Origin: Escherichia coli
GTDB lineage: Bacteria > Pseudomonadota > Gammaproteobacteria > Enterobacterales > Enterobacteriaceae
DNA: 64,000 nt
Assembly: GCF_001677475.2 (NCBI RefSeq)
Contig: NZ_CP015229.1
Direction: 5' to 3' (one strand)
Shown: positions 1-64,000 of the stretch, one piece after another
Layout of the letters: every line of letters starts with the position of its first letter
Position numbering within the stretch: position 1 is the first letter of the stretch
The notes under the pieces: generated by a model
The model's database searches: none
What the model saw: the letters and a program-made list of their open reading frames with translations, nothing else
Told to the model about the DNA's origin: nothing
Translations under genes and position numbers: made by a program

Positions 1-68
1 CCGGCAATCATCGGGCCAACCACGATCCCCGCAATCAGCAACACAAAGAGCAATAACACTTTTAGCAT
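1..68 (-). CDS. hemY: HemY (heme biosynthesis-associated protein), N-terminal fragment; gene continues beyond window start
   Basis: Minus-strand ATG at 66-68 translating MLKVLLLFVLLIAGIVVGPMIAG, directly downstream of hemX as in hemCDXY operon. Confidence 0.6.
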   Translation of the reverse strand, partial: MLKVLLLFVLLIAGIVVGPMIA

Positions 69-70
69 GG

Positions 71-1288
71 TTATTCTCCTTGCGGCGCGGCTGCCGGAGT
101 ATCAGCTTGCGGTGCAGGTGCAGGTGCAGGTGCAGGTGCAGGTGCAGGTGCAGGTGCAGGTTTAGCTTCCGTTGTCCCCGCTGCCGGTTGTGCCAACAGG
201 TTACGCACGCGAGTCTGCATCAGTTTTTCCAGCATCGCCTGGCTTTGCAGGGTTTCCGGAAGATCCATCGAGATATTTTGCTGGCTTAACTGGTCCACCT
301 CGTCGAGGAATGCTTTGGTGGTGGCATCATCAGTATCGTAGTAAGCACGTACCCAGGTGGAGACGTTCTCCAGCGCCTGGCGATAAGTCTCTTCCTGATG
401 ACGCGGTACAGCTTGTGCAGCGACCAGCAGGCGAGAGCGAATATTTTCGCGCAGATAGATATCCTGATTTGGCGCTAACAGCGGTACGGCGGTGTCATCA
501 CGACGGCGAATCGTAATGAAGTTGTCCATAAAGTTCTGCCAGCTTTTTTGCAGATTGATACGCCATTCGCTGATGGAACTGGAAAGCTCTTCACCGTCGG
601 AATCCATCGGCGAACCATCGCTGTCATTATCGGCCAGACGCAGGTTATCTACCTGATTTGAAAGCTGATTAAGCTTAAGGATGATGCCGTCATAATCCAC
701 CTGCGATACTGCAGAAAGGCTGGCGATATCATCGGTAATTGCCCGACGAACGGTAATCAGACTCGGGTCATTCATATCCGCCAGGCTGGCATCTGCACTT
801 TTCAGCAACGCTGCAGCGGTCGTGACGTCTTGATCGCTCCACAGCTTCCGTCCTGCGAGTTTCACCAGAAAATCGGCCTGAGCCAGCAGCCAGGTTTTAG
901 CATCGCTGCCGGAAATGGTGGCGACCTTTTGTTGGACTTCATCCAACTGTTTTGCCAGCGTTTCTTGCTGACGATTCGCCTGCTTAAGCTGTGCAGCTTG
1001 TTGCTTAATAATGCCTTCCAGCTCGGCTTTTTGGCTCTCCTGGGCTTTTTGCAATGCCGTCAGTTGGTTAGCCAGGGCATCGCTGGTGGCGGTCTGATTG
1101 ACGGCCTGTTGTTTACCCCAGCCATACAAACCGACGCCCGCCGCCAGAGCAATCGCGATAGCCACCGCGCTGAGAATCAATGCGGTATTGTTCTTACTCT
1201 TTTTTTCTGTTGCGACAGGTTGTGACGTGGTGTCCACGGCCTCCCTGGTCTCTTCAACCACGGCGGAGGTTTTTTCTTGTTCCGTCAT
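71..1288 (-). CDS. hemX: HemX, uroporphyrinogen-III methyltransferase-like membrane protein
   Basis: 405-aa ORF; membrane anchor, coiled-coil Q/A-rich region, C-terminal (PA)n tail; position between hemD and hemY. Confidence 0.9.
109..160. repeat. Hexanucleotide tandem repeat (GGTGCA/GCAGGT)x8 inside hemX 3' end, encoding (Pro-Ala)n
   Basis: Direct reading of sequence 109-160; translated on minus strand as [17 protein letters not shown]. Confidence 0.85.
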
Positions 1289-1309
1289 TATGGCTTCCTG
1301 TTATGAGAG

Positions 1310-2050
1310 TTATTGTAATGCCCGTAAAAGCGCATCGTTGTCAGCGTTATCGGCGACCTTAATGTCTTGCCAGCCCAGTTCCCGGGCGAGTTTCGCCAAA
1401 CGCTCACTGACGACCAATAGTCGACAGTGTAGTAACCAGTGCTCACGATACCATTGTGGGATCAGCGACCAGAGTTGCTGCAACATTTCACCGCTGGTAA
1501 CAACGACCGTCGTCACCTCGCGGGATTGCCAGCGCATCGCTTCTTCTGCACCATCGTAATGGATTGCGCATCGTTGATAACATTCACAAAAAGTGACCTC
1601 AGCACCGCGCGCCGTCAGGGTATCCCCAATTAGCTCACGACCGCCATTGCCACGTAATATCAGCGCACGTTTGCCCGCAATATTTTGTAATTCAGGTAAT
1701 TGTAGCAAGACTTCGCTGATTTCCCGATCCTGCGGGTAGAGAATCTTCTGTCCGCTTACGGTATGTAGCGCCAGTGCGGTGGTGCGTCCAATGGCGAAAT
1801 AATCAGGTAGTCGGGGCCATTTACGATCTTGCTGATGCAGCTGTGATTGGGCAAAAGCAACCGCGTGTTGCGAGAGGGCAAACAACAGATCGCTCTCCCC
1901 CAGCGCTGCCAGTTGATCAGCAAGTTGCGGTAATTGTCGACCCGGAGAAAACTCAATCAGCGGAAAATGCCAGGCCACCTGCCCCAGTGTGCGCAGACGG
2001 CTCACTAACTCTTCTCCAGCGGGAGACGGGCGGGTGACCAGGATACTCAT
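1310..2050 (-). CDS. hemD: Uroporphyrinogen-III synthase
   Basis: 246-aa ORF, ATGA overlap with hemC stop, operon context. Confidence 0.9.
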
Positions 2051-2988
2051 GCCGGGGCGTCTCCGTTATAGACTTCAGCAAGGATCTCGCGCGCGCCGTT
2101 ATTCAGTAGCTCTTCTGCCAGCGAAATCCCCATTTGTTCGGCATCTTGCGGCGCACCGCGGCGTTCACCGCGAATAATCTGCGAACCGTCCGGCGCGCCG
2201 ACCAGCGCACGCAGCCAGATTTCGCCATCAATAAGCTCGGCGTAGCTACCAATTGGCACCTGACATCCGCCTTCGAGACGGGTATTCATGGCGCGTTCTG
2301 CGGTAACGCGCAGTGCAGTTTCGTGGTGATTCAGCGCGGCAAGCAGCTCGCGAGTGCGTGTATCATCAAGGCGGCATTCAATGCCCACCGCACCTTGTCC
2401 TACCGCCGGAAGAGAAATCTCGGGTGGCAACGCGGCGCGAATACGTGACTCCAGACCTAAACGTTTTAGTCCGGCTACGGCAAGAATGATGGCATCGTAT
2501 TCGCCGTTATCCAGTTTGCTCAGGCGAGTGCCGACGTTGCCGCGCAGGGAGCGGATAATCAGATCCGGGCGGCGTTCAGCCAGTTGGCACTGGCGACGTA
2601 AACTGGACGTCCCGACGATACTGCCTGCCGGTAACGCATCCAGACTGTCATAGTTATTGGACACAAAGGCATCGCGAGGATCTTCACGCTCGCAAATAGT
2701 GACCAGCCCCAGACCTTGCGGGAATTCAACCGGCACATCTTTCATTGAATGTACGGCGATATCGGCGCGATTTTCGAGGAGCGCGATTTCCAGCTCTTTA
2801 ACAAATAAGCCTTTTCCGCCTACTTTCGCCAGCGGCGTATCAAGAATCACATCGCCGCGCGTCACCATCGGTACCAATTCAACGACCAGGCCCGGATGGC
2901 TCGCCATCAACTTGTCTTTGACATAGTGTGCCTGCCAGAGTGCAAGTGGGCTTTGGCGTGTGGCAATTCTTAAAACATTGTCTAACAT
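2047..2988 (-). CDS. hemC: Porphobilinogen deaminase (hydroxymethylbilane synthase)
   Basis: ORF 2047-3009; start placed at internal Met ([22 protein letters not shown]...) to give 313 aa. Confidence 0.9.
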
Positions 2989-3009
2989 GCTTGTTACCGT
3001 CATTATCAT

Positions 3010-3374
3010 CCGTGGTCCATCCTAACATCCTTGCCAGAGCGATGTCAGTGTTGTGGTGAAACGTAGACGCCTGCGCAAACCGTAAAATGAGGTCTGGCAG
3101 TGGATCCTGACAGGCGTTTCACGCCGTCGTAATAAGGAATTTACAGAGAATAAACGGTGCTACACTTGTATGTAGCGCATCTTTCTTTACGGTCAATCAG
3201 CAAGGTGTTAAATTGATCACGTTTTAGACCATTTTTTCGTCGTGAAACTAAAAAAACCAGGCGCGAAAAGTGGTAACGGTTACCTTTGACATACGAAATA
3301 TCCCGAATGCCGCGTGTTACCGTTGATGTTGGCGGAATCACAGTCATGACGGGTAGCAAATCAGGCGATACGTC
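3010..3374 (+). promoter_or_regulatory. hemC/cyaA divergent promoter region (cyaA promoters, CRP-responsive)
   Basis: 365-bp intergenic region between divergent hemC and cyaA; TTGACA-like hexamer near 3286; established cyaA regulation. Confidence 0.45.
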
Positions 3375-5921
3375 TTGTACCTCTATATTGAGACTCTGAA
3401 ACAGAGACTGGATGCCATAAATCAATTGCGTGTGGATCGCGCGCTTGCTGCTATGGGGCCTGCATTCCAACAGGTCTACAGTCTACTGCCGACATTGTTG
3501 CACTATCACCATCCGCTAATGCCGGGTTACCTTGATGGTAACGTTCCCAAAGGCATTTGCCTTTACACGCCTGATGAAACTCAACGCCACTACCTGAACG
3601 AGCTTGAACTGTATCGTGGAATGTCAGTACAGGACCCACCGAAAGGTGAGCTTCCAATTACTGGTGTATACACCATGGGCAGCACCTCGTCCGTAGGGCA
3701 AAGTTGTTCCTCTGACCTGGATATTTGGGTCTGTCATCAATCCTGGCTCGATAGCGAAGAGCGCCAGTTACTACAACGTAAATGCAGCTTGCTGGAAAGC
3801 TGGGCCGCCTCGCTGGGTGTGGAAGTCAGCTTCTTCCTGATTGATGAAAACCGCTTCCGTCATAATGAAAGCGGCAGCCTGGGGGGTGAAGATTGTGGCT
3901 CCACCCAGCATATACTGCTGCTTGACGAATTTTATCGTACCGCCGTGCGTCTCGCCGGTAAGCGTATTCTGTGGAATATGGTGCCGTGCGACGAAGAAGA
4001 GCATTACGACGACTATGTGATGACGCTTTACGCGCAGGGCGTGCTGACGCCAAATGAATGGCTGGATCTCGGTGGCTTAAGCTCGCTTTCTGCTGAAGAG
4101 TACTTTGGTGCCAGCCTTTGGCAGCTCTACAAAAGTATCGATTCTCCATACAAAGCGGTGCTGAAAACACTGCTGCTGGAAGCCTATTCCTGGGAATACC
4201 CGAACCCACGTTTGCTGGCGAAAGATATCAAACAGCGTTTGCACGACGGCGAGATTGTATCGTTTGGTCTCGATCCGTACTGCATGATGCTGGAGCGTGT
4301 TACTGAATACCTGACGGCGATTGAAGATTTTACCCGTCTGGATTTAGTACGTCGCTGCTTCTATTTAAAAGTGTGCGAAAAACTCAGCCGTGAACGCGCT
4401 TGCGTAGGCTGGCGTCGCGCAGTGTTGAGCCAGTTAGTGAGCGAGTGGGGTTGGGACGAAGCTCGTCTGACAATGCTCGATAACCGCGCTAACTGGAAGA
4501 TTGATCAGGTGCGTGAGGCGCACAACGAGTTGCTCGACGCGATGATGCAGAGCTACCGTAATCTGATCCGCTTTGCGCGTCGCAATAACCTTAGCGTCTC
4601 CGCCAGCCCGCAGGATATTGGCGTACTGACGCGTAAACTGTATGCCGCGTTTGAAGCGTTACCGGGTAAAGTGACGCTGGTAAACCCGCAGATTTCGCCC
4701 GATCTCTCGGAACCGAACCTGACCTTTATTTATGTGCCGCCGGGCCGGGCTAACCGTTCCGGTTGGTATCTGTATAACCGCGCGCCAAACATTGAGTCGA
4801 TCATCAGCCATCAGCCGCTGGAATATAACCGTTACCTGAATAAACTGGTGGCGTGGGCATGGTTTAACGGCCTGCTGACCTCGCGTACCCGTTTGTATAT
4901 TAAAGGTAACGGCATTGTCGATTTGCCTAAGTTGCAGGAGATGGTCGCCGATGTGTCACACCATTTCCCGCTGCGCCTGCCTGCACCGACGCCAAAAGCG
5001 CTCTACAGCCCGTGTGAAATTCGCCATCTGGCGATTATCGTTAACCTGGAATATGACCCGACAGCTGCGTTCCGCAATCAGGTGGTGCATTTTGATTTCC
5101 GTAAGCTGGATGTCTTCAGCTTTGGCGAGAATCAAAATTGCCTGGTAGGTAGCGTTGACCTGCTGTACCGCAACTCGTGGAACGAAGTGCGTACGCTGCA
5201 CTTTAACGGCGAGCAATCGATGATCGAAGCCCTGAAAACCATTCTCGGCAAAATGCATCAGGATGCCGCACCGCCAGATAGCGTGGAAGTCTTCTGTTAT
5301 AGCCAGCATCTGCGCGGGTTAATCCGTACTCGCGTGCAGCAACTGGTTTCTGAGTGTATTGAATTGCGTCTTTCCAGCACCCGCCAGGAAACCGGGCGTT
5401 TCAAGGCGCTGCGCGTTTCTGGTCAAACCTGGGGCTTGTTCTTCGAACGCCTGAATGTATCGGTACAGAAACTGGAAAACGCCATCGAGTTTTATGGCGC
5501 TATTTCGCATAACAAACTACACGGCCTGTCAGTGCAGGTTGAAACCAATCACGTCAAATTACCGGCGGTGGTGGACGGCTTTGCCAGCGAAGGGATCATC
5601 CAGTTCTTCTTCGAAGAAACGCATGACGAGAATGGCTTTAATATTTACATTCTCGACGAAAGCAACCGGGTTGAGGTGTATCACCACTGCGAAGGCAGCA
5701 AAGAGGAGCTGGTGCGTGACGTCAGTCGCTTCTACTCGTCATCGCACGACCGTTTTACCTACGGCTCAAGCTTCATCAACTTCAACCTGCCGCAGTTCTA
5801 TCAGATTGTGAAGGTTGATGGTCGTGAACAGGTGATTCCGTTCCGCACCAAATCGATTGGCAACATGCCGCCTGCCAATCAGGATCACGACACGCCGCTA
5901 TTACAGCAGTATTTTTCGTGA
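3375..5921 (+). CDS. cyaA: Adenylate cyclase (class I)
   Basis: 848-aa ORF with TTG start; N-terminus [31 protein letters not shown] matches CyaA. Confidence 0.95.
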
Positions 5922-5960
5922 TGAGCGTGCCGGAAAGCGAAGCTTATCCGGCATGCAATA

Positions 5961-6281
5961 TTAGCGGAAACTGACTGTTTCACCCGCCTGCTGCGTCGCC
6001 GCCTGTTCCAGCAAATCCCAGAAGGTTTCGCCGCTACGATCACAAATCCACTCATCGCCTTTCAGATCAAAATGGTAGCCGCCCTGTTTGGTTGCCAGCC
6101 ATACCTGGTGCAGCGGTTCCTGGCGGTTGATAATGATTTTGCTGCCGTTTTCAAAGGTAATGGTCAGTACACCGCCGTTGATTTCGCAGTCGATATCGCT
6201 GTCGCCATCCCAGTCGTCCAGGCGTTCTTCAATGGTCAGCCAGAGTTGATCAGCCAGGCGATGAAATTCACTGTCGTTCAT
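5961..6281 (-). CDS. cyaY: Frataxin homolog CyaY (iron-sulfur cluster assembly)
   Basis: 106-aa [36 protein letters not shown]; convergent with cyaA. Confidence 0.9.
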
Positions 6282-6743
6282 TGTTGTATCCTGTTTTTAA
6301 GTGATGGCGGCAGTATAGCGGCATGGGGTCAGGGCTTCAAAGTTTGCACCTCTGCGGCTGCGTTACGGCATGATTCATCCGTCACCGGAATAATGATGTC
6401 TCTGTGTAGCGAAAGATTTGTCTCTTCATTAGGGCGCAGTTACACCACGCCTTTCCCTGTTTCTGGTAAACATTATGATCAGGTTTACCGAGCGAGCATC
6501 CTCACGCTGACGGAACTAAAAAAGCCAACAAACAAACCACATTGCGATAGTGCATAAAGCCATCCTGGCACGAGGTGCCGATCACGAAACTGCCAGCAAA
6601 ACATAAATCGCCACGTGTAAGCGTTATACTCGCAGCATTTCCTCACTTTTCAGACTTCATAAAGAGTCGCTAAACGCTTGCTTTTACGCCTTCTCCTGCG
6701 ATGATAGAAAGCAGAAAGCGATGAACTTTACAGGCAATCCATA

Positions 6744-6947
6744 ATGAAAAACGTGTTTAAGGCACTCACTGTATTACTTACTCTCTTCAGCCTGACGGGC
6801 TGCGGTCTGAAAGGTCCGCTCTATTTCCCGCCTGCAGATAAAAACGCACCGCCGCCGACCAAACCGGTAGAGACGCAAACGCAATCCACGGTGCCGGATA
6901 AAAACGACCGTGCCACTGGCGATGGTCCATCCCAGGTGAATTACTAA
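6744..6947 (+). CDS. yifL: Small lipoprotein YifL
   Basis: 67-aa ORF with lipobox LTGC, immediately upstream of dapF. Confidence 0.8.
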   Translation: MKNVFKALTVLLTLFSLTGCGLKGPLYFPPADKNAPPPTKPVETQTQSTVPDKNDRATGDGPSQVNY

Positions 6948-6983
6948 AAGTCAGTTTCTGTACCCGCGTGATTGGAGTAAATG

Positions 6984-7808
6984 ATGCAGTTCTCGAAAAT
7001 GCATGGCCTTGGCAACGATTTTATGGTCGTCGACGCGGTAACGCAGAATGTCTTTTTTTCACCGGAGCTGATTCGTCGCCTGGCGGATCGGCACCTGGGG
7101 GTAGGGTTTGACCAACTGCTGGTGGTTGAGCCACCGTATGATCCTGAACTGGATTTTCACTATCGCATTTTTAATGCTGATGGCAGTGAAGTGGCGCAGT
7201 GCGGCAACGGCGCGCGCTGCTTTGCCCGTTTTGTGCGTCTGAAAGGGCTGACCAATAAGCGCGATATCCGCGTCAGCACCGCCAACGGGCGGATGGTTCT
7301 GACCGTCACCGATGATGATCTGGTTCGCGTAAACATGGGCGAGCCCAACTTCGAACCTTCCGCTGTGCCGTTTCGCGCTAACAAAGCGGAAAAGACCTAT
7401 ATTATGCGCGCCGCCGAGCAGACAATCTTATGTGGCGTGGTGTCGATGGGAAATCCGCACTGCGTGATTCAGGTCGATGATGTCGATACCGCGGCGGTAG
7501 AAACGCTTGGTCCTGTTCTGGAAAGCCACGAGCGTTTTCCGGAGCGCGCCAATATCGGTTTTATGCAAGTGGTTAAGCGCGAGCATATTCGTTTACGCGT
7601 TTATGAGCGTGGGGCAGGAGAAACCCAGGCCTGCGGCAGCGGCGCATGTGCGGCGGTGGCGGTAGGGATTCAGCAAGGTTTGCTGGCCGAAGAAGTACGC
7701 GTGGAACTCCCCGGCGGTCGTCTTGATATCGCCTGGAAAGGTCCGGGTCACCCGTTATATATGACTGGCCCGGCGGTACATGTCTACGACGGATTTATTC
7801 ATCTATGA
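6984..7808 (+). CDS. dapF: Diaminopimelate epimerase
   Basis: ORF 6981-7808; start at second Met gives 274 aa; [17 protein letters not shown] motif. Confidence 0.9.
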
Positions 7809-8512
7809 AGCAACCAGGGGAAGAACTGCAGGAAACACTCACGGAGCTTGATGACCGGGCGGTTGTCGATTATCTGATTAAAAATCCTGAGTTTTTTATC
7901 CGCAATGCGCGCGCAGTTGAAGCGATACGTGTGCCGCATCCGGTACGCGGCACCGTTTCGTTGGTCGAATGGCACATGGCCCGTGCACGTAATCATATTC
8001 ATGTTCTGGAAGAGAACATGGCGTTGTTGATGGAGCAGGCTATCGCCAACGAAGGGCTGTTTTATCGCTTACTCTACTTGCAGCGCAGTCTCACCGCCGC
8101 CAGCAGTCTCGATGATATGCTGATGCGCTTTCACCGCTGGGCGCGCGATCTCGGCCTGGCGGGTGCGAGTCTGCGCCTGTTTCCGGATCGCTGGCGCTTA
8201 GGTGCGCCGTCGAACCACACTCATCTGGCATTAAGCCGTCAGTCTTTCGAACCGCTGCGTATTCAGCGTTTGGGGCAGGAACAGCACTATCTTGGGCCAC
8301 TTAACGGACCAGAGCTGCTGGTGGTGCTACCGGAAGCGAAAGCGGTGGGATCGGTGGCGATGTCGATGCTGGGAAGCGATGCTGATTTGGGTGTCGTGCT
8401 GTTTACCAGTCGCGATGCCAGTCACTATCAACAAGGGCAGGGAACGCAGTTACTTCATGAAATTGCGCTGATGTTGCCGGAGCTTCTGGAGCGTTGGATT
8501 GAACGCGTATGA
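7805..8512 (+). CDS. yigA: DUF484 protein YigA
   Basis: 235-aa ORF overlapping dapF stop and xerC start (operon dapF-yigA-xerC-yigB). Confidence 0.85.
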
Positions 8513-9405
8513 CCGATTTACACACCGATGTAGAACGCTACCTACGTTATCTGAGCGTGGAGCGTCAGCTTAGCCCGATAACCCTGCTTAACTATCAGCG
8601 TCAGCTTGAGGCGATCATCAATTTTGCCAGTGAAAACGGCCTGCAAAGCTGGCAGCAATGTGATGTGACGATGGTGCGCAATTTTGCTGTACGCAGTCGC
8701 CGTAAAGGGCTGGGAGCAGCAAGTCTGGCGTTACGGCTCTCTGCGCTACGTAGCTTTTTTGACTGGCTGGTCAGCCAGAACGAACTCAAAGCTAACCCGG
8801 CGAAAGGTGTTTCGGCACCGAAAGCGCCGCGTCATCTGCCGAAAAACATCGACGTCGACGATATGAATCGGCTGCTGGATATTGATATCAACGATCCCCT
8901 TGCTGTACGCGACCGTGCAATGCTGGAAGTGATGTACGGCGCGGGTCTGCGTCTTTCCGAGCTGGTGGGGCTGGATATAAAACACCTCGACCTGGAGTCC
9001 GGCGAAGTGTGGGTGATGGGGAAAGGCAGCAAAGAGCGCCGCCTGCCGATTGGTCGCAACGCTGTGGCGTGGATTGAGCACTGGCTTGATTTGCGCGACC
9101 TGTTTGGTAGCGAAGACGACGCGCTTTTTCTGTCGAAACTGGGCAAGCGTATCTCCGCGCGTAATGTGCAGAAACGCTTTGCCGAATGGGGCATAAAACA
9201 AGGGCTGAATAATCACGTTCACCCGCATAAATTACGTCACTCGTTCGCTACGCATATGCTGGAGTCGAGCGGCGATCTTCGTGGTGTGCAGGAGCTGCTG
9301 GGTCATGCCAACCTCTCCACCACGCAAATCTATACTCATCTTGATTTTCAACACCTTGCCTCGGTGTACGATGCGGCGCATCCACGCGCCAAACGGGGGA
9401 AATAA
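8509..9405 (+). CDS. xerC: Tyrosine site-specific recombinase XerC
   Basis: 298-aa ORF; C-terminal [10 protein letters not shown]...[15 protein letters not shown] catalytic motifs. Confidence 0.9.
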
Positions 9406-10121
9406 TGCGTTTTTACCGGCCTTTGGGGCGCATCTCGGCGCTCACCTTTGACCTGGATGATACCCTTTACGATAACCGTCCGGTGATTTTGCGCACCGAG
9501 CGAGAGGCGCTTACCTTTGTGCAAAATTATCATCCGGCGCTGCGCAGCTTCCAGAATGAAGATCTGCAACGCCTGCGCCAGGCGGTACGGGAAGCGGAAC
9601 CCGAGATTTATCACGACGTGACGCGCTGGCGTTTTCGTTCGATTGAACAAGCCATGCTCGACGCCGGGCTGAGTGCCGAAGAAGCCAGTGCAGGCGCACA
9701 CGCAGCAATGATCAACTTTGCCAAATGGCGCAGCCGAATCGATGTCCCGCAGCAAACCCACGACACCTTAAAACAGCTGGCGAAGAAATGGCCGCTGGTG
9801 GCGATCACCAACGGTAACGCCCAGCCGGAGCTGTTTGGTTTAGGGGATTATTTTGAGTTTGTGTTGCGCGCTGGCCCGCACGGGCGCTCAAAACCGTTCA
9901 GCGATATGTACTTCCTGGCGGCGGAAAAACTCAACGTGCCGATCGGCGAGATCTTACATGTCGGGGACGATCTCACCACTGACGTGGGTGGGGCAATTCG
10001 CAGCGGAATGCAGGCCTGTTGGATCAGACCGGAAAATGGCGATCTGATGCAAACCTGGGACAGCCGTTTACTCCCGCATCTGGAAATTTCCCGGTTGGCA
10101 TCTCTGACCTCGCTGATATAA
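9405..10121 (+). CDS. yigB: HAD-family FMN/5-amino-6-(5-phospho-D-ribitylamino)uracil phosphatase YigB
   Basis: 238-aa ORF with HAD motif FDLDDTLYD. Confidence 0.85.
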
Positions 10122-10130
10122 TCAGCAAAT

Positions 10131-10146
10131 CTGTATATATACCCAG
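10131..10146 (+). promoter_or_regulatory. LexA (SOS) box of uvrD promoter
   Basis: CTGTATATATACCCAG matches CTGT-N8-ACAG consensus ~60 bp upstream of uvrD start. Confidence 0.7.
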
Positions 10147-10204
10147 CTTTTTGGCGGAGGGCGTTGCGCTTCTCCGCCCAACCTATTTTTACGCGGCGGT
10201 GCCA

Positions 10205-12367
10205 ATGGACGTTTCTTACCTGCTCGACAGCCTTAATGACAAACAGCGCGAAGCGGTGGCCGCGCCACGCAGCAACCTTCTGGTGCTGGCGGGCGCGGGC
10301 AGTGGTAAGACGCGCGTACTGGTGCATCGTATCGCCTGGCTGATGAGCGTGGAAAACTGCTCGCCATACTCGATTATGGCGGTAACGTTTACCAACAAAG
10401 CGGCGGCAGAGATGCGTCATCGTATTGGGCAGCTGATGGGCACCAGCCAGGGCGGCATGTGGGTCGGCACCTTCCACGGGCTGGCGCACCGTCTGCTGCG
10501 TGCGCACCATATGGACGCCAATCTGCCGCAGGATTTTCAGATCCTCGACAGCGAGGACCAGCTACGCCTGCTCAAACGCCTAATCAAGGCGATGAACCTC
10601 GACGAGAAGCAGTGGCCGCCGCGCCAGGCAATGTGGTACATCAACAGCCAGAAAGATGAAGGCCTGCGTCCACATCATATTCAAAGCTACGGTAATCCGG
10701 TGGAGCAGACCTGGCAGAAGGTGTATCAGGCGTATCAGGAAGCGTGTGACCGCGCGGGCCTGGTGGACTTCGCCGAGCTGCTGCTACGTGCTCACGAGTT
10801 GTGGCTTAACAAGCCGCATATCCTTCAGCACTATCGCGAACGGTTTACCAATATCCTGGTGGACGAATTCCAGGATACCAACAACATTCAATACGCGTGG
10901 ATCCGCCTGCTGGCGGGCGATACCGGCAAAGTGATGATCGTTGGCGATGACGATCAGTCAATCTACGGCTGGCGCGGAGCGCAGGTGGAGAATATTCAGC
11001 GTTTCCTCAATGATTTCCCCGGTGCTGAAACTATCCGTCTGGAGCAGAACTACCGCTCTACCAGCAATATTCTGAGCGCCGCGAACGCCCTGATTGAAAA
11101 CAACAACGGGCGTTTGGGTAAAAAACTGTGGACCGATGGCGCGGACGGTGAGCCTATTTCCCTCTATTGCGCTTTTAACGAACTCGACGAAGCGCGTTTT
11201 GTGGTTAACCGTATCAAGACCTGGCAGGACAACGGTGGGGCGCTTGCCGAGTGCGCCATTCTCTACCGCAGCAACGCCCAGTCGCGTGTACTGGAAGAGG
11301 CCTTATTACAGGCGAGTATGCCGTACCGTATTTACGGCGGGATGCGCTTCTTCGAACGCCAGGAAATCAAAGATGCGCTCTCGTATCTGCGCCTGATTGC
11401 CAACCGTAACGACGACGCGGCCTTTGAGCGTGTGGTGAATACGCCAACGCGGGGTATTGGTGACCGGACGCTGGACGTGGTACGTCAGACATCGCGCGAT
11501 CGCCAGTTAACACTCTGGCAGGCATGTCGTGAACTGTTGCAGGAAAAAGCCCTCGCCGGACGTGCTGCCAGTGCCTTGCAACGGTTTATGGAACTGATCG
11601 ACGCCTTAGCGCAGGAAACTGCCGATATGCCGCTGCATGTACAGACTGACCGGGTCATTAAAGACTCCGGCCTGCGCACCATGTACGAGCAGGAGAAGGG
11701 CGAAAAAGGCCAGACGCGTATCGAAAACTTAGAGGAACTGGTGACGGCGACGCGCCAGTTCAGCTACAACGAAGAAGACGAAGATTTAATGCCGCTGCAG
11801 GCGTTCCTCTCCCATGCGGCACTGGAAGCAGGTGAAGGGCAGGCGGATACCTGGCAGGATGCGGTGCAGTTGATGACGCTACACTCGGCGAAAGGTCTGG
11901 AGTTCCCGCAGGTGTTTATCGTCGGTATGGAAGAGGGCATGTTCCCAAGCCAGATGTCGCTGGATGAAGGCGGACGTCTGGAAGAAGAACGCCGTCTGGC
12001 CTACGTTGGCGTAACCCGCGCGATGCAGAAACTGACGCTGACCTACGCGGAAACCCGCCGTCTGTATGGCAAAGAAGTTTACCATCGCCCGTCGCGCTTT
12101 ATCGGCGAGCTGCCGGAAGAGTGTGTGGAAGAGGTGCGCCTGCGCGCCACGGTAAGCCGCCCGGTCAGCCATCAACGGATGGGTACGCCGATGGTCGAGA
12201 ACGACAGCGGCTACAAGCTCGGCCAGCGCGTACGCCACGCTAAGTTTGGTGAAGGCACCATCGTCAATATGGAAGGCAGTGGCGAGCATAGCCGTTTGCA
12301 GGTGGCATTCCAGGGCCAGGGTATTAAATGGCTGGTGGCGGCTTACGCCCGGTTGGAGACGGTGTGA
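10205..12367 (+). CDS. uvrD: DNA helicase II (UvrD)
   Basis: ORF 10019-12367; start at internal Met (MDVSYLLDSLNDKQREAVAAP...) gives 720 aa; Walker A GAGSGKT. Confidence 0.95.
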   Translation: MDVSYLLDSLNDKQREAVAAPRSNLLVLAGAGSGKTRVLVHRIAWLMSVENCSPYSIMAVTFTNKAAAEMRHRIGQLMGTSQGGMWVGTFHGLAHRLLRAHHMDANLPQDFQILDSEDQLRLLKRLIKAMNLDEKQWPPRQAMWYINSQKDEGLRPHHIQSYGNPVEQTWQKVYQAYQEACDRAGLVDFAELLLRAHELWLNKPHILQHYRERFTNILVDEFQDTNNIQYAWIRLLAGDTGKVMIVGDDDQSIYGWRGAQVENIQRFLNDFPGAETIRLEQNYRSTSNILSAANALIENNNGRLGKKLWTDGADGEPISLYCAFNELDEARFVVNRIKTWQDNGGALAECAILYRSNAQSRVLEEALLQASMPYRIYGGMRFFERQEIKDALSYLRLIANRNDDAAFERVVNTPTRGIGDRTLDVVRQTSRDRQLTLWQACRELLQEKALAGRAASALQRFMELIDALAQETADMPLHVQTDRVIKDSGLRTMYEQEKGEKGQTRIENLEELVTATRQFSYNEEDEDLMPLQAFLSHAALEAGEGQADTWQDAVQLMTLHSAKGLEFPQVFIVGMEEGMFPSQMSLDEGGRLEEERRLAYVGVTRAMQKLTLTYAETRRLYGKEVYHRPSRFIGELPEECVEEVRLRATVSRPVSHQRMGTPMVENDSGYKLGQRVRHAKFGEGTIVNMEGSGEHSRLQVAFQGQGIKWLVAAYARLETV

Positions 12368-12371
12368 CGTT

Positions 12372-12402
12372 GCGGAATGCGGTGCGCCACACCGCATTCC
12401 GC
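12372..12402. terminator. Perfect 13-bp inverted repeat (GCGGAATGCGGTG-N5-CACCGCATTCCGC) between convergent uvrD and DUF62 gene
   Basis: Direct reading; strong GC stem, no flanking U-tract. Confidence 0.4.
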
Positions 12403-12411
12403 ATCAGCACC

Positions 12412-13314
12412 TTACTTAGCGCACTTCTTCACATCAATATTCCAGTTAGCACCAGACGCAACCTGATGTTTCTGCGCGAAATTAGCCATATTCAGCGCCA
12501 CGGAAACATTCAATAAGCTGTTCAGATACACCATCGGCTGTCCTTCCGGCACATCGCCGAAGCTTGCGACATACGGCATTTTCCCTGCGTATTTTTGCTG
12601 GGAACCTTCGGAAATGGTCACACACAACGTGTCGTTGAGTTTGATTCCTGCCTGATTCAGCAACTCGTCGCTGATATTGCTCCAGACGTTGCCGTACTGA
12701 ATATCGAGAATCGGGATATTGCCCTTCACTTCACCTTTTGTTGCTTTTGCTTTCTGATAAGAAAGTTCGACAACTTTTGCAGGAAGCTCTGGCCCCACCT
12801 GTTCGAACGTAATCGCCCCGGAAGCCAGACGCGCCCCTGTGTAGGCATATACATCGCGACCATGGAAGGTATATGACTTTTCGGAACCTTTCAGGCGGTT
12901 GGTTTTTTCATCGATTTGCCGGACGCTCTCAATACCCAGCGATTCCGCCACCAAAGTGAGCGTACCGTTATCCGGTGAAACGAAGTATTGACCGTTTTTG
13001 GTTTTCAGCACTACCGATTTACGGTCAGTGCCTACGCCCGGATCGACCACACTGACAAATACCGAACCTTGCGGCCAGTAGCTGGCTGTCTGATACAGGC
13101 GGTAAGCGCCTTCCCAGATGTTATACGGTGGAATTTCGTGTGTTAAATCAAATATTTTAAGATTATGGTCAACACCGAATGCGACCCCTTTCATCGCCGA
13201 GACGGCACCATCTTTCAGGCTAAAATCAGTTTGTAAAATCAAAGCGTTATCCGCATAAGCGGATGATGATCCCAGACACGTTAATAAAAATAACGTTGCG
13301 AGCGTTTTTTTCAT
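12412..13314 (-). CDS. Secreted DUF62 / SAM hydroxide adenosyltransferase (fluorinase/chlorinase)-family protein
   Basis: 300-aa ORF; N-terminal signal peptide MKKTLATLFLLTCLGSSSAYA; family-like motifs LQTDFSLKDGAVSAMKGV and ILDIQYGNVWSNI. Confidence 0.75.
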   Translation of the reverse strand: MKKTLATLFLLTCLGSSSAYADNALILQTDFSLKDGAVSAMKGVAFGVDHNLKIFDLTHEIPPYNIWEGAYRLYQTASYWPQGSVFVSVVDPGVGTDRKSVVLKTKNGQYFVSPDNGTLTLVAESLGIESVRQIDEKTNRLKGSEKSYTFHGRDVYAYTGARLASGAITFEQVGPELPAKVVELSYQKAKATKGEVKGNIPILDIQYGNVWSNISDELLNQAGIKLNDTLCVTISEGSQQKYAGKMPYVASFGDVPEGQPMVYLNSLLNVSVALNMANFAQKHQVASGANWNIDVKKCAK

Positions 13315-13396
13315 TTTTGTTTCCCTTCATTTATCTGATAATTTTCCAGCTGTGTAGCCAGCCCCAGTTTGTCTGGCCTCCTCGAGTGTACAATGC

Positions 13397-14161
13397 TTAA
13401 CCTTTCCGCTCGACGGAAATCATGGTAACAAAAGGATAGCGTTGCCACGGGATTGCCCCGCCTTTCATATACATATGTGAAATCGTGCCATCAAGATAAA
13501 GCAGCTGCTCAACGTTCAGTTTCGCTTTGGCATAACAGGCAAAATCATAAAAATTTGTCGCCTGCTGGCTCAACAAAAACACGGCGCTCCCTTGTTTATT
13601 AATCCCAACACCGTTACGAATTTTACGTGAGGCGACGTTGGGATGAATACGCGGATTAATTACGCCGTTTTCCATCAACATTGGCCCTGACTGCACCGCA
13701 AACTGAATCTCTTTACTGGTTTTGAAGGCATCCAGACGAACGATGCCGACTTTATCTCCCGCGACATAAAACACGCCGCCAGGACGGATAAAGAAATTCC
13801 CTTCACCTGAAGCGAGATTTAACGCCACCTTCTGCTGACCGTTTTCGATGTACAAACCGAGCGGCGCATAGCTTTCATCATAGATGCCGCCGTTCATCGC
13901 CATCTGCACCTGACCCTGACTATTCATATCCGCCAGCAGAGCATGTAACGTTCCCCACGCTTCGGCATTGGCTTTTTGCCAGTACATTTTCACCCGCTCT
14001 GTTTGAGGATTAACGGTATACGCCTGTACGGTCAGCGCCGGATCTGAGAGTGCGCAATCATCAGCGGCAACAGCAAACAAGGGAAGTAAGGTGAGGGCGA
14101 GAAAAATCCGTTTGAGATTCAAGGTGATCATTCCTTTACCAATGAGTAGCCGATGCGCCAT
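13397..14161 (-). CDS. yigE: DUF2233 periplasmic protein YigE
   Basis: 254-aa ORF with signal peptide, upstream of corA as in K-12. Confidence 0.75.
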   Translation of the reverse strand: MAHRLLIGKGMITLNLKRIFLALTLLPLFAVAADDCALSDPALTVQAYTVNPQTERVKMYWQKANAEAWGTLHALLADMNSQGQVQMAMNGGIYDESYAPLGLYIENGQQKVALNLASGEGNFFIRPGGVFYVAGDKVGIVRLDAFKTSKEIQFAVQSGPMLMENGVINPRIHPNVASRKIRNGVGINKQGSAVFLLSQQATNFYDFACYAKAKLNVEQLLYLDGTISHMYMKGGAIPWQRYPFVTMISVERKG

Positions 14162-14530
14162 TATAGGTCCTGGATGTGGGATTTTTTTATCCTGTTAGCG
14201 ACCTTGACGAGTACCAAAAAGCGCGAAGTTCAACTATTGTTCTGTGGTGTTCTGTTGCGTGTTGACGGCAAAATTTTGCTGGCGTAACATGCGCGCACGA
14301 TCACTCTAAGAGGACATTCGCCTTGGACACACCCAGTAGATACTGGCTCACTATCCTGTCATCCAGGATCAACTCCTAAGGCTATCCCTTTTTGCTGATA
14401 GCCTTAGCGGTTGTCAGCGACCTCAATTTTTCCCGTCGCGCTGAGTCAGGCTGTTTAATGGTCTGAAACCCAATTTGTTTCTGTGTGCCCACCGAACTGT
14501 CCGATATTTTAAGCATTGGGAGTCCCGGTC

Positions 14531-15481
14531 ATGCTGAGCGCATTTCAACTGGAAAATAACCGACTGACCCGGCTGGAAGTCGAAGAGTCACAACCCCTTG
14601 TAAATGCAGTATGGATTGATCTTGTCGAACCGGACGACGACGAGCGACTGCGCGTACAATCTGAACTTGGTCAGAGCCTGGCAACCCGCCCGGAACTGGA
14701 AGACATCGAAGCATCGGCACGTTTCTTTGAAGACGATGACGGCCTGCATATTCACTCCTTCTTCTTCTTTGAAGATGCGGAAGATCACGCCGGTAACTCC
14801 ACTGTGGCATTTACCATCCGTGATGGTCGTCTGTTTACTCTGCGTGAGCGTGAACTGCCTGCATTCCGTCTGTATCGTATGCGTGCCCGTAGCCAGTCGA
14901 TGGTAGACGGTAATGCCTACGAGCTGCTGCTGGATCTGTTCGAAACCAAAATCGAACAGTTGGCAGATGAAATTGAAAATATCTATAGCGACCTGGAGCA
15001 GTTGAGCCGGGTGATTATGGAAGGGCATCAGGGCGATGAGTACGACGAGGCGCTCTCCACGCTGGCGGAACTGGAAGATATCGGCTGGAAAGTTCGCCTG
15101 TGTCTGATGGATACCCAGCGCGCGCTCAACTTCCTGGTACGTAAAGCACGCTTACCGGGTGGGCAACTGGAGCAGGCGCGTGAAATCCTGCGAGATATCG
15201 AATCCCTGCTGCCGCATAACGAATCCCTGTTCCAGAAGGTGAACTTCCTGATGCAGGCGGCGATGGGCTTTATCAACATCGAGCAGAACCGCATCATCAA
15301 AATCTTCTCGGTGGTATCCGTCGTGTTCCTGCCGCCGACGCTGGTCGCTTCCAGCTATGGGATGAACTTTGAGTTTATGCCGGAACTGAAGTGGAGTTTC
15401 GGCTACCCTGGCGCGATTATCTTTATGATCCTCGCGGGCCTGGCACCGTATCTGTACTTTAAGCGCAAGAACTGGTTGTAA
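14531..15481 (+). CDS. corA: Magnesium/cobalt transporter CorA
   Basis: ORF 14516-15481; start at [12 protein letters not shown] gives 316 aa; YGMNF signature. Confidence 0.95.
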
Positions 15482-15488
15482 AAATAAG

Positions 15489-15518
15489 GCGGTGGCTTAG
15501 CCTGGCTAAGCCACCTGT
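15489..15518. terminator. Bidirectional rho-independent terminator between corA and yigF
   Basis: Hairpin GGTGGCTTAG-CCTGG-CTAAGCCACC with T-rich flanks on both strands. Confidence 0.55.
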
Positions 15519-15521
15519 TAT

Positions 15522-15902
15522 TCAAAGGCTCCAGGTATTTAACCCTTTTACCTCTTTCTCATAAAACCATTTGTTCGTGTTAACAGCAACATAGGCTGCT
15601 ACGGCAATTCCCAGAATGTTAACGCCAATTAGTGCACCAACAAATAGAGATAGAATGCCAAGTAATAGAACTATAATTGCTTTTTTCCATAATCCTAGAA
15701 CAAATAAATAGATCCAGGAACAGAAGAAAGCAATGAAATTCATTTGAATAGTTAATCGTTGTCTTACTTTTAATGTTTTAAATGCTGCTTTATATTCTGG
15801 TGTTGCCCCCCAGAATCCAGGAAAGCCATGTTGATCATAAAAATTAAATCGGTATTTCCATTTTTCACTTAATGAACCATCGTTCATATATTCCTTACTC
15901 AT
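15522..15902 (-). CDS. yigF: DUF2628 inner-membrane protein YigF
   Basis: ORF 15522-15944, start at internal Met for 126 aa; AT-rich. Confidence 0.75.
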   Translation of the reverse strand: MSKEYMNDGSLSEKWKYRFNFYDQHGFPGFWGATPEYKAAFKTLKVRQRLTIQMNFIAFFCSWIYLFVLGLWKKAIIVLLLGILSLFVGALIGVNILGIAVAAYVAVNTNKWFYEKEVKGLNTWSL

Positions 15903-15915
15903 AAATACACCATAA

Positions 15916-16296
15916 CTATTGTTTTGATGAATCAGTAGGTGCAAGCATTAGCATACTGAAAGTGGAAAAATAACAAATCAAAAAAATCATCGAACCATTG
16001 CCTGAACAATCAAAATGTTCGGCTATCATTGTGATGATAGAGATGATATATACTGCTAATGTACCAAAAACATAAGTTTTTATATATATGAAACCACTAT
16101 CACGGAGTCGTTGGCAATTCATGTTGATGACGAGATAATGGAGTGCGATGGTAGAGACAATAACAAGAAAACCTGCGTCCCCATCGTTAAAAAAGATAAT
16201 AAGAAAGGCAAAAATGAAATTTATTAAAATAAATGAAAATATATAACGACGTCTGGAAATCTTACCGTTAGATGTTGGGATAAATATACGCAACAT
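15916..16296 (-). CDS. yigG: DUF805-like inner-membrane protein YigG
   Basis: ORF 15916-16356, start at internal Met for 126 aa; AT-rich. Confidence 0.7.
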
Positions 16297-16390
16297 AAAT
16301 TTTACATCCTTGTGTGAGTCTCCTGTCAGCATGGCAATATGCCCACTCTCATGCAAGAGTCGGCATATTTTTTCAGAATATATTTATTTT

Positions 16391-17281
16391 TTATTTGGAC
16401 GTTCTACGCTGCGTATAAATCGCATCCATCACAAAAATTGCCAGCGCCACCCAAATAAAGGCGAAAGTCACCATCTTATCGGCACCCGGTTTTTCACCAT
16501 AAAACGTCACAGCCAGCAGGAACATCAGTGTCGGGCCAATGTACTGGAAAAAGCCTAACGTTGAGAGACGCAGGCGTGTCGCAGCTGCAGTAAAACACAA
16601 CAGCGGTACGGTAGTGACAATACCGGCAGCGATCAGCAGTAAATTCAGCGATATCGGGTTTTGCCCCATATGGCTGGTTGCGCTGTCGGCAATAGCAAAC
16701 AGGTAAATCGCCGCCACGGGCAGCAACCACATGGTTTCGATTAACATGCCGGTTTGCGCTTCAACGGCAATCTTCTTTCGTACCAGGCCGTAGAAGGCAA
16801 AACTAAACGCCAGCCCCAGCGCGATGATCGGCAGTGAACCAAAAGTCCACAACTGAACCAACACGCCACATATCGCCAGAATCACCGCCAGCCATTGCAT
16901 CCGGCGGAATCGCTCGCCGAGGAAAATCATCCCCAGCACAATGTTCACCAGCGGATTAATAAAGTAACCAAGGCTTGCTTCCAGCATATGGTGATTGTTC
17001 ACCGCCCAGATAAACAGTAGCCAGTTGCCACCAATCAGCACGGCAGAGACTGCCAGCATAAAAATTTTCTGTGGCGTCCGAATCAGCGTTTTTAAATAGG
17101 ACCACTGGCGGCAAATGCTCATCAGCACCACCATAAAGAAAAACGACCAGATCACGCGATGCGTCAGGATCTCATCGGCGGGCACGTAGTAAATCAGCTT
17201 GAAGTACGCTGGCGCAATACCCCAAATAAAATAAGCGGCAAGAGCGAGTAATACGCCCTGCCGCGTTTGTTTTGCATCCAT
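16391..17281 (-). CDS. rarD: EamA/DMT-family transporter RarD
   Basis: 296-aa polytopic membrane ORF. Confidence 0.9.
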   Translation of the reverse strand: MDAKQTRQGVLLALAAYFIWGIAPAYFKLIYYVPADEILTHRVIWSFFFMVVLMSICRQWSYLKTLIRTPQKIFMLAVSAVLIGGNWLLFIWAVNNHHMLEASLGYFINPLVNIVLGMIFLGERFRRMQWLAVILAICGVLVQLWTFGSLPIIALGLAFSFAFYGLVRKKIAVEAQTGMLIETMWLLPVAAIYLFAIADSATSHMGQNPISLNLLLIAAGIVTTVPLLCFTAAATRLRLSTLGFFQYIGPTLMFLLAVTFYGEKPGADKMVTFAFIWVALAIFVMDAIYTQRRTSK

Positions 17282-17332
17282 CGGGAATACTCATTTTTAA
17301 TTGGTAACAGCAGTTTACCTGCTTTTACGTTA

Positions 17333-17800
17333 TCAACCTACCATATAGGTGGCGGTGGCACTGGCAATATAAAGCTGTTCTTCATTGTGTAATTCAACGC
17401 GGGCGACGGCGACTTTATTGCCTGCACGCAACAGGCTACTGGTAGCAGTAAAACGCTCGCCCCTACCTGGGCGCAGATAATCAACGCGAAGATCAATGGT
17501 CCCCATCCGCGATAGCCGCTGGCGTAGTTCATCTTCACTGATGGTTTCGTGGCGGGTTAAGGTACTTCCCACGCACACCAGACCTGCGGCGACATCCAGC
17601 GCCGACGCAATGACCCCGCCGTGCAAAATGCTTTGCGCCCAGTTGCCCACCATCATCGGCTGATTTTTAAAGGCCAGCTGTGCGAACTCTTTTTCGTAAC
17701 GCTCCAGTTCCATCCCCAATGCGCGGTTAAATGGCATGTGATAAACAAACATCTCACCCACTAATTTCAGGGCTTGTTCAGCGGTCAGTACGGCAGACAT
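17333..17800 (-). CDS. yigI: Hotdog-fold acyl-CoA thioesterase YigI
   Basis: ORF 17333-17818, start at [18 protein letters not shown] for 155 aa. Confidence 0.8.
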
Positions 17801-17964
17801 ATCATCCTTACACTTCATTGGTTAATGAAATGTTGATTTTATGCTTCTTTGTTGTTGGTTTCTACTTTAGGAAGGGATAACTAACGGCTATGGAGTTAAG
17901 TATGTAAAATAGCCCGCAGAAAAATATTCACCTTATCAATAATTCGTTACGGAGAACACGACCG

Positions 17965-18834
17965 ATGCGGACTCTGCAGGGCTGGTTGTTGCCGGTGTTT
18001 ATGTTGCCTATGGCAGTATATGCACAAGAGGCAACGGTGAAAGAGGTGCATGACGCGCCAGCGGTGCGTGGCAGTATTATCGCCAATATGCTGCAGGAGC
18101 ATGACAATCCGTTCACGCTCTATCCTTATGACACTAACTACCTCATCTACACACAAACCAGCGATCTGAATAAAGAAGCGATTGCCAGTTACGACTGGGC
18201 GGAAAATGCGCGTAAGGATGAAGTAAAGTTTCAGTTGAGCCTGGCATTTCCGCTGTGGCGTGGGATTTTAGGCCCGAACTCGGTATTGGGTGCGTCTTAT
18301 ACGCAAAAATCCTGGTGGCAACTGTCCAATAGCGAAGAGTCTTCACCGTTTCGTGAAACCAACTACGAACCGCAATTGTTCCTCGGTTTTGCCACCGATT
18401 ACCGTTTTGCAGGTTGGACGCTGCGCGATGTGGAGATGGGGTATAACCACGACTCTAACGGGCGTTCAGACCCGACCTCCCGCAGCTGGAACCGCCTTTA
18501 TACTCGCCTGATGGCAGAAAACGGTAACTGGCTGGTAGAAGTGAAGCCGTGGTATGTGGTGGGTAATACTGACGATAACCCGGATATCACCAAATATATG
18601 GGTTACTACCAGCTTAAAATCGGCTATCACCTCGGTGATGCGGTATTGAGTGCGAAAGGACAGTACAACTGGAACACGGGCTACGGCGGCGCGGAGTTAG
18701 GCTTAAGTTACCCGATCACCAAACATGTGCGCCTTTATACTCAGGTTTACAGCGGCTATGGCGAATCGCTCATCGACTATAACTTCAACCAGACCCGTGT
18801 CGGTGTGGGGGTTATGCTAAACGATTTGTTTTGA
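17965..18834 (+). CDS. pldA: Outer-membrane phospholipase A
   Basis: 289-aa ORF with signal peptide MRTLQGWLLPVFMLPMAVYA. Confidence 0.9.
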   Translation: MRTLQGWLLPVFMLPMAVYAQEATVKEVHDAPAVRGSIIANMLQEHDNPFTLYPYDTNYLIYTQTSDLNKEAIASYDWAENARKDEVKFQLSLAFPLWRGILGPNSVLGASYTQKSWWQLSNSEESSPFRETNYEPQLFLGFATDYRFAGWTLRDVEMGYNHDSNGRSDPTSRSWNRLYTRLMAENGNWLVEVKPWYVVGNTDDNPDITKYMGYYQLKIGYHLGDAVLSAKGQYNWNTGYGGAELGLSYPITKHVRLYTQVYSGYGESLIDYNFNQTRVGVGVMLNDLF

Positions 18835-18915
18835 TGAACGGTTGAGTGGTTGGCAAATCTGGAATCCAGCATCCAGGATTACCCTCTCAGAGACTAAAAG
18901 CATTGCAGTTTCTCG

Positions 18916-18948
18916 CGCAGGCGCTGAAAATAGCGCCTGTTTTTATTT
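18916..18948 (+). terminator. pldA rho-independent terminator
   Basis: Hairpin CAGGCGCT-GAAAAT-AGCGCCTG followed by TTTTTATTT. Confidence 0.65.
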
Positions 18949-18966
18949 CAGGCAATCGGGGTGAAT

Positions 18967-20796
18967 GTGGCGCAGGCGGAAGTGTTGAATCTGGAGTCCG
19001 GAGCTAAACAGGTTTTACAAGAAACCTTTGGCTACCAACAGTTTCGCCCCGGCCAGGAAGAAATTATCGACACTGTGCTTTCCGGCCGCGATTGCCTCGT
19101 CGTCATGCCCACTGGTGGCGGAAAATCCCTTTGCTATCAAATCCCTGCCTTATTGCTAAACGGCCTTACCGTGGTTGTTTCACCGCTGATTTCGTTGATG
19201 AAAGATCAGGTGGATCAACTGCAAGCCAACGGGGTGGCGGCGGCGTGCCTTAACTCGACGCAAACCCGCGAGCAGCAACTTGAAGTGATGACAGGCTGCC
19301 GCACCGGGCAAATTCGTCTGCTTTATATCGCCCCGGAACGCCTGATGCTGGATAACTTTCTTGAGCATCTGGCGCACTGGAATCCGGTGTTATTAGCCGT
19401 TGATGAAGCGCACTGTATCTCCCAATGGGGCCACGATTTCCGCCCGGAATATGCCGCGCTCGGTCAGTTGCGCCAGCGGTTCCCGACGCTGCCGTTTATG
19501 GCGCTGACTGCCACAGCCGACGACACCACGCGCCAGGATATCGTGCGCCTGCTGGGGCTGAACGATCCGCTGATTCAAATCAGCAGTTTTGACCGTCCGA
19601 ATATTCGCTACATGCTGATGGAGAAATTCAAACCGCTCGATCAGTTGATGCGCTACGTGCAGGAACAGCGCGGTAAGTCCGGCATTATCTACTGCAACAG
19701 CCGGGCGAAAGTAGAAGACACCGCTGCGCGCCTGCAAAGCAAGGGTATTAGCGCGGCGGCCTATCATGCCGGGCTGGAAAATAATGTCCGCGCCGACGTG
19801 CAGGAAAAATTTCAGCGCGATGACCTGCAAATTGTGGTGGCGACGGTGGCGTTCGGCATGGGCATCAATAAACCAAACGTTCGCTTCGTGGTGCATTTTG
19901 ATATTCCGCGCAATATCGAATCCTATTATCAAGAAACCGGACGCGCCGGGCGTGATGGCCTGCCCGCGGAAGCGATGCTGTTTTACGATCCGGCTGATAT
20001 GGCGTGGCTGCGCCGTTGTCTGGAAGAGAAGCCGCAGGGGCAGTTGCAGGATATCGAGCGCCACAAACTCAATGCGATGGGCGCGTTTGCCGAAGCGCAA
20101 ACTTGCCGTCGTCTGGTATTGCTGAACTATTTTGGTGAAGGGCGTCAGGAGCCGTGCGGAAACTGCGATATTTGCCTCGATCCGCCGAAACGGTACGATG
20201 GTTCAACCGATGCACAGATTGCCCTTTCCACCATTGGTCGGGTGAATCAGCGTTTTGGTATGGGTTATGTGGTGGAAGTGATTCGCGGTGCTAATAATCA
20301 GCGTATCCGCGACTATGGTCATGACAAACTGAAAGTCTATGGCATGGGCCGTGATAAAAGCCATGAACATTGGGTTAGCGTGATCCGCCAGCTGATTCAC
20401 CTCGGCCTGGTGACGCAAAATATTGCCCAGCATTCTGCCCTACAACTGACAGAGGCCGCACGCCCGGTGCTGCGCGGCGAATCCTCTTTGCAACTTGCCG
20501 TGCCGCGTATCGTGGCGCTCAAACCGAAAGCGATGCAGAAATCCTTCGGCGGCAATTACGATCGCAAACTGTTCGCCAAATTACGCAAACTGCGTAAATC
20601 GATTGCCGATGAAAGTAATGTCCCGCCGTACGTGGTATTTAACGACGCAACCTTGATTGAGATGGCGGAACAGATGCCGATCACTGCCAGCGAAATGCTC
20701 AGCGTTAACGGCGTTGGGATGCGCAAGCTGGAACGCTTTGGCAAACCGTTTATGGCGCTGATTCGTGCGCATGTCGATGGCGATGACGAAGAGTAG
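18967..20796 (+). CDS. recQ: ATP-dependent DNA helicase RecQ
   Basis: ORF 18961-20796; GTG start two codons in gives 609 aa; DEAH helicase motifs, Zn-binding CGNCDIC. Confidence 0.9.
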
Positions 20797-20859
20797 TCAG
20801 CAGGATAAAAAAGTGCCAGGATGAAGACTCCGTAAACGCTTCCCCCGCGAGTCTAATGT

Positions 20860-21480
20860 ATGTTGATGTTATTCCTCACCGTCGCCATGGTGCACATTGT
20901 GGCGCTTATGAGCCCCGGTCCCGATTTCTTTTTTGTCTCTCAGACCGCTGTCAGTCGTTCCCGTAAAGAAGCGATGATGGGCGTGCTGGGCATTACCTGC
21001 GGCGTAATGGTTTGGGCTGGGATTGCGTTGCTTGGCCTGCATTTGATTATCGAAAAAATGGCCTGGCTGCATACGCTAATTATGGTGGGCGGTGGCCTGT
21101 ATCTCTGCTGGATGGGTTACCAGATGCTACGCGGCGCACTGAAAAAAGAGGCTGTATCTGCGCCTGCACCACAGGTTGAGCTGGCGAAAAGCGGGCGCAG
21201 TTTCCTGAAAGGCTTACTGACCAATCTCGCCAATCCGAAAGCGATTATCTACTTTGGCTCGGTGTTCTCGCTGTTTGTTGGCGATAACGTCGGCACTACC
21301 GAACGCTGGGGCATTTTTGCGTTGATTATTATCGAAACGCTGGCGTGGTTTACCGTTGTTGCCAGCCTGTTTGCGCTACCGCAAATGCGCAGGGGTTATC
21401 AACGTCTGGCGAAGTGGATCGACGGTTTTGCCGGAGCGTTATTTGCCGGATTTGGCATTCATTTGATTATTTCGCGTTGA
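20860..21480 (+). CDS. rhtC: Threonine efflux protein RhtC (LysE family)
   Basis: 206-aa membrane ORF. Confidence 0.9.
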   Translation: MLMLFLTVAMVHIVALMSPGPDFFFVSQTAVSRSRKEAMMGVLGITCGVMVWAGIALLGLHLIIEKMAWLHTLIMVGGGLYLCWMGYQMLRGALKKEAVSAPAPQVELAKSGRSFLKGLLTNLANPKAIIYFGSVFSLFVGDNVGTTERWGIFALIIIETLAWFTVVASLFALPQMRRGYQRLAKWIDGFAGALFAGFGIHLIISR

Positions 21481-21498
21481 TGCCAGACGCATTATCAG

Positions 21499-21536
21499 AG
21501 TAGGTCGGATAAGGCGTTTACGCCGCATCCGACATT
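21499..21536. repeat. REP (repetitive extragenic palindrome) element between rhtC and rhtB
   Basis: GTAGGTCGGATAAGGCGTTTACGCCGCATCCGACA matches REP consensus. Confidence 0.6.
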
Positions 21537-21540
21537 ATTT

Positions 21541-22161
21541 TCAGGCATGTCTTGCCGATGCCAACAGCGCCCCCACCAGCATAAACAGCGAGCCGAATAT
21601 CTTATTCAGCGCCTTCATCTGTTTCGGCCCTTTAATCCAGAGTGCGATTCGTTGGGCGAGGGTGGCGTAACCGATCATCACAATAATATCGACCACAATA
21701 GTGGTGACGCCGAGCACGATATACTGCATCAGTTGCGGCTGTTGCGGCATGATGAATTGCGGAAATAGCGCCGCCAGAAACACAATACTTTTGGGATTGG
21801 TGAGATTCACAAAAACTGCGCGCTGGAACAAATGTCGACGTGATTGAGTAGAGGCCAGCGATTTAAGATCAATTGCGCCAGCGGCGCGCCACTGCTGGAT
21901 CCCAAGCCAAATCAGATAAGCTGCGCCCGCCCACTTCAACACTTCAAACGCAATCACTGAGCGGGAAAACAGCGTCCCCAAACCTACGCCAACCAGCACA
22001 ATATGAATCGCCAGTCCGGTCTGAAGCCCAGCAATAGACGCCACCGCGCCGCGATAACCGTGGTTGAGCGAGGTGGTCATGGTGTTGATTGCGCCAGAGC
22101 CTGGCGACAGGCTTAAAATGATCGATGTCAGCAGGTAGGCAAACCACCATTCTAAGGTCAT
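21541..22161 (-). CDS. rhtB: Homoserine/homoserine lactone efflux protein RhtB (LysE family)
   Basis: 206-aa membrane ORF. Confidence 0.9.
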
Positions 22162-22271
22162 GATGAACTCCCGGTGTGTCTATTTTTGTGCCACAATACG
22201 CTACTGTCGCAGCGTTGTGTCAGGCACGCTTAAAAAAACGATTTTACGTGGTTTAAGAGGCAGATTACCCG

Positions 22272-23294
22272 ATGTTTCAGCAGCAAAAAGACTGGGAAAC
22301 AAGAGAAAACGCGTTTGCTGCTTTTACCATGGGACCGCTGACTGATTTCTGGCGTCAGCGTGATGAAGCAGAGTTTACTGGTGTGGATGACATTCCGGTG
22401 CGCTTTGTCCGTTTTCGCGCACAGCACCATGACCGGGTGGTAGTCATCTGCCCGGGGCGTATTGAGAGCTACGTAAAATATGCGGAACTGGCCTACGACC
22501 TGTTCCATTTGGGGTTTGATGTCTTAATCATCGACCATCGCGGGCAGGGACGTTCCGGTCGCCTGTTAGCCGATCCGCATCTCGGGCATGTTAATCGCTT
22601 TAATGATTATGTTGATGATCTGGCGGCATTCTGGCAACAGGAGGTTCAGCCCGGTCCGTGGCGTAAACGCTATATACTGGCGCACTCGATGGGCGGTGCG
22701 ATCACCACATTATTTCTGCAACGCCATCCTGGGGTATGCGACGCCATTGCGCTAACTGCGCCAATGTTTGGGATCGTGATTCGTATGCCGTCATTTATGG
22801 CACGGCAGATCCTCAACTGGGCCGAAGCGCATCCACGTTTCCGCGATGGCTATGCAATAGGCACCGGGCGCTGGCGCGCGTTGCCGTTTGCTATCAACGT
22901 ACTGACCCACAGCAGACAGCGATATCGACGTAACTTACGCTTCTATGCTGATGACCCAACGATTCGCGTCGGTGGGCCGACCTACCATTGGGTACGCGAA
23001 AGTATTCTGGCTGGCGAACAGGTGTTAGCCGGTGCGGGTGATGACGCCACGCCAACGCTTCTCTTACAAGCTGAAGAGGAACGCGTGGTGGATAACCGCA
23101 TGCACGACCGTTTTTGTGAACTCCGCACCGCCGCGGGCCATCCTGTCGAAGGTGGACGGCCGTTGGTAATTAAAGGTGCGTACCATGAGATCCTTTTTGA
23201 AAAGGACGCAATGCGCTCAGTCGCGCTCCACGCCATCGTTGATTTTTTCAACAGGCATAACTCACCCAGCGGAAACCGCTCTACAGAGGTTTAA
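22272..23294 (+). CDS. pldB: Lysophospholipase L2
   Basis: 340-aa ORF, alpha/beta hydrolase motif GHSMGG. Confidence 0.9.
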   Translation: MFQQQKDWETRENAFAAFTMGPLTDFWRQRDEAEFTGVDDIPVRFVRFRAQHHDRVVVICPGRIESYVKYAELAYDLFHLGFDVLIIDHRGQGRSGRLLADPHLGHVNRFNDYVDDLAAFWQQEVQPGPWRKRYILAHSMGGAITTLFLQRHPGVCDAIALTAPMFGIVIRMPSFMARQILNWAEAHPRFRDGYAIGTGRWRALPFAINVLTHSRQRYRRNLRFYADDPTIRVGGPTYHWVRESILAGEQVLAGAGDDATPTLLLQAEEERVVDNRMHDRFCELRTAAGHPVEGGRPLVIKGAYHEILFEKDAMRSVALHAIVDFFNRHNSPSGNRSTEV

Positions 23295-23301
23295 ATTTCT
23301 T

Positions 23302-24102
23302 ATGTACCAGGTTGTTGCGTCTGATTTAGATGGCACGTTACTTTCTCCCGACCATACGTTATCCCCTTACGCCAAAGAAACTCTGAAGCTGCTCACCGCG
23401 CGCGGCATCAACTTTGTGTTTGCGACCGGTCGTCACCACGTTGATGTGGGGCAAATTCGCGATAATCTGGAGATTAAGTCTTACATGATTACCTCCAATG
23501 GTGCGCGCGTTCACGATCTGGATGGTAATCTGATTTTTGCTCATAACCTGGATCGCGACATTGCCAGCGATCTGTTTGGCGTAGTCAACGACAATCCGGA
23601 CATCATTACTAACGTTTATCGCGACGACGAATGGTTTATGAATCGCCATCGCCCGGAAGAGATGCGCTTTTTTAAAGAAGCGGTGTTCAAATATGCGCTG
23701 TATGAGCCTGGATTACTGGAGCCGGAAGGCGTCAGCAAAGTGTTTTTCACCTGCGATTCCCATGAACAACTGCTGCCGCTGGAGCAGGCGATTAACGCTC
23801 GCTGGGGCGATCGCGTCAACGTCAGTTTCTCTACCTTAACCTGTCTGGAAGTGATGGCGGGCGGCGTGTCGAAAGGCCATGCGCTGGAAGCAGTGGCGAA
23901 GAAACTGGGCTACAGCCTGAAGGATTGTATTGCGTTTGGTGACGGGATGAACGACGCCGAAATGCTGTCGATGGCGGGGAAAGGCTGCATTATGGGCAGT
24001 GCGCACCAGCGTCTGAAAGATCTGCATCCGGAGCTGGAAGTGATTGGTACTAATGCCGACGACGCGGTGCCGCATTATCTGCGTAAACTCTATTTATCGT
24101 AA
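23302..24102 (+). CDS. yigL: HAD-family sugar/pyridoxal phosphate phosphatase YigL
   Basis: ORF 23176-24102; start at MYQVVASDLDGTLL gives 266 aa. Confidence 0.85.
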   Translation: MYQVVASDLDGTLLSPDHTLSPYAKETLKLLTARGINFVFATGRHHVDVGQIRDNLEIKSYMITSNGARVHDLDGNLIFAHNLDRDIASDLFGVVNDNPDIITNVYRDDEWFMNRHRPEEMRFFKEAVFKYALYEPGLLEPEGVSKVFFTCDSHEQLLPLEQAINARWGDRVNVSFSTLTCLEVMAGGVSKGHALEAVAKKLGYSLKDCIAFGDGMNDAEMLSMAGKGCIMGSAHQRLKDLHPELEVIGTNADDAVPHYLRKLYLS

Positions 24103-24177
24103 TCGTTCTTTATTTGGTCAGTTGTCAACCTGATACTTCGCTACAATGGATACTCGTTAATCAAAGAGTTTTCCATT

Positions 24178-25077
24178 GTGGCGCTACTTATCATCACCAC
24201 GATTCTGTGGGCCTTCTCCTTTAGCTTTTATGGCGAGTACCTTGCGGGGCACGTCGATAGCTATTTTGCGGTGCTGGCGCGCGTTGGCCTGGCGGCACTC
24301 GTTTTTCTGCCGTTTCTGCGTACCCGTGGCAATAGCCTGAAAACAGTCGGCCTGTATATGCTGGTGGGCGCGATGCAGCTCGGCGTGATGTATATGCTGA
24401 GTTTCCGCGCCTATCTCTACCTGACGGTCTCTGAACTGCTGCTGTTTACCGTGCTGACGCCGCTCTACATCACGCTGATTTATGACATTATGAGCAGACG
24501 TCGTCTGCGCTGGGGCTATGCCTTTAGCGCCTTGCTGGCGGTGATTGGTGCCGGGATTATTCGCTATGATCAGGTCACCGACCATTTCTGGACTGGCTTG
24601 TTGCTGGTGCAACTCTCCAATATCACTTTTGCCATCGGCATGGTGGGTTACAAACGCCTGATGGAAACTCGCCCGATGCCGCAGCATAACGCCTTTGCGT
24701 GGTTCTATCTTGGCGCGTTCCTGGTGGCGGTAATTGCATGGTTCTTGCTGGGCAATACGCAGAAAATGCCGGAAACAACGCTGCAATGGGGCATTCTGGT
24801 ATTTCTTGGCGTGGTGGCTTCAGGGATTGGCTACTTTATGTGGAACTACGGCGCGACGCAGGTGGACGCCGGAACGCTCGGCATTATGAACAATATGCAC
24901 GTTCCGGCAGGGCTGCTGGTTAACCTGGCTATCTGGCACCAACAGCCGCACTGGCCAACGTTTATTACAGGCGCGCTGGTGATCCTGGCCTCACTGTGGG
25001 TGCATCGTAAGTGGGTCGCTCCGCGCTCTTCACAAACGGCAGATGATCGCAGGCGTGATTGCGCGCTGAGCGAATAA
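24178..25077 (+). CDS. yigM: EamA/DMT-family transporter YigM
   Basis: 299-aa membrane ORF with GTG start. Confidence 0.8.
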
Positions 25078-25918
25078 ACGCTTCCGTAACTGGCTGACGC
25101 TGCTCTCCATCGCGCACGGCGGCGTAAAGTCGGCTCCACAAGCCTTCGCCCAGGGTTTTGGTCACCACCAGAACCTGGCGTTCAAAACTCTCTACTACCC
25201 AATGCGGTAGCGCGGCAATACCCATCCGCGCGGCAACCATCTGAATCAACAATAAGGTGTTATCGACGCTTTTCAGTGACGGGCTGACGCCTGCCGGCTG
25301 AAGAAAATGCCGCCAGACATCCAGTCGACTACGCTGTACCGGATAAATCAACAGCGTCTCGCTGGCTAGATCTTCCGGTGTAATTCGCGTTTTCGCCGCC
25401 AGTGGATGGTCAGGTGCTAACACCAGACGCACTTCATAATCGAACATCGGCGAATAATGCAGGCCACTGCGCGGCAGAATATCGGAGGTCATCACCAGAT
25501 CCAGCTCGCCCTGCTGCAACGCAGGCTGCGGGTCAAACGTTACGCCTGATTTAAAATCCATCTCGACCTGCGGCCAGTTCTTATGGAAATTTTCTAACGC
25601 GGGTGTCAGCCACTGAATACAGCTATGGCACTCAATGGCAATACGCAGGCGCGTTTGCTGCGGTTCATTGCAGGCTTGCAGTGCCTGACTGATTTGCGGC
25701 AGTACCTGGTTTGCCAGTTGCAATAGGATTTCTCCCTGCGGCGTAAAACGTAGCGGCTGGCTTTTACGCACAAATAGCCGGAAGCCAAGGCGTTGTTCCA
25801 GATCGCTAAACTGGTGAGACAGGGCGGATTGCGTCTGATGCAACGTCGCCGCAGCGGCTGCGAGCGAGCCGCAATTCCGCAACGCTTGTAGCGTTTTCAG
25901 GTGTTTTACTTCGATCAT
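24965..25918 (-). CDS. metR: LysR-family transcriptional activator MetR
   Basis: 317-aa [40 protein letters not shown]; divergent from metE. Confidence 0.9.
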
Positions 25919-26035
25919 GAAAGTCCTTCACTTCGGCATGAATAATTTGCGCTTGAGGAATATACAGTAACCGCCAATTATGGATGTGTAAACATCTGGA
26001 CGGCTAAATACTAAAAATTCCATAAGGGGCATATA
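25919..26035. promoter_or_regulatory. metR/metE divergent promoter region with MetJ box-like repeats and MetR site
   Basis: AACATCTGGACGGCT resembles tandem met boxes (AGACGTCT consensus); position between metR and metE. Confidence 0.5.
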
Positions 26036-28297
26036 ATGACAATTCTTAATCACACCCTCGGTTTCCCTCGCGTTGGCCTGCGTCGCGAGCTGAAAAAAGC
26101 GCAAGAAAGTTATTGGGCGGGGAACTCCACGCGTGAAGAATTACTGGCAGTAGGGCGTGAATTGCGTGCTCGTCACTGGGATCAACAAAAGCAGGCGGGT
26201 ATCGACCTGCTGCCGGTGGGCGATTTTGCCTGGTACGATCATGTTCTGACCACCAGCCTGCTGCTGGGTAACGTTCCGGCGCGTCATCAGAATAAAGACG
26301 GTTCGGTGGATATCGACACCCTGTTCCGTATTGGTCGCGGTCGTGCGCCAACTGGTGAACCTGCGGCGGCGGCAGAAATGACCAAATGGTTTAACACCAA
26401 CTATCACTACATGGTGCCGGAATTCGTTAAAGGCCAACAGTTCAAACTGACCTGGACGCAGCTGCTGGATGAAGTAGACGAGGCGCTGGCGTTGGGTCAC
26501 AAGGTGAAACCTGTGCTTCTGGGGCCGGTTACCTGGCTGTGGCTGGGTAAGGTGAAAGGTGAACAGTTTGACCGCCTGAGCCTGCTGAACGACATTCTGC
26601 CGGTTTATCAGCAGGTTCTGGCAGAACTGGCCAAACGTGGTATTGAGTGGGTACAGATTGACGAACCGGCGCTGGTGCTGGAACTGCCGCAGGCGTGGCT
26701 GGATGCGTATAAACCTGCTTACGATGCACTCCAGGGGCAGGTGAAACTGCTGCTGACCACCTATTTTGAAGGTGTAACGCCAAACCTTGACACGATTACT
26801 GCGCTGCCTGTTCAGGGGCTGCATGTGGACCTTGTACATGGTAAAGATGACGTTGTTGAACTGCACAAGCGTTTGCCTTCTGACTGGTTGCTGTCTGCGG
26901 GTCTGATCAATGGTCGTAACGTCTGGCGCGCCGATCTCACCGAGAAATATGCGCAAATTAAGGACATTGTCGGCAAACGTGATTTGTGGGTGGCATCTTC
27001 CTGCTCACTGCTGCATAGCCCCATCGACCTGAGCGTGGAAACGCGTCTTGATGTAGAAGTGAAAAGCTGGTTTGCCTTCGCCCTACAAAAATGCCATGAA
27101 CTGGCACTGCTGCGCGATGCGCTGAACAGTGGTGACACGGCAGCTCTGGCAGAGTGGAGCGCCCCAATTCAGGCGCGTCGTCACTCAACCCGCGTACATA
27201 ATCCGGCGGTAGAAAAGCGTCTGGCAGCGATCACCGCCCAGGACAGCCAGCGTGAGAATGTCTATGAAGTGCGTGCCGAAGCTCAGCGTGCGCGTTTTAA
27301 ACTGCCAGCGTGGCCGACCACCACGATTGGTTCTTTCCCGCAAACCACGGAAATTCGTACCCTGCGTCTGGATTTCAAAAAGGGTAATCTCGACGCCAAC
27401 AACTACCGCACGGGCATTGCGGAACATATCAAGCAGGCCATTGTTGAGCAGGAACGTTTAGGACTGGATGTGCTGGTACATGGCGAGGCTGAGCGTAATG
27501 ACATGGTGGAATACTTTGGCGAGCACCTCGACGGGTTTGTCTTTACGCAAAACGGTTGGGTACAGAGCTACGGTTCCCGCTGCGTGAAGCCACCGATTGT
27601 TATTGGTGACGTTAGCCGCCCGGCACCGATTACCGTGGAGTGGGCGAAGTATGCGCAATCGCTGACCGACAAACCGGTGAAAGGGATGCTGACCGGCCCG
27701 GTGACGATTCTCTGCTGGTCGTTCCCGCGTGAAGATGTCAGCCGTGAAACCATCGCCAAACAAATTGCGCTGGCGCTGCGTGATGAAGTGGCGGACCTGG
27801 AAGCCGCAGGAATTGGCATCATCCAGATTGATGAACCGGCGCTGCGCGAAGGTTTACCGCTGCGTCGCAGCGACTGGGATGCCTATCTCCAGTGGGGCGT
27901 GGAGGCTTTCCGTATCAACGCCGCCGTGGCGAAAGATGACACACAAATCCACACTCACATGTGTTACTGCGAGTTCAACGACATCATGGATTCGATTGCT
28001 GCACTGGACGCAGACGTCATCACCATCGAAACCTCGCGTTCTGACATGGAGTTGCTGGAGTCGTTCGAAGAGTTTGATTATCCGAATGAAATCGGTCCAG
28101 GCGTCTATGACATTCACTCGCCAAACGTACCGAGCGTGGAATGGATTGAAGCCTTGCTGAAGAAAGCGGCAAAACGCATTCCGGCAGAGCGCCTGTGGGT
28201 CAACCCGGACTGTGGCCTGAAAACGCGCGGCTGGCCAGAAACCCGCGCGGCACTGGCGAACATGGTGCAGGCGGCGCAGAATTTGCGTCGGGGATGA
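26036..28297 (+). CDS. metE: Cobalamin-independent methionine synthase
   Basis: 753-aa [32 protein letters not shown]. Confidence 0.95.
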
Positions 28298-28334
28298 TGA
28301 ATATTAACGAGTCACTGTAAATTGCAGTACGATA

Positions 28335-28365
28335 ATGGCTTCCAGCACTGGAAGCCATTTTGCTA
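28335..28365 (+). terminator. metE rho-independent terminator
   Basis: Hairpin ATGGCTTCC-AGCACT-GGAAGCCAT followed by TTT. Confidence 0.6.
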
Positions 28366-28390
28366 TGTGTGCTGGGTATTAAAAGGATTC

Positions 28391-29287
28391 TCAGGAACAG
28401 AAAATTAATTGCGGATTTCTTAAATATTCCATGCACCACTGGCAGGCTTTGCCCATACCATCGGAACGAGCGGCAAGAAATAACTTGGTGGCGTGTTTAT
28501 GTTCGCGCATTGGCTTTTTAAGCAATTTACCGCTGTTTAATAATGGCAATGCCAGATGATGTGGAATATAGCCAATACCGACGTTTTGTTCTATTAAGGC
28601 GATTGCCGTAGCGAAGTCAGGAACAAAAATGGGTTTTTGTCCTTCCAACAGCCAGGCTTGCATCGGGGGAAAGTTAACGGAGGTATCGCGGATACAAACC
28701 GCCGGATAATGACGCAATTCACTGTTTTCTAATGGATGCCGCTTCGCTGCCAGTGGGTGGAGTGGGCTGACGACAAAATCCCATTCCATTTGTCCGATCG
28801 GTTCGCTAATGATGCCTTCACTGCTTGGCACTGCATGAGGAGCACCGTAGACCAGATCGGCACGCTTACTGTACAGAGCATCCCAGCAGCCGTTGTATAC
28901 CTCAAGATCAACCGTCAGCGTTGTTGATGTGAATTGCCGTTCAAAATCTCGAATAAATGCCACCAGCAAATCACCAGGAATAATATTGTTCACCGCAATT
29001 GTTAGTTCACGCTCAATACCATCGTGAATCAGCACTGTGTTGCGCTTTAATGCTTCCAGGTCGCCAAGAATAGTTTTGCTATGTTCGATGAAGTAACTCC
29101 CCGCCGGAGATAATTCAATATAGCGTCCCTTACGAATGAACAGTTCAACGCCCAGGCTCTCTTCCGCTTTCTTGATGGTGTAACTGATGGCGGAAGGGAC
29201 TTTATTTAACTGCTCGGCTGCGGTGGTAATGCTCTGGTGTCTGGCGACCAGATGAATAACACGAAGCGTTTCGTCTGAGATGAACAT
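28391..29287 (-). CDS. LysR-family transcriptional regulator (island)
   Basis: 298-aa ORF; N-terminal HTH LVARHQSITTAAEQLNKVPSAISYTIKKAEESLGVELFIR. Confidence 0.85.
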   Translation of the reverse strand: MFISDETLRVIHLVARHQSITTAAEQLNKVPSAISYTIKKAEESLGVELFIRKGRYIELSPAGSYFIEHSKTILGDLEALKRNTVLIHDGIERELTIAVNNIIPGDLLVAFIRDFERQFTSTTLTVDLEVYNGCWDALYSKRADLVYGAPHAVPSSEGIISEPIGQMEWDFVVSPLHPLAAKRHPLENSELRHYPAVCIRDTSVNFPPMQAWLLEGQKPIFVPDFATAIALIEQNVGIGYIPHHLALPLLNSGKLLKKPMREHKHATKLFLAARSDGMGKACQWCMEYLRNPQLIFCS

Positions 29288-29364
29288 AAGGCTCCCTGGT
29301 CAGTGGTAAAGTGGCTGAATCTCTCCAGATTCAGCCGTAATCATTGCTTGAGTATACTCAGGAA

Positions 29365-30588
29365 TTAGCGGCGTTGACTTGCCCGACTGAGAATCGCATA
29401 CGCGATACATGCCACCAGAATCGAGTCTACCGAAGGGATCGTCGTCAGGGTGAATAAGCCTTTGACGGTCATAAAGCCAACCGCTGCGCCTATGATCCAT
29501 GCCGCGAATGTCAGCACTTTAATCTGTGACTCCTGGGCTAACACTGACTCTTGATAGCCATTACGGCGATAAAGGAAAAAGTCAGCGATATAAATTCCGG
29601 CAACGGGTGGCGTGGCGATACCGAGGAACAGCAGAAACGGAATAAACCACGCCATAATATCCAGACTGCCTACGATGGCGGAAAGGATACCCAGCGCCAC
29701 GGTAATCTGCCATTTTGGAAAGCGGGTAAGCAGTGTGGAAACCACCAGCGTGCCCTGGAACATATTGCCCGCGTTACCGGTGACGCAGGCGAAAATCAAC
29801 AACAGCGCCGCGGGCAGAACCGCACCGAATACCGCCATAGCACCCAGTAAAGATCCCTGACCACTAATGGCGCTCGGCGTTGCACCCGCCCAGTAGAGCA
29901 GAGGGTAGGCAACCAGAAACGTCACGCTTGCGGCAATCAGCGCATGTTTGCGGTTATGCACAAAACTACCGAAATCAGGCAGTGTGGCAACCAGCACAAT
30001 AATGGTGCCAACAACGGTGGAAACGGCGACACCCGTATTCATCTCCACAATCGCCGCTGGTGCTGTCACTTCGGTATGGGTTGCCACATAGAGGATGTAA
30101 CACAGCACCAGCGCGATAACCGGCACGGCAACCTGGGCAATTTTTCCCAGAACGGCAAAACCAAATGCCGTAGAGGCGATAAAAATGACACAGCCAGCCG
30201 CCACTAACAGTGCTAGTGGAACTTCCAGTCCATGTTGAGCCAGTAAGTCATGTACCGAATGACCAAACATATTGGCGGTAACGGCAATCCAGCCGAACAG
30301 ACTTATCGCCATCAAAATGTTAATGGCGATGGCCCCTTTTTCGCCAAACGAATATTTCACAATGCCATACGTTGGCAGGCGGGCTTTTTCTCCCACGCTA
30401 ATAGTGATGGCTGAAAGTAAGGTCAGAATGACGCCGCCTAACAATACGACGCTAATTAAACTGCCGCTGGAAAGTTGATTGCCGAGGCTTGAGGATGACA
30501 ACAGCACAGGTGTGACGGCAATACCCAACAAAATCATGGCAATACGCAATCCTGATGCCGTATTCAGACTCTCTTCTTTTTTACGCAT
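29365..30588 (-). CDS. NCS1-family (CodB-like purine/cytosine-type) permease (island)
   Basis: 407-aa polytopic membrane ORF; CodB-like segments incl. GIYIADFFLYRRNGY. Confidence 0.8.
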   Translation of the reverse strand: MRKKEESLNTASGLRIAMILLGIAVTPVLLSSSSLGNQLSSGSLISVVLLGGVILTLLSAITISVGEKARLPTYGIVKYSFGEKGAIAINILMAISLFGWIAVTANMFGHSVHDLLAQHGLEVPLALLVAAGCVIFIASTAFGFAVLGKIAQVAVPVIALVLCYILYVATHTEVTAPAAIVEMNTGVAVSTVVGTIIVLVATLPDFGSFVHNRKHALIAASVTFLVAYPLLYWAGATPSAISGQGSLLGAMAVFGAVLPAALLLIFACVTGNAGNMFQGTLVVSTLLTRFPKWQITVALGILSAIVGSLDIMAWFIPFLLFLGIATPPVAGIYIADFFLYRRNGYQESVLAQESQIKVLTFAAWIIGAAVGFMTVKGLFTLTTIPSVDSILVACIAYAILSRASQRR

Positions 30589-30613
30589 AGTATGTTCCCT
30601 TTAAAAATGCGCG

Positions 30614-31003
30614 TTACACAGTATGAAAATGCCCGGTGTATTTGCGCCAGCTACCCAGTTCTGTAATTTCCCGTTGGCCTTCTGTGAGCCAGTTTTCAGC
30701 CAGTACACCGAGCACTTCGCTACCATCGGCAAGTTTGATTTTGCCTATTGCCAGCCCGGCAGGTTCGCTCATTAACAGAGCGGCAAAACTGGCCAGCGGT
30801 AGTTGCCAAATTTCTACGTCGACGTGTGTTCCACCTTCATTCACGCGAATCATTCCTGGATGGCGATCGTTAATACTCCACAGCCGGTAATGGGCGTCAG
30901 TTCTGTCTTCACGGACAAAAATGCCGCCCGCTTTTTGCATATTTGGGTTAAGTTCCAGGCCGCGCATCAGTGTTCCGTTAACGGCTAAAAGCGTTGTAGT
31001 CAT
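30614..31003 (-). CDS. Small protein resembling the allophanate hydrolase C-terminal (GGCT-like) domain (island)
   Basis: 129-aa ORF; LLAVNGTLMRGLELN...EIWQLPLASFAALLMSEPAGLAIGKIKLADGSEVLGVLAE pattern; recognised from memory of the domain, not searched. Confidence 0.5.
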   Translation of the reverse strand: MTTTLLAVNGTLMRGLELNPNMQKAGGIFVREDRTDAHYRLWSINDRHPGMIRVNEGGTHVDVEIWQLPLASFAALLMSEPAGLAIGKIKLADGSEVLGVLAENWLTEGQREITELGSWRKYTGHFHTV

Positions 31004-31019
31004 TATGTTCTCCAGAAAA

Positions 31020-31976
31020 TTAAAGGGTTATCCATGTACCGCTCTGATGCGCCAGGGCCGCTTTTATGGTTTGCGGTGAGGTAATCAGGCCGCTGGCCTG
31101 TTTGCCTTGTTGCTGGCTGGTATTGATGAAATCAACAATGGCTTCCACTTTGGGTTGCATACTGCCGACACCAAATTGACCTTCCCGCAACAGTGTTTGC
31201 GCTTCGGCAACGCTAATGGCGTCGAGCCACTGTTGTTGTGGTGTACCAAAGTTAATCGCCACTTTTTCTACTCCGGTGGGTATCACCAGCAGATCCGCAC
31301 CTAACTGACTGGCGAGCAGCGCGGAGGCCAGATCTTTATCGATCACGGCTTCCACACCTTTCAGTTGTTGCCCGTCTCGCACCACCGGAATGCCGCCGCC
31401 GCCGCAGGCAATAACCAGATATCCCTGTCGCACCAGATGAGCGATGGTGTTGTGTTCAATAATTTCCAGTGGCGCAGGAGAGGGAACCGTACGCCGCCAC
31501 CCGCGCCCGGCATCCTCCATCAGAGTCCAGCCGAGCTGCTGCTGGCGTTGTTGGGCCGTTGCTTCATCGAGAAACGCGCCAATCGGTTTACTGGGGCTGG
31601 CGAAAGCATCGTCATGTGGGCTAACTCGCGTTTGTGTCACTAGCGCAATTACCGGTTTGTTTATGCCACGGCGAGCGAGTTCGTTATGCAGCGCCTTCTG
31701 GAACATGTAGCCAATTGCGCCTTGTGTATCACCCACGGCGTAATCAAGCGGAACCGGAGAAACTTCGTTACAAGCAAGTTCAGAGCGACGCAGAATAAAG
31801 CCCACCTGCGGTCCATTACCGTGGGTTAGCACCAGATCCCATCCGGCTTCAACCATATCAACGATATGCTGCACGCTTTCCATCACTGCAACATATTGAT
31901 CGGGAATACTATTGTGTTGATCGTCTTGAATGAGCGCATTGCCGCCAACCGCGACAACAGCCAGTGGCTTAACCAT
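31020..31976 (-). CDS. Carbamate kinase (island)
   Basis: ORF 31020-32306; start at internal MVKPLAVVAVGGNAL (318 aa) overlapping the upstream gene stop by 8 nt; amino-acid-kinase fold motifs. Confidence 0.85.
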   Translation of the reverse strand: MVKPLAVVAVGGNALIQDDQHNSIPDQYVAVMESVQHIVDMVEAGWDLVLTHGNGPQVGFILRRSELACNEVSPVPLDYAVGDTQGAIGYMFQKALHNELARRGINKPVIALVTQTRVSPHDDAFASPSKPIGAFLDEATAQQRQQQLGWTLMEDAGRGWRRTVPSPAPLEIIEHNTIAHLVRQGYLVIACGGGGIPVVRDGQQLKGVEAVIDKDLASALLASQLGADLLVIPTGVEKVAINFGTPQQQWLDAISVAEAQTLLREGQFGVGSMQPKVEAIVDFINTSQQQGKQASGLITSPQTIKAALAHQSGTWITL

Positions 31977-33393
31977 GATGATTCTCCTTTGCGACGATCT
32001 CAGCCAGTGCACGTATAGCGGCGACAAAACAGGCCATCGGCGCAGTGGTGATCCCGGCACCAATTTGCCCGACTCCCGCTTGTTTGTGGGCGATACCCGT
32101 ATTGATGACCGGTAAAATGCCGCGATCGGTAACTTTACGCGCATCAATCCCTGCTGCGGTGGGGGCAAAATTGAGGGCAGGAAGTGTAAATGCGGGGTTA
32201 CCGCCGAGGGTGATTGCCTGCATCCGACGGCTGTTATTGGTGGCATCGGCAGGTGTGCCTCCCACAAATTTAACGATTGCCGGAGATGACGCCATCGCGA
32301 AGCCACCTACACCAGCGGTTTCGGTAATTGCGCTATCGCCCAAGTCAGCAGCGGCGTCGTCAACGCCAAATCCAGGGAAGAACAGACCTTCAACTGCATT
32401 GGCGGGAGCCTGGAACCAGCGATCGCCAGTACCGGAAAGCCGAATACCAAAATTCACCCCGTTACGCGCCATCACCGTAACCATTGAACTGAACGGTACA
32501 TTGGCGGCGGCATCCATCATTGCTTTACAGGCAGCCATCGACAGATTGAGGAAGAAGTGATCGTTACCGGTGATAAATGCTACGACGCGCTGGATATGTT
32601 CCTGTGGAAGAGAGCGGGCCAGCAATGCCGGGATCAGACGCTTAATCAGCAAACCGGTAGCGGCAGCATTGCGGTTATGAACTTCATCCCCCATATGTAG
32701 CGCCTGCGCCATTAATGGCTTGAGTTCCAGCTCGCCGTGTTGTGCGATTGCTGCTTTCATTGCCGGAGCCAGTTCATCGCGCATCCAGGCCAGACGATTG
32801 AGAACTTCGTCGTTATTGGCGCCAAAACGGAGAACCTTACCCAGACCTTCATTGAAATTACTAAAAGTACGATGACCGTTGGTTTTATTTTCCACCACCC
32901 ATAACGGCATTGACGGGCTGATGATGCCTGCCATTGGTCCAACCGCGTGATAATGATGACAAGGGGCAAGGTCGATTTCGCCTGCGTTTATCTGGTTTTC
33001 TGCGTCTTGCTGGCTGGTGGCCCAACCTTCGTACAGCATGGCACCAATAATCGCCCCTTTTACCGGACCACACATCTCTTCCCAGGTAATCGGCGGGCCA
33101 GAGTGCAAAATACGTTTTTGTTCAGCCATTGCTGGAATGGCCTCTTTAGCGAGCATGACATCCACCAGCACGGGCTGTGCTTCGAGATAACGTGTCATGG
33201 CGATTTGGTTGGCATTTTCTACCAGTGGATGACGTAGCAACGATGCCAGATCCAATCCAGCGTCAATATCGCCTTGTGCTGGTGGCTGCCAGTTGAGTGC
33301 AATTGCGCTTCCCCCGGCATGTTGAATATTGTCAGCAAAACTGTGTAGTCCCGCGTTCACGACCTTCAAAGACTGATTAAATAAGGTATTCAT
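31969..33393 (-). CDS. DUF1116 protein, YahG/YlbE-like (island)
   Basis: ORF 31969-33444; start at MNTLFNQSLKVVNAG (474 aa) forms ATGA overlap with FdrA-like stop. Confidence 0.8.
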   Translation of the reverse strand: MNTLFNQSLKVVNAGLHSFADNIQHAGGSAIALNWQPPAQGDIDAGLDLASLLRHPLVENANQIAMTRYLEAQPVLVDVMLAKEAIPAMAEQKRILHSGPPITWEEMCGPVKGAIIGAMLYEGWATSQQDAENQINAGEIDLAPCHHYHAVGPMAGIISPSMPLWVVENKTNGHRTFSNFNEGLGKVLRFGANNDEVLNRLAWMRDELAPAMKAAIAQHGELELKPLMAQALHMGDEVHNRNAAATGLLIKRLIPALLARSLPQEHIQRVVAFITGNDHFFLNLSMAACKAMMDAAANVPFSSMVTVMARNGVNFGIRLSGTGDRWFQAPANAVEGLFFPGFGVDDAAADLGDSAITETAGVGGFAMASSPAIVKFVGGTPADATNNSRRMQAITLGGNPAFTLPALNFAPTAAGIDARKVTDRGILPVINTGIAHKQAGVGQIGAGITTAPMACFVAAIRALAEIVAKENHHG

Positions 33394-34949
33394 GCGTTTA
33401 GCCCCTTTTTCTGCAACTGAGTCTGTGCAACGGTGCTGGCCCATAGCGCCGCCTGTGCATTGCTGCTGGCGATGATGACCCCTGCATTTTGTAGTGCGCT
33501 TATCTGCTGGCTGCGTATTTGCGGATCAGCTTCCGTTCCGCAAACGTGCGCAATCAGCAACGGTGCGTTATTCATGTCGATGTGTGAAAGTTGGTCCAGT
33601 AATTCGCTGGCAGGCGTCGTGGAAGCGCCATAACCAAGTACCAGGTCGAATAACACGACGGCAGTGTGTGAGTCGTTGAGTTCGTTGAGCAGACGTTGAT
33701 TGCGCAGAGTCGGATCGATCATTGGATGCGGTTTGCCACGGGTGAAATCATCGTCGCCCATATCGATCAACGTGTGATCTTCGCTTTGCCAGATATTTGC
33801 CAGAGCACGATTACCCGCAACTGGCGTATTGGAAGCTGCGCTGAATCCCTTTTGTTGGCAGATAAGTTGCGCTTCGTAGCAGAAGGTTCCTCCGGCGAAA
33901 ACACCGCGTATCGCCTGGCGATGGGCTGGCAGGCGCTGGCAGGCGTTTTGTAACATTGTGAGATCGTCGCAGGGTACATCGGTTTCGACAGCCGGAAATG
34001 GCTGAGCATTCAGTAACGCCACAGCGATGTCGGCGGCGCTGGCAAGTGTGGTGGCGGCAGTGATATTGGGACGTGCCAGATCATGCGGATTCGCCCCGAG
34101 GAAATTCACCACCACGGGTTTTCCACAAGCCTCGGCGCGCTCCAGAATAGTCCGGGCAACGATCGGTGAAGGCGGTTTTGAAATAAGCACAATCACGCGA
34201 GTTTCATCGTCTTGCGCCAGCGCATCTAAAGCGAAGAGCATCGATATTCCACTAATCTCTTCACTGAGATCATGTCCGCCTGTTCCCAACGCCTGAGAAA
34301 TACCCGCTCCGAGCTGGTCGATTCGGCAAGTCACTTCCTGTAGCCCGGTGCCTGACGCGCCAATAACACCAATCGCTCCACGTTTCACCACATTGGCGAA
34401 GCCTAACGGAATGCCGTTAACGATGGCGGTTCCACAGTCAGGTCCCATTACGATGCGCTGACGTTCTCGGGCAAGTGTTTTGATGGATTTTTCCTGCGCG
34501 ATACTGACGTTATCGCTGAACATCATCACGTTCATTCCGAGGTTTAACGCTTTAATTGCTTCGGCGGCGGCGTAGTCTCCCGGTACAGAAATGAGTGCCA
34601 GGTTGGCTTCGGGTTCGGCTTCCAGTGCCATTTCCAGGCTGACCTTTTCCGGTGTTTTAATGCCACTACCCGTTTCATCATCGGGTTTGCTGGTCAGACG
34701 TTGCTGGGCCAGTACCAGTGCTTCATTGCAAATATCTTCTTCACCCATGACTGCAATCACTAAATCATTGGGACTGGCGTTGATTTCGTTACCCAGACCC
34801 ACATCGCGCAATTGTTCGAGATTATTGGGTGTTCCCATGACGACCGAAGCCTGTTGAATACCGGGCAATTTGCTGATTTGCGCGGAAATCTGCATCAGAG
34901 AAACCGAGTCCTGATAAAGATTGCTGAGAACTTTATGTTTAACTTTCAT
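33390..34949 (-). CDS. FdrA/YahF-like protein (succinyl-CoA-synthetase-alpha-like CoA-binding fold) (island)
   Basis: 519-aa ORF; GxGxxG-type glycine-rich segments VIGASGTGLQEV, LGTGGHDL. Confidence 0.8.
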   Translation of the reverse strand: MKVKHKVLSNLYQDSVSLMQISAQISKLPGIQQASVVMGTPNNLEQLRDVGLGNEINASPNDLVIAVMGEEDICNEALVLAQQRLTSKPDDETGSGIKTPEKVSLEMALEAEPEANLALISVPGDYAAAEAIKALNLGMNVMMFSDNVSIAQEKSIKTLARERQRIVMGPDCGTAIVNGIPLGFANVVKRGAIGVIGASGTGLQEVTCRIDQLGAGISQALGTGGHDLSEEISGISMLFALDALAQDDETRVIVLISKPPSPIVARTILERAEACGKPVVVNFLGANPHDLARPNITAATTLASAADIAVALLNAQPFPAVETDVPCDDLTMLQNACQRLPAHRQAIRGVFAGGTFCYEAQLICQQKGFSAASNTPVAGNRALANIWQSEDHTLIDMGDDDFTRGKPHPMIDPTLRNQRLLNELNDSHTAVVLFDLVLGYGASTTPASELLDQLSHIDMNNAPLLIAHVCGTEADPQIRSQQISALQNAGVIIASSNAQAALWASTVAQTQLQKKGLNA

Positions 34950-35043
34950 GCTGTTACGCCTGTTTCATTCCGCCCGATAGTAAAATTCGGGCAAAGCATC
35001 CCCGTGTAGCGCCATAAATGAGCTACAGGAGAAAAGGTTGAAA

Positions 35044-35904
35044 TCAATTCATGGTGTTCAGGGTTCGAAAGCCATGCAGCATTCCTGCAAGGCAATCCAC
35101 TCCTGACGTTGCGCCAAATTGCATGACCTGTTCTGCACAGGATGCGATTGTCATTGCCGATGCGCCCCCAACCAGTTGTGCGAGTAACTGGCAAATCGGT
35201 TCTGAAAAATGCCCCCGAAGCGCACGCTCCAGATAATGACGACTGATGTCAGTGGTGTTGTGCGCATGTTGATCAATTGCCTGCTGCAACCGGTATTGAT
35301 GAGCGGCAAGTGGTGCAGGTAGTTGCCATAACCAGAGCGCTGCCAGATAGCCCAACAAATAGTCATCTCCATCGGGAGTTAAGCCTTTGCCAAAGCCGAT
35401 CAGTTGTGGCACCTGGCGTTCCAGCGCATCTGGATGTTCCATAATCTCTAATCCCTGGTGCGTGAGACTATCCGGCAGGTGCAATGTGCTTTGAACGTTA
35501 TGCTCCAGACAAAATAAAAGCCGTTGCGATGCCATCGTTGGGTAGTGCTGGAAAACCAAAGGGAACGCCTCAAGTGTCAGCCTTCCTCCCACAAATGACG
35601 GCTGCCAGAGCGTTGCGTTATCGAGAGCCACACAAAAGCGAGGTGTCTGCAGCAAGCCTGGGGTTAACTGAACGGGATCGGAATGGGCAATCTCTCTTCG
35701 CCAGTCCCAACGCTTAGGCAGCCAGACTCTGGCAGCATCAGGGAGATTCAGATACGTTTGCGCACACAACAGGGTGATGAATGTTCCCGCTTCTGAATAC
35801 AGATTTACCGCATGTTTAAAAGCACTGTGCAGACGTAAATCTTGCGTTTCATTCCACGGGAAAAGATATCCCAACGACGATGCGCAAAGCGTAACCTGTA
35901 CCAT
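35044..35904 (-). CDS. DUF2877 protein, YahE/YlbF-like (island)
   Basis: 286-aa ORF located where yahE/ylbF sit relative to FdrA-like genes; 5-nt gap to upstream gene. Confidence 0.65.
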   Translation of the reverse strand: MVQVTLCASSLGYLFPWNETQDLRLHSAFKHAVNLYSEAGTFITLLCAQTYLNLPDAARVWLPKRWDWRREIAHSDPVQLTPGLLQTPRFCVALDNATLWQPSFVGGRLTLEAFPLVFQHYPTMASQRLLFCLEHNVQSTLHLPDSLTHQGLEIMEHPDALERQVPQLIGFGKGLTPDGDDYLLGYLAALWLWQLPAPLAAHQYRLQQAIDQHAHNTTDISRHYLERALRGHFSEPICQLLAQLVGGASAMTIASCAEQVMQFGATSGVDCLAGMLHGFRTLNTMN

Positions 35905-35909
35905 CGGTG

Positions 35910-36578
35910 TTAGCCTTCCAGGCCTGCAATAATGGCTTTGGAATCAGTAACCCAACCGAAAATGGCACCTTGTGCTTTGATCATCTCCAGGGCGTATTTC
36001 TGGAATTCCGGGAAATAGGAGCCAACGCAATCTTCCGGGATGATGCACTCATAACCACGATCATTCGCTTCGCGCACGGTGGTGGTCACACAGACTTCCG
36101 TGGTTACTCCGCAAACAATCAGCGTTTTGATGCCGTGGTTTTGCAAAATCAGATGTAAGTCGGTTTGATAAAAAGCGCCTTTGCCGGGTTTATCAATCAC
36201 CGGTTCGCCTGCGACCGGGTACAGTTCAGGAATGATGTCATGACCTGCTTCACCTCTGACCAGAATGCGCCCCATCGGGCCTGCTTCACCAATAAAGGTT
36301 TTACCGCCGCGCGTCAGTTTGGCTGGTGGGCAGTCGCTTAAGTCTGCACGATGGCCTTCACGGGTATGAATAACCATAATTCCTTTTTGACGTGCGGCTG
36401 CCAGCACCTCTGTACATGGAGCGATAGCCGTGCGTACCAGTGAAACATCATTGCCCAGTGCCTCACCGAAGCCCCCTGCTTCGACAAAGTCACGCTGCAT
36501 GTCGATCATGACCAGTGCAGTTGTGCGCGGATCAAAAGGTAATTCAAAGGGTTGAGCCTGAAAAATGGATTGCGTCAT
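35910..36578 (-). CDS. Isochorismatase-family cysteine amidohydrolase (island, first gene of operon)
   Basis: 222-aa ORF; LVMIDMQRDF, conserved Cys in LIVCGVTTEVCV; good SD GGAGA upstream. Confidence 0.8.
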   Translation of the reverse strand: MTQSIFQAQPFELPFDPRTTALVMIDMQRDFVEAGGFGEALGNDVSLVRTAIAPCTEVLAAARQKGIMVIHTREGHRADLSDCPPAKLTRGGKTFIGEAGPMGRILVRGEAGHDIIPELYPVAGEPVIDKPGKGAFYQTDLHLILQNHGIKTLIVCGVTTEVCVTTTVREANDRGYECIIPEDCVGSYFPEFQKYALEMIKAQGAIFGWVTDSKAIIAGLEG

Positions 36579-36665
36579 GGTAAATCTCCTGTCTGATGTT
36601 TAAACGATCCAGTTGTTCTGAGAACGAGTATTCAGGAGAAAAGCGGCACAAAACAGGAAAAAAGT

Positions 36666-36772
36666 TTGCCGCACAGCAACGAAATTTTTGCATTCAGCAG
36701 GCGGCGTGATGACGAATGTGAAGGGGGTCAAATCGTGGCATACAGCAACAAAATTTTTGATGCTGTATGGTT
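36666..36772. promoter_or_regulatory. Island operon promoter/operator region with two copies of a palindromic motif (ACAGCAAC-R-AAATTTTTG) 70 bp apart
   Basis: Direct reading: copies at ~36673-36692 and ~36743-36762; second copy within 9-bp inverted repeat CATACAGCA-N13-TGCTGTATG. Confidence 0.4.
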
Positions 36773-36835
36773 TTGAGTTTAAAAAAATCGTTGAAATTGT
36801 GTGAGCTTAAGCACCTGAGTTAGCTGCTATGGTGG

Positions 36836-37645
36836 TTATTTTTTAACACCATACTGCTTAAACCACTCCAGCATACGCTGCCAGCCATCTTTTGCAGATG
36901 CGGCATGATAGCTCGGGCGATAATCAGCGTTGAATGCATGCCCGGCGTCCGGGTACACGATAATCTCTGCTTTCGCATTAGCAGCCCGCAGCGCCTGGCG
37001 CATGGTTTCAACGCTCTCCTGCGGAATGCTGTTATCCTGACCACCATATAAGCCGAGAACCGGCGCGTTAAGATCGGTTGCGATATCAACAGGTTGTTTC
37101 GGTGAATTCAGCGACTTATCGCCTGTCAGTTTGCCGTACCATGCCACCGCCGCTTTCAGTTGCGGGTTATGCGCAGCATACAGCCAGGTGATACGTCCAC
37201 CCCAGCAGAATCCGGTGATCATTAAACGATGAACATCGCCGCCGTTGCGGGAAGCCCAACTGGCGACATGATCGAGATCGGCCAGCACCTGCGAGTCAGG
37301 CACTTTTGCTACCAGACCGCTAAGCAACGTGGGGATATCGGCAAAATCATTCGGATCGCCTTCGCGGAAGTAAAGTTCAGGTGCGATAGCCAGATATCCC
37401 TCCAGCGCCAGACGGCGACAAATGTCGCGGATATGTTCATGCACGCCAAAAATTTCCTGCACTACAATGACCACTGGCAGTGGGCCATCGCTTTGCTTTG
37501 GTCTGGCATGGTAAGCAGGCATGTTATCCCCTTGTGAGGGGATAGAGGTGAAGCCCGCCGCAATCGCGTCGTCCGGGGTCTGAACGATGGTCGAAGCGAG
37601 AGGCGATGCAGCAGGTGCAAATCCAGATTGTTGTGTTGTTGCCAT
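36836..37645 (-). CDS. ysgA: Dienelactone hydrolase-family protein YsgA
   Basis: ORF 36836-37711; start at MATTQQSGF; alpha/beta hydrolase. Confidence 0.85.
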   Translation of the reverse strand: MATTQQSGFAPAASPLASTIVQTPDDAIAAGFTSIPSQGDNMPAYHARPKQSDGPLPVVIVVQEIFGVHEHIRDICRRLALEGYLAIAPELYFREGDPNDFADIPTLLSGLVAKVPDSQVLADLDHVASWASRNGGDVHRLMITGFCWGGRITWLYAAHNPQLKAAVAWYGKLTGDKSLNSPKQPVDIATDLNAPVLGLYGGQDNSIPQESVETMRQALRAANAKAEIIVYPDAGHAFNADYRPSYHAASAKDGWQRMLEWFKQYGVKK

Positions 37646-37763
37646 GGTATTCTCCGTACCCTTATAAAAATGTTGCGCAATGTTAACTATAGTCAGCATG
37701 CAACAAATCACATTGCCTGAATCGGCTCATCTTTTATGCAGTCCTGCAGAATGAAGAGTGATT

Positions 37764-37840
37764 TATGTGATTTGCATCACTTTTGGTGGGTAAATTTATG
37801 CAACGCATTTGCGTCATGGTGATGAGTATCACGAAAAAAT
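37764..37840 (+). promoter_or_regulatory. udp promoter with CRP (and CytR) binding sites
   Basis: TGTGATTTGCATCAC near 37766-37780 and GGTGATGAGTATCACG near 37817-37838 match CRP consensus. Confidence 0.55.
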
Positions 37841-37906
37841 GTTAAACCCTTCGGTAAAGTGTCTTTTTGCTTCTTCTGACTAAACCGATTCACAGAGGAG
37901 TTGTAT

Positions 37907-38668
37907 ATGTCCAAGTCTGATGTTTTTCATCTCGGCCTCACTAAAAACGATTTACAAGGGGCTACGCTTGCCATCGTCCCTGGCGACCCGGATCGTGTGG
38001 AAAAGATCGCCGCGCTGATGGATAAGCCGGTTAAGCTGGCATCTCACCGCGAATTCACCACCTGGCGTGCAGAGCTGGATGGTAAACCTGTTATCGTCTG
38101 CTCTACCGGTATCGGCGGCCCGTCTACCTCTATTGCTGTTGAAGAGCTGGCACAGCTGGGCATTCGCACCTTCCTGCGTATCGGTACAACGGGCGCTATT
38201 CAGCCGCATATTAATGTGGGTGATGTCCTGGTTACCACGGCGTCTGTCCGTCTGGATGGCGCGAGCCTGCACTTCGCACCGCTGGAATTCCCGGCTGTCG
38301 CTGATTTCGAATGTACGACTGCGCTGGTTGAGGCTGCGAAATCCATCGGCGCGACGACTCACGTTGGCGTGACGGCTTCTTCTGATACCTTCTACCCAGG
38401 TCAGGAACGTTACGATACTTACTCTGGTCGCGTAGTTCGTCACTTTAAAGGTTCTATGGAAGAGTGGCAGGCGATGGGCGTAATGAACTATGAAATGGAA
38501 TCTGCAACCCTGCTGACCATGTGTGCAAGTCAGGGTCTACGTGCCGGTATGGTAGCGGGTGTTATCGTTAACCGCACCCAGCAAGAGATCCCGAATGCTG
38601 AGACGATGAAACAAACTGAAAGCCAAGCGGTGAAAATCGTGGTGGAAGCGGCGCGTCGTCTGCTGTAA
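37907..38668 (+). CDS. udp: Uridine phosphorylase
   Basis: ORF 37901-38668; start at [11 protein letters not shown] gives 253 aa. Confidence 0.9.
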
Positions 38669-38808
38669 TCCTCTTCTCCTGTCTGAAGGCCGACGCGTTC
38701 GGCCTTTTGTATTTTTGCGTAGCGCCTCGCAGGAAATGCCTTTCCAACTGGACGTTTGTACAGCACAATTCTATTTTGTGCGGGTAAGTTGTTGCGTCAG
38801 GAGGCGTT

Positions 38809-40236
38809 GTGGATTTCTCAATCATGGTTTACGCAGTTATTGCGTTGGTGGGTGTGGCAATTGGCTGGCTGTTTGCCAGTTATCAACATGCGCAGCAAAA
38901 AGCCGAGCAATTAGCTGAACGTGAAGAGATGGTCGCGGAGTTAAGCGCGGCAAAACAACAAATTACCCAAAGTGAGCACTGGCGCGCTGAGTGCGAGTTA
39001 CTCAATAACGAAGTGCGCAGCCTGCAAAGTATTAACACCTCTCTGGAGGCCGATCTGCGTGAAGTAACCACGCGGATGGAAGCCGCACAGCAACATGCTG
39101 ACGATAAAATTCGCCAGATGATTAACAGCGAGCAGCGCCTCAGTGAGCAGTTTGAAAACCTCGCCAACCGTATTTTTGAGCACAGCAATCGCCGGGTTGA
39201 TGAGCAAAACCGTCAGAGTCTGAACAGCCTGTTGTCGCCGCTACGTGAACAACTGGACGGTTTCCGCCGTCAGGTTCAGGACAGCTTCGGTAAAGAAGCA
39301 CAAGAACGCCATACCCTGACCCACGAAATTCGCAATCTCCAGCAACTCAACGCGCAAATGGCCCAGGAGGCGATCAACCTGACGCGCGCGCTGAAAGGCG
39401 ACAATAAAACTCAGGGCAACTGGGGCGAGGTAGTATTGACGCGGGTGCTGGAGGCTTCCGGTCTGCGTGAAGGGTATGAATATGAAACCCAGGTCAGCAT
39501 CGAAAATGACGCCCGCTCGCGGATGCAGCCGGATGTCATCGTGCGGCTGCCGCAGGGAAAAGATGTGGTGATCGACGCCAAAATGACGCTGGTCGCCTAT
39601 GAACGCTATTTTAACGCCGATGACGACTACACCCGCGAAAGCGCGCTACAGGAACATATCGCGTCGGTGCGTAACCATATCCGTTTGCTGGGACGCAAAG
39701 ATTATCAACAGCTGCCGGGGCTGCGAACCCTGGATTACGTGCTGATGTTTATTCCCGTTGAACCCGCTTTTTTACTGGCGCTTGACCGCCAGCCGGAGCT
39801 GATCACCGAAGCGTTGAAAAACAATATCATGCTGGTTAGCCCGACCACGCTGCTGGTGGCGCTGCGCACTATCGCCAACCTCTGGCGCTATGAGCATCAA
39901 AGTCGTAACGCCCAGAAAATAGCCGATCACGCCAGCAAGCTGTACGACAAGATGCGTTTGTTCGTCGATGACATGTCAGCGATTGGTCAAAGTCTCGACA
40001 AAGCGCAGGATAACTACCGCCAGGCAATGAAAAAACTCTCTTCAGGTCGCGGAAATGTGCTGGCGCAGGCAGAAGCGTTCCGCGGTTTAGGAGTAGAAAT
40101 TAAACGCGAGATTAATCCGGATTTGGCTGAACAGGCGGTGAGCCAGGATGAAGAGTATCGACTTCGGTCGGTTCCGGAGCAGCCGAATGATGAAGCTTAT
40201 CAACGCGATGATGAATATAATCAGCAGTCGCGCTAG
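38809..40236 (+). CDS. rmuC: DNA recombination protein RmuC
   Basis: 475-aa ORF with N-terminal TM helix and long coiled coil. Confidence 0.9.
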   Translation: MDFSIMVYAVIALVGVAIGWLFASYQHAQQKAEQLAEREEMVAELSAAKQQITQSEHWRAECELLNNEVRSLQSINTSLEADLREVTTRMEAAQQHADDKIRQMINSEQRLSEQFENLANRIFEHSNRRVDEQNRQSLNSLLSPLREQLDGFRRQVQDSFGKEAQERHTLTHEIRNLQQLNAQMAQEAINLTRALKGDNKTQGNWGEVVLTRVLEASGLREGYEYETQVSIENDARSRMQPDVIVRLPQGKDVVIDAKMTLVAYERYFNADDDYTRESALQEHIASVRNHIRLLGRKDYQQLPGLRTLDYVLMFIPVEPAFLLALDRQPELITEALKNNIMLVSPTTLLVALRTIANLWRYEHQSRNAQKIADHASKLYDKMRLFVDDMSAIGQSLDKAQDNYRQAMKKLSSGRGNVLAQAEAFRGLGVEIKREINPDLAEQAVSQDEEYRLRSVPEQPNDEAYQRDDEYNQQSR

Positions 40237-40330
40237 CCCATTGGGGGTAGTTAAGCCGGGTAGAAATCTAGGGCATCGACGCCCAATCTGTTACACTTCT
40301 GGAACAATTTTTTGATGAGCAGGCATTGAG

Positions 40331-41086
40331 ATGGTGGATAAGTCACAAGAAACGACGCACTTTGGTTTTCAGACCGTCGCGAAGGAACAAAAAGCGGATA
40401 TGGTCGCCCACGTTTTCCATTCCGTGGCATCAAAATACGATGTCATGAATGATTTGATGTCATTCGGTATTCATCGTTTGTGGAAGCGATTCACGATTGA
40501 TTGCAGCGGCGTACGTCGTGGGCAGACCGTGCTGGATCTGGCTGGTGGTACCGGTGACCTGACAGCGAAATTCTCCCGCCTGGTCGGTGAAACTGGCAAA
40601 GTGGTCCTTGCTGATATCAATGAATCTATGCTCAAAATGGGGCGCGAGAAACTGCGTAATATCGGCGTGATTGGCAACGTTGAGTATGTTCAGGCGAACG
40701 CCGAGGCGCTGCCGTTCCCGGATAACACCTTTGATTGCATCACCATTTCGTTTGGTCTGCGTAACGTCACCGACAAAGATAAAGCACTACGTTCAATGTA
40801 TCGCGTGCTGAAACCCGGCGGCCGCCTGCTGGTGCTTGAGTTCTCGAAACCGATTATCGAACCATTAAGCAAAGCTTATGACGCTTACTCCTTCCATGTT
40901 CTGCCGCGTATTGGCTCGCTGGTCGCGAATGACGCCGACAGCTACCGTTATCTGGCTGAATCCATCCGTATGCATCCCGATCAGGATACTCTGAAAGCCA
41001 TGATGCAAGATGCCGGATTCGAAAGTGTCGATTATTACAACCTGACGGCTGGCGTTGTGGCGCTGCATCGTGGGTATAAGTTCTGA
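40331..41086 (+). CDS. ubiE: Ubiquinone/menaquinone C-methyltransferase
   Basis: 251-aa ORF, SAM-binding motif LDLAGGTGD. Confidence 0.95.
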
Positions 41087-41099
41087 CAGGAGACCGGAA

Positions 41100-43342
<2,243 letters not shown>

Positions 43343-43420
43343 TTTTTTCATCGCTCAAGGCGGGCCGTGTAACGTATAATGCGGCCTTGTTTAATCATCA
43401 TCTACCACAGAGGAACATGT

Positions 43421-43690
43421 ATGGGTGGTATCAGTATTTGGCAGTTATTGATTATTGCCGTCATCGTTGTACTGCTTTTTGGCACCAAAAAGCTCGGCTC
43501 CATCGGTTCCGATCTTGGTGCGTCGATCAAAGGCTTTAAAAAAGCAATGAGCGATGATGAACCAAAGCAGGATAAAACCAGTCAGGATGCTGATTTTACT
43601 GCGAAAACTATCGCCGATAAGCAGGCGGATACGAATCAGGAACAGGCTAAAACAGAAGACGCGAAGCGCCACGATAAAGAGCAGGTGTAA
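43421..43690 (+). CDS. tatA: Twin-arginine translocase subunit TatA
   Basis: ORF 43379-43690; start at [26 protein letters not shown] gives 89 aa. Confidence 0.9.
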
Positions 43691-43693
43691 TCC

Positions 43694-44209
43694 GTGTTTG
43701 ATATCGGTTTTAGCGAACTGCTATTGGTGTTCATCATCGGCCTCGTCGTTCTGGGGCCGCAACGACTGCCTGTGGCTGTAAAAACGGTCGCGGGCTGGAT
43801 TCGCGCGTTGCGTTCACTGGCGACAACGGTGCAGAACGAACTGACCCAGGAGTTAAAACTCCAGGAGTTTCAGGACAGTCTGAAAAAGGTTGAAAAGGCG
43901 AGCCTCACTAACCTGACGCCCGAACTGAAAGCGTCGATGGATGAACTACGCCAGGCCGCGGAGTCGATGAAGCGTTCCTACGTTGCAAACGATCCTGAAA
44001 AGGCGAGTGATGAAGCGCACACCATCCACAACCCGGTGGTGAAAGACAATGAAGCTGCGCATGAAGGCGTAACGCCTGCTGCTGCACAAACGCAGGCCAG
44101 TTCGCCGGAACAGAAGCCAGAAACCACGCCAGAGCCGGTGGTAAAACCTGCTGCGGACGCTGAACCGAAAACCGCTGCACCTTCCCCTTCGTCGAGTGAT
44201 AAACCGTAA
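43694..44209 (+). CDS. tatB: Twin-arginine translocase subunit TatB
   Basis: 171-aa ORF (GTG start) [26 protein letters not shown]. Confidence 0.9.
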
Positions 44210-44211
44210 AC

Positions 44212-44988
44212 ATGTCTGTAGAAGATACTCAACCGCTTATCACGCATCTGATTGAGCTGCGTAAGCGTCTGCTGAACTGCATTATCGCGGTGATCGTGAT
44301 ATTCCTGTGTCTGGTCTATTTCGCCAATGACATCTATCACCTGGTATCCGCGCCATTGATCAAGCAGTTGCCGCAAGGTTCAACGATGATCGCCACCGAC
44401 GTGGCCTCACCGTTCTTTACGCCGATCAAGCTGACCTTTATGGTGTCGCTGATTCTGTCAGCGCCGGTGATTCTCTATCAGGTGTGGGCGTTTATCGCCC
44501 CAGCGCTGTATAAGCATGAACGTCGCCTGGTGGTGCCGCTGCTAGTTTCCAGCTCTCTGTTGTTTTATATCGGCATGGCGTTCGCCTACTTTGTGGTCTT
44601 TCCGCTGGCATTTGGCTTCCTTGCCAATACCGCGCCGGAAGGGGTACAGGTATCCACCGACATCGCCAGCTATTTAAGCTTCGTTATGGCGCTGTTTATG
44701 GCGTTTGGTGTCTCCTTTGAAGTGCCGGTGGCAATTGTGCTGTTGTGCTGGATGGGGATTACTTCGCCAGAGGATTTACGCAAAAAACGCCCGTATGTGC
44801 TGGTTGGCGCATTCGTTGTCGGGATGCTGCTGACGCCGCCGGATGTCTTCTCGCAAACGCTGTTGGCGATCCCGATGTACTGTCTGTTTGAAATCGGTGT
44901 CTTCTTCTCACGCTTTTACGTTGGTAAAGGGCGAAATCGGGAAGAGGAAAACGACGCTGAAGCAGAAAGCGAAAAAACTGAAGAATAA
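44212..44988 (+). CDS. tatC: Twin-arginine translocase subunit TatC
   Basis: 258-aa polytopic ORF. Confidence 0.9.
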
Positions 44989-45029
44989 ATTCAACCGCCC
45001 GTCAGGGCGGTTGTCATATGGAGTACAGG

Positions 45030-46342
<1,313 letters not shown>

Positions 46343-46463
46343 TTACGCTAAGTTAATTATATTCCCCAGTTTGCGTTGTACCGTCAGAGTTCACGCTAAT
46401 TTAACAAATTTACAGCATCGCAAAGATGAACGCCGTATAATGGGCGCAGATTAAGAGGCTACA

Positions 46464-47957
46464 ATGGACGCCATGAAATATAACGATTTACGCGACTTCT
46501 TGACGCTGCTTGAACAGCAGGGTGAGCTAAAACGTATCACGCTCCCGGTGGATCCGCATCTGGAAATCACTGAAATTGCTGACCGCACTTTGCGTGCCGG
46601 TGGGCCTGCGCTGTTGTTCGAAAACCCTAAAGGCTACTCAATGCCGGTGCTGTGCAACCTGTTCGGTACGCCAAAGCGCGTGGCGATGGGCATGGGGCAG
46701 GAAGATGTTTCGGCGCTGCGTGAAGTTGGTAAATTATTGGCGTTTCTGAAAGAGCCGGAGCCGCCAAAAGGTTTCCGCGACCTGTTTGATAAACTGCCAC
46801 AGTTTAAGCAAGTATTGAACATGCCGACAAAGCGGCTGCGTGGTGCGCCGTGTCAGCAAAAAATTATCTCCGGCGATGACGTCGATCTTCACCGTATCCC
46901 CATTATGACCTGCTGGCCGGAAGATGCCGCGCCACTGATTACCTGGGGGTTGACCGTGACGCGTGGCCCGCATAAAGAGCGGCAGAATCTGGGTATTTAT
47001 CGTCAACAGTTGATTGGTAAAAATAAGCTGATTATGCGCTGGCTGTCGCATCGCGGCGGCGCGCTGGATTTCCAGGAGTGGTGTGCGGCGCATCCGGGCG
47101 AACGTTTCCCGGTTTCTGTGGCGCTGGGTGCTGATCCCGCCACAATTCTCGGTGCAGTCACGCCCGTTCCAGATACGCTTTCAGAGTATGCGTTTGCCGG
47201 ATTGCTGCGCGGCACCAAGACCGAAGTGGTGAAGTGTATCTCCAATGACCTTGAAGTGCCCGCCAGTGCGGAGATTGTGCTGGAAGGGTATATCGAACAA
47301 GGCGAAACTGCGCCGGAAGGGCCGTATGGCGACCACACCGGTTACTATAACGAAGTCGATAGTTTCCCGGTATTTACCGTGACGCATATTACCCAGCGTG
47401 AAGATGCGATTTATCATTCCACCTATACCGGGCGTCCGCCGGATGAACCTGCGGTGCTGGGTGTCGCACTGAACGAAGTGTTTGTGCCGATTCTGCAAAA
47501 ACAGTTCCCGGAAATTGTCGATTTTTACCTGCCGCCGGAAGGCTGCTCTTATCGCCTGGCGGTAGTGACGATCAAAAAACAGTACGCCGGACACGCGAAG
47601 CGCGTCATGATGGGCGTCTGGTCGTTCTTACGCCAGTTTATGTACACTAAGTTTGTGATCGTTTGCGATGATGACGTCAACGCACGCGACTGGAACGATG
47701 TGATTTGGGCGATTACCACCCGTATGGACCCGGCGCGGGATACTGTTCTGGTAGAAAATACGCCTATTGATTATCTGGATTTTGCCTCGCCTGTCTCCGG
47801 GCTGGGTTCAAAAATGGGGCTGGATGCCACGAATAAATGGCCAGGGGAAACCCAGCGTGAATGGGGACGTCCCATCAAAAAAGATCCAGATGTTGTCGCG
47901 CATATTGACGCCATCTGGGATGAACTGGCTATTTTTAACAACGGTAAAAGCGCCTGA
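46464..47957 (+). CDS. ubiD: 3-octaprenyl-4-hydroxybenzoate decarboxylase
   Basis: 497-aa [28 protein letters not shown]. Confidence 0.9.
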
Positions 47958-48002
47958 TGCGCGTTTGTTTTGCCCTATTTATCGATCCGACAGAGAAAGC
48001 GC

Positions 48003-48704
48003 ATGACAACCTTAAGCTGTAAAGTGACCTCGGTAGAAGCTATCACGGATACCGTATATCGTGTCCGCATCGTGCCAGACGCGGCCTTTTCTTTTCGTGC
48101 TGGTCAGTATTTGATGGTAGTGATGGATGAGCGCGACAAACGTCCGTTCTCAATGGCCTCGACGCCGGATGAAAAAGGGTTTATCGAGCTGCATATTGGC
48201 GCTTCTGAAATCAACCTTTACGCAAAAGCAGTCATGGACCGCATCCTCAAAGATCATCAAATCGTGGTCGATATTCCCCACGGAGAAGCGTGGCTGCGCG
48301 ATGATGAAGAGCGTCCGATGATTTTGATTGCGGGCGGCACCGGGTTCTCTTATGCCCGCTCGATTTTGCTGACAGCGTTGGCGCGTAACCCAAACCGTGA
48401 TATCACCATTTACTGGGGCGGGCGTGAAGAGCAGCATCTGTATGATCTCTCCGAGCTTGAGGCGCTTTCGTTAAAGCACCCTGGTCTGCAAGTGGTGCCG
48501 GTGGTTGAACAACCGGAAGCGGGCTGGCGTGGGCGTACTGGCACCGTGTTAACGGCGGTATTGCAGGATCACGGTACGCTGGCAGAGCATGATATCTATA
48601 TTGCCGGACGTTTTGAGATGGCGAAAATCGCCCGTGATCTGTTTTGCAGTGAGCGTAATGCGCGGGAAGATCGCCTGTTTGGCGATGCGTTTGCATTTAT
48701 CTGA
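48003..48704 (+). CDS. fre: NAD(P)H-flavin reductase
   Basis: ORF 47970-48704; start at [21 protein letters not shown] gives 233 aa. Confidence 0.85.
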
Positions 48705-48707
48705 GAT

Positions 48708-48734
48708 ATAAAAAACCCGCCCCTGACAGGCGGG
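48708..48734 (-). terminator. fadBA operon rho-independent terminator
   Basis: Hairpin CCCGCC-N7-GGCGGG; minus-strand reading followed by TTTTTTAT. Confidence 0.5.
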
Positions 48735-48774
48735 AAGAACGGCAACTAAAACTTTATTCAGTGGCATTTAGATC

Positions 48775-48886
48775 TATGTCGCATCCGGCAAACAATTGCC
48801 CGATGCGACGCTGTCGCGTCTTATCGTGCCTACAAATAGTTCTGAACCGTAGGCCGGATAAGGCGTTAACGCCGCATCCGGCAAGT
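48775..48886. repeat. REP/BIME cluster (two REP units) downstream of fadA
   Basis: GCATCCGGCAAACAATTGCCCGATGCGACGCTGTCGCGTCTTATC... and GTAGGCCGGATAAGGCGTTAACGCCGCATCCGGCA match REP consensus. Confidence 0.65.
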
Positions 48887-48888
48887 GG

Positions 48889-50061
<1,173 letters not shown>

Positions 50062-52251
50062 TTAAGCCGTTTTCAGGTCGCCAACCGGACGGGCTGGCTC
50101 AACCGGGGGATAGTACGGTTCGTTATGACGTGCTTTATTACGCAGACCTTCCGGCACTTCATACAGCGGGCCGAGGTGCTGATATTGCTGTGCCATATCG
50201 AGGTATTTCGCGCTGCCGAGGGTGTCCAGCCAGCGGAACGCGCCGCCGTGGAACGGAGGGAAGCCCAGGCCGTAGACCAGCGCCATATCCGCTTCTGCCG
50301 GAGTGGCGATAATGCCCTCTTCCAGACAGCGCACCACTTCGTTGACCATCGGGATCATCATGCGGGCGATAATCTCTTCCTCGCTGAAATCGCGCTTCGG
50401 CTGGCTGACTTCTGCCAGCAGGTCGTCAACGGCGGCGTCTTCTTCTTTCTTCGGCTTACCTTTGCTGTCTTCTTTATAACGCCAGAAACCGAGGCCGTTC
50501 TTCTGACCAAAGCGGTTGGCATCAAACAGCGCGTCGATGGCATCGTGATAATCTTTCTGCATCCGCTGCGGGAAACCCGCTGCCATCACGGCCTGAGCGT
50601 GGTGCGCGGTATCAACCCCCACGACATCCAGCAGGTATGCCGGACCCATTGGCCAGCCGAACTGTTTTTCCATCACTTTGTCGATCTTGCGGAAATCCGC
50701 GCCGTCGCGCAGCAGCTGGCTGAAACCCGCGAAGTAGGGGAACAGCACGCGGTTAACGAAGAATCCGGGGCAGTCGTTAACCACAATCGGCGTTTTGCCC
50801 ATCTTGCTCGCCCAGGCGACGACTTTCGCGATAGTTTCGTCGGAGCTTTTCTCGCCGCGAATAATTTCCACCAACGGCATTCGGTGGACCGGGTTAAAGA
50901 AGTGCATCCCGCAGAAGTTTTCCGGACGTTCCAGCGCGTTGGCCAGCTCGCTGATAGGAATGGTTGAAGTGTTAGAGGCCAGCACGGTATCCGGGCGTAC
51001 TTTTTGTTCGGTTTCTGCCAGTACGGCTTTTTTCACTTTCGGGTTTTCAACAACCGCTTCTACCACAATATCCACGCGGTCAAATCCGGCGTAGTCGAGC
51101 GTTGGGTGGATCGTGGAGATCACGCCAGCCAGTTTCAGACCATCGATCTTGCCGCGCTCAAGCTGCTTGTTCAGCAGTTTCGCGGCTTCGGTCATGCCGA
51201 GGGTTAACGACTTGTCGTTAATATCTTTCATAACAACCGGCACGCCTTTCCATGCAGACTGGTAAGCGATGCCGCCGCCCATAATGCCTGCGCCCAGCAC
51301 AGCGGCCTGTTTTGGGGTTTCAACGTCTTTGGTGAGTTTCTTCGCTTTGCCTTTTACATATTGATCGTTAAGGAAAATGCCGACCAGTGCGCGAGCTTCG
51401 TTGGTATGCGCCAGCGGGACAAAACTTTTGTTTTCCAGATTTAAGGCTTCTTCACGACCAAAACGGGCCGCCGCTTCAATGGTTTTTACTGCGGTGATGG
51501 GGGCCGGATAATGTTTCCCCGCCGTTTGTGCGACCATCCCTTTAGCGATGGTGAAACTCATGGTGGCTTCAATCTTGCTCAGTTTTAGCGGTTCCAGCTT
51601 CGGCTGACGTTTCGCTTTCCAGTCGAGGTCGCCGTTAATGGCCTGGCGTAAAATCGCTATCGCCCCTTCAATCAGTTTTTCTGCTTTGACTACGCCATCC
51701 ACCAAACCGATTTTCAGCGCCTGATCCGCGCCGACATCTTTACCGGCGGCAATGATCTCCAGCGCACTGTCAGCGCCCAGCATACGTGGCATACGTACAG
51801 AACCGCCAAAGCCCGGCATGATGCCCAGTTTGGTTTCCGGCAGACCGATGCGCAGATCCGGCGTCGCCAGACGATAATCGGTCGCCAGCACGCATTCGCA
51901 GCCACCGCCCAGCGCATAGCCGTTGACGGCGGCAATGGTCGGCACCGGCAGATCTTCCAGGCGATTAAACACGCTATTGGCAAAGTGCAGCCATTGACTT
52001 AACTGTTCTTCAGGAACGAGGAACAGGGACAAAAATTCGGTGATATCAGCACCGACGATAAAGGCTGCTTTGTTCGAACGCAGCAGCAGCCCTTTTAGAT
52101 CTGATTGCTGTTCCAGCACGCCGATGGCCTCGCCGAGGCTGGCGACGGTCGCAGTGTCGAGTTTATTAACTGAACCTGGGGCATCAAATACCAGTTCGGC
52201 AATGCCATCTTCCAGCCAGTCAAGGTACAGGGTGTCGCCTTTGTAAAGCAT
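50062..52251 (-). CDS. fadB: Fatty acid oxidation complex alpha subunit (enoyl-CoA hydratase/3-hydroxyacyl-CoA dehydrogenase)
   Basis: ORF 50062-52377; start at [27 protein letters not shown] gives 729 aa. Confidence 0.95.
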
Positions 52252-52440
52252 GTCAGTCTCCTGAATCCGCAAGGTGATCTGGTCGTACCAGATGCATCGA
52301 AGTGTGTATTTTGTGTTAAAAATATGCAAATAAAAGATTAAAGAAATGCCGATCTGATCACGCTCGGCAGAAATCACGCTCTGGATGAACGATGTGCTAA
52401 GATGCGGAGACTTAAGGTCAAAAAAACAGAAGGGTAAAAA

Positions 52441-53772
52441 ATGGAATCACTGGCCTCGCTCTATAAAAATCATATAGCTACCTTACAAGAACGGACTCGC
52501 GATGCGCTGGCGCGCTTCAAACTGGATGCGTTACTTATTCACTCCGGCGAACTGTTCAACGTTTTTCTCGACGATCATCCCTATCCGTTTAAAGTGAACC
52601 CGCAATTCAAAGCGTGGGTGCCGGTAACTCAGGTGCCAAACTGCTGGTTGCTGGTGGATGGCGTGAACAAGCCGAAACTGTGGTTTTATCTGCCGGTTGA
52701 TTACTGGCACAACGTCGAACCGCTGCCGACCTCCTTCTGGACTGAAGATGTAGAAGTGATCGCGCTGCCGAAAGCCGATGGCATTGGTAGCCTGCTGCCT
52801 GCTGCGCGCGGGAATATCGGTTATATCGGTCCGGTGCCGGAGCGTGCGCTGCAACTGGGTATTGAGGCCAGCAACATCAACCCGAAAGGGGTGATCGACT
52901 ACCTGCATTACTACCGCTCCTTCAAAACCGAGTACGAACTGGCCTGTATGCGTGAAGCGCAGAAAATGGCGGTCAACGGTCATCGCGCGGCAGAAGAAGC
53001 GTTCCGTTCTGGCATGAGCGAGTTCGATATCAATATTGCCTATCTGACCGCGACCGGTCATCGTGATACCGACGTACCTTACAGCAACATTGTAGCGCTT
53101 AACGAACACGCTGCGGTGTTGCATTACACCAAACTGGACCACCAGGCACCGGAAGAGATGCGCAGCTTCCTGCTGGATGCCGGGGCCGAATATAACGGCT
53201 ATGCGGCTGACCTGACCCGTACCTGGTCGGCAAAAAGCGATAACGACTACGCACAGCTGGTGAAAGACGTAAATGATGAACAACTGGCGCTGATCGCCAC
53301 CATGAAAGCAGGCGTCAGCTATGTGGATTACCACATCCAGTTCCATCAGCGCATCGCCAAATTGCTGCGTAAACATCAAATCATCACCGATATGAGTGAA
53401 GAAGCGATGGTCGAAAACGATCTCACCGGACCGTTTATGCCGCACGGTATCGGTCATCCGCTGGGCCTGCAGGTGCATGACGTAGCTGGCTTTATGCAAG
53501 ATGATAGCGGTACGCACCTCGCGGCACCGGCAAAATATCCGTACCTGCGCTGCACCCGTATTCTCCAGCCGGGCATGGTGTTAACCATCGAGCCGGGTAT
53601 CTACTTCATCGAATCGCTACTGGCACCGTGGCGTGAAGGGCAGTTCAGTAAACACTTTAACTGGCAGAAAATTGAAGCACTGAAACCGTTCGGCGGCATT
53701 CGTATCGAAGACAACGTGGTGATCCACGAAAACAACGTGGAAAACATGACCCGGGATCTGAAACTGGCGTGA
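52441..53772 (+). CDS. pepQ: Xaa-Pro dipeptidase (prolidase)
   Basis: 443-aa ORF, M24 metallopeptidase motifs. Confidence 0.9.
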
Positions 53773-54386
53773 TGGAAAGCTGGTTAATTCCTGCGGCACC
53801 AGTCACGGTCGTTGAAGAGATCAAAAAGAGCCGCTTCATAACGATGTTGGCGCATACCGATGGCGTTGAGGCGGCGAAAGCGTTTGTTGAATCGGTGCGG
53901 GCAGAACACCCCGATGCCCGCCACCATTGCGTGGCGTGGGTGGCGGGTGCGCCGGATGATTCTCAACAGCTCGGTTTCTCTGACGACGGGGAACCGGCGG
54001 GAACGGCCGGTAAACCGATGCTCGCCCAACTAATGGGCAGCGGCGTCGGGGAAATTACCGCTGTGGTGGTGCGCTACTACGGCGGCATATTGCTTGGTAC
54101 CGGTGGGTTAGTGAAAGCGTATGGCGGCGGAGTGAATCAGGCGCTGCGCCAGCTAACGACCCAACGCAAGACGCCATTAACCGAATATACTTTGCAATGT
54201 GAATATAGTCAGTTAACCGGCATTGAAGCGTTGCTGGGGCAGTGTGACGGCAAAATTATCAACAGTGATTATCAGGCATTCGTTCTGCTGCGGGTGGCGC
54301 TTCCGGCGGCGAAAGTGGATGAATTTTCCGCAAAGCTGGCGGATTTTAGCCGTGGTTCATTGCAATTGTTAGCGATTGAAGAATAA
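53772..54386 (+). CDS. yigZ: IMPACT-family protein YigZ
   Basis: ORF 53769-54386, start at second Met for 204 aa. Confidence 0.85.
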   Translation: MESWLIPAAPVTVVEEIKKSRFITMLAHTDGVEAAKAFVESVRAEHPDARHHCVAWVAGAPDDSQQLGFSDDGEPAGTAGKPMLAQLMGSGVGEITAVVVRYYGGILLGTGGLVKAYGGGVNQALRQLTTQRKTPLTEYTLQCEYSQLTGIEALLGQCDGKIINSDYQAFVLLRVALPAAKVDEFSAKLADFSRGSLQLLAIEE

Positions 54387-54424
54387 TCCCCACTTCGTTT
54401 TGCAGAACTAAGGAAGCGGCAGAG

Positions 54425-55876
54425 ATGCATTTTCGCGCCATTACCCGAATCGTTGGACTACTGGTCATCTTATTTTCAGGGACCATGATTATCCCTGGGC
54501 TGGTAGCACTCATCTACCGGGATGGAGCGGGCCGCGCTTTTACCCAGACCTTTTTTGTCGCCCTCGCCATTGGCTCTATGCTGTGGTGGCCGAACCGCAA
54601 AGAGAAGGGCGAACTGAAATCCCGTGAGGGGTTTCTGATAGTGGTGCTGTTCTGGACCGTGCTGGGTAGTGTCGGTGCGCTCCCTTTTATCTTCTCGGAA
54701 AGCCCGAACCTCACGATTACCGATGCGTTTTTTGAATCTTTCTCTGGCCTGACCACCACCGGGGCCACTACGCTGGTGGGGCTGGATTCGCTCCCTCATG
54801 CCATCCTCTTTTATCGCCAGATGCTGCAATGGTTTGGCGGGATGGGGATCATCGTGTTAGCGGTTGCGATACTGCCTATCCTCGGCGTGGGTGGGATGCA
54901 GCTCTATCGCGCAGAAATGCCCGGCCCGCTGAAAGATAACAAAATGCGCCCGCGAATTGCGGAAACGGCGAAAACCCTGTGGTTGATTTATGTCTTGCTG
55001 ACCGTCGCCTGTGCGCTGGCGTTGTGGTTTGCCGGAATGGATGCCTTTGATGCCATCGGCCATAGCTTTGCGACTATCGCTATTGGCGGCTTCTCGACAC
55101 ATGATGCCAGTATCGGTTATTTCGACAGCCCGACTATTAACACTATCATTGCTATCTTTCTGCTGATCTCCGGCTGTAACTACGGTCTGCACTTTTCACT
55201 GTTAAGTGGGCGTAGTCTGAAGGTTTATTGGCGCGATCCGGAATTTCGCATGTTTATCGGCGTACAGTTTACGCTGGTGGTTATTTGTACACTCGTACTG
55301 TGGTTTCATAATGTCTACAGTTCGGCGCTGATGACAATTAACCAGGCGTTTTTCCAGGTGGTATCGATGGCGACAACCGCCGGGTTTACGACTGACAGCA
55401 TTGCCCGCTGGCCGCTCTTTTTGCCGGTACTGCTTTTATGTTCAGCTTTTATCGGCGGTTGCGCCGGGTCAACGGGCGGTGGCCTGAAAGTGATCCGCAT
55501 CCTGCTGCTGTTTAAGCAGGGGAACCGTGAGCTGAAACGACTGGTGCATCCGAACGCCGTCTATAGCATTAAGCTGGGGAATCGCGCACTGCCGGAACGT
55601 ATCCTCGAAGCCGTGTGGGGATTTTTCTCCGCCTATGCATTGGTGTTTATTGTCAGTATGCTGGCGATTATCGCCACGGGCGTGGATGACTTTTCTGCCT
55701 TTGCCTCGGTTGTTGCGACATTGAATAACCTGGGGCCAGGGCTTGGCGTGGTTGCTGATAACTTTACCAGTATGAACCCGGTGGCTAAATGGATCCTGAT
55801 TGCCAACATGCTGTTTGGTCGTCTCGAGGTCTTTACATTGCTGGTGCTCTTTACCCCGACTTTCTGGCGTGAATGA
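54425..55876 (+). CDS. trkH: Potassium uptake protein TrkH
   Basis: 483-aa polytopic ORF. Confidence 0.9.
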   Translation: MHFRAITRIVGLLVILFSGTMIIPGLVALIYRDGAGRAFTQTFFVALAIGSMLWWPNRKEKGELKSREGFLIVVLFWTVLGSVGALPFIFSESPNLTITDAFFESFSGLTTTGATTLVGLDSLPHAILFYRQMLQWFGGMGIIVLAVAILPILGVGGMQLYRAEMPGPLKDNKMRPRIAETAKTLWLIYVLLTVACALALWFAGMDAFDAIGHSFATIAIGGFSTHDASIGYFDSPTINTIIAIFLLISGCNYGLHFSLLSGRSLKVYWRDPEFRMFIGVQFTLVVICTLVLWFHNVYSSALMTINQAFFQVVSMATTAGFTTDSIARWPLFLPVLLLCSAFIGGCAGSTGGGLKVIRILLLFKQGNRELKRLVHPNAVYSIKLGNRALPERILEAVWGFFSAYALVFIVSMLAIIATGVDDFSAFASVVATLNNLGPGLGVVADNFTSMNPVAKWILIANMLFGRLEVFTLLVLFTPTFWRE

Positions 55877-55887
55877 TGGAGTAATAC

Positions 55888-56433
55888 GTGAAAACATTAA
55901 TTCTTTTCTCAACAAGGGACGGACAAACGCGCGAGATTGCCTCCTACCTGGCTTCGGAACTGAAAGAACTGGGGATCCAGACGGATGTCGCCAATGTGCA
56001 CCGCATTGAAGAACCACAATGGGAAAACTATGACCGTGTGGTCATTGGTGCTTCTATTCGCTATGGTCACTACCACTCTGCGTTCCAGGAATTTGTCAAA
56101 AAACATGCGACGCGACTGAATTCGATGCCGAGCGCCTTTTACTCCGTGAATCTGGTGGCGCGCAAACCGGAGAAGCGTACTCCACAGACCAACAGCTACG
56201 CGCGGAAGTTTCTGATGAACTCGCAATGGCGTCCCGATCGCTGCGCGGTCATTGCCGGGGCGCTGCGTTACCCACGTTATCGCTGGTACGACCGTTTTAT
56301 GATCAAGCTGATTATGAAGATGTCAGGCGGTGAAACGGATACGCGCAAAGAAGTTGTCTATACCGATTGGGAGCAGGTGGCGAATTTCGCCCGAGAAATC
56401 GCCCATTTAACCGACAAACCGACGCTGAAATAA
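55888..56433 (+). CDS. hemG: Protoporphyrinogen oxidase (flavodoxin-like, menaquinone-dependent)
   Basis: 181-aa [32 protein letters not shown]. Confidence 0.9.
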
Positions 56434-56469
56434 GCATAAAGAATAAAAAACGCGCATTCGGAAAATTAT

Positions 56470-56630
56470 TTTAAATTTCCTCTTGTCAGGCCGGAATAAC
56501 TCCCTATAATGCGCCACCACTGACACGGAACAACGGCAAACACGCCGCCGGGTCAGCGGGGTTCTCCTGAGAATCTCAACAGAGAAAAGCAAAAAAAATG
56601 CTTGACTCTGTAGCGGGAAAGCGTATTATG
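56470..56630 (+). promoter_or_regulatory. rrnA promoters P1 and P2 with UP element
   Basis: P1 TTGTCA-N16-TATAAT (~56483-56510) preceded by AT-rich UP element; P2 TTGACT-N17-TATTAT (~56601-56629). Confidence 0.75.
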
Positions 56631-56810
56631 CACACCCCGCGCCGCTGAGAAAAAGCGAAGCGGCACTGCTCTTTAACAATTTATCAGACAATCTGTGTGG
56701 GCACTCGAAGATACGGATTCTTAACGTCGCAAGACGAAAAATGAATACCAAGTCTCAAGAGTGAACACGTAATTCATTACGAAGTTTAATTCTTTGAGCA
56801 TCAAACTTTT

Positions 56811-58352
<1,542 letters not shown>

Positions 58353-58420
58353 CCTTAAAGAACTGTGCTTTGCAGTGCTCACACAGATTGTCTGATGAAA
58401 ATGAGCAGTAAAACCTCTAC

Positions 58421-58497
<77 letters not shown>

Positions 58498-58539
58498 AAT
58501 TTGCACCGCAAATTTGAAGAGGTTTTAACTACATGTTAT

Positions 58540-58615
58540 GGGGCTATAGCTCAGCTGGGAGAGCGCCTGCTTTGCACGCAGGAGGTCTGCGGTTCGATCC
58601 CGCATAGCTCCACCA
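58540..58615 (+). tRNA. alaT: tRNA-Ala (anticodon TGC)
   Basis: GGGGCTATAGCTCAGCTGGGAGAGCGCCTGCTTTGCACGCAGGAGGTCTGCGGTTCGATCCCGCATAGCTCCACCA. Confidence 0.97.
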
Positions 58616-58798
58616 TCTCTGTAGTGATTAAATAAAAAATACTTCAGAGTGTACCTGCAAAGGTTCACTGCGAAGTTTTGCTCTTTAAAAATCTGGATCA
58701 AGCTGAAAATTGAAACACTGAACAACGAAAGTTGTTCGTGAGTCTCTCAAATTTTCGCAACACGATGATGAATCGAAAGAAACATCTTCGGGTTGTGA

Positions 58799-61702
<2,904 letters not shown>

Positions 61703-61798
61703 CAACGCCGAAGCTGTTTTGGCGGATGAGAGAAGATTTTCAGCCTGATACAGATTAAATCGACAGGTCAGAACATGACGTGTTGATAAAACAGAATT

Positions 61799-61918
61799 TG
61801 CCTGGCGGCCGTAGCGCGGTGGTCCCACCTGACCCCATGCCGAACTCAGAAGTGAAACGCCGTAGCGCCGATGGTAGTGTGGGGTCTCCCCATGCGAGAG
61901 TAGGGAACTGCCAGGCAT
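61799..61918 (+). rRNA. rrfA: 5S ribosomal RNA
   Basis: TGCCTGGCGGCCGTAGCGCGGTGGTCCCACCTGACCCCATGCCGAACTCAGAAGTGAAACGCCGTAGCGCCGATGGTAGTGTGGGGTCTCCCCATGCGAGAGTAGGGAACTGCCAGGCAT. Confidence 0.97.
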
Positions 61919-61929
61919 CAAATTAAGCG

Positions 61930-61960
61930 AAAGGCCATCCGTCAGGGTGGCCTTTTTGCA
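61930..61960 (+). terminator. rrn operon rho-independent terminator
   Basis: Hairpin AAAGGCCA-TCCGTCAGGG-TGGCCTTT followed by TTG/T-rich. Confidence 0.65.
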
Positions 61961-61975
61961 TTGGCGCAGAAAAAA

Positions 61976-62013
61976 ATGCCGGATGCGACGCTGGCGCGTC
62001 TTATCCAGCCTAC
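61976..62013. repeat. REP element between rrn terminator and mobB
   Basis: ATGCCGGATGCGACGCTGGCGCGTCTTATCCAGCCTAC matches REP consensus. Confidence 0.55.
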
Positions 62014-62019
62014 TCTTGC

Positions 62020-62547
62020 TTATCCGTTCTGCTTTTGCATCCACTCCACCACAAAATCAGCCAGCCCCTCAACATCATTAATATCCAGTAATGCGACATC
62101 AAGATTAAGCGGCACATCACTGGCTACAGCAATAACATGCCTGTCTATCACTAATTCTTCAGGTCGATGTCCGGCTCCATCGCGAAACAGCACAATCTTT
62201 GCGATCTCTTCATGCTTAAACCCTTCGACCAGAATCAAATCCAGCTTTGAGGTATCCATTCGACTTGCGAGAAACTGTAGATCCAGCTCTTCTTCGTCTG
62301 GTGTTTCCGTCATCAAGGCCCATCGTTGCTGGCTGGCAACGATGGTTTGTGCCGCGCCAGCCTTGCGCAGCTCATAGCTATCTTTGCCAGGCTTATCAAC
62401 ATCCATATCATGGTGCGTATGCTTAATCAGCCCTGGACGGATCCCTCTGGCGCATAATGCCGGGATCAGTTTTTTCAAAAGCGTAGTTTTTCCGGTACCA
62501 CTCCACGCGGCAAAGGCGAGTAACGGTATCATCGTTTTTCCTGCCAT
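62020..62547 (-). CDS. mobB: Molybdopterin-guanine dinucleotide biosynthesis adapter MobB
   Basis: 175-aa ORF with P-loop [13 protein letters not shown]. Confidence 0.9.
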
Positions 62548-63113
62548 CGGGCAAGCTCCTCTGGCGTATTCACGTTAACAAATGCATCTTTATGATCGCT
62601 GAAATCAACCGCATGACCGCCAGCCAGACGCATAAATGCCATTACCCGGCGTTCTCCTGTTTGCAGATATTCTAGTAATAAAGGCTCAATTGCGCGGTTT
62701 ACCAGAGCAATAGTCGGGTGATCGCGTTCACCGTCGTGGACCCACACGACAGGCGCATCTTTGCGCTGATGATTAAGCCGGGCGGCTAAATCATGGGGAA
62801 TGTAAGGCGTATCGCACGGGCAAAACAAAAACCACTCACCCGCTTCCTGCTGCATTACTGAAAGCATTCCTGCCAGAGGGCCTGGGTAATCCGCCAGTGA
62901 ATCTTCAATCACTTTCAGACCGCTTGCCTGATAAATTTCCTGATGACGATTAGCATTAACAACGACGTGAGAGAGCTGCGTCATAAGCGCGTCAGCGACA
63001 TGTTGCCATAATGGTTTGCCGTTTAATTCAAGCAATCCTTTATCTACGCCGCCCATTCGTCTGGCTTTACCGCCCGCCAGCACAACGCCTGTTATCGTCG
63101 TCATCAGATTCAC
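62529..63113 (-). CDS. mobA: Molybdenum cofactor guanylyltransferase MobA
   Basis: 194-aa [33 protein letters not shown]. Confidence 0.9.
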
Positions 63114-63182
63114 CGATATCGCCTCTTTTATTGTGGGATTGACCCTGCTAACGTGTCTGTCTCAAGAGTAAGGAGCATCACT

Positions 63183-63452
63183 ATGAAATGTAAACGTCTG
63201 AATGAAGTTATTGAACTCCTCCAGCCAGCCTGGCAAAAAGAGCCAGACCTTAACCTGCTGCAATTTTTGCAGAAACTGGCGAAAGAGTCAGGTTTTGACG
63301 GCGAACTGGCGGATTTGACGGATGACATTCTGATCTATCACCTGAAAATGCGTGATTCCGCGAAAGATGCGGTGATCCCGGGTTTGCAGAAAGATTATGA
63401 AGAAGACTTCAAAACGGCGCTGTTACGCGCTCGCGGCGTAATTAAAGAGTAA
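63183..63452 (+). CDS. yihD: DUF1040 protein YihD
   Basis: ORF 63153-63452; start at [14 protein letters not shown] gives 89 aa. Confidence 0.8.
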
Positions 63453-63528
63453 AAGCTTGTAAGCGGCGCCACCAAAATCATCGTGAAATGATATCCTTCA
63501 TCATTCGTAATGTTTTCCGGATGATGGG

Positions 63529-64000
63529 ATGAATAACAGCGCTTTTACTTTCCAGACACTACACCCGGATACCATCATGGACGCTCTGTTTGAGCAAGGG
63601 ATCCGGGTGGATTCCGGTCTTACCCCGCTTAACAGCTATGAAAACCGTGTCTATCAATTTCAGGACGAAGATCGTCGACGTTTTGTCGTCAAATTTTATC
63701 GCCCTGAACGTTGGACAGCCGATCAAATCCTCGAAGAACATCAATTTGCGTTGCAGCTGGTAAATGATGAAGTTCCGGTCGCAGCACCTGTGGCCTTTAA
63801 CGGTCAGACTTTATTGAATCATCAGGGATTTTATTTCGCTGTTTTTCCAAGCGTCGGTGGTCGCCAGTTCGAAGCTGATAATATCGATCAGATGGAAGCG
63901 GTTGGGCGTTATTTAGGGCGTATGCACCAGACGGGGCGCAAACAGCTTTTTATCCATCGCCCGACCATCGGTCTGAATGAATATCTCATTGAGCCACGCA
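63529..64000 (+). CDS. srkA: Stress-response Ser/Thr kinase SrkA (YihE/RdoA), N-terminal part; runs off window end
   Basis: ATG near 63529 translating MNNSAFTFQTLHPDTIMDALFEQGIRVDSGLTPLNSYENRVYQF; no stop before window end. Confidence 0.8.
   Translation, partial: MNNSAFTFQTLHPDTIMDALFEQGIRVDSGLTPLNSYENRVYQFQDEDRRRFVVKFYRPERWTADQILEEHQFALQLVNDEVPVAAPVAFNGQTLLNHQGFYFAVFPSVGGRQFEADNIDQMEAVGRYLGRMHQTGRKQLFIHRPTIGLNEYLIEPR

What the first reader, a model, noticed from the sequence alone, without database searches (positions are those of the whole stretch)
109..160. In-frame hexanucleotide microsatellite in hemX encoding a (Pro-Ala)8 tail
There are eight uninterrupted GGTGCA/GCAGGT units on the plus strand, which is TGCACC read on the hemX strand, giving [17 protein letters not shown] near the HemX C-terminus. 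This ORF is 405 aa, against my recollection of 393 aa in K-12, consistent with repeat-number variation in steps of 6 nt (2 aa). Such SSRs are slippage-prone and can serve as strain-typing markers or tune linker length.
Basis: partly seen in the sequence, partly recalled or inferred. Interest (0 to 1): 0.35.

Follow-up and report, generated by a model that had tools for sequence, protein, structure and literature searches.

The report
Known E. coli typing repeat CVN014
The eight-unit six-base repeat at the end of the hemX gene is real and varies widely between strains, but it is the well-known CVN014 marker that laboratories have used since 2007 to fingerprint E. coli, so it is ordinary.

Summary
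Window 111..161 holds 8.5 perfect GGTGCA units. On the minus strand they encode K-(PA)8-P-Q, residues 376-394 of a 405-aa HemX, 12 residues before the stop. The published primers for CVN014, a locus of the generic E. coli MLVA scheme, match the window exactly at 26..49 and 165..184. The amplicon is 159 bp, and the published formula (size-111)/6 gives allele 8. The literature calls CVN014 the most variable locus of that assay.

My checks on 5,425 complete E. coli genomes agree:
- 120 systematically sampled genomes fall into 17 length classes (0-17 units, diversity about 0.89).
- Verified alleles have 1, 2 (K-12, 393 aa), 15, 17 and 25 perfect units, and one strain has an in-frame deletion of the whole tract.
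- Three O157:H7 genomes with 6,352 nt of identical flanks carry 5, 7 and 12 units.

The tract lies outside the Pfam HemX domain, in a tail that is predicted to be disordered and is not conserved across 80 species.

The best explanation is replication slippage in a hexanucleotide repeat that always stays in frame, giving probably neutral variation in tail length. It is already known and of low interest. The same unit has also expanded in some Citrobacter and Raoultella species.

The parts
111..161 (-). Perfect hexanucleotide array, 8.5 x GGTGCA on the plus strand. On the coding minus strand it reads (CCT GCA)x8 at 113..160 plus CCG at 110..112, giving (Pro-Ala)8-Pro at HemX residues 377-393.
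   Evidence: TRF. Chance test. Translation. Unit check.
71..1288 (-). hemX coding sequence, 405 aa plus TAA stop at 71..73. The Pfam HemX domain covers residues 130-363. Residues 367-405 form a predicted-disordered Pro/Ala-rich tail.
   Evidence: ORF list. Pfam PF04375 E 4e-108. AlphaFold2 model with last helix at 348-366 and pLDDT 31-36 afterwards.
26..49 (+). Binding site of the published CVN014 forward primer TCCCCGCAATCAGCAAMACAAAGA. It lies inside the first codons of hemY.
   Evidence: Exact match. Primer taken from PMC8143711 Table 1.
165..184 (-). Binding site of the published CVN014 reverse primer GCAGCRGGGACAACGGAAGC. The in-silico amplicon 26..184 is 159 bp, or 111 + 8x6, which is allele 8.
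   Evidence: Exact match. Formula (PS-111)/6 from PMC8143711.
74..81 (-). Shine-Dalgarno sequence AAGGAGAA of hemY, formed by the last hemX codons (CAA GGA GAA, Gln-Gly-Glu). This explains why the QGE end is conserved while the rest of the tail varies.
   Evidence: Read from the sequence. QGE with the GGAG motif is conserved in all 80 species loci.
1..68 (-). 5' end of hemY. Its ATG is at 68..66, two bases after the hemX stop, and the gene runs off the window.
   Evidence: Sequence. RefSeq annotation of orthologous loci as hemY.

Best explanation
This is the VNTR locus CVN014 of the generic E. coli MLVA typing scheme. It is a perfect CCTGCA/GGTGCA hexanucleotide microsatellite inside the 3' end of hemX. 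Whole units are gained and lost, most likely by slipped-strand mispairing during replication (inferred). Because the unit is two codons long, every allele stays in frame and only lengthens or shortens a (Pro-Ala)n stretch in HemX's C-terminal tail. That tail is predicted to be disordered and is poorly conserved. The length variation is most likely selectively neutral or nearly so (inferred), and the hemY ribosome-binding site just downstream is unaffected. The window carries allele 8.
For: Identity of the locus:
- Both published CVN014 primers match exactly and uniquely at 26..49 and 165..184 (primers and formula from PMC8143711).
- The 159-bp amplicon equals the published 111-bp offset plus 8x6.

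Polymorphism:
- The locus is found in 5,425 of 5,426 complete E. coli genomes. Matched spans differ from the query in multiples of 6 nt.
- 120 systematically sampled genomes give 17 length classes, with diversity 0.89.
- Sequence-verified alleles have 1, 2, 15, 17 and 25 perfect units.

Fast, local mutation:
- Three O157:H7 genomes have 0 mismatches over 6,352 nt of flanks but carry 5, 7 and 12 units.
- Every allele inspected is an uninterrupted run of units.

Probable neutrality:
- The tract lies outside the Pfam domain.
- Residues 367-405 have pLDDT 31-36 and no secondary structure.
- The tail sequence is not conserved across 80 species apart from the terminal QGE.
- NCTC11023 lacks the whole tract through a 63-nt in-frame deletion.
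- Predicted accessibility of the hemY ribosome-binding site is 0.17 for every n from 0 to 20.
Against: - No slippage event was observed directly. The mechanism is inferred from the pattern of variation.
- Neutrality is inferred, not measured. HemX function is poorly known, so an effect of tail length cannot be excluded.
- The allele distribution comes from two 60-row samples, with unit numbers inferred from match spans. Eleven loci were checked at sequence level.
- The original Lindstedt 2007 description could not be read, so the locus identity rests on primers reproduced in a later paper.
- Hairpin formation by the repeat DNA does not exceed shuffled controls at 8 units (z -0.75 and -1.31), so a structure-assisted slippage mechanism is not established.
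Confidence: 0.9

Rival explanations
1. Repeat number is adaptive. The (Pro-Ala)n stretch acts as a stiff spacer whose length tunes how HemX works in the envelope, and selection maintains different lengths in different lineages.
For: - The tail is Pro/Ala-rich in all 80 species examined.
- The same unit has expanded independently in Escherichia, three Citrobacter species and Raoultella.
- A preprint calls HemX a distant Mic60 homologue, and that family has contact-site roles.
- Alleles cover a wide range, 0-25 units.
Against: - Only 12 residues follow the tract, and the whole tail is predicted to be disordered, so there is no downstream domain to position.
- A natural isolate lacks the tract entirely.
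- Salmonella and most other genera have no repeat.
- Genomes with identical flanks differ by up to 7 units, as expected from mutational noise rather than lineage-specific optima.
- No phenotype linked to allele length was found in the literature searched.
Confidence: 0.06
2. The repeat acts at the RNA level. Its length changes mRNA structure or ribosome traffic just upstream of hemY and so tunes hemY translation.
For: - The array ends 42 nt upstream of the hemY start codon.
- The hemY Shine-Dalgarno lies inside the last hemX codons, and the stop and start codons are 2 nt apart, so translational coupling is plausible.
Against: - Predicted unpaired probability of the Shine-Dalgarno-to-AUG region is 0.17 for all of n = 0, 1, 2, 4, 6, 8, 10, 12, 15, 17 and 20.
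- The repeat folds on itself and does not pair with the ribosome-binding site.
- Ribosomes finishing hemX would unwind this region in any case (inference).
Confidence: 0.02
3. The length differences arise mainly by homologous recombination or import of foreign hemX alleles, not by local slippage.
For: E. coli recombines, and flanking SNP haplotypes differ between phylogroups (one search shows flank variants such as TATCAG/TATCAC).
Against: - Three O157:H7 genomes share 6,352 nt of identical flanks but carry 5, 7 and 12 units.
- One flank haplotype (TATCACC) carries 1, 15, 17 and 25 units.
- Published ST131 isolates differ at this locus alone.
Confidence: 0.02

Closest known systems
CVN014, a locus of the generic E. 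coli MLVA schemes GECM-7 and GECM-10 (Lindstedt et al. 2007; Lobersli et al. 2012)
   Same: It is the same locus. Both primers match exactly, the unit is 6 bp, the offset is 111 bp, and the allele range and high variability match published data.
   Different: Nothing at the DNA level. The open-access MLVA papers I searched do not mention that the locus lies in hemX or encodes a (Pro-Ala)n tail. I could not read the original description.
Other in-frame hexanucleotide VNTRs used for typing enteric bacteria, such as the O157:H7 loci TR1-TR7 and Y. enterocolitica V5
   Same: They have 6-bp units, vary by whole units, and are used in MLVA. The measured rates for O157 loci are about 4e-5 to 1.8e-3 per generation (PMC3777172). 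Y. enterocolitica V5 has the same GGTGCA unit.
   Different: None of TR1-TR7 has this unit (TR7 is GACCAC), so this is a separate locus. Whether Yersinia V5 is the orthologous hemX tract was not tested.
Phase-variable contingency loci (simple-sequence repeats that switch genes on and off)
   Same: They are slippage-prone simple repeats inside or next to genes, with high mutation rates.
   Different: The unit here is two codons long, so no allele shifts the frame. All sampled length differences are multiples of 3, so there is no on/off switch.
Pro-Ala or X-Pro linkers of envelope and multidomain proteins, such as the OmpA hinge, the TonB Pro-rich rod and the E2 lipoyl-domain linkers (from general knowledge, not tested here)
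   Same: They share an alternating Pro-Ala composition that is expected to be extended and unstructured.
   Different: Those linkers connect folded or functional modules. Here only 12 disordered residues follow, and the tract can be absent.

Membership tests
CVN014 locus of the generic E. coli MLVA | Forward primer TCCCCGCAATCAGCAAMACAAAGA anneals next to the repeat | tested here: met
   A single exact match at 26..49 on the plus strand, with 0 hits in 100 shuffles. The primer is from PMC8143711 Table 1.
CVN014 locus of the generic E. coli MLVA | Reverse primer GCAGCRGGGACAACGGAAGC anneals on the other side, facing inward | tested here: met
   A single exact match at 165..184 on the minus strand.
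CVN014 locus of the generic E. coli MLVA | 6-bp unit with a 111-bp non-repeat offset in the amplicon | tested here: met
   The amplicon 26..184 is 159 bp, or 111 + 48, so (159-111)/6 gives 8 units. This agrees with TRF.
CVN014 locus of the generic E. coli MLVA | Highly polymorphic among E. coli isolates | tested here: met
   17 length classes in 120 sampled complete genomes and verified alleles of 1-25 units. Published alleles range from 2 to 12.
Slippage-driven microsatellite / VNTR | Uninterrupted head-to-tail identical units, with alleles that differ by whole units | tested here: met
   100% matches in the window. Perfect runs in all 11 sequence-checked alleles that carry a repeat. Spans differ by multiples of 6.
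Slippage-driven microsatellite / VNTR | Repeat number changes faster than the flanking sequence | tested here: met
   Three O157:H7 genomes have 0 mismatches in 6,352 nt of flanks but 5, 7 and 12 units.
Slippage-driven microsatellite / VNTR | Unit gain or loss observed directly during replication (passage or fluctuation assay) | not testable with these tools
   This needs laboratory passage or deep long-read data. Rates are published only for other O157 loci.
Phase-variable contingency locus | A change in repeat number shifts the reading frame or promoter spacing and switches expression | tested here: not met
   The unit is 6 nt, or 2 codons. RefSeq hemX CDSs of 384-439 aa are all intact, and the predicted hemY ribosome-binding-site accessibility does not change.
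HemX protein family (Pfam PF04375) | Significant match to the family profile above the gathering score | tested here: met
   E 4e-108, 360.9 bits against a cut-off of 25.9, residues 130-363. The repeat lies outside the matched domain.
O157:H7-specific MLVA loci TR1-TR7 (Noller 2003) | Repeat unit identical to one of the seven listed units | tested here: not met
   The units are AAATAG, TGGCTC, TATCTT, TGCAAA, AAGGTG, an 18-mer and GACCAC (PMC2246123 Table 2). None is a rotation or complement of GGTGCA.
Interdomain Pro-Ala linker | Folded domains on both sides of the tract | tested here: not met
   The last predicted helix ends at residue 366, and residues 367-405 have pLDDT below 50 with no secondary structure. 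The model's overall confidence is modest (mean pLDDT 61).

The most novel reading that the evidence does not exclude
The length of the HemX (Pro-Ala)n tail may not be neutral. The same CCTGCA unit has expanded repeatedly at the same position in Escherichia, Citrobacter and Raoultella, and possibly in the Yersinia V5 locus. This could reflect selection for an adjustable periplasmic spacer in a Mic60-like inner-membrane protein, so that CVN014 alleles carry envelope or respiration phenotypes.
Probability: 0.05. Interest if true: 0.4.

Novelty: already known. Interest (0 to 1): 0.1.

Why it matters
It matters little for discovery. Three modest points are worth keeping:
- CVN014 alleles are HemX protein-length variants (384-439 aa in RefSeq). 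This explains the many near-identical HemX accessions and matters for protein clustering and cgMLST allele calling.
- The repeat changes much faster than neighbouring sequence even within O157:H7. It resolves close relatives but is homoplasious over deeper phylogeny.
- The same hexamer has expanded at the orthologous site in other genera, a small example of recurrent microsatellite birth from an APAP seed.

Tried and rejected
- O157 loci: I tested whether the locus is also O157 TR7/O157-19. It is not. The TR7 unit is GACCAC, and none of TR1-TR7 matches.
- Hairpins: I tested whether the repeat DNA forms unusually stable slipped hairpins. TGCA blocks do pair, but at 8 units the energy does not differ from shuffles (z -0.75 and -1.31). 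It reaches z -3.34 only on one strand at 15 units. I therefore do not claim this as the mechanism.
- hemY translation: I tested whether unit number changes accessibility of the hemY ribosome-binding site. It does not.
- Papers not held: Lindstedt 2007, Noller 2003 and Gierczynski 2007 could not be read.
- Literature searches: searches for 'hemX' with tandem repeat, MLVA or VNTR found no paper linking the gene name to the locus. One search on O157-19/TR7 terms returned only irrelevant papers.
- Plus-strand ORF: the 69-aa ORF at 80..289 ([16 protein letters not shown]...) is the mechanical antisense reading of the repeat, and I dismissed it.
- Full census: I did not attempt to count alleles in all 5,425 genomes, because the search tool lists at most 60 rows per call. 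I used two systematic samples instead.

Full report
**Observation.** The plus strand of the window carries a perfect tandem array at 111..161: period 6, 8.5 copies of GGTGCA, 100% matches and no indels. It is the only substantial tandem repeat in the 64-kb window. The other two TRF rows are two-copy matches at 28213..28251 and 33925..33945. A three-unit probe matches six overlapping positions in the array, and none of 100 dinucleotide-preserving shuffles gives a match.

The array lies in the minus-strand ORF 71..1288, which is 405 aa and ends ...[40 protein letters not shown]. Read in frame, (CCT GCA)x8 occupies 113..160 and is followed by CCG at 110..112. The tract is therefore (Pro-Ala)8-Pro at residues 377-393, twelve residues before the TAA stop at 71..73. 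The ORF is HemX: Pfam PF04375, E 4e-108, with the domain covering residues 130-363, so the repeat is outside it. The neighbours are hemY (ATG at 68..66), hemD, hemC and cyaA (RefSeq annotation of orthologous loci).

**What it is.** The primers published for CVN014, a locus of the generic E. coli MLVA scheme, are reproduced in PMC8143711 Table 1 together with the sizing formula (product size - 111)/6. Both match the window exactly and only once: the forward primer at 26..49 on the plus strand and the reverse primer at 165..184 on the minus strand. The in-silico amplicon is 159 bp, or 111 + 8x6, which makes the window allele 8. The finding is therefore the known VNTR locus CVN014.

The literature describes the locus as follows:
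- Alleles 2-12 occur in a Swedish ESBL E. coli collection (PMC5217547 Table 3).
- It is the usual single-locus variant among ST131, ST648 and ST38 isolates, with alleles 2-11 in ST131 (PMC3407997).

It is not one of the O157-specific loci TR1-TR7, whose units are all different. TR7, for example, is GACCAC (PMC2246123 Table 2).

**Independent check of polymorphism.** A 400-nt query across the locus hits 5,425 of 5,426 complete E. coli genomes. The matched span in the record ranges from 337 to 439 nt and, apart from one 63-nt deletion, differs from 400 in multiples of 6. A second search with the K-12 allele gave the same picture. Each search listed 60 records taken at even steps down the ranking. 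From the spans of these 120 records I infer these unit counts:

| Units | Genomes |
|---|---|
| 0 | 1 |
| 1 | 2 |
| 2 | 21 |
| 3 | 5 |
| 4 | 5 |
| 5 | 18 |
| 6 | 18 |
| 7 | 14 |
| 8 | 11 |
| 9 | 5 |
| 10 | 8 |
| 11 | 3 |
| 12 | 4 |
| 13 | 2 |
| 14 | 1 |
| 15 | 1 |
| 17 | 1 |

That is 17 classes with a Nei diversity of 0.89. A best-hit search with a 15-unit allele showed at least 14 genomes with 15 units, and spans implying 20-25 units.

I checked eleven loci at sequence level, and in each one the length difference lies in the repeat itself:
- 1 unit (HemX 391 aa), 2 units (K-12 type, 393 aa) and 15 units (419 aa).
- 17 units (423 aa) and 25 units (439 aa), both as uninterrupted runs.
- 5, 7 and 12 units in three O157:H7 genomes.
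- NCTC11023 lacks the tract through a 63-nt in-frame deletion that also removes QADTP. Its HemX is 384 aa.

K-12 derivatives all show 2 units and B-lineage strains show 6.

**Rate relative to point mutation.** Three O157:H7 chromosomes (Z1835, Z563, RM8376) are identical at all 6,352 flanking positions compared (3,110 nt on one side, 3,242 nt on the other) but carry 7, 12 and 5 units. One flanking haplotype (..TATCACCTTGC) is found with 1, 15, 17 and 25 units. This is the signature of a local, fast, unit-wise process. It argues against import of alleles by recombination.

**Mechanism.** The most likely mechanism is slipped-strand mispairing of a perfect hexanucleotide array during replication. 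This is inferred from the pattern, not observed. The unit is two codons, so every allele stays in frame. No sampled length difference fails to be a multiple of 3, and all RefSeq hemX CDSs inspected are intact. The locus therefore cannot act as an on/off contingency switch.

I tested whether hairpins formed by the repeat could assist slippage. The palindromic TGCA blocks pair, with GG/GG or CC/CC mismatches between them. At 8 units the predicted stability does not exceed that of shuffled sequences (z -0.75 and -1.31). It exceeds them only for a 15-unit allele (z -1.96 and -3.34). I therefore treat this as unproven.

**Consequence for the protein.** An AlphaFold2 model built from a 49-sequence ortholog alignment (A1) is of modest overall confidence (mean pLDDT 61, pTM 0.38). 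It is clear on one point: the last helix ends at residue 366, and residues 367-405 have pLDDT 31-36 and no secondary structure.

In 80 species-level orthologous loci, the segment after the conserved ...[14 protein letters not shown] is 19-54 aa long, rich in Pro, Ala, Thr and Glu, and not conserved in sequence. Only the terminal Gln-Gly-Glu is conserved. Its codons, CA(A/G)GGAGA(A/G), form the Shine-Dalgarno sequence of hemY, which is AAGGAGAA at 74..81 in the window. The conservation of QGE is therefore explained at the RNA level.

The tract is not a linker between folded domains, a natural isolate lacks it, and the Keio hemX deletion is viable (PMC12282077). The length variation is thus most likely neutral or nearly so, though this is inferred. 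Unit number also has no predicted effect on the hemY ribosome-binding site. The mean unpaired probability from the Shine-Dalgarno to the AUG is 0.17 for every allele from 0 to 20 units.

**Wider distribution.** Perfect period-6 runs of at least 18 nt occur in 7 of the 80 species loci:
- Escherichia sp. E1V33 (45 nt)
- an E. coli-like species representative (45 nt)
- E. albertii (39 nt)
- Citrobacter sp. NCU1 (61 nt)
- Citrobacter sp. Awk 4 (89 nt)
- Citrobacter sp. R56 (83 nt)
- Raoultella ornithinolytica (24 nt)

All use the same CCTGCA unit. Many other Citrobacter species carry only an 11-nt proto-repeat, GCACCTGCACC, and Salmonella has no repeat. This suggests recurrent expansion from an Ala-Pro-Ala-Pro seed.

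The Yersinia enterocolitica MLVA locus V5 also has the unit GGTGCA, with alleles from 4 to at least 16 (PMC3053224).

**Comparison and novelty.** This is a member of a known kind and, more precisely, the very locus already named CVN014. The membership features that could be tested (both primer sites, unit size, offset, polymorphism) are all met. The open-access MLVA papers I searched do not mention the gene name, and I could not read the original description. The link between CVN014 and the HemX (Pro-Ala)n tail may therefore be little advertised, but it is not a new biological entity.

**Verdict.** The only reading with any novelty is that tail length has a phenotype in this poorly characterised protein, which a preprint calls a distant Mic60 homologue. 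I put that at about 5%.

Noticed in passing
window 1..8000: No complete E. coli genome among the 5,425 with a match is more than 98.4% identical to the first 8 kb of the window. Among Escherichia species representatives, the closest over 2.6 kb is Escherichia sp. MOD1-EC7003 at 96.3%, and the others are at 91.5% or less. The window therefore seems to come from an E. coli or Shigella-like lineage that is poorly represented among complete E. coli assemblies.
   Followed up: partly
window 71..82 (minus strand); L005-L084: The last hemX codons, CAA GGA GAA TAA, contain the hemY Shine-Dalgarno sequence AAGGAGAA, and the hemY ATG follows 2 nt after the stop. The Gln-Gly-Glu end is present in all 80 species, although the rest of the tail is not conserved. 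This is protein-sequence conservation imposed by an overlapping translation signal.
   Followed up: partly
L002 (E. coli NCTC11023, NZ_LS483297.1 4600938-4601874): A 63-nt in-frame deletion removes the entire repeat and the following QADTP codons. The junction is ...GCTGCCGG|TTTAGC..., at a short GG microhomology, and HemX is 384 aa. With CVN014 primers this strain would give a product shorter than the 111-bp offset.
   Followed up: partly
L019, L020, L023 (Citrobacter spp.); L073 (Raoultella ornithinolytica): The same CCTGCA hexamer has expanded at the orthologous hemX position to about 10-15 units in three Citrobacter species and 4 units in Raoultella. Most other Citrobacter species have only an 11-nt proto-repeat.
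   Followed up: partly
literature: PMC3053224 Table 1 (Yersinia enterocolitica MLVA locus V5): Locus V5 of the Y. enterocolitica MLVA scheme has the identical unit GGTGCA, with alleles from 4 to at least 16. It may be the orthologous hemX tract. I could not check this.
   Followed up: no
E. coli genome search results: One of 5,426 genomes has no match to the hemY-hemX junction. A few genomes have two copies, and one copy is on a plasmid.
   Followed up: no
window 71..1288 (hemX): RefSeq annotates HemX as 'uroporphyrinogen-III C-methyltransferase'. The predicted structure, however, is an N-terminal disordered and transmembrane region, a 70-residue helix and a helical bundle, with no methyltransferase-like strands. 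The literature calls the protein poorly characterised, or a distant Mic60 homologue. The product name looks like a historical misnomer.
   Followed up: partly
window 28213..28251 and 33925..33945: Two minor two-copy tandem duplications, of 19-nt and 10-nt units, are the only other TRF hits in the window.
   Followed up: no

What the first reader, a model, noticed from the sequence alone, without database searches (positions are those of the whole stretch)
12372..12402. Perfect 13-bp GC-rich inverted repeat at the uvrD / DUF62-gene convergence point
GCGGAATGCGGTG-CGCCA-CACCGCATTCCGC sits 5 bp after the uvrD stop and ~10 bp before the DUF62 gene stop. It lacks a U-tract on either strand, so it is not a canonical intrinsic terminator. 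It could be a stability or processing hairpin, a protein-binding palindrome, or a remnant of the event that inserted the DUF62 gene.
Basis: seen in the sequence. Interest (0 to 1): 0.3.

Follow-up and report, generated by a model that had tools for sequence, protein, structure and literature searches.

The report
Collapsed REP pair hairpin after uvrD
The palindrome is real, but it is the collapsed remnant of a common bacterial repeat (a REP/BIME pair) that sits after uvrD in other strains, and it most likely acts as an ordinary hairpin that caps and protects the ends of the two converging messenger RNAs.

Summary
The palindrome exists as described and is in fact a 14-bp perfect stem (12371-12384 / 12390-12403) with a 5-nt loop. 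It is the only perfect inverted repeat of this size in the window, and none appears in shuffles. It is not a dispersed repeat: it occurs once per genome, only at the uvrD 3' end, in about 2,410 of 5,426 complete E. coli genomes, exactly those that carry the DUF62 (SAM hydrolase) gene. Its two arms are the outer (GTAG-distal) arms of the two inverted REPs of a BIME that occupies the same position, with identical flanks, in K-12-type strains (no DUF62) and in two outgroup Escherichia lineages (DUF62 present). It is therefore a collapsed BIME, not a scar of the DUF62 insertion. It lacks the GTAG motif and the AA/GC bulge that define E. coli REPs. Within E. coli, one stem position appears as G-C, C-G or A-T and another as A-T or G-C, so pairing is actively maintained, either by selection or by template-switch correction. 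No U-tract follows on either strand. In K-12, published Term-seq places the uvrD 3' end just past the homologous BIME hairpin, with a Rho-termination region about 130 nt downstream. Most likely function: a shared 3'-end protective stem-loop for both convergent mRNAs. Ordinary biology; low interest.

The parts
12371..12384 (+). Left arm of the 14-bp perfect stem (TGCGGAATGCGGTG). Homologous to the GTAG-distal arm (GCCGGATGCGGTG) of REP1 of the uvrD BIME in other strains.
12385..12389 (+). Loop CGCCA (CGCTA in ST131-type strains). Aligns with the loop of the inverted REP2 (GTTTA) in BIME-bearing strains.
12390..12403 (+). Right arm (CACCGCATTCCGCA). Homologous to the GTAG-distal arm of the inverted REP2 (CGCCGCATCCGGC) and followed by the same flank, ATCAGCACC.
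12361..12365 (+). 5' half of a predicted 5-bp outer helix (GGTGT). Overlaps the first base of the uvrD stop codon.
   Evidence: prediction only
12407..12411 (+). 3' half of the predicted outer helix (GCACC). Ends one base before the DUF62 stop codon.
   Evidence: prediction only
10205..12367 (+). uvrD (DNA helicase II, 720 aa), stop TGA at 12365-12367, 3 nt upstream of the stem.
12412..13314 (-). DUF62 / SAM hydroxide adenosyltransferase-family gene (300 aa, signal-peptide-like N-terminus). Its stop TAA (12414-12412 on the minus strand) is 8 nt from the stem. Accessory gene, present in 2,411 of 5,426 E. coli genomes.
13397..14161 (-). yigE (phosphodiester glycosidase family), upstream of the DUF62 gene on the same strand. 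Absent from the uvrD-corA interval in the five other loci that could be assigned to a genus.

Best explanation
The palindrome is a collapsed BIME. The ancestral uvrD 3' flank carried two REPs in inverted orientation, joined through their GTAG ends by a linker. One deletion removed both GTAG-proximal arms and the linker. That left the two GTAG-distal arms facing each other across a 5-nt loop, and since these arms are complementary without the usual AA/GC bulge, the stem is perfect. The element has lost both features that the REP transposase (TnpA_REP) needs, so it should be immobile, and it is indeed single-copy. When transcribed from either strand it forms a very stable hairpin with no U-tract, 3 nt past the uvrD stop and 8 nt past the DUF62 stop. 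The most likely function is the usual one for REP-type hairpins. Transcription of each convergent gene runs through it and is ended further downstream, mainly by Rho. 3'-to-5' exonucleases (PNPase, RNase II) then trim back to the base of the hairpin, which defines and protects the mature 3' end of both mRNAs. Shown here: the anatomy, the origin from a BIME, the single-locus distribution and the maintenance of pairing. Inferred by homology with K-12 and general REP biology: the RNA 3'-end role.
For: Origin. K-12-type strains have uvrD-stop-CGTT-GCCGGATGCGGTG...(REP1, linker, inverted REP2)...CGCCGCATCCGGC-ATC at the same place. Two outgroup Escherichia lineages, 93-95% identical, have the same full BIME together with the DUF62 gene. 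Alignment A2 shows the window equals that BIME minus its interior, with identical flanks on both sides. A contig from another genus (uvrD 86.6% identical), with no yigE and no DUF62 gene between uvrD and the next gene, also has a BIME 13 nt after uvrD.

Single locus. The 47-mer hits 2,415 of 5,426 genomes, always at uvrD. Three metagenome hits are all this locus.

Pairing maintained. Stem position 3 occurs as G-C, C-G and A-U, and position 5 as A-U and G-C, with G.U or mismatch intermediates. 97-98% of cells are paired, against 23-59% when the 3' partners are slid, and 0 of 500 shuffles reach the observed covariation score. Five perfect variants account for 1,068 genomes. All 11 variants fold at -17 to -30 kcal/mol, compared with -23 for a canonical REP.

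Function. No U-tract or terminator call at the site. C/G is 1.8 and 2.1 in the first 100 nt downstream on the two transcripts, against 0.94 for the window. In K-12, Term-seq 3' ends map at 4000258/9(+), 17 nt past the homologous BIME, and a Rho-termination region (Rho score 3.5, p 3e-10) lies at 4000389(+) (PMC7815308 supplements 1 and 2). [quoted passage not shown] In Citrobacter, Leclercia and Kosakonia, uvrD is also followed by a strong hairpin.

Immobility. GTAG and the bulge are both required for TnpA_REP binding and cleavage, and perfecting the bulge abolishes activity (PMC3333891; PMC8266576).
Against: There are no RNA 3'-end data for any strain that carries the collapsed form; the Term-seq evidence comes from the K-12 BIME. 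The C>G bias downstream is expected anyway for the antisense strand of coding sequence, so it is weak evidence for rut sites. Only about 44% of carrier genomes have a perfect stem, about 25% have one G.U pair and about 30% have one or two defects, so any selection on pairing is not strict. The compensatory changes could come from template-switch mutation rather than selection. The exact deletion junction cannot be reconstructed base by base: the loop and the A in CACC differ from the sampled BIMEs.
Confidence: 0.65

Rival explanations
1. Functionless relic. The collapsed BIME does nothing useful. Its arms stay complementary because quasipalindrome template switching during replication copies one arm from the other, so a mutation in one arm is either reverted or mirrored without any selection.
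For: Quasipalindrome-associated template-switch mutations that make inverted repeats more perfect are well documented in E. coli (PMC7202029). More than half of carrier genomes have an imperfect stem, and the left arm recombines freely with other haplotypes (L006; L104). The DUF62 gene itself is dispensable: it is absent in 3,014 genomes and a pseudogene in TC_EC10.
Against: The homologous BIME hairpin in K-12 coincides with a mapped uvrD 3' end. A hairpin follows uvrD in every genus sampled. No variant has drifted below about -17 kcal/mol. This rival explains the covariation but not why a hairpin is always present.
Confidence: 0.2
2. Translation-termination brake, which could act alongside the 3'-end role. 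Because the stem starts 3 nt after the uvrD stop and 8 nt after the DUF62 stop, terminating ribosomes must unwind it. They stall, tmRNA is recruited and protein output falls, as reported for REPs within 15 nt of a stop codon.
For: Distances of 3 and 8 nt. The predicted outer helix touches both stop codons. REPs less than 16 nt from a stop codon were reported to down-regulate translation by ribosome stalling (Liang, Rudd and Deutscher 2015, as summarised in PMC12306157). In strains with an 11-nt insertion after the uvrD stop the distance is still only 14 nt.
Against: Nothing was tested for uvrD or for this hairpin, and the primary paper could not be read here. The 11-nt indel polymorphism suggests the exact spacing to the uvrD stop is not constrained.
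Confidence: 0.25
3. Bidirectional intrinsic (Rho-independent) terminator for uvrD and the DUF62 gene.
For: A very stable GC-rich hairpin placed exactly between convergent genes.
Against: No U-tract on either strand: the 3' flanks are UCAGCACCUUACUU and ACGUCACACCGUCU. The terminator scan does not call it. In K-12 the uvrD transcript shows Rho-dependent read-through downstream of the homologous element.
Confidence: 0.07
4. DNA-level protein-binding palindrome: a transcription-factor operator or a gyrase, IHF or Pol I site of the kind reported for BIMEs.
For: BIMEs have been reported to bind such proteins (background in PMC8266576 and PMC2817692). Perfect dyad symmetry.
Against: At one position three different Watson-Crick pairs occur, which preserves pairing rather than a recognition sequence. 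The collapse removed the linker, which holds the only IHF-like match, and that match is itself not above chance. The element lies between two stop codons, not near a promoter.
Confidence: 0.04
5. Scar (att site, target duplication or recombination joint) of the horizontal acquisition of the DUF62 gene.
For: The palindrome occurs only in genomes that carry the DUF62 gene. The gene does look horizontally acquired: its nearest homologs are in Aeromonas at about 75% identity, in unrelated contexts.
Against: Both arms and both flanks are present in DUF62-less strains as the outer arms of a BIME. Outgroup lineages have DUF62 plus the intact BIME. The DUF62 indel boundary is at the DUF62 stop codon, 8-20 nt to the right of the palindrome. 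A BIME also follows uvrD on a contig from another genus that has neither yigE nor a DUF62 gene between uvrD and the next gene.
Confidence: 0.03

Closest known systems
E. coli REP elements (y/z types) and BIMEs (REP plus inverted REP with a linker)
   Same: The arm sequence is a REP arm: GCCGGATGCGGTG is exact in the ST131-type variant, and the window differs at 2 of 13 bases. The location is extragenic and immediately 3' of a gene. It is positionally homologous to a BIME in other strains. It is GC-rich with a stem of about 13-14 bp.
   Different: No GTAG/CTAC tetranucleotide, no AA/GC bulge (perfect stem), single copy, and one hairpin built from the two distal arms of two different REPs rather than one REP's own two arms. 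By the published in vitro requirements it is predicted not to be a TnpA_REP substrate.
3'-terminal protective stem-loops of Rho-dependent transcripts (Dar and Sorek 2018; Peters et al. 2012 as cited there)
   Same: Stable stem-loop without a U-tract just past a stop codon, C>G composition downstream, and in K-12 a mapped 3' end plus a Rho region at the homologous site.
   Different: No 3'-end mapping exists for the collapsed form. Here one hairpin would serve two convergent transcripts.
REPs within 15 nt of a stop codon that reduce translation (Liang, Rudd and Deutscher 2015)
   Same: A hairpin 3 nt and 8 nt from two stop codons.
   Different: Untested for uvrD. This hairpin is more stable than a bulged REP and acts on two genes at once.
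Quasipalindrome template-switch hotspots (Ripley model; Lovett laboratory reporters)
   Same: An inverted repeat in which changes in one arm are mirrored in the other, with one-sided intermediates present in the population.
   Different: This is seen here as standing natural variation across about 2,400 genomes, not as a measured mutation rate, and selection cannot be separated from mutational bias.
Intrinsic (Rho-independent) terminators
   Same: A GC-rich hairpin at the end of a gene.
   Different: No U-tract on either strand.

Membership tests
E. coli REP (REP_Ec, y/z1/z2) | Conserved GTAG tetranucleotide 5' of the palindrome foot (CTAC on the other strand) | tested here: not met
   The flanks are GACGT / TCAGC, with no GTAG or CTAC next to either arm. 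Canonical REPs elsewhere in the window do have it. Definition from PMC3333891 and PMC8266576.
E. coli REP (REP_Ec, y/z1/z2) | Imperfect palindrome with the conserved AA/GC mismatch (bulge) in the stem | tested here: not met
   The stem is perfect over 14 bp, and GC pairs with GC where a REP has GC opposite AA.
E. coli REP (REP_Ec, y/z1/z2) | High copy number (hundreds per genome) | tested here: not met
   One locus per genome in 2,415 genomes, and no second copy in the window. Variants with canonical arms do resemble other genomic REPs at 80-90% identity.
E. coli REP (REP_Ec, y/z1/z2) | Arm sequence matching the REP consensus; extragenic position | tested here: met
   The left arm equals the REP1 distal arm of the same locus in other strains (13/13 in L011/L012, 11/13 in the window). 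It lies in a 44-nt spacer between two stop codons.
BIME | [quoted passage not shown] | tested here: not met
   The window has a single 31-33-nt hairpin. The full BIME is present at the homologous site in L001-L003, L018, L019 and L104.
Intrinsic terminator | GC-rich hairpin followed by a run of U | tested here: not met
   The hairpin is present, but there is no T-run on either strand and the scan does not call it.
Protective 3' stem-loop of Rho-dependent transcripts | Stable stem-loop without a U-tract, immediately upstream of the steady-state RNA 3' end | tested here: inconclusive
   The structure and the lack of a U-tract are met. A 3' end is mapped only for the K-12 BIME homolog, not for the collapsed form.
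Protective 3' stem-loop of Rho-dependent transcripts | Rho-dependent read-through downstream (bicyclomycin-sensitive) | not testable with these tools
   The K-12 homolog has a Rho region at 4000389(+). No data exist for DUF62-carrying strains.
Rfam RNA families | Match to a curated covariance model | tested here: not met
   The best hit is a spurious miRNA model at 22 bits against a gathering score of 100.

The most novel reading that the evidence does not exclude
BIME collapse may be a general route by which mobile REP pairs turn into immobile, transposase-immune perfect hairpins. The arms of such hairpins would then co-evolve by intrastrand template switching. On that reading, the eleven stem variants at this one locus (three apparently compensated pairs plus their one-sided intermediates across about 2,400 genomes) would be a natural, population-scale record of quasipalindrome correction in the wild. 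Alternatively they would record unusually fast compensatory selection on a hairpin that touches two stop codons.
Probability: 0.3. Interest if true: 0.4.

Novelty: new variant of a known kind. Interest (0 to 1): 0.2.

Why it matters
The finding has little wider significance. It explains an odd-looking perfect palindrome as a decay product of a well-known repeat family and assigns it the standard role of a 3'-end hairpin. Three points are modestly useful. First, it is a clean example of how a BIME can collapse into a GTAG-less, bulge-less hairpin that annotation by REP consensus would miss. Second, it shows within-species compensatory variation (three different base pairs at one stem position), which could be used to separate selection on RNA structure from template-switch mutation. 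Third, it shows that the uvrD 3' end carries a hairpin in every lineage sampled while the sequence providing it has been replaced: a terminator-like hairpin in three other genera, then a BIME, then the collapsed BIME.

Tried and rejected
(1) Rfam scan of 11000-15000 at E<=10: only spurious sub-threshold hits.

(2) Search for further copies of the arm in the window: none beyond chance.

(3) Metagenome pattern scan for variants in other contexts: only three hits, all at the same locus.

(4) Looking for a comparable hairpin after DUF62 genes in other genera. Their 3' flanks hold unrelated, mostly terminator-like hairpins and no uvrD, so the palindrome does not travel with the gene.

(5) Direct 3'-end data for a strain with the collapsed form: the EHEC Term-seq paper has no supplement held, and the Dar and Sorek supplement is not held.

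(6) The primary papers Liang 2015, Liang and Deutscher 2016 and Bachellier 1997 could not be opened. Liang 2015 is cited only through a later paper's summary.

(7) An IHF-site match in the K-12 linker is not above chance, so no claim is made that the K-12 element is an IHF-binding BIME.

(8) Exact base-by-base reconstruction of the deletion junction. Two scenarios both fit: deletion of the interior across the base of the long BIME hairpin, or a crossover between REP1's proximal arm and REP2's distal arm, which are direct repeats. Neither reproduces the loop exactly, so only 'collapse of the BIME interior' is claimed.

(9) The census by exact 40-mers covers 1,806 of about 2,410 carriers. The sizes of the remaining classes (V7-V10) are estimated only from an evenly spaced listing and a few fetched examples.

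Full report
**Observation**

The sequence at window 12372-12402 is exactly as reported: GCGGAATGCGGTG-CGCCA-CACCGCATTCCGC. The perfect stem is one pair longer than stated (T12371-A12403, 14 bp).

An imperfect extension runs over 12364-12384 / 12390-12410, and RNA folding predicts a 5-bp outer helix at 12361-12365 / 12407-12411. The structured region therefore touches the uvrD stop (TGA 12365-12367) and ends one base before the stop of the minus-strand 300-aa ORF (12412-12414). The 14-bp stem lies 3 nt from the first stop and 8 nt from the second.

The minus-strand ORF is a SAM hydroxide adenosyltransferase (DUF62) protein (PF01887 + PF20257). The next gene on that strand is yigE, followed by corA.

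The palindrome is the longest inverted repeat in the 64-kb window. It is the only perfect 13-bp inverted repeat with a 3-8-nt loop, against none in 20 shuffles. As RNA it folds at about -35 kcal/mol on either strand, z about -5. No hairpin-plus-T-run is called at the site, and no Rfam family matches.

**Distribution**

The window is a divergent Escherichia sequence, at best 98.0% identical over 24 kb to any of 5,426 complete E. coli genomes.

The DUF62 gene is a presence/absence polymorphism: 2,411 genomes have it. In the rest, homology to the window stops at window 12365-12390, inside or at the edge of the palindrome.

A 47-mer centred on the palindrome hits 2,415 genomes, always at the uvrD 3' end and nowhere else. 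A degenerate pattern scan of metagenome contigs found three hits, all at the same uvrD/DUF62 locus. So the exact palindrome is not a dispersed repeat.

**What it is derived from**

K-12-type strains, which lack DUF62, read as follows after uvrD: TAA-CGTT-GCCGGATGCGGTG-CTGC-GCACCTTAT(C/T)(C/T)GGCCTA - linker - TAGGCCGGATAGGGCG-TTTA-CGCCGCATCCGGC-ATCTGCGCC. This is a pair of REPs in inverted orientation joined through their GTAG/CTAC ends, which is a BIME.

The window's left arm corresponds to the outer (GTAG-distal) arm of REP1. Its right arm corresponds to the outer arm of the inverted REP2, and both outer flanks (CGTT on the left, ATCAGCACC on the right) are shared.

Two outgroup Escherichia lineages settle the matter. 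Escherichia sp. MOD1-EC7003 (L018) and strain SCPM-O-B-8794 (L019) are 93-95% identical to both the window and K-12-type genes. Both carry the DUF62 gene together with the complete BIME, followed by the same ...ATCAGCACCTTACTTAG DUF62 stop region.

Alignment A2 shows the window-type sequence is the BIME minus everything between REP1's distal arm and REP2's loop and distal arm. There are thus three haplotypes:

| Type | uvrD 3' flank | DUF62 | Where found |
|---|---|---|---|
| A | full BIME | present | the two outgroup lineages (L018, L019) |
| B | collapsed palindrome | present | window and about 2,400 E. coli genomes |
| C | BIME | absent | about 3,000 E. coli genomes |

All type B sequences share the same junction (loop CGC(C/T)A, then CACC), which suggests a single collapse event.

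A contig from another genus (uvrD 86.6% identical) has no yigE and no DUF62 gene between uvrD and the next gene, yet it also has a BIME 13 nt after the uvrD stop. Citrobacter, Intestinirhabdus, Leclercia and Kosakonia have yigB-uvrD-(ysgD)-corA with neither yigE nor DUF62. In Citrobacter koseri, Leclercia and Kosakonia a conserved hairpin plus GCGTTTCGTT lies about 45 nt after uvrD.

The BIME at uvrD is therefore independent of the DUF62 acquisition, and the palindrome is not an insertion scar. The DUF62 indel boundary lies to the right of the palindrome, at the DUF62 stop codon. The gene itself looks horizontally acquired: outside Escherichia the closest homologs are in Aeromonas (about 75% aa), in unrelated contexts.

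**Membership**

Published definitions of E. coli REPs require four things: a GTAG 5' of the foot, an imperfect palindrome with a conserved AA/GC bulge, hundreds of copies, and frequent pairing into BIMEs. Both the GTAG and the bulge are required for TnpA_REP binding and cleavage, and mutations that perfect the stem abolish activity (PMC3333891; PMC8266576).

The window's element has no GTAG or CTAC, no bulge and one copy. It fails these tests although its arms are REP arms. It is REP-derived rather than a REP, and it is predicted to be immobile. Canonical REPs with GTAG occur elsewhere in the window at 21500-21533, 48777-48882 and 61978-62013.

**Natural variation**

Eleven distinct versions of the stem were recovered.

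- Position 3 of the 13-bp arm occurs as G-C (window), C-G (ST131 type) and A-T (ATCC 8739 and E. coli C).
- Position 5 occurs as A-T (window) or G-C.
- One-sided intermediates also exist: a G.G mismatch in O157:H7, G.U in two common variants, and A.C in one.
- Recombinant forms exist too (L006, L101). A DUF62-less strain (L104) carries the variant left arm inside a full REP1, so the left arm moves between haplotypes by recombination.

In the pair counts, 97-98% of cells form pairs, against 23-59% when the 3' partners are slid. Two pairs show changes on both sides, and 0 of 500 shuffles reach the observed covariation score.

Exact 40-mer census:

| Class | Variant(s) | Genomes |
|---|---|---|
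| Perfect stem | five variants: 87, 267, 201, 414, 99 | 1,068 |
| One G.U pair | V6 | 371 |
| G.G mismatch | V5 (O157 type) | 367 |
| Not counted exactly | remaining classes (sampled examples are a G.U closing pair, an A.C mismatch and two mixed forms) | about 600 |

Every variant still folds at -17 to -30 kcal/mol on both strands, compared with -23 for a canonical REP.

Three apparently compensated pairs among roughly ten inferred changes would be very unlikely under independent neutral mutation. The cause may be selection on the hairpin, or quasipalindrome template switching, which is known to perfect inverted repeats in E. coli (PMC7202029). The present data cannot separate the two.

**Function**

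There is no U-tract on either strand: the flanks are UCAGCACCUUACUU and ACGUCACACCGUCU. Canonical intrinsic termination is therefore unlikely.

For the homologous K-12 element there is direct published evidence. Curated Term-seq 3' ends lie at 4000258/4000259(+), ending ...CGCCGCATCCGGCATCTGCGCCATCTTCAG. That is 17 nt past the BIME and 8 nt past the predicted outer helix. A bicyclomycin-defined Rho-termination region lies at 4000389(+), with Rho score 3.5 and p 3e-10 (PMC7815308 supplements 1 and 2; fold).

This matches the general model. Rho-dependent transcripts terminate diffusely downstream and are trimmed by PNPase and RNase II back to a stable U-less stem-loop, often a REP, which protects the mRNA (PMC6061677).

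In the window, the first 100 nt downstream of the hairpin are C-rich and G-poor on both transcripts (C/G 1.8 and 2.1, against 0.94 overall). This is expected for the antisense strand of coding sequence, so it is weak support.

I therefore infer that the collapsed hairpin serves as the shared 3'-end protective stem-loop of the convergent uvrD and DUF62 mRNAs. A possible additional role is damping of translation termination. REPs within 15 nt of a stop codon were reported to stall ribosomes (Liang et al. 2015, as summarised in PMC12306157), and here both stops are within 8 nt. This is untested, and an 11-nt indel after the uvrD stop in many strains argues against tight spacing constraints.

**Verdict**

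It is partly wrong: it is not a DUF62 insertion scar and is unlikely to be a protein-binding site.

The element is a new variant of a known kind, a collapsed, GTAG-less, bulge-less derivative of a BIME. Interest is low. The one feature worth a specialist's glance is the within-species compensatory variation of the stem.

Noticed in passing
window 12412-13314 (-): The DUF62/SAM hydroxide adenosyltransferase gene is an accessory gene, present in 2,411 of 5,426 E. coli genomes. Outside Escherichia its closest homologs are in Aeromonas (about 75% aa), never next to uvrD. Its N-terminus (MKKTLATLFLLTCLGSSSAYA) looks like a signal peptide, which would be unusual for an enzyme that acts on SAM. It is a pseudogene (internal stop) in strain TC_EC10.
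   Followed up: partly
window 13397-14161 (-) and loci L105-L109: yigE is absent from the uvrD-corA interval in Citrobacter, Intestinirhabdus, Leclercia and Kosakonia, where the order is yigB-uvrD-(ysgD)-corA. Both yigE and the DUF62 gene are therefore lineage-specific additions between uvrD and corA.
   Followed up: partly
window 12368 (site of an insertion seen in L008, L009, L011-L013, L019, L003): Many strains of all three haplotypes have an 11-nt insertion directly after the uvrD stop (TTTACGATTCC or TTTACAACTCC). It moves the stop from 3 to 14 nt from the stem. The uvrD stop codon itself is TGA in the window and in some strains, and TAA in others.
   Followed up: no
window 14370-14420 (+): An imperfect 17-nt inverted repeat followed by a T-rich run lies in the corA leader, next to the small ORF ysgD as annotated in related genomes. 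K-12 Term-seq lists a 3' end at the homologous place (4001272+, ...CTCCTAAGGCTATCC). This probably reflects leader attenuation of corA.
   Followed up: no
window 15491-15515 and 28334-28359: There are two further perfect 12-bp palindromes. One lies 10 nt after the corA stop (GGTGGCTTAGCC-T-GGCTAAGCCACC) with no T-run after it. The other (AATGGCTTCCAG-CA-CTGGAAGCCATT) is followed by TTTGC.
   Followed up: no
window 21500-21533, 48777-48882, 61978-62013: Canonical GTAG-bearing REPs are present here, and the site at 48777-48882 is a multi-REP BIME. They serve as an internal comparison for the GTAG-less uvrD hairpin.
   Followed up: partly
whole window (tested on 1-24000): The best identity to any of 5,426 complete E. 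coli genomes is only 98.0% over 24 kb, so the window comes from a lineage not closely represented among complete RefSeq E. coli genomes.
   Followed up: no
locus L020 (NZ_CBOM010000002.1, labelled Helicobacter pylori SA213A): A contig labelled H. pylori carries a DUF62 gene 86% identical at protein level to the Escherichia one, closer than any Aeromonas homolog. This is possibly contamination, a mislabelled contig or a recent transfer.
   Followed up: no
loci L001 3020-3032 and L018 (BIME linker): The long linker of the K-12-type uvrD BIME contains an IHF-consensus-like ATTCAATAAATTG (one mismatch). The match is not above chance on its own. The linker also differs in length between strains: long in L001, L002 and L018, short in L003, L019 and L104.
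   Followed up: partly

What the first reader, a model, noticed from the sequence alone, without database searches (positions are those of the whole stretch)
12412..13314. Single-gene insertion between uvrD and yigE encoding a signal-peptide-bearing DUF62 (SAM hydroxide adenosyltransferase/halogenase-family) protein
The uvrD-to-corA interval here is ~2.16 kb and holds two minus-strand genes, whereas my recollection of K-12 is a ~1.3 kb interval holding only yigE. The extra 300-aa ORF shows hallmark DUF62/COG1912 motifs (TDFSLKDGAVSAMKGV; ILDIQYGNVWSNI), the family of SAM-cleaving fluorinase/chlorinase/SAM hydroxide adenosyltransferases. Unusually, it carries a clear Sec signal peptide (MKKTLATLFLLTCLGSSSAYA|DN), implying export to the periplasm, where SAM is not normally available. 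That points to a different substrate (another adenosyl or nucleoside compound) or an extracytoplasmic role. It follows yigE on the same strand with an 82-bp spacer.
Basis: partly seen in the sequence, partly recalled or inferred. Interest (0 to 1): 0.6.

Follow-up and report, generated by a model that had tools for sequence, protein, structure and literature searches.

The report
Exported SAM-hydrolase-family enzyme, variably present
This is a real, selectively maintained gene for a hydrolase-type member of the SAM-cleaving DUF62 family that, unlike every characterised member, carries an export signal. It belongs to a large, apparently undescribed exported branch of the family, is present in about 44% of complete E. 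coli genomes, and has its closest outside relative in Helicobacter pylori.

Summary
A 300-aa ORF lies at 12412-13314 (-) between uvrD and yigE, 82 bp downstream of yigE, and K-12 lacks it.

It is a firm DUF62 member: PF01887 at 5e-53, PF20257 at 7e-18, and an AlphaFold model (pLDDT 94.7) matching every solved DUF62, SalL and fluorinase structure. It keeps the Asp-Arg-His water-activating triad (D91/R98/H151) that marks the hydrolases and is missing from the halogenases. It scores below the curated cut-offs for the named (R)-SAM hydrolase and fluorinase equivalogs.

The signal peptide is not a quirk of this gene. About 79 of 81 close homologues from more than 10 phyla have one, some as lipoproteins. 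The proteobacterial subclade also has a perfectly co-occurring Cys pair.

"Insertion" is imprecise. E. coli is dimorphic at this site: 2413 complete genomes carry the gene and 3012 carry a REP-containing junction. Both alleles also occur in divergent Escherichia lineages.

The nearest non-Escherichia relative is H. pylori HP0709 (86% aa identity), which points to an old cross-phylum transfer. No conserved gene partner was found.

The most likely role is periplasmic cleavage of exogenous SAM, or a close adenosyl analogue, to adenosine plus methionine. This is inferred, not shown. Interest is moderate.

The parts
12412..13314 (-). CDS of the 300-aa exported DUF62 / SAM hydroxide adenosyltransferase-family protein (orthologue of E. 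coli O157 Sakai ECs_4744 and H. pylori HP0709)
   Evidence: ORF; Pfam; annotated CDS in 2413 E. coli genomes; dN/dS 0.03-0.12
13252..13314 (-). Codons 1-21, predicted Sec (SPase I) signal peptide MKKTLATLFLLTCLGSSSAYA, with predicted cleavage before Asp22
   Evidence: n-h-c heuristic with A-Y-A at -3..-1. Equivalent N-terminal hydrophobic extensions occur in about 79 of 81 clade homologues. pLDDT is 57-60 for residues 1-20 against more than 90 from residue 21 on. Solved cytoplasmic homologues begin at query residues 24-28.
12793..13239 (-). N-terminal domain (residues 26-174, PF01887). It holds ribose-binding Asp30, the Asp91-Arg98-His151 triad and the P114-D-N-G117 motif.
   Evidence: alignment to PH0463 D68/R75/H127; invariance within the clade
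12442..12723 (-). C-terminal beta domain (residues 198-291, PF20257) with the L-D204-I-Q-Y-G-N209 motif. Cys231 lies here and Cys298 just beyond it.
   Evidence: Cys231 and Cys298 co-occur in 35 of 35 sequences, with none discordant among 77.
13322..13328 (-). Shine-Dalgarno-like GAAGGGA, 7 nt upstream of the ATG
   Evidence: Read directly from the sequence
13315..13396 (-). 82-bp spacer between yigE and the DUF62 gene. It has no consensus promoter or terminator and no significant RNA structure, which is compatible with co-transcription from yigE.
   Evidence: no site in the spacer; z = -0.84
13397..14161 (-). yigE, encoding a signal-peptide-bearing phosphodiester glycosidase family (PF09992 NAGPA/DUF2233) protein. 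It is the upstream neighbour on the same strand.
   Evidence: It is next to the DUF62 gene only in Escherichia.
12371..12403 (.). Perfect 14-bp hairpin between the convergent stop codons of uvrD and the DUF62 gene. Its left arm is homologous to the REP element of the K-12 gene-less allele.
   Evidence: dG -30.8 kcal/mol, z -5.9; alignment to K-12
10205..12367 (+). uvrD, the conserved left flank of the dimorphic segment
14531..15481 (+). corA, the conserved right-hand landmark

Best explanation
The gene encodes a hydrolase-type DUF62 enzyme (SAM hydroxide adenosyltransferase chemistry). The enzyme is made with a cleavable Sec signal peptide and works in the periplasm. There an Asp91-Arg98-His151 triad activates water for SN2 attack on C5' of an adenosyl-sulfonium compound. 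The most likely substrate is exogenous S-adenosylmethionine that has diffused through porins, and the products are adenosine and L-methionine, which existing nucleoside and methionine transporters can import. On this reading it is a stand-alone scavenging or clean-up enzyme of an exported branch of the family. It is not part of a biosynthetic cluster and is not a halogenase.

Shown here:
- family and fold membership;
- conservation of the catalytic triad;
- conservation of the signal peptide across the clade;
- purifying selection.

Inferred, not shown:
- actual export;
- SAM as the physiological substrate;
- the salvage role.
For: Family, fold and catalytic residues:
- PF01887 at 4.8e-53 and PF20257 at 6.7e-18.
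- Best PDB sequence hits are DUF62 hydrolases, SalL and fluorinases.
- The AF2 model has pLDDT 94.7. Foldseek TM-scores normalised to the target are 0.80-0.91 against all 40 solved chains of the family.
- PH0463 D68/R75/H127 align with D91/R98/H151. SalL has Tyr/Thr/Tyr at those positions. The literature states the triad is present only in the hydrolases (PMC10491745; PMC4859513).
- D30, D91, R98, N116, D204 and N209 are invariant and H151 is kept in 72 of 77 clade members.

Export:
- Signal-like N-termini, 5 of them with lipoboxes, occur in about 79 of 81 homologues. These come from Proteobacteria, Bacteroidota, Verrucomicrobiota, Synergistota, Thermotogota, Fusobacteriota, Planctomycetota and Firmicutes.
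- Of the 150 nearest 50%-identity cluster representatives, 61 have signal-like N-termini and 47 have cytoplasmic-type N-termini.
- Residues 1-20 have low pLDDT.
- The Cys231/Cys298 pair is perfectly co-conserved in the proteobacterial subclade, as expected for a periplasmic disulfide.

Literature on the H. pylori orthologue HP0709:
- It was detected in an outer-membrane-vesicle proteome (PMC8756444).
- It is seroreactive in patients (PMC11394471).
- It was induced 2.9-fold in biofilm, in the same list as the methionine transporter gene metI (PMC6212823).

Selection: dN/dS is 0.03-0.12.

From my own knowledge: E. coli has no SAM importer, and H. pylori needs external methionine and purines. Splitting SAM outside the inner membrane would make both halves usable.
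Against: - No activity or localisation data exist for any exported member.
- SignalP could not be run.
- The protein scores far below the curated cut-offs of the (R)-SAM hydrolase equivalogs (132 vs 350 bits and 115 vs 470 bits), so substrate identity cannot be transferred from them.
- No transporter or salvage gene is consistently adjacent.
- The outer-membrane-vesicle list also contains ribosomal proteins, and the serology list also contains RecA, so both are weak evidence of export.
- The Cys pair arose once in the tree, so its co-occurrence is a single evolutionary event.
- How much free SAM is available in the gut or environment is unknown to me.
Confidence: 0.42

Rival explanations
1. 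The exported enzyme uses the same SN2-at-C5' chemistry, but its physiological substrate is a different extracytoplasmic 5'-substituted adenosine rather than SAM. Candidates are decarboxylated SAM, 5'-halo-5'-deoxyadenosines, and sulfonium or sulfamoyl nucleoside toxins made by competitors. The role would then be detoxification or specialised scavenging.
For: - The clade is separate from the characterised hydrolases and fails their curated cut-offs.
- It has many clade-specific invariant residues, for example W67, R72, W80, R132, R140, S144, S147, W211 and W291.
- Five Synergistota members replace the triad His with Phe, which hints at variation in the chemistry.
- Family enzymes are known to act on 5'-chloro-5'-deoxyadenosine, as in the SalL structures listed.
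Against: - Every residue I could map to adenosine binding or water activation is unchanged.
- Asp35 is invariant. From memory, it aligns with fluorinase Asp21, which contacts the methionine amino group, so the amino-acid end of SAM may still be recognised.
- No biosynthetic or resistance context points to a particular toxin.
Confidence: 0.25
2. The hydrophobic N-terminus is not a working export signal. The protein would then be a cytoplasmic (R,S)-SAM repair hydrolase like StDUF62 or MJ1651.
For: - All characterised DUF62 hydrolases are cytoplasmic (PMC12120602; bioRxiv 10.1101/2025.08.29.672840).
- A TTG codon at Leu25 could in principle start a cytoplasmic form (sequence).
Against: - The n-h-c layout with AXA is conserved across phyla although its sequence is not, and lipobox variants exist.
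- The extension ends exactly where the cytoplasmic homologues begin.
- A co-conserved Cys pair is present.
- There is no Shine-Dalgarno sequence before the TTG.
Confidence: 0.08
3. The gene works with its upstream neighbour yigE, a periplasmic phosphodiester glycosidase family protein, as a two-enzyme periplasmic pathway. This is not exclusive of the explanations above.
For: - The two genes are on the same strand, 82 bp apart, with no promoter or terminator consensus in the spacer and no structured spacer.
- Both carry signal peptides.
- They have similar GC content, 47.6% and 48.5%, against 57.7% for uvrD.
Against: - yigE is kept alone in the 3012 gene-less genomes.
- In Klebsiella, yigE sits at another locus without a DUF62 gene.
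- None of the non-Escherichia DUF62 loci showed a yigE-like neighbour.
Confidence: 0.1
4. The protein is a SAM-dependent halogenase (chlorinase or fluorinase), as some automatic annotations such as 'adenosyl-chloride synthase, salL' suggest.
For: - It shares the fold and 29-30% identity with SalL.
- Annotation labels in H. pylori papers use this name.
Against: - It has the Asp-Arg-His triad that halogenases lack. SalL has Tyr, Thr and Tyr at those three positions.
- The fluorinase model TIGR04507 scores 87 bits against a cut-off of 400.
- There is no halometabolite gene cluster nearby.
Confidence: 0.02

Closest known systems
SAM hydroxide adenosyltransferase / DUF62 hydrolases (PH0463 of Pyrococcus horikoshii, PDB 1WU8/2WR8; Thermotoga maritima 2ZBU; MJ1651, 2F4N)
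   Same: - Two-domain architecture PF01887 + PF20257.
- Same fold, with target-normalised TM-scores of 0.86-0.91.
- Asp-Arg-His triad, ribose-binding Asp, and the PxNG and DxxF/YGN motifs.
- 30-34% identity.
   Different: - It carries a cleavable signal peptide, and in Proteobacteria a conserved Cys pair. The known enzymes start directly at the first beta-strand and are cytoplasmic.
- It forms a separate clade that is 55-75% identical within itself across phyla.
(R)-S-adenosyl-L-methionine hydrolases (StDUF62, SaciSAMH, HvSAMH, MJ1651; NCBIfam NF058624 and NF053629)
   Same: Same family and the same catalytic triad. Hydrolysis to adenosine plus methionine is the expected chemistry.
   Different: - It scores 132 and 115 bits against curated cut-offs of 350 and 470.
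- The proposed role of those enzymes, removing the inactive sulfonium epimer from the cytoplasmic SAM pool, makes no sense for a periplasmic enzyme.
- Stereoselectivity here is unknown.
SAM-dependent halogenases SalL (chlorinase) and FlA (fluorinase)
   Same: Same fold, adenosine-binding residues and SN2 displacement at C5'.
   Different: - Halogenases lack the triad, whereas this protein has it.
- The fluorinase model scores 87 bits against a cut-off of 400.
- The gene is not in a natural-product cluster.
Helicobacter pylori HP0709 (UniProt O25413)
   Same: It is the orthologue: 86% amino-acid identity over the full length, including the signal peptide layout and both cysteines.
   Different: - It sits in a different genomic context, rsmH - small ORF - HP0709 - homA.
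- It is uncharacterised, and known only from GWAS, vesicle-proteome, serology and transcriptome lists.

Membership tests
DUF62 / SAM hydroxide adenosyltransferase family (PF01887 + PF20257) | Significant match to the N-terminal domain profile PF01887 | tested here: met
   i-Evalue 4.8e-53, residues 26-174, model positions 2-145 of 145
DUF62 / SAM hydroxide adenosyltransferase family (PF01887 + PF20257) | Significant match to the C-terminal domain profile PF20257 | tested here: met
   i-Evalue 6.7e-18, residues 198-291
DUF62 / SAM hydroxide adenosyltransferase family (PF01887 + PF20257) | Two-domain fold of the solved members | tested here: met
   AF2 model with pLDDT 94.7 and pTM 0.89. The 40 best Foldseek hits are all family members, with E-values from 1e-31 to 7e-18 and target-normalised TM-scores of 0.80-0.91.
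DUF62 / SAM hydroxide adenosyltransferase family (PF01887 + PF20257) | Ribose-binding Asp (FlA D16) and the motifs PxNGL and IDxxFGN | tested here: met
   D30 is invariant. The motifs appear as P114-D-N-G-T and L-D204-I-Q-Y-G-N209, which are conservative variants (L to T, F to Y). Motif definitions come from PMC4859513 and conservation.
Hydrolase (hydroxide-transferring) subgroup of DUF62 | Asp-Arg-His triad (PH0463 D68, R75, H127) that activates water | tested here: met
   The residue-by-residue alignment to 1WU8/2WR8 places the triad at D91, R98 and H151. D91 and R98 are kept in 77 of 77 clade members and H151 in 72 of 77.
Hydrolase (hydroxide-transferring) subgroup of DUF62 | Catalyses SAM + H2O to adenosine + L-methionine | not testable with these tools
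   Needs an enzyme assay
Hydrolase (hydroxide-transferring) subgroup of DUF62 | Homotrimer with active sites at the subunit interfaces | not tested
   Only a monomer was modelled
(R)-SAM hydrolase equivalogs (NCBIfam NF058624, NF053629) | Whole-protein score above the curated cut-off | tested here: not met
   132.3 bits against a cut-off of 350, and 114.6 against 470
Fluorinase (TIGR04507) and SalL-type halogenases | Score above the curated cut-off, and halide-binding residues in place of the triad | tested here: not met
   87.2 bits against a cut-off of 400. SalL has Y/T/Y where this protein has D91/R98/H151.
Sec-dependent secretory protein (SPase I signal peptide) | Positively charged n-region, hydrophobic h-region of 8 or more residues, small residues at -3 and -1 | tested here: met
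   MKK / TLATLFLLTCLG / SSSAYA|D by my own heuristic. The pattern is conserved in about 79 of 81 homologues. SignalP was not available.
Sec-dependent secretory protein (SPase I signal peptide) | Demonstrated export and cleavage | not testable with these tools
   Needs a fusion assay, cell fractionation or N-terminal mass spectrometry
Bacterial lipoprotein (SPase II) | Lipobox [LVI][ASTVI][GAS]C | tested here: not met
   The E. coli sequence has L-L-T-C, with Thr at -1, and this Cys is absent from the H. pylori orthologue. Five other clade members do have a lipobox.

The most novel reading that the evidence does not exclude
The DUF62 family has a large extracytoplasmic branch of periplasmic, lipoprotein and secreted forms, spread across more than 10 bacterial phyla. 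I could find no description of it in the searchable literature. This branch would give bacteria a way to split external SAM, or a related adenosyl-sulfonium compound, into importable adenosine and methionine. One member passed between an Escherichia-like gammaproteobacterium and the Helicobacter pylori lineage. H. pylori needs both methionine and purines from outside, and a variant of this gene (HP0709) has been associated with gastric cancer risk.
Probability: 0.35. Interest if true: 0.6.

Novelty: new variant of a known kind. Interest (0 to 1): 0.45.

Why it matters
The physiological purpose of DUF62 hydrolases is still debated. PMC12120602 questions the (R,S)-SAM repair role.

A well-conserved exported branch cannot serve cytoplasmic SAM quality control. 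It is therefore a clean test case for a second function of the family, such as extracellular SAM or adenosyl-compound salvage or detoxification.

E. coli offers natural gene-plus and gene-minus strains at one defined locus. The orthologue HP0709 sits in a pathogen that is auxotrophic for both products, which makes the hypothesis cheap to test.

There is also an annotation point. The gene is still labelled 'acetolactate synthase' or 'adenosyl-chloride synthase' in many records, and both labels are wrong.

Tried and rejected
- **Conserved neighbours.** I made crude gene calls in 80 loci, clustered all neighbours and ran Pfam on 41 putative operon partners. No partner recurs outside a genus. One apparent shared cluster was an antisense-ORF artefact in GC-rich genomes.
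- **Domain fusions as functional hints**. Partners are heterogeneous: Y_phosphatase3 plus a second SAM_HAT_C in Fervidobacterium, Peptidase_M15, and alpha/beta hydrolases. They gave no coherent clue.
- **Defence-system and phage family searches**. No hits.
- **Promoter and terminator scan, and folding of the 82-bp spacer**. Nothing above background.
- **Literature.** I searched for DUF62 with 'signal peptide', 'SAM hydrolase' with 'periplasm', PF01887/COG1912, and locus tags and accessions. There was nothing on exported members and nothing at all on the E. coli gene. The two key family papers, PMC7736106 and PMC2692205, are not held, so I cannot exclude a remark in them.
- **Simple "insertion" or "recent K-12 deletion".** Both are rejected because both alleles occur in divergent Escherichia lineages. 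No remnant of the gene is left in the K-12 allele.
- **Disulfide geometry.** This could not be checked because model coordinates are not returned.
Full report
**1. What is in the sequence**

A 300-codon ORF lies on the minus strand at 12412-13314. Its ATG is the first start codon after the upstream stop, and GAAGGGA lies 7 nt upstream of it. The ORF sits 82 bp downstream of yigE (13397-14161, same strand). Its stop codon is convergent with that of uvrD (stop at 12367). A perfect 14-bp hairpin at 12371-12403 lies between the two stop codons (dG -30.8 kcal/mol, z = -5.9).

K-12 MG1655 has only 146 bp between uvrD and yigE. That stretch is filled by REP-type repeats and holds no gene.

**2. It is a real, constrained gene**

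- Pfam gives SAM_HAT_N (PF01887, 4.8e-53, residues 26-174) and SAM_HAT_C (PF20257, 6.7e-18, residues 198-291).
- Between Escherichia alleles dN/dS is 0.03-0.12, with dS up to 0.37.
- Against H. pylori, codon-position identities are 88%, 95% and 57%.
- RefSeq already annotates the gene as "SAM hydrolase/SAM-dependent halogenase family protein". Older records call it "acetolactate synthase" (Sakai ECs_4744; Shigella and H. pylori), which the profile results do not support.

**3. Which kind of DUF62**

All PDB sequence hits are family members: T. maritima 2ZBU at 7e-44, plus SalL, MJ1651, PH0463 and fluorinases. An AlphaFold model built on a 60-sequence alignment has mean pLDDT 94.7 and pTM 0.89. 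It matches all 40 solved chains of the family with target-normalised TM-scores of 0.80-0.91.

The residue-level alignment to PH0463 places its catalytic D68, R75 and H127 on D91, R98 and H151. SalL has Tyr, Thr and Tyr at those positions. The literature states that this His-Arg-Asp triad occurs only in the hydrolases and activates the nucleophilic water (PMC10491745; PMC4859513).

Across 77 full-length clade members, D30 (ribose-binding Asp), D91, R98, N116, D204 and N209 are invariant, and H151 is kept in 72. The protein is therefore hydrolase-type and not a halogenase. It nevertheless fails the curated cut-offs of the two (R)-SAM hydrolase equivalogs (132 vs 350 bits and 115 vs 470 bits) and of fluorinase (87 vs 400 bits). 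I file it in the family but not in any characterised subfamily.

**4. The signal peptide**

The N-terminus is MKK / TLATLFLLTCLG / SSSAYA | DN. It has a basic n-region, a hydrophobic core and A-x-A before the predicted cleavage site. Solved cytoplasmic homologues begin at query residues 24-28, so cleavage would leave a canonical domain. Residues 1-20 have pLDDT 57-60, against more than 90 from residue 21 on. The sequence does not fit a lipobox.

The strongest argument is comparative. Of 81 sequences (80 loci from one genome per species, plus the window), about 79 have a signal-like N-terminal extension before the conserved xLVxQTDFG start. The sequence of that extension is not conserved. Five have lipoboxes. 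These loci come from Aeromonas, Pasteurellaceae, Edwardsiella, Thorsellia, Neisseriales, Chitinophagaceae, Verrucomicrobiota, Synergistota, Thermotogota, Fusobacteriota, Planctomycetota and Tissierellia.

Among the 150 nearest representatives of 50%-identity clusters, 61 are signal-bearing (10 with lipoboxes) and 47 have a short cytoplasmic-type N-terminus.

In the proteobacterial subclade, Cys231 and Cys298 are either both present (35 sequences) or both absent (42), with none discordant. That fits a periplasmic disulfide, although it traces to a single origin. SignalP and experiments are still needed.

**5. Population and evolutionary picture**

E. coli is cleanly dimorphic at this site. The gene is in 2413 of 5426 complete genomes. 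A K-12-type REP junction is in 3012. One copy is a frameshifted pseudogene. Homology between the two alleles is lost between the REP-like hairpin just after uvrD and the stop codon of yigE, and the K-12 allele keeps no remnant of the gene.

The gene has diverged about as much as its flanks. It is 95-98% identical among E. coli lineages and 92-94% identical to two cryptic Escherichia lineages that share the same synteny. The REP-type gene-less allele is also found in a divergent Escherichia contig, with uvrD 92.5% and yigE 86.9% identical to the window. Both alleles are therefore old, and calling this a "single-gene insertion" in this strain is not accurate. Polarity is unresolved.

At a deeper level the gene must have been gained laterally by Escherichia. 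In the one-genome-per-species scan, the only other Enterobacterales loci among the 80 kept were Edwardsiella, Thorsellia and one MAG. yigE itself is an ordinary enterobacterial gene. In Klebsiella it sits at another locus, without a DUF62 neighbour.

**6. An unexpected relative**

After Escherichia and Shigella, the next closest proteins are from Helicobacter pylori and H. acinonychis, at 87-88% by BLASTP. The full-length figures are 86% amino-acid and 80% nucleotide identity. The next group, Aeromonas, is at about 74%.

The H. pylori gene lies between rsmH and a 664-aa ORF downstream. I take that ORF to be homA. A published primer named for jhp0648/HP0709 (TAATTTCGCGCAAAAACATC) encodes NFAQKH, which is in both proteins. 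The gene is therefore HP0709.

In a neighbour-joining tree, E. coli and H. pylori form a pair inside a gammaproteobacterial/Neisseriales clade, next to Edwardsiella. The H. pylori gene has 42.5% GC against 37% for its surroundings, and synonymous sites are largely randomised. This points to an old transfer into the H. pylori lineage from an Escherichia-like donor.

HP0709 is uncharacterised. It appears in several data sets:
- as a gastric-cancer GWAS hit, D49N (PMC6090961);
- in an outer-membrane-vesicle proteome (PMC8756444);
- as a seroreactive antigen (PMC11394471);
- as biofilm-induced, in the same list as metI (PMC6212823).

**7. Function**

I found no conserved neighbour, no informative fusion, and no link to defence systems or phages. 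The 82-bp spacer to yigE has no promoter or terminator consensus and no structure. Co-transcription with yigE is possible, but the pairing is specific to Escherichia.

The best-supported mechanism is as follows. The protein is exported by Sec and cleaved after Ala21. It then folds in the periplasm, probably as a trimer and with a disulfide in Proteobacteria. The triad-activated water displaces the sulfonium leaving group at C5' of exogenous SAM, giving adenosine and methionine for uptake.

From my own knowledge, E. coli cannot import SAM, and H. pylori is auxotrophic for methionine and lacks de novo purine synthesis. That makes such an enzyme useful.

The main rival keeps the chemistry but changes the substrate to another extracellular 5'-substituted adenosine. 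The clade-specific invariant residues leave room for this. I put about 0.42 on the SAM-salvage model, 0.25 on a different substrate, 0.08 on a cytoplasmic location and 0.02 on halogenation.

**8. Novelty and score**

The family, the fold and the chemistry are known, and the gene is already annotated at family level in thousands of genomes. Three things appear to be undescribed in the literature I could search. Two key family papers could not be read.
- the existence and breadth of an exported branch;
- the old dimorphism at uvrD-yigE;
- the link between E. coli and H. pylori.

I rate this a new variant of a known kind, of moderate interest (0.45). It gives a cheap, direct test of what DUF62 hydrolases are for, but nothing here overturns current understanding.

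Noticed in passing
L005:4814-5710 (H. pylori SA213A) compared with window 12412-13314: H. pylori HP0709 is the closest non-Escherichia relative of the window gene: 86% aa and 80% nt identity, with third-codon-position identity 57%. It nests inside a gammaproteobacterial clade, and its GC is 42.5% against 37% for its locus. This points to an old cross-phylum gene transfer. HP0709 is a gastric-cancer GWAS hit (PMC6090961).
   Followed up: partly
L088 (metagenome Escherichia contig) compared with L001:5146-5293 (K-12) and L003/L004: The gene-less REP-type junction of K-12 also occurs in a divergent Escherichia lineage (uvrD 92.5% and yigE 86.9% identical to the window). The gene-bearing allele occurs in two cryptic Escherichia lineages. 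The presence/absence polymorphism therefore predates E. coli diversification or is exchanged between lineages. Polarity is unresolved.
   Followed up: partly
window 12371-12403: A perfect 14-bp hairpin (dG -30.8 kcal/mol, z -5.9) lies between the convergent uvrD and DUF62 stop codons, with no U-tract. Its left arm aligns with the first REP of the K-12 allele, so it looks like a REP derivative rather than a classical terminator.
   Followed up: partly
L064 and L071 (Fervidobacterium MAGs), match from position 5001: These are 620-640-aa secreted fusion proteins: DUF62 N and C domains, then a second SAM_HAT_C domain, then a Y_phosphatase3 (HCxxGxxR) tyrosine-phosphatase-family domain. Other long homologues carry Peptidase_M15 or alpha/beta-hydrolase domains.
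   Followed up: partly
L040, L052, L055, L058, L061 (Synergistota / Dethiosulfovibrio): These five exported homologues have Phe in place of the triad His151 but keep Asp91 and Arg98. They may be catalytically altered.
   Followed up: no
L085:3001-3858 (E. coli HS-02): This is the only partial match among the 2413 gene-bearing complete E. coli genomes. It is annotated as a frameshifted pseudogene with an internal stop.
   Followed up: no
L083:33975-34877 (Sakai ECs_4744), and Shigella and H. pylori entries: A legacy annotation, 'acetolactate synthase', persists for this gene in several records, and 'adenosyl-chloride synthase / salL' is used in H. pylori papers. Neither fits the profile and catalytic-residue evidence.
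   Followed up: yes
window 15522-16356 compared with L002:7112-8448, L083:37086-38422 and L084:7106-8448: Downstream of corA, the window and K-12 have yigF-yigG. E. coli C, Sakai and Nissle carry two extra genes there (DUF943 family and YPO3983 family), and E. coli C also has a corA fragment. This is a second variable spot in the same neighbourhood.
   Followed up: no
window 10000-16400: No complete RefSeq E. coli genome is more than 98.4% identical over these 6.4 kb, and uvrD is only about 96% identical to K-12, Sakai and E. coli C. The source lineage seems not to be represented in that collection. It may be a Shigella or an unusual Escherichia lineage.
   Followed up: no
window 13397-14161 (yigE): YigE (PF09992, the family of the mammalian GlcNAc-1-phosphodiester 'uncovering enzyme') also has a signal peptide if translation starts at Met11, and has no assigned function. 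In Klebsiella its homologue sits next to a GCS2-family gene and an RND efflux pump, not next to uvrD.
   Followed up: partly

Follow-up and report, generated by a model that had tools for sequence, protein, structure and literature searches.

Between the core genes corA and rarD of Escherichia coli lies a small, strongly AT-rich block which encodes two membrane proteins. The question raised by this locus is what such a block represents: a fragment of foreign DNA, a functional module, or DNA whose composition is important in itself. The block (positions 15522-16390) belongs to a stretch of 64 kb which was analysed as a whole and is referred to below as the window. The original prediction, made from the sequence alone, described it as AT-rich relative to its flanks, coding for two small membrane proteins and bounded by a bidirectional terminator on the corA side; it also proposed ancient horizontal acquisition and likely silencing by H-NS. 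Considering all of the evidence, we think it highly probable that the block is an old, H-NS-silenced cassette of two membrane-protein genes, which occupies an exchangeable slot between corA and rarD.

Composition and organization of the block

A windowed calculation of G+C content bore out the compositional part of this description. The G+C content of 15522-16390 is 0.335, compared with 0.523 for the whole 64-kb window (z = -7.3). This is the lowest-G+C stretch of the 64 kb and it falls within the lowest 0.065% among all 869-bp windows, the lowest value for an 869-bp window outside the block being 0.456. In a profile built from 300-bp windows, values of 0.31-0.35 extend across ~15500-16400 and are bordered on either side by values of 0.49-0.56. 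The two A/T runs quoted in the original prediction were located at 15969-15992 and 16079-16095. The bias also affects third codon positions (GC3 of 0.27 for yigF and 0.31 for yigG, compared with 0.56-0.63 for corA, rarD, yigI and pldA), and the hydrophobic amino-acid content of the encoded proteins is therefore insufficient on its own to explain it. The nucleotide sequence of the block is 97.4% identical to that of MG1655 and 99.5% identical to that of strain MEI003; the DNA is an E. coli chromosome of a non-K-12 strain.

The block is placed between corA (14531-15481, plus strand) and rarD (16391-17281, minus strand), two annotated, conserved core genes, whose 3' ends constitute the putative recombination arms of the locus. 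An exchangeable AT-rich cassette (15482-16401), which starts at the base following the corA stop codon and extends into the last 3-4 codons of rarD, was delimited by alignment of the window with K-12, AR_0086 and strain 109. The four loci are almost identical as far as the corA stop and again from ~16402 onwards, and identity collapses in between; the homology breakpoints, one at the stop codon of corA and the other within the final codons of rarD, are sharp. The cassette contains yigF (15522-15902) and yigG (15916-16296), both on the minus strand and both encoding proteins of 126 aa. Their names were taken from the annotation of matching RefSeq E. coli genomes, in which the two genes also lie between corA and rarD. 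RefSeq annotation and Pfam identify YigF as a DUF2628 inner-membrane protein, while NCBIfam and an AlphaFold2 model identify YigG as a four-helix membrane protein, in agreement with the two small membrane proteins named in the original prediction. The 13-nt spacer between the genes (15903-15915, minus strand), read from the sequence, indicates a single operon. The region upstream of yigG (16297-16390, minus strand) contains an AAGGA ribosome-binding site and a presumed promoter.

On the corA side, a G+C-rich, terminator-like hairpin was found at 15491-15515, composed of a 12+12-nt perfect inverted repeat with 7 G-C pairs (11-bp stem, 3-nt loop). It is located between the corA stop (15481) and the yigF stop (15522), i.e. 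between convergent gene ends. Its tails are TGTTATTCAA on the plus strand and GCCTTATTTT on the minus strand, and the structure was scored as terminator-like on both strands, with a T-run on each, as expected of the bidirectional terminator predicted at this place. The hairpin probably halts transcription from both sides, and in this way may insulate the convergent transcription units. The sequence of an alternative cassette (X, described below) differs at this position, which indicates that the hairpin is part of the cassette and not of the conserved flank.

The YigG-YigF pair and its age

YigF is a member of Pfam family PF10947 (DUF2628; 40.3 bits at a cut-off of 23, E = 4.5e-10), and has homologues in Pseudomonas which are 40-45% identical. 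Its AlphaFold2 model (pLDDT 88.9) comprises two long transmembrane helices, preceded by an N-terminal domain of ~55 residues in which no membrane helix is predicted. YigG belongs to the NCBIfam equivalog family NF008474 (251.9 bits, cut-off 217) and was modelled as a four-helix membrane bundle (pLDDT 86); alignment across genera revealed two conserved motifs, RxRD(S/T)G and DCxxxG. The YigG family is tiny: out of 1.84 billion representative proteins, only 25 cluster representatives matched its profile at E <= 0.001. In comparisons spanning dS values from 0.09 to >2, dN/dS was 0.03-0.15 for yigF and 0.15-0.27 for yigG; as judged from these ratios, both genes are under purifying selection.

Comparison of the YigG and YigF models with solved structures gave no match, and no domain of the two proteins is informative as to function. 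PADLOC likewise found no match to known defence proteins, and a known anti-phage defence system was rejected on this basis. Only sub-threshold, chance matches were obtained with Rfam, so that a non-coding RNA reading of the block was rejected as well. The closest likeness of YigG is to DUF805 proteins (YhaH and YhaI of E. coli), which are also small multi-helix inner-membrane proteins and in which an N-terminal "G-R-x-S/R-R-x-x-Y" motif and an "R-L-R/H-D-x-G" motif after the second helix resemble YigG. YigG has four predicted helices, and its matches to DUF805 stay below the cut-off: 13 of the 16 family members examined scored 13-22 bits against PF05656 (cut-off 25.7), and profile-profile comparison (hhalign) of the YigG family with YhaH/YhaI gave a non-significant probability of 0.4%. 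Bona fide membership of YigG in DUF805 is therefore unsupported, and a remote homology between the two families is possible.

The yigG gene lies directly upstream of yigF. Their spacing of 13 nt in the window is replaced in other genera by a gap of 4 nt or an overlap of 4-8 nt. Adjacency of yigG and a DUF2628 gene (spacing of +13 to -8 nt) was seen in Escherichia, Salmonella, Kosakonia, Atlantibacter, Superficieibacter, Pseudescherichia/Buttiauxella, Enterobacter sp. Bisph1 and one metagenomic contig; the gene order is conserved across divergent lineages, as in an obligate pair. All members of the YigG family whose context was examined (down to ~25% identity) are encoded directly upstream of a DUF2628 gene, and on the metagenomic contig such a pair, containing a YigG relative, is found outside the rarD-corA slot. 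The DUF2628 genes of Pseudomonas are standalone genes in unrelated contexts, without a YigG-like partner, and the partnership is thus not universal to the DUF2628 family. The conserved adjacency is good evidence for an operon, whose products would work jointly, and YigG and YigF probably form a small membrane complex. Transcription of the operon (minus strand) would start on the rarD side and run towards corA.

The phylogenetic distribution of yigF-yigG shows that the pair is old: at least eight genera of enterobacteria carry it in the same slot, between rarD and corA. Within Escherichia it was found in E. coli, E. albertii, E. whittamii, E. marmotae and Escherichia sp. E1V33, and within Salmonella enterica in serovar Senftenberg as well as in LT2 (the latter judged from knockout primers). 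The slot also contains the pair in Kosakonia cowanii, Atlantibacter subterranea, Superficieibacter electus, Pseudescherichia vulneris, Buttiauxella sp. and two strains labelled Enterobacter. Thus, of the ancient horizontal acquisition originally proposed, the age stands. The horizontal part is not demonstrated: an integrase, a tRNA and flanking direct repeats were sought at the locus and none was found, nor was a donor. For the same reason a classical genomic island was rejected. A plasmid origin was also rejected, since the tblastn matches in a plasmid collection were mislabelled chromosomes or chromosomal fragments carrying recQ, pldA, uvrD and corA, as was a phage origin, the two matches in a phage collection being records of 1.6-3.5 kb that lack annotation. 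Relatives of YigG were encoded at only 7 loci in a set of 100,044 species-representative genomes.

The E. coli and Salmonella proteins are 83% (YigF) and 55% (YigG) identical. The corresponding dS values (2.2 for yigF and 1.6 for yigG) equal or exceed the 0.6-1.6 of the flanking genes, yet GC3 of the orthologues is 0.27-0.34 in both genera. Such uniform AT-richness despite saturated synonymous sites indicates that the pair is not a simple unameliorated relic; its AT-richness seems to have been maintained and not to be a vestige of transfer. The composition is less extreme in Kosakonia, where yigG-yigF has 44-48% G+C (GC3 of 0.56-0.57), while in Pseudescherichia/Buttiauxella and Enterobacter sp. 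Bisph1 the slot has ~44-45% G+C, compared with 56-58% in its flanks. Taken in this way, yigG-yigF would be an old Enterobacteriaceae resident of the slot, held there by purifying selection and without recent import.

Alternative contents of the corA-rarD slot

The slot is polymorphic and the block is one of its alleles, an aspect of the locus which the original prediction had missed. The contents of the slot were surveyed in 5,426 complete E. coli genomes with searches specific for the junctions. The yigFG module was present in 2,961 of them, leaving ~45% without yigFG in the slot; a DUF3289/DUF943 gene pair was detected in 2,627/5,426 genomes and a further cassette, X, in 1,431/5,426. The commonest state, which is that of the window, is yigFG alone (2,961 - 299, i.e. 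about 2,660 genomes, about 49%). It is followed by DUF3289/DUF943 together with X (1,401 genomes, 26%), DUF3289/DUF943 alone (928 genomes, 17%) and DUF3289/DUF943 together with yigFG (299 genomes, 5.5%). The three states that include the pair add up to 2,628, which matches the 2,627 obtained by direct count.

All of the modules found in the E. coli slot (yigFG, the pair and X) have a G+C content of 32-35%. The yigFG module itself occurs in E. coli as two alleles, a K-12-type and a deeply diverged type, which is close to the E. albertii proteins. The two types are only 69% (YigF) and 77% (YigG) identical, compared with >96% in the flanks, and their dS is 0.66-1.3 versus 0.08-0.17 in the flanks. 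Cassette X encodes a 128-aa remote homologue of YigG and a divergently oriented membrane protein of ~100 aa; with 26.5 bits against NF008474 (cut-off 217), the 128-aa protein is a remote relative of the YigG family and not a member. DUF3289 (YPO3983 family) and DUF943 have been shown to be a colicin-M-like periplasmic toxin and its immunity protein (PMC11148199), and a DUF3289 protein of Aeromonas is a T6SS-dependent effector, neutralised by the product of an unannotated downstream immunity gene (PMC12135965). The pair resembles yigFG in its position in the same slot, its AT-richness, its two genes and its direction of transcription; it is absent from the window, and its proteins have no sequence or fold relationship to YigF and YigG.

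In Salmonella enterica the slot is mostly of the X type (thousands of assemblies), and yigGF is found in some serovars. The X proteins of E. coli and Salmonella are only 48% and 58% identical. Since both cassette types occur in both genera and X has diverged to this extent, both must be old in each.

The structure of loci carrying two modules offers insight into the way in which the contents of the slot change. In such loci a copy of the corA 3' end (147-271 bp) is duplicated between the stacked modules, and in those of the Atlantibacter type a 192-bp copy of the rarD 3' end directly abuts a corA 3' fragment. Duplications of this kind fit the integration of a circularised fragment by a single crossover in the flank, which may be how stacking occurs. 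BLAST comparison of the slot of ETEC4068 with the window revealed 99% identity across 16307-16506 and a remnant of the yigG 5' end (16210-16260) at 94%. Genomes with the pair alone still retain this 51-bp yigG remnant and 16307-16390 next to rarD, which indicates that they are derived from a stacked ancestor by deletion. E. whittamii carries an orphan DUF943 gene beside yigF. We envisage that homologous recombination at the conserved ends of corA and rarD exchanges the modules of the slot or stacks one upon another; the outcome would be E. coli strains with yigFG, DUF3289/DUF943, X, or combinations of these.

In several respects (sharp breakpoints, several unrelated modules, homologous recombination in the flanks) the slot resembles known integration hotspots located between core genes. 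It differs from the usual ones in that it is tiny (0.9-3 kb), contains two-gene modules only, and has two module types which E. coli and Salmonella hold in common, in the form of deeply diverged alleles. Prophages and classical islands are different again: yigFG has no mobility genes, keeps the same position across genera and consists of genes under purifying selection. No description of a corA-rarD hotspot or of a multi-allelic slot at this site was found in the searchable literature, and the same holds for the link of the slot to a type VI pair, the occurrence of both yigGF and X in E. coli and Salmonella, and the maintenance of AT-richness.

Silencing, function and significance of the cassette

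That yigF-yigG is AT-rich, coated by H-NS and silent has already been published for K-12, and the likely silencing by H-NS that had been suggested for the block is supported by these data (PMC3661553, PMC7229825, bioRxiv 10.1101/2020.01.29.924811). In PMC3661553 the locus illustrates what a "promoter island" is (Fig. 1); in Table 1 of the same paper the 663-bp yigF/yigG island is listed as bound by H-NS according to all compiled ChIP studies (code "A"), and its genes as predicted foreign by two composition-based predictors, those of Nakamura and Lawrence-Ochman. A promoter located inside yigG was one of six treated as H-NS-repressed, intragenic promoters; it requires an AT-tract and residue R451 of sigma-70 (PMC7229825). 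We mapped the primers of the corresponding fragment ("yigG 1.2") to 15996-16145 of the window (minus strand; 1 + 3 mismatches), and the fragment is sense-oriented, reading towards yigF. In addition, a small extended protein-occupancy domain (EPOD) over yigF, yigG and rarD has been presented as an example of silencing (bioRxiv 10.1101/2020.01.29.924811, Fig. 7C). Among the K-12 promoter islands, EPODs and targets of xenogeneic silencing, yigF/yigG is thus literally one such locus (PMC3661553), and "xenogeneic" refers here to composition and not to a demonstrated foreign origin.

A G+C content of 33.5%, extending to all codon positions, would make the cassette a substrate for H-NS. For K-12, published data show that H-NS and further proteins cover the block, that it is little transcribed and that it is rich in promoter-like sites, at least one of which (inside yigG) is repressed by H-NS. 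The allele of the window, which is 97.4% identical to that of K-12, is presumably silenced too, by extrapolation from that strain. A simple sigma-70 scan detected 2 promoter-like sites in the block, compared with 3.8 expected in composition-matched shuffles. An excess of such sites beyond composition was therefore rejected, and the "promoter island" property follows from base composition.

With regard to function, the YigG/YigF complex would be expressed only when silencing by H-NS is lifted, and may then act at the envelope or cell surface. Deletion of yigG in Salmonella reduced attachment to polystyrene, spinach and tomato, and the LT2 mutant failed to grow at the higher dose of chlorine (PMC3579871). 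The knockout primers given in PMC3579871 show that the deletion removed the gene flanked by rarD and yigF. This phenotype is the sole one reported; it was modest and only partly complemented, and might involve a polar effect on yigF. The 82% identity to K-12 stated in PMC3579871 disagrees with the 55% which we measured for YigG.

The neighbourhood of the pair brings another function to mind, namely that YigG and YigF are orphan immunity-type proteins, or other proteins of inter-bacterial antagonism, which shield the envelope from a toxin of competitors. The same slot houses a type VI effector-immunity pair, the function of which is supported by experiments on homologues (2,627/5,426 genomes; PMC11148199, PMC12135965), the orphan DUF943 gene of E. 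whittamii adjoins yigF, and the proposed immunity protein of the Aeromonas DUF3289 effector is also a small membrane protein, with three transmembrane helices (PMC12135965). The strong divergence of the E. coli alleles (YigF 69% and YigG 77%, flanks >96%) points in the same direction, as does the yigGF/X polymorphism common to E. coli and Salmonella, which fits long-term balancing selection of the type seen at antagonism loci. However, no cognate toxin gene was found beside yigGF in the window and in 15 or more related loci, and for the DUF3289 effector, which is adjacent in 299 genomes, DUF943 already serves as the immunity protein. Moreover, the low dN/dS (0.03-0.27) does not point to diversifying selection, orphan immunity arrays do not usually consist of a strictly conserved unit of two genes, no homology to a known immunity family was found, and the sharing of a recombination hotspot may be coincidental. 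We therefore regard this explanation as decidedly unlikely.

Two further explanations concern the DNA itself. According to one of them, the block is a recently acquired foreign island, whose composition has not yet drifted to that of its host. The G+C content is 19 points lower than the average of the window, and low at every codon position, as would be the case in such an island; the block was predicted foreign by Nakamura and Lawrence-Ochman (cited in PMC3661553), and its spread is patchy (7 loci in 100,044 genomes, and 25 representatives in 1.84 billion proteins). This possibility is largely refuted by the synteny of the pair in at least eight genera and by the E. coli and Salmonella orthologues, which are synonymous-saturated yet equally AT-rich. 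The absence of an integrase, tRNA or flanking direct repeat, and of the pair from genuine plasmids or phages, also counts against it, and makes a recent import very improbable. According to the other, the AT-rich DNA is functional in itself, as an H-NS nucleation site or insulator between the convergent corA and rarD, and its coding capacity is incidental. Strong purifying selection on both ORFs and motifs conserved across genera argue that the proteins matter, and the Kosakonia pair (44-48% G+C, GC3 of 0.56-0.57) demonstrates that extreme AT-richness is not required. These observations leave the idea scarcely credible, although all alternative modules are AT-rich while carrying unrelated genes (32-35% G+C in E. 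coli, 34-45% in other genera), the published occupancy domain reaches over rarD, and every cassette brings its own hairpin beside corA.

The old, H-NS-silenced two-gene cassette in an exchangeable slot thus remains the explanation that we favour. To the published picture of the K-12 locus, our analysis adds the multi-allelic slot, the link to a type VI pair and evidence that the AT-richness is maintained, which is an incremental advance. A more far-reaching version can be conceived, in which the slot is a long-lived balanced polymorphism: yigGF and X would have persisted since before, or across, the split of E. coli and Salmonella, AT-rich and H-NS-silenced throughout and repeatedly joined by the type VI pair. 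We consider this version unlikely. If it were true, YigG/YigF and the X proteins would constitute a previously unrecognised class of membrane modules, which protect the envelope or are related to antagonism.

The biological interest of the slot lies partly in its occupants, since one of the alternative modules is a type VI toxin-immunity pair, carried by about half of the complete E. coli genomes. The slot also makes it testable whether the persistence of AT-richness at a vertically stable site reflects selection for silencing or mutation bias under H-NS, and likewise whether YigG and YigF have a role in the envelope or in competition.

Alternative contents of the corA-rarD slot

The exchangeable AT-rich slot between convergent corA and rarD can hold, as an alternative to yigFG, a third cassette type, which we call X. 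It is carried by E. coli of the O157/O111 type (L001:1607-1993, minus strand, and L001:2194-2508, plus strand) and by the majority of the Salmonella assemblies found (L027:3623-4474). One product of this cassette is a remote YigG homologue, which lacks a RefSeq annotation in strain 109, while the other, encoded by a divergently oriented gene, is a membrane protein of ~100 aa for which no family match was obtained.

Serovar Enteritidis has been described as devoid of yigG (PMC3579871), and the presence of the X cassette there instead would fit this absence. The same paper states that Salmonella YigG shares 82% amino-acid identity with the E. coli K-12 protein, whereas comparison of the Salmonella locus L031 with E. 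coli gave 55% for YigG and 83% for YigF.

Between yigF and corA, Escherichia whittamii has a DUF943 immunity gene (L016:5882-6379) that is an orphan, there being no DUF3289 effector gene with it. Separately, an IS1A element was found inserted in the slot of at least one E. coli genome (H17, NZ_AP027721.1).

Misleading database records and the remainder of the window

Two of the compared loci come from plasmid-collection records, namely Salmonella Senftenberg “plasmid 4” (L031, NZ_LN868946.1) and Kosakonia cowanii “p888-76-2” (L032, NZ_CP019447.1); both contain recQ, pldA, yigI, rarD, corA and uvrD in their chromosomal order. The plasmid collection also includes two E. coli records of 4.9 Mb, which are entire chromosomes. 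A 1,564-bp contig (L014, CASFSC010000152.1) assigned to a metagenome-assembled genome of an “uncultured Alistipes sp.” codes for a YigG with 97% identity to that of E. coli; almost certainly, this contig is E. coli DNA contaminating the bin.

Upstream of corA, the window contains an 18-codon ORF (14323-14379, plus strand), the counterpart of which is annotated by RefSeq in related genomes as ysgD (YsgD/CorL family). The sole further stretch of the window below 40% G+C (37606-37969; 300-bp windows, minimum 0.38) resembles a normal promoter region: it covers an intergenic gap and the neighbouring ends of two ORFs, one of 291 aa on the minus strand and one of 255 aa on the plus strand.

Duplicated flanks in stacked slots

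Stacked slots, which carry two cassette modules between corA and rarD, contain duplicated corA 3' fragments of 147-271 bp, as in E. coli (L009:3065-3211; L005:3672-3819). Duplicated flank fragments also occur in Atlantibacter-type loci (L007:4429-4910; L017:5816-6275), and in Atlantibacter a 192-bp rarD 3' fragment immediately adjoins the corA fragment. These duplications suggest that the second cassette was gained when a circularised corA'...rarD' fragment integrated through a single crossover.

Follow-up and report, generated by a model that had tools for sequence, protein, structure and literature searches.

The space between metE and ysgA in the 64,000-nucleotide stretch of Escherichia coli DNA analysed here (the window) holds a block of eight genes that K-12 does not have. 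This raises the question of how such a segment came to be present in some strains and missing in others, whether by integration of a mobile element, by loss from K-12-like strains, by gain from another enterobacterium or by exchange at a fixed site. The explanation we favour, with a probability of about 0.6, is that the space between the convergent genes metE and ysgA is a multi-version locus, in which the block would be an old resident that is exchanged as whole versions. The features of the locus are as follows.

26036–28297, plus strand: metE, ending GGA TGA
28298–28390: metE–LysR spacer, 93 bp, found in the non-K-12 versions of the locus only
28334–28363, plus strand: hairpin with a short U-tract (stem-loop 28334–28359, loop GCAC)
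28360–28403: fast-evolving 44-bp stretch, its right end being the final four codons of LysR with their stop (IFCS-stop)
28403/28404: module boundary AAAT/TAATTG, where B2 strains have an extra 7.6 kb and where the plasmid copies start
28391–29287, minus strand: LysR-family regulator, last gene of the block (stop codon 28391–28393)
29365–30588, minus strand: permease of the cytosine/purine/allantoin family (Pfam)
30614–31003, minus strand: small protein like the C-terminal domain of allophanate hydrolase (AH_C-like; Pfam)
31020–31976, minus strand: carbamate kinase, arcC-like (RefSeq start; the longest possible ORF extends to 32306)
31969–33393, minus strand: AllG/YlbE-like protein (DUF1116; Pfam)
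33390–34949, minus strand: FdrA/AllF-like protein (Pfam)
35044–35904, minus strand: AllH/YlbF-like protein (DUF2877; Pfam)
35910–36578, minus strand: cysteine hydrolase of the isochorismatase family, first gene of the block (Pfam)
36579–36835: right spacer upstream of the operon, 257 bp, kept in the B2 and plasmid copies
36836–37645, minus strand: ysgA, dienelactone hydrolase family, its last codons and stop lying inside the variable segment

Alignment with K-12 placed the end of homology at 28293 and its restart at 36847. Between these breakpoints, 8.55 kb in the window (28294–36846) stood in place of 59 bp in K-12. A sequence-only reading of the window had delimited an insert of about 8.3 kb, which agrees well with this segment of roughly 8.5 kb absent from K-12. 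Both terminators fell within the variable segment, as did the stop codon of metE and the final codons of ysgA. At the 3′ end of metE, the last sense codon was GGA in the window and GGG in K-12, followed by TGA and TAA, respectively, and the C-terminal tail of YsgA read YGVKK-stop in the window versus YGGKKSL-stop in K-12. The K-12 metE–ysgA spacer was 39 bp long, contained a different hairpin (CCGGGTGG-TAATA-CCACCCGG) and showed no similarity to the window spacer. Remnants of the K-12 spacer were sought in the block-bearing loci, and just chance 9–12-mers were found. Because both junctions carry unrelated sequence, with homology ending at the metE stop and inside the last ysgA codons, an origin of the K-12 arrangement by precise deletion is excluded. 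This had been one of the two routes proposed in the sequence-only reading. The other, gain by homologous replacement, fared better in part: an exchange of entire versions by way of the flanking genes would fit better than deletion does. The possibility that the window is not from E. coli was ruled out. Its three largest aligned blocks were 97.7–98.1% identical to K-12 and all ORFs were intact, and by these measures the window is a divergent natural lineage of the species.

The metE terminator had been described as retained at this junction. A hairpin did follow the metE stop at 28334–28359, but the K-12 hairpin was unrelated to it, and the window hairpin belonged to the variable segment. The window hairpin consisted of a perfect 11-bp stem (AAUGGCUUCCA / UGGAAGCCAUU) with the loop GCAC, followed by UUGCU. 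It began 36 nt past the metE stop, and the LysR stop lay 31 nt past the stem, close behind it as had been noticed before. The 93-nt spacer folded with an energy of –29.5 kcal/mol (z = –3.55 against dinucleotide shuffles). The U-tract was short, with four U, two of them within the stem, and then GCU. The consensus terminator scan of the window did not call the hairpin at 28334–28359, and on the minus strand the hairpin had no usable U-tract. Overall, its position and fold make it a probable intrinsic terminator of metE. In K-12 there was likewise a stem-loop right after the metE stop between the convergent genes. However, the K-12 hairpin had U-rich tails on both strands and can serve both genes, whereas the window hairpin has its U-tract on the metE side only. 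The window hairpin was common to all non-K-12 versions (BL21, B2 and the Hcp-only version described below), with changes in the loop and the top pair. The 93-bp spacer would then be the left edge of one version of the locus, carrying the metE terminator hairpin peculiar to that family of versions.

All eight ORFs of the block belonged to regulator, permease or enzyme families in Pfam. The matches included AllG (1.8e-98) and AllH (5e-27), together with Ligase_CoA, CoA_binding and AA_kinase, so that an AllFGH-type carbamoyltransferase gene set with a carbamate kinase is predicted in the block. In E. coli, the enzymes of allFGH and ybcF have already been characterised (PMC11326118, PMC9843812). 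Like the oxamic transcarbamylase genes allFGH (fdrA-ylbE-ylbF) with the carbamate kinase gene allK/ybcF, the block has FdrA-type, AllG and AllH domains beside a carbamate kinase. It is nevertheless a distinct cluster, to which an isochorismatase-family hydrolase, an AH_C-like protein, a permease and a LysR regulator of its own belong. Judged by their domains, the eight genes form a paralogue of the set of allFGH and carbamate kinase, with a hydrolase, a permease and a regulator in addition. Within the right spacer, we noted two copies of ACAGCAAC[G/A]AAATTTTTG, at 36673–36690 and 36742–36759. The second copy lay inside a palindrome, CATACAGC-N15-GCTGTATG, with arms at 36739–36746 and 36762–36769. 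In the B2 block both repeats were kept, and in the plasmid block they were kept in part. These repeats are candidate binding sites for the LysR-type regulator.

The versions of the site were counted in 5426 complete E. coli genomes. The K-12-type empty junction was the most frequent (3537 genomes, about 65%), and the eight-gene block was found in 1553 (about 29%), so the segment is a real presence/absence polymorphism and not universal, as the sequence-only reading had supposed. The left junction of the window, with metE directly beside LysR, occurred in 363 of the 1553 block-bearing genomes. About 1190 genomes had a 16-kb form typical of B2 strains, which was thus approximately three times commoner than the window form. 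In this form, a further 7.6 kb between the hairpin and LysR held two hypothetical genes, tssD/Hcp, hxlB, a PTS IIBC gene (ptsG-like), tkt1 and an RpiR regulator. A module with Hcp only was found in 366 of the 5426 genomes by its right junction (about 7%). In one Hcp-only version, about 130 inserted bp, which included a REP-like element GCCGGACAAGGCGTTCACGCCGCATCCGGC, separated the hairpin from the metE stop (about 6435–6565 of the retrieved locus). Thus the metE–ysgA site exists in at least four versions in E. coli. The same core genes flank alternative contents within one species, namely an empty site, the block in two forms and the Hcp-only module, as expected of a variable locus. The E. coli pan-genome has hotspots of integration and recombination that are flanked by core genes. 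The metE–ysgA site resembles them in its constant core flanks, its strain-variable contents and the lack of mobility genes. Unlike them, it has one content that is conserved at the same site in several genera.

Part of this variation has been described before. A 16-kb genomic island named after tkt1 was reported in APEC O1 and B2 ExPEC between metE and ysgA (Li et al., BMC Microbiol 2012, PMC3349570). The authors listed these eight ORFs and found no flanking direct repeats, integrases or transposases (PMC3349570). The same region is listed in a 2026 genome paper. The window genes occupy the same site and correspond to APECO1_2639 to APECO1_2632, with about 96.8% DNA identity to a B2 strain. 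In contrast to the tkt1 island, the window is without the left 7.6 kb (two hypothetical genes, Hcp/tssD, sugar isomerase, PTS IIBC, tkt1 and the RpiR regulator), and its LysR gene abuts the metE hairpin and ends in a different four-codon tail. The window block is therefore the right half of the published island, and the core of the finding is already known and ordinary. The sequence-only reading had missed this 2012 publication (PMC3349570), as well as the four or more versions of the locus and the nature of the left junction as a module boundary.

The left junction was examined against the BL21 and B2 types. Homology between the window and B2 stopped at 28372 in a megablast search or at 28403 in a more sensitive search, and restarted at 28404. 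Base by base, the window matched B2 past the hairpin as far as ...AGAAAT, and from TAATTG onwards it matched the end of the B2 LysR gene. Since the window thus amounts to the left B2 part joined to the right B2 part, 28403/28404 appears to be a module boundary inside the last LysR codons. The LysR C-termini differed accordingly, with ...NPQLIFCS-stop in the window and BL21, ...NPQLMTQFVFN-stop in B2 and ...NKQFMA-stop on plasmids. Across the junction, a 100-bp query was 88.8% identical to BL21-type sequence and 82% identical to B2-type sequence, against about 96–97% in the flanks. Despite the 11% difference over this query, the AAAT/TAATTG junction was identical in the window and BL21 haplotypes. 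A junction that is identical in haplotypes differing by 11% around it is likely to be old.

Two orders of events could connect the two forms of the block. We think it likely that direct adjacency of metE and LysR is older than the 16-kb B2 form, because LysR adjoins metE in Citrobacter, Lelliottia and most Buttiauxella and the junction is common to the 11%-diverged haplotypes. Alternatively, the left junction of the window could be secondary, the 8.3-kb form being the 16-kb tkt1 island minus 7.6 kb from the hairpin region to the LysR 3′ end, in which case the deletion would have made the IFCS-stop tail out of non-coding DNA. Several observations are what such a deletion would leave: the post-hairpin sequence of the B2 and Hcp-only versions is homologous to window 28360–28403 (TCAGGAGTAGAAAT vs TCAGGAACAGAAAAT), the left and right B2 parts meet in the window at an AT/TAA microhomology, and the 16-kb form is the commoner one. 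However, with LysR directly beside metE in the outgroup genera, two events would be needed instead of one, and haplotypes that differ by 11% around the junction have AAAT/TAATTG in common. The LysR tails of the outgroups match neither form, which also gives the deletion no help. We therefore regard a secondary origin of the junction as rather unlikely. The LysR tails were also tried as a direct test of the order of the 8.3-kb and 16-kb forms, and this was abandoned as the ...ARLSGG-type tails of the outgroups matched neither. With direct adjacency taken as the older state, the 16-kb B2 form may have arisen by insertion at the LysR 3′ end.

Alignment of the junctions with other Enterobacteriaceae, which the sequence-only reading had suggested along with the K-12 comparison, showed that the site is occupied by the block outside E. 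coli as well. The cross-genus scan covered one genome per species and found 46 loci. Citrobacter sp. On2M, Buttiauxella noackiae and Buttiauxella izardii all had the same eight genes between metE and ysgA, with order and orientation unchanged. For C. amalonaticus, Lelliottia sp. and Buttiauxella sp. A111, LysR adjoined metE in the retrieved part of the locus. LysR was directly convergent on metE, at a distance of 52–276 bp, in all these outgroup loci except that of B. izardii. At other genome sites, the block was present in Edwardsiella, Serratia, Rahnella, Burkholderiales and Vibrionaceae. Empty metE–ysgA sites were found in Salmonella and C. sedlakii, each with its own hairpin or REP element. 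The only Escherichia record in the one-genome-per-species scan was E. coli E69, and other Escherichia species seem to be without the block. Full-length AllH-like clusters with identities between those of 64% (Citrobacter) and 87% were likewise missing from the protein search. A search for the site in other Escherichia by way of YsgA homologues was discarded, as the clusters at 88–90% came from genomes 81–82% identical to K-12 at the DNA level. One such non-Escherichia genome had an empty site, with a REP element beside a truncated gene that is probably metE. In an enterobacterium about 81% identical to K-12 in DNA, a radical SAM/SPASM/SEC-C gene lay between ysgA and metE (10881–12176 of the retrieved locus).

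The age of the block was estimated from third codon positions. Among four E. coli copies, these differed by 3–15% in the block and by 3.5–20% in metR, metE, ysgA and udp. As the diversity of the block within E. coli is about that of its flanks, by this comparison its age reaches back at least to the diversification of the species. Divergence among the four copies was mosaic from gene to gene, with the permease gene nearest to the B2 copy and the hydrolase gene nearest to the E69 copy, which suggests recombination inside the block. Against Citrobacter, third-position differences were 41–60% in the block and 30–48% in the flanks. The block being as diverged as the flanks or more, by these values it did not pass recently between the genera. 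Composition differed mildly. The GC content was 51.6% in the block and 52–53.5% in the flanks, GC3 was 0.514 versus 0.587 ± 0.041, and the RSCU correlation was 0.855 versus 0.966 ± 0.013 for subsets of flank genes. The codon-usage comparison proposed in the sequence-only reading thus gave only a mild deviation, which also fits weakly expressed genes. The YsgA tail followed the contents of the site to some extent. It was YG[V/S/A]KK-stop in block-bearing genomes of three genera and YGGK... in empty E. coli and empty Citrobacter-like loci, but not in Salmonella.

No sign of a mobility apparatus was seen in the window. Integrase, recombinase and transposase genes were absent among the eight block ORFs (Pfam), and no tRNA or tmRNA target lay at the junctions, the only tRNAs of the 64-kb window being those at 58421–58615 in the rRNA operon, about 20 kb away. 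The longest word common to both junctions, direct or inverted, was 7 nt. Words of at least 6 nt were found in 300 of 300 shuffles and words of at least 7 nt in 267 of 300, so the search for short direct repeats yielded nothing beyond a usual length. No IS copies or IS ends were found in the window at the block edges. On all these points the sequence-only reading, which had seen no integrase, transposase, tRNA target or flanking repeat, was borne out.

Copies of the block are nonetheless carried by mobile DNA. Diverged copies, about 93% identical to the window, were found on 82 conjugative plasmids in PLSDB, mostly from Escherichia and including those of APEC strains. The plasmid block was bracketed by a 136-bp direct repeat, whose copies on the E. 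coli plasmid p673 (9754–9889 and 18440–18575 of the retrieved stretch) were 97% identical. This repeat was present twice in nearly all of the 86 PLSDB plasmids that had it. Its first 100 bases or so were about 92% similar to chromosomal sequence annotated under transposase genes of the IS200/IS605 family. Rfam scans of the plasmid repeat and of the junctions gave nothing above chance. Plasmid homology to the window ran from 28404 to 36848, and the 13-bp vestige of the ysgA stop region that it includes points to capture from a chromosome. In Salmonella enterica contigs (about 9100–17500), we noted another copy, 96.7% identical to the chromosomal block of Citrobacter sp. On2M, with IS genes and reverse-transcriptase genes of group II introns on its flanks. 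This copy matched only the inter-gene stretch of the Citrobacter chromosome, and its limits again point to capture in the direction from chromosome to plasmid. Two independent captures onto mobile DNA are thus seen in these comparisons, an Escherichia-type block on APEC-type plasmids and a Citrobacter-type block in Salmonella.

These copies bear on the suggestion of the 2012 paper, in which the block would be a decayed mobile element that has since lost its integrase or transposase gene and its repeats. The 82 conjugative plasmids with the block between repeats resembling an IS200/IS605-family end, and the Citrobacter-type copy beside IS and group II intron genes, speak in favour of such an element. 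However, the window has no remnant of one, the block occupies the same site in the same orientation in four genera, and both the ysgA vestige and the extent of the Salmonella copy indicate movement away from the chromosome. We regard a decayed element as very improbable. An ancient gain deserves more weight, though we still hold it to be the less probable course. The ancestral Escherichia site would have been empty, as in Salmonella and K-12, and homologous recombination in metE and ysgA-udp would have brought the block, along with the adjoining gene ends, from a different enterobacterium into an early E. coli lineage. Spread within the species would then have followed by the same flanking-homology route. 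Such a gain is in keeping with the want of a copy in the representatives of other Escherichia species and of an AllH-like cluster of intermediate identity, with the empty sites of Salmonella, C. sedlakii and 65% of E. coli genomes, and with the codon usage of the block, which is mildly off that of the flanks. The pattern of YsgA tails would also suit a version that travels with the gene end. Against it, third positions of the closest non-Escherichia copy differ by 41–60%, as much as those of the flanks or more, and the depth of block diversity in E. coli means that any gain must predate the diversification of the species. In addition, the absence from other Escherichia was judged from one genome per species.

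Long residence with exchange of whole versions, our preferred explanation, agrees with the position of the breakpoints, one at the stop codon of metE and the other within the final codons of ysgA, and with the lack of repeats there. The block would be an old chromosomal resident of this exact site, and not a recently integrated mobile element. Its presence or absence among strains would change by whole-version exchange, through homologous recombination in metE and ysgA-udp. The empty K-12 version would represent a separate old version or an ancient replacement, and not a deletion scar. The observations listed above for an ancient gain, other than the YsgA tails, count against a residence as deep as the genus. 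The consequences for annotation are simple. The block should not be taken for a hidden mobile element, nor K-12 for its deletion mutant, and the block is better annotated as one of several versions that a variable site of the core genome can have. The question of ancestry also becomes sharper, with the same site occupied in three other genera and an age at least that of E. coli diversification. More tentatively, the metE–ysgA gap could be a cassette-exchange site that operates across genera. An ancient operon for the breakdown of carbamoyl compounds would there be kept as a presence/absence polymorphism in several genera of Enterobacteriaceae, each version travelling with the last ysgA codons, and plasmids would have captured it repeatedly.

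Other variable stretches were noted near the locus. In the alignment with K-12, a gap between the regions of yigE and uvrD marked about 1 kb of window sequence (12394–13396) that K-12 does not have. About 5.4 kb separated udp from rmuC in B2 strain 317 (22302–27741 of the retrieved locus) and in several further genomes. This insert encoded a tripartite tricarboxylate transporter and an IclR regulator and included dgoK/dgoA-like genes. The udp-rmuC spacer of the window (38669–38808) had none of it, which marks another variable site, 2 kb away from metE–ysgA. On the other side of metE, the metR–metE spacer (25919–26035, with the break at 26009–26034) was 117 bp long in the window. That of K-12, at 236 bp, has an additional stretch with CCCCGGTCACTTACTTCAGTAAGCTCCCGGGG, which we take to be ERIC/IRU-like. 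The short spacer was at one point considered unique to the window, and this was rejected when 100% matches were found in many E. coli genomes. Judged by these matches, the metE promoter region commonly varies among E. coli genomes by the presence or absence of the additional stretch.
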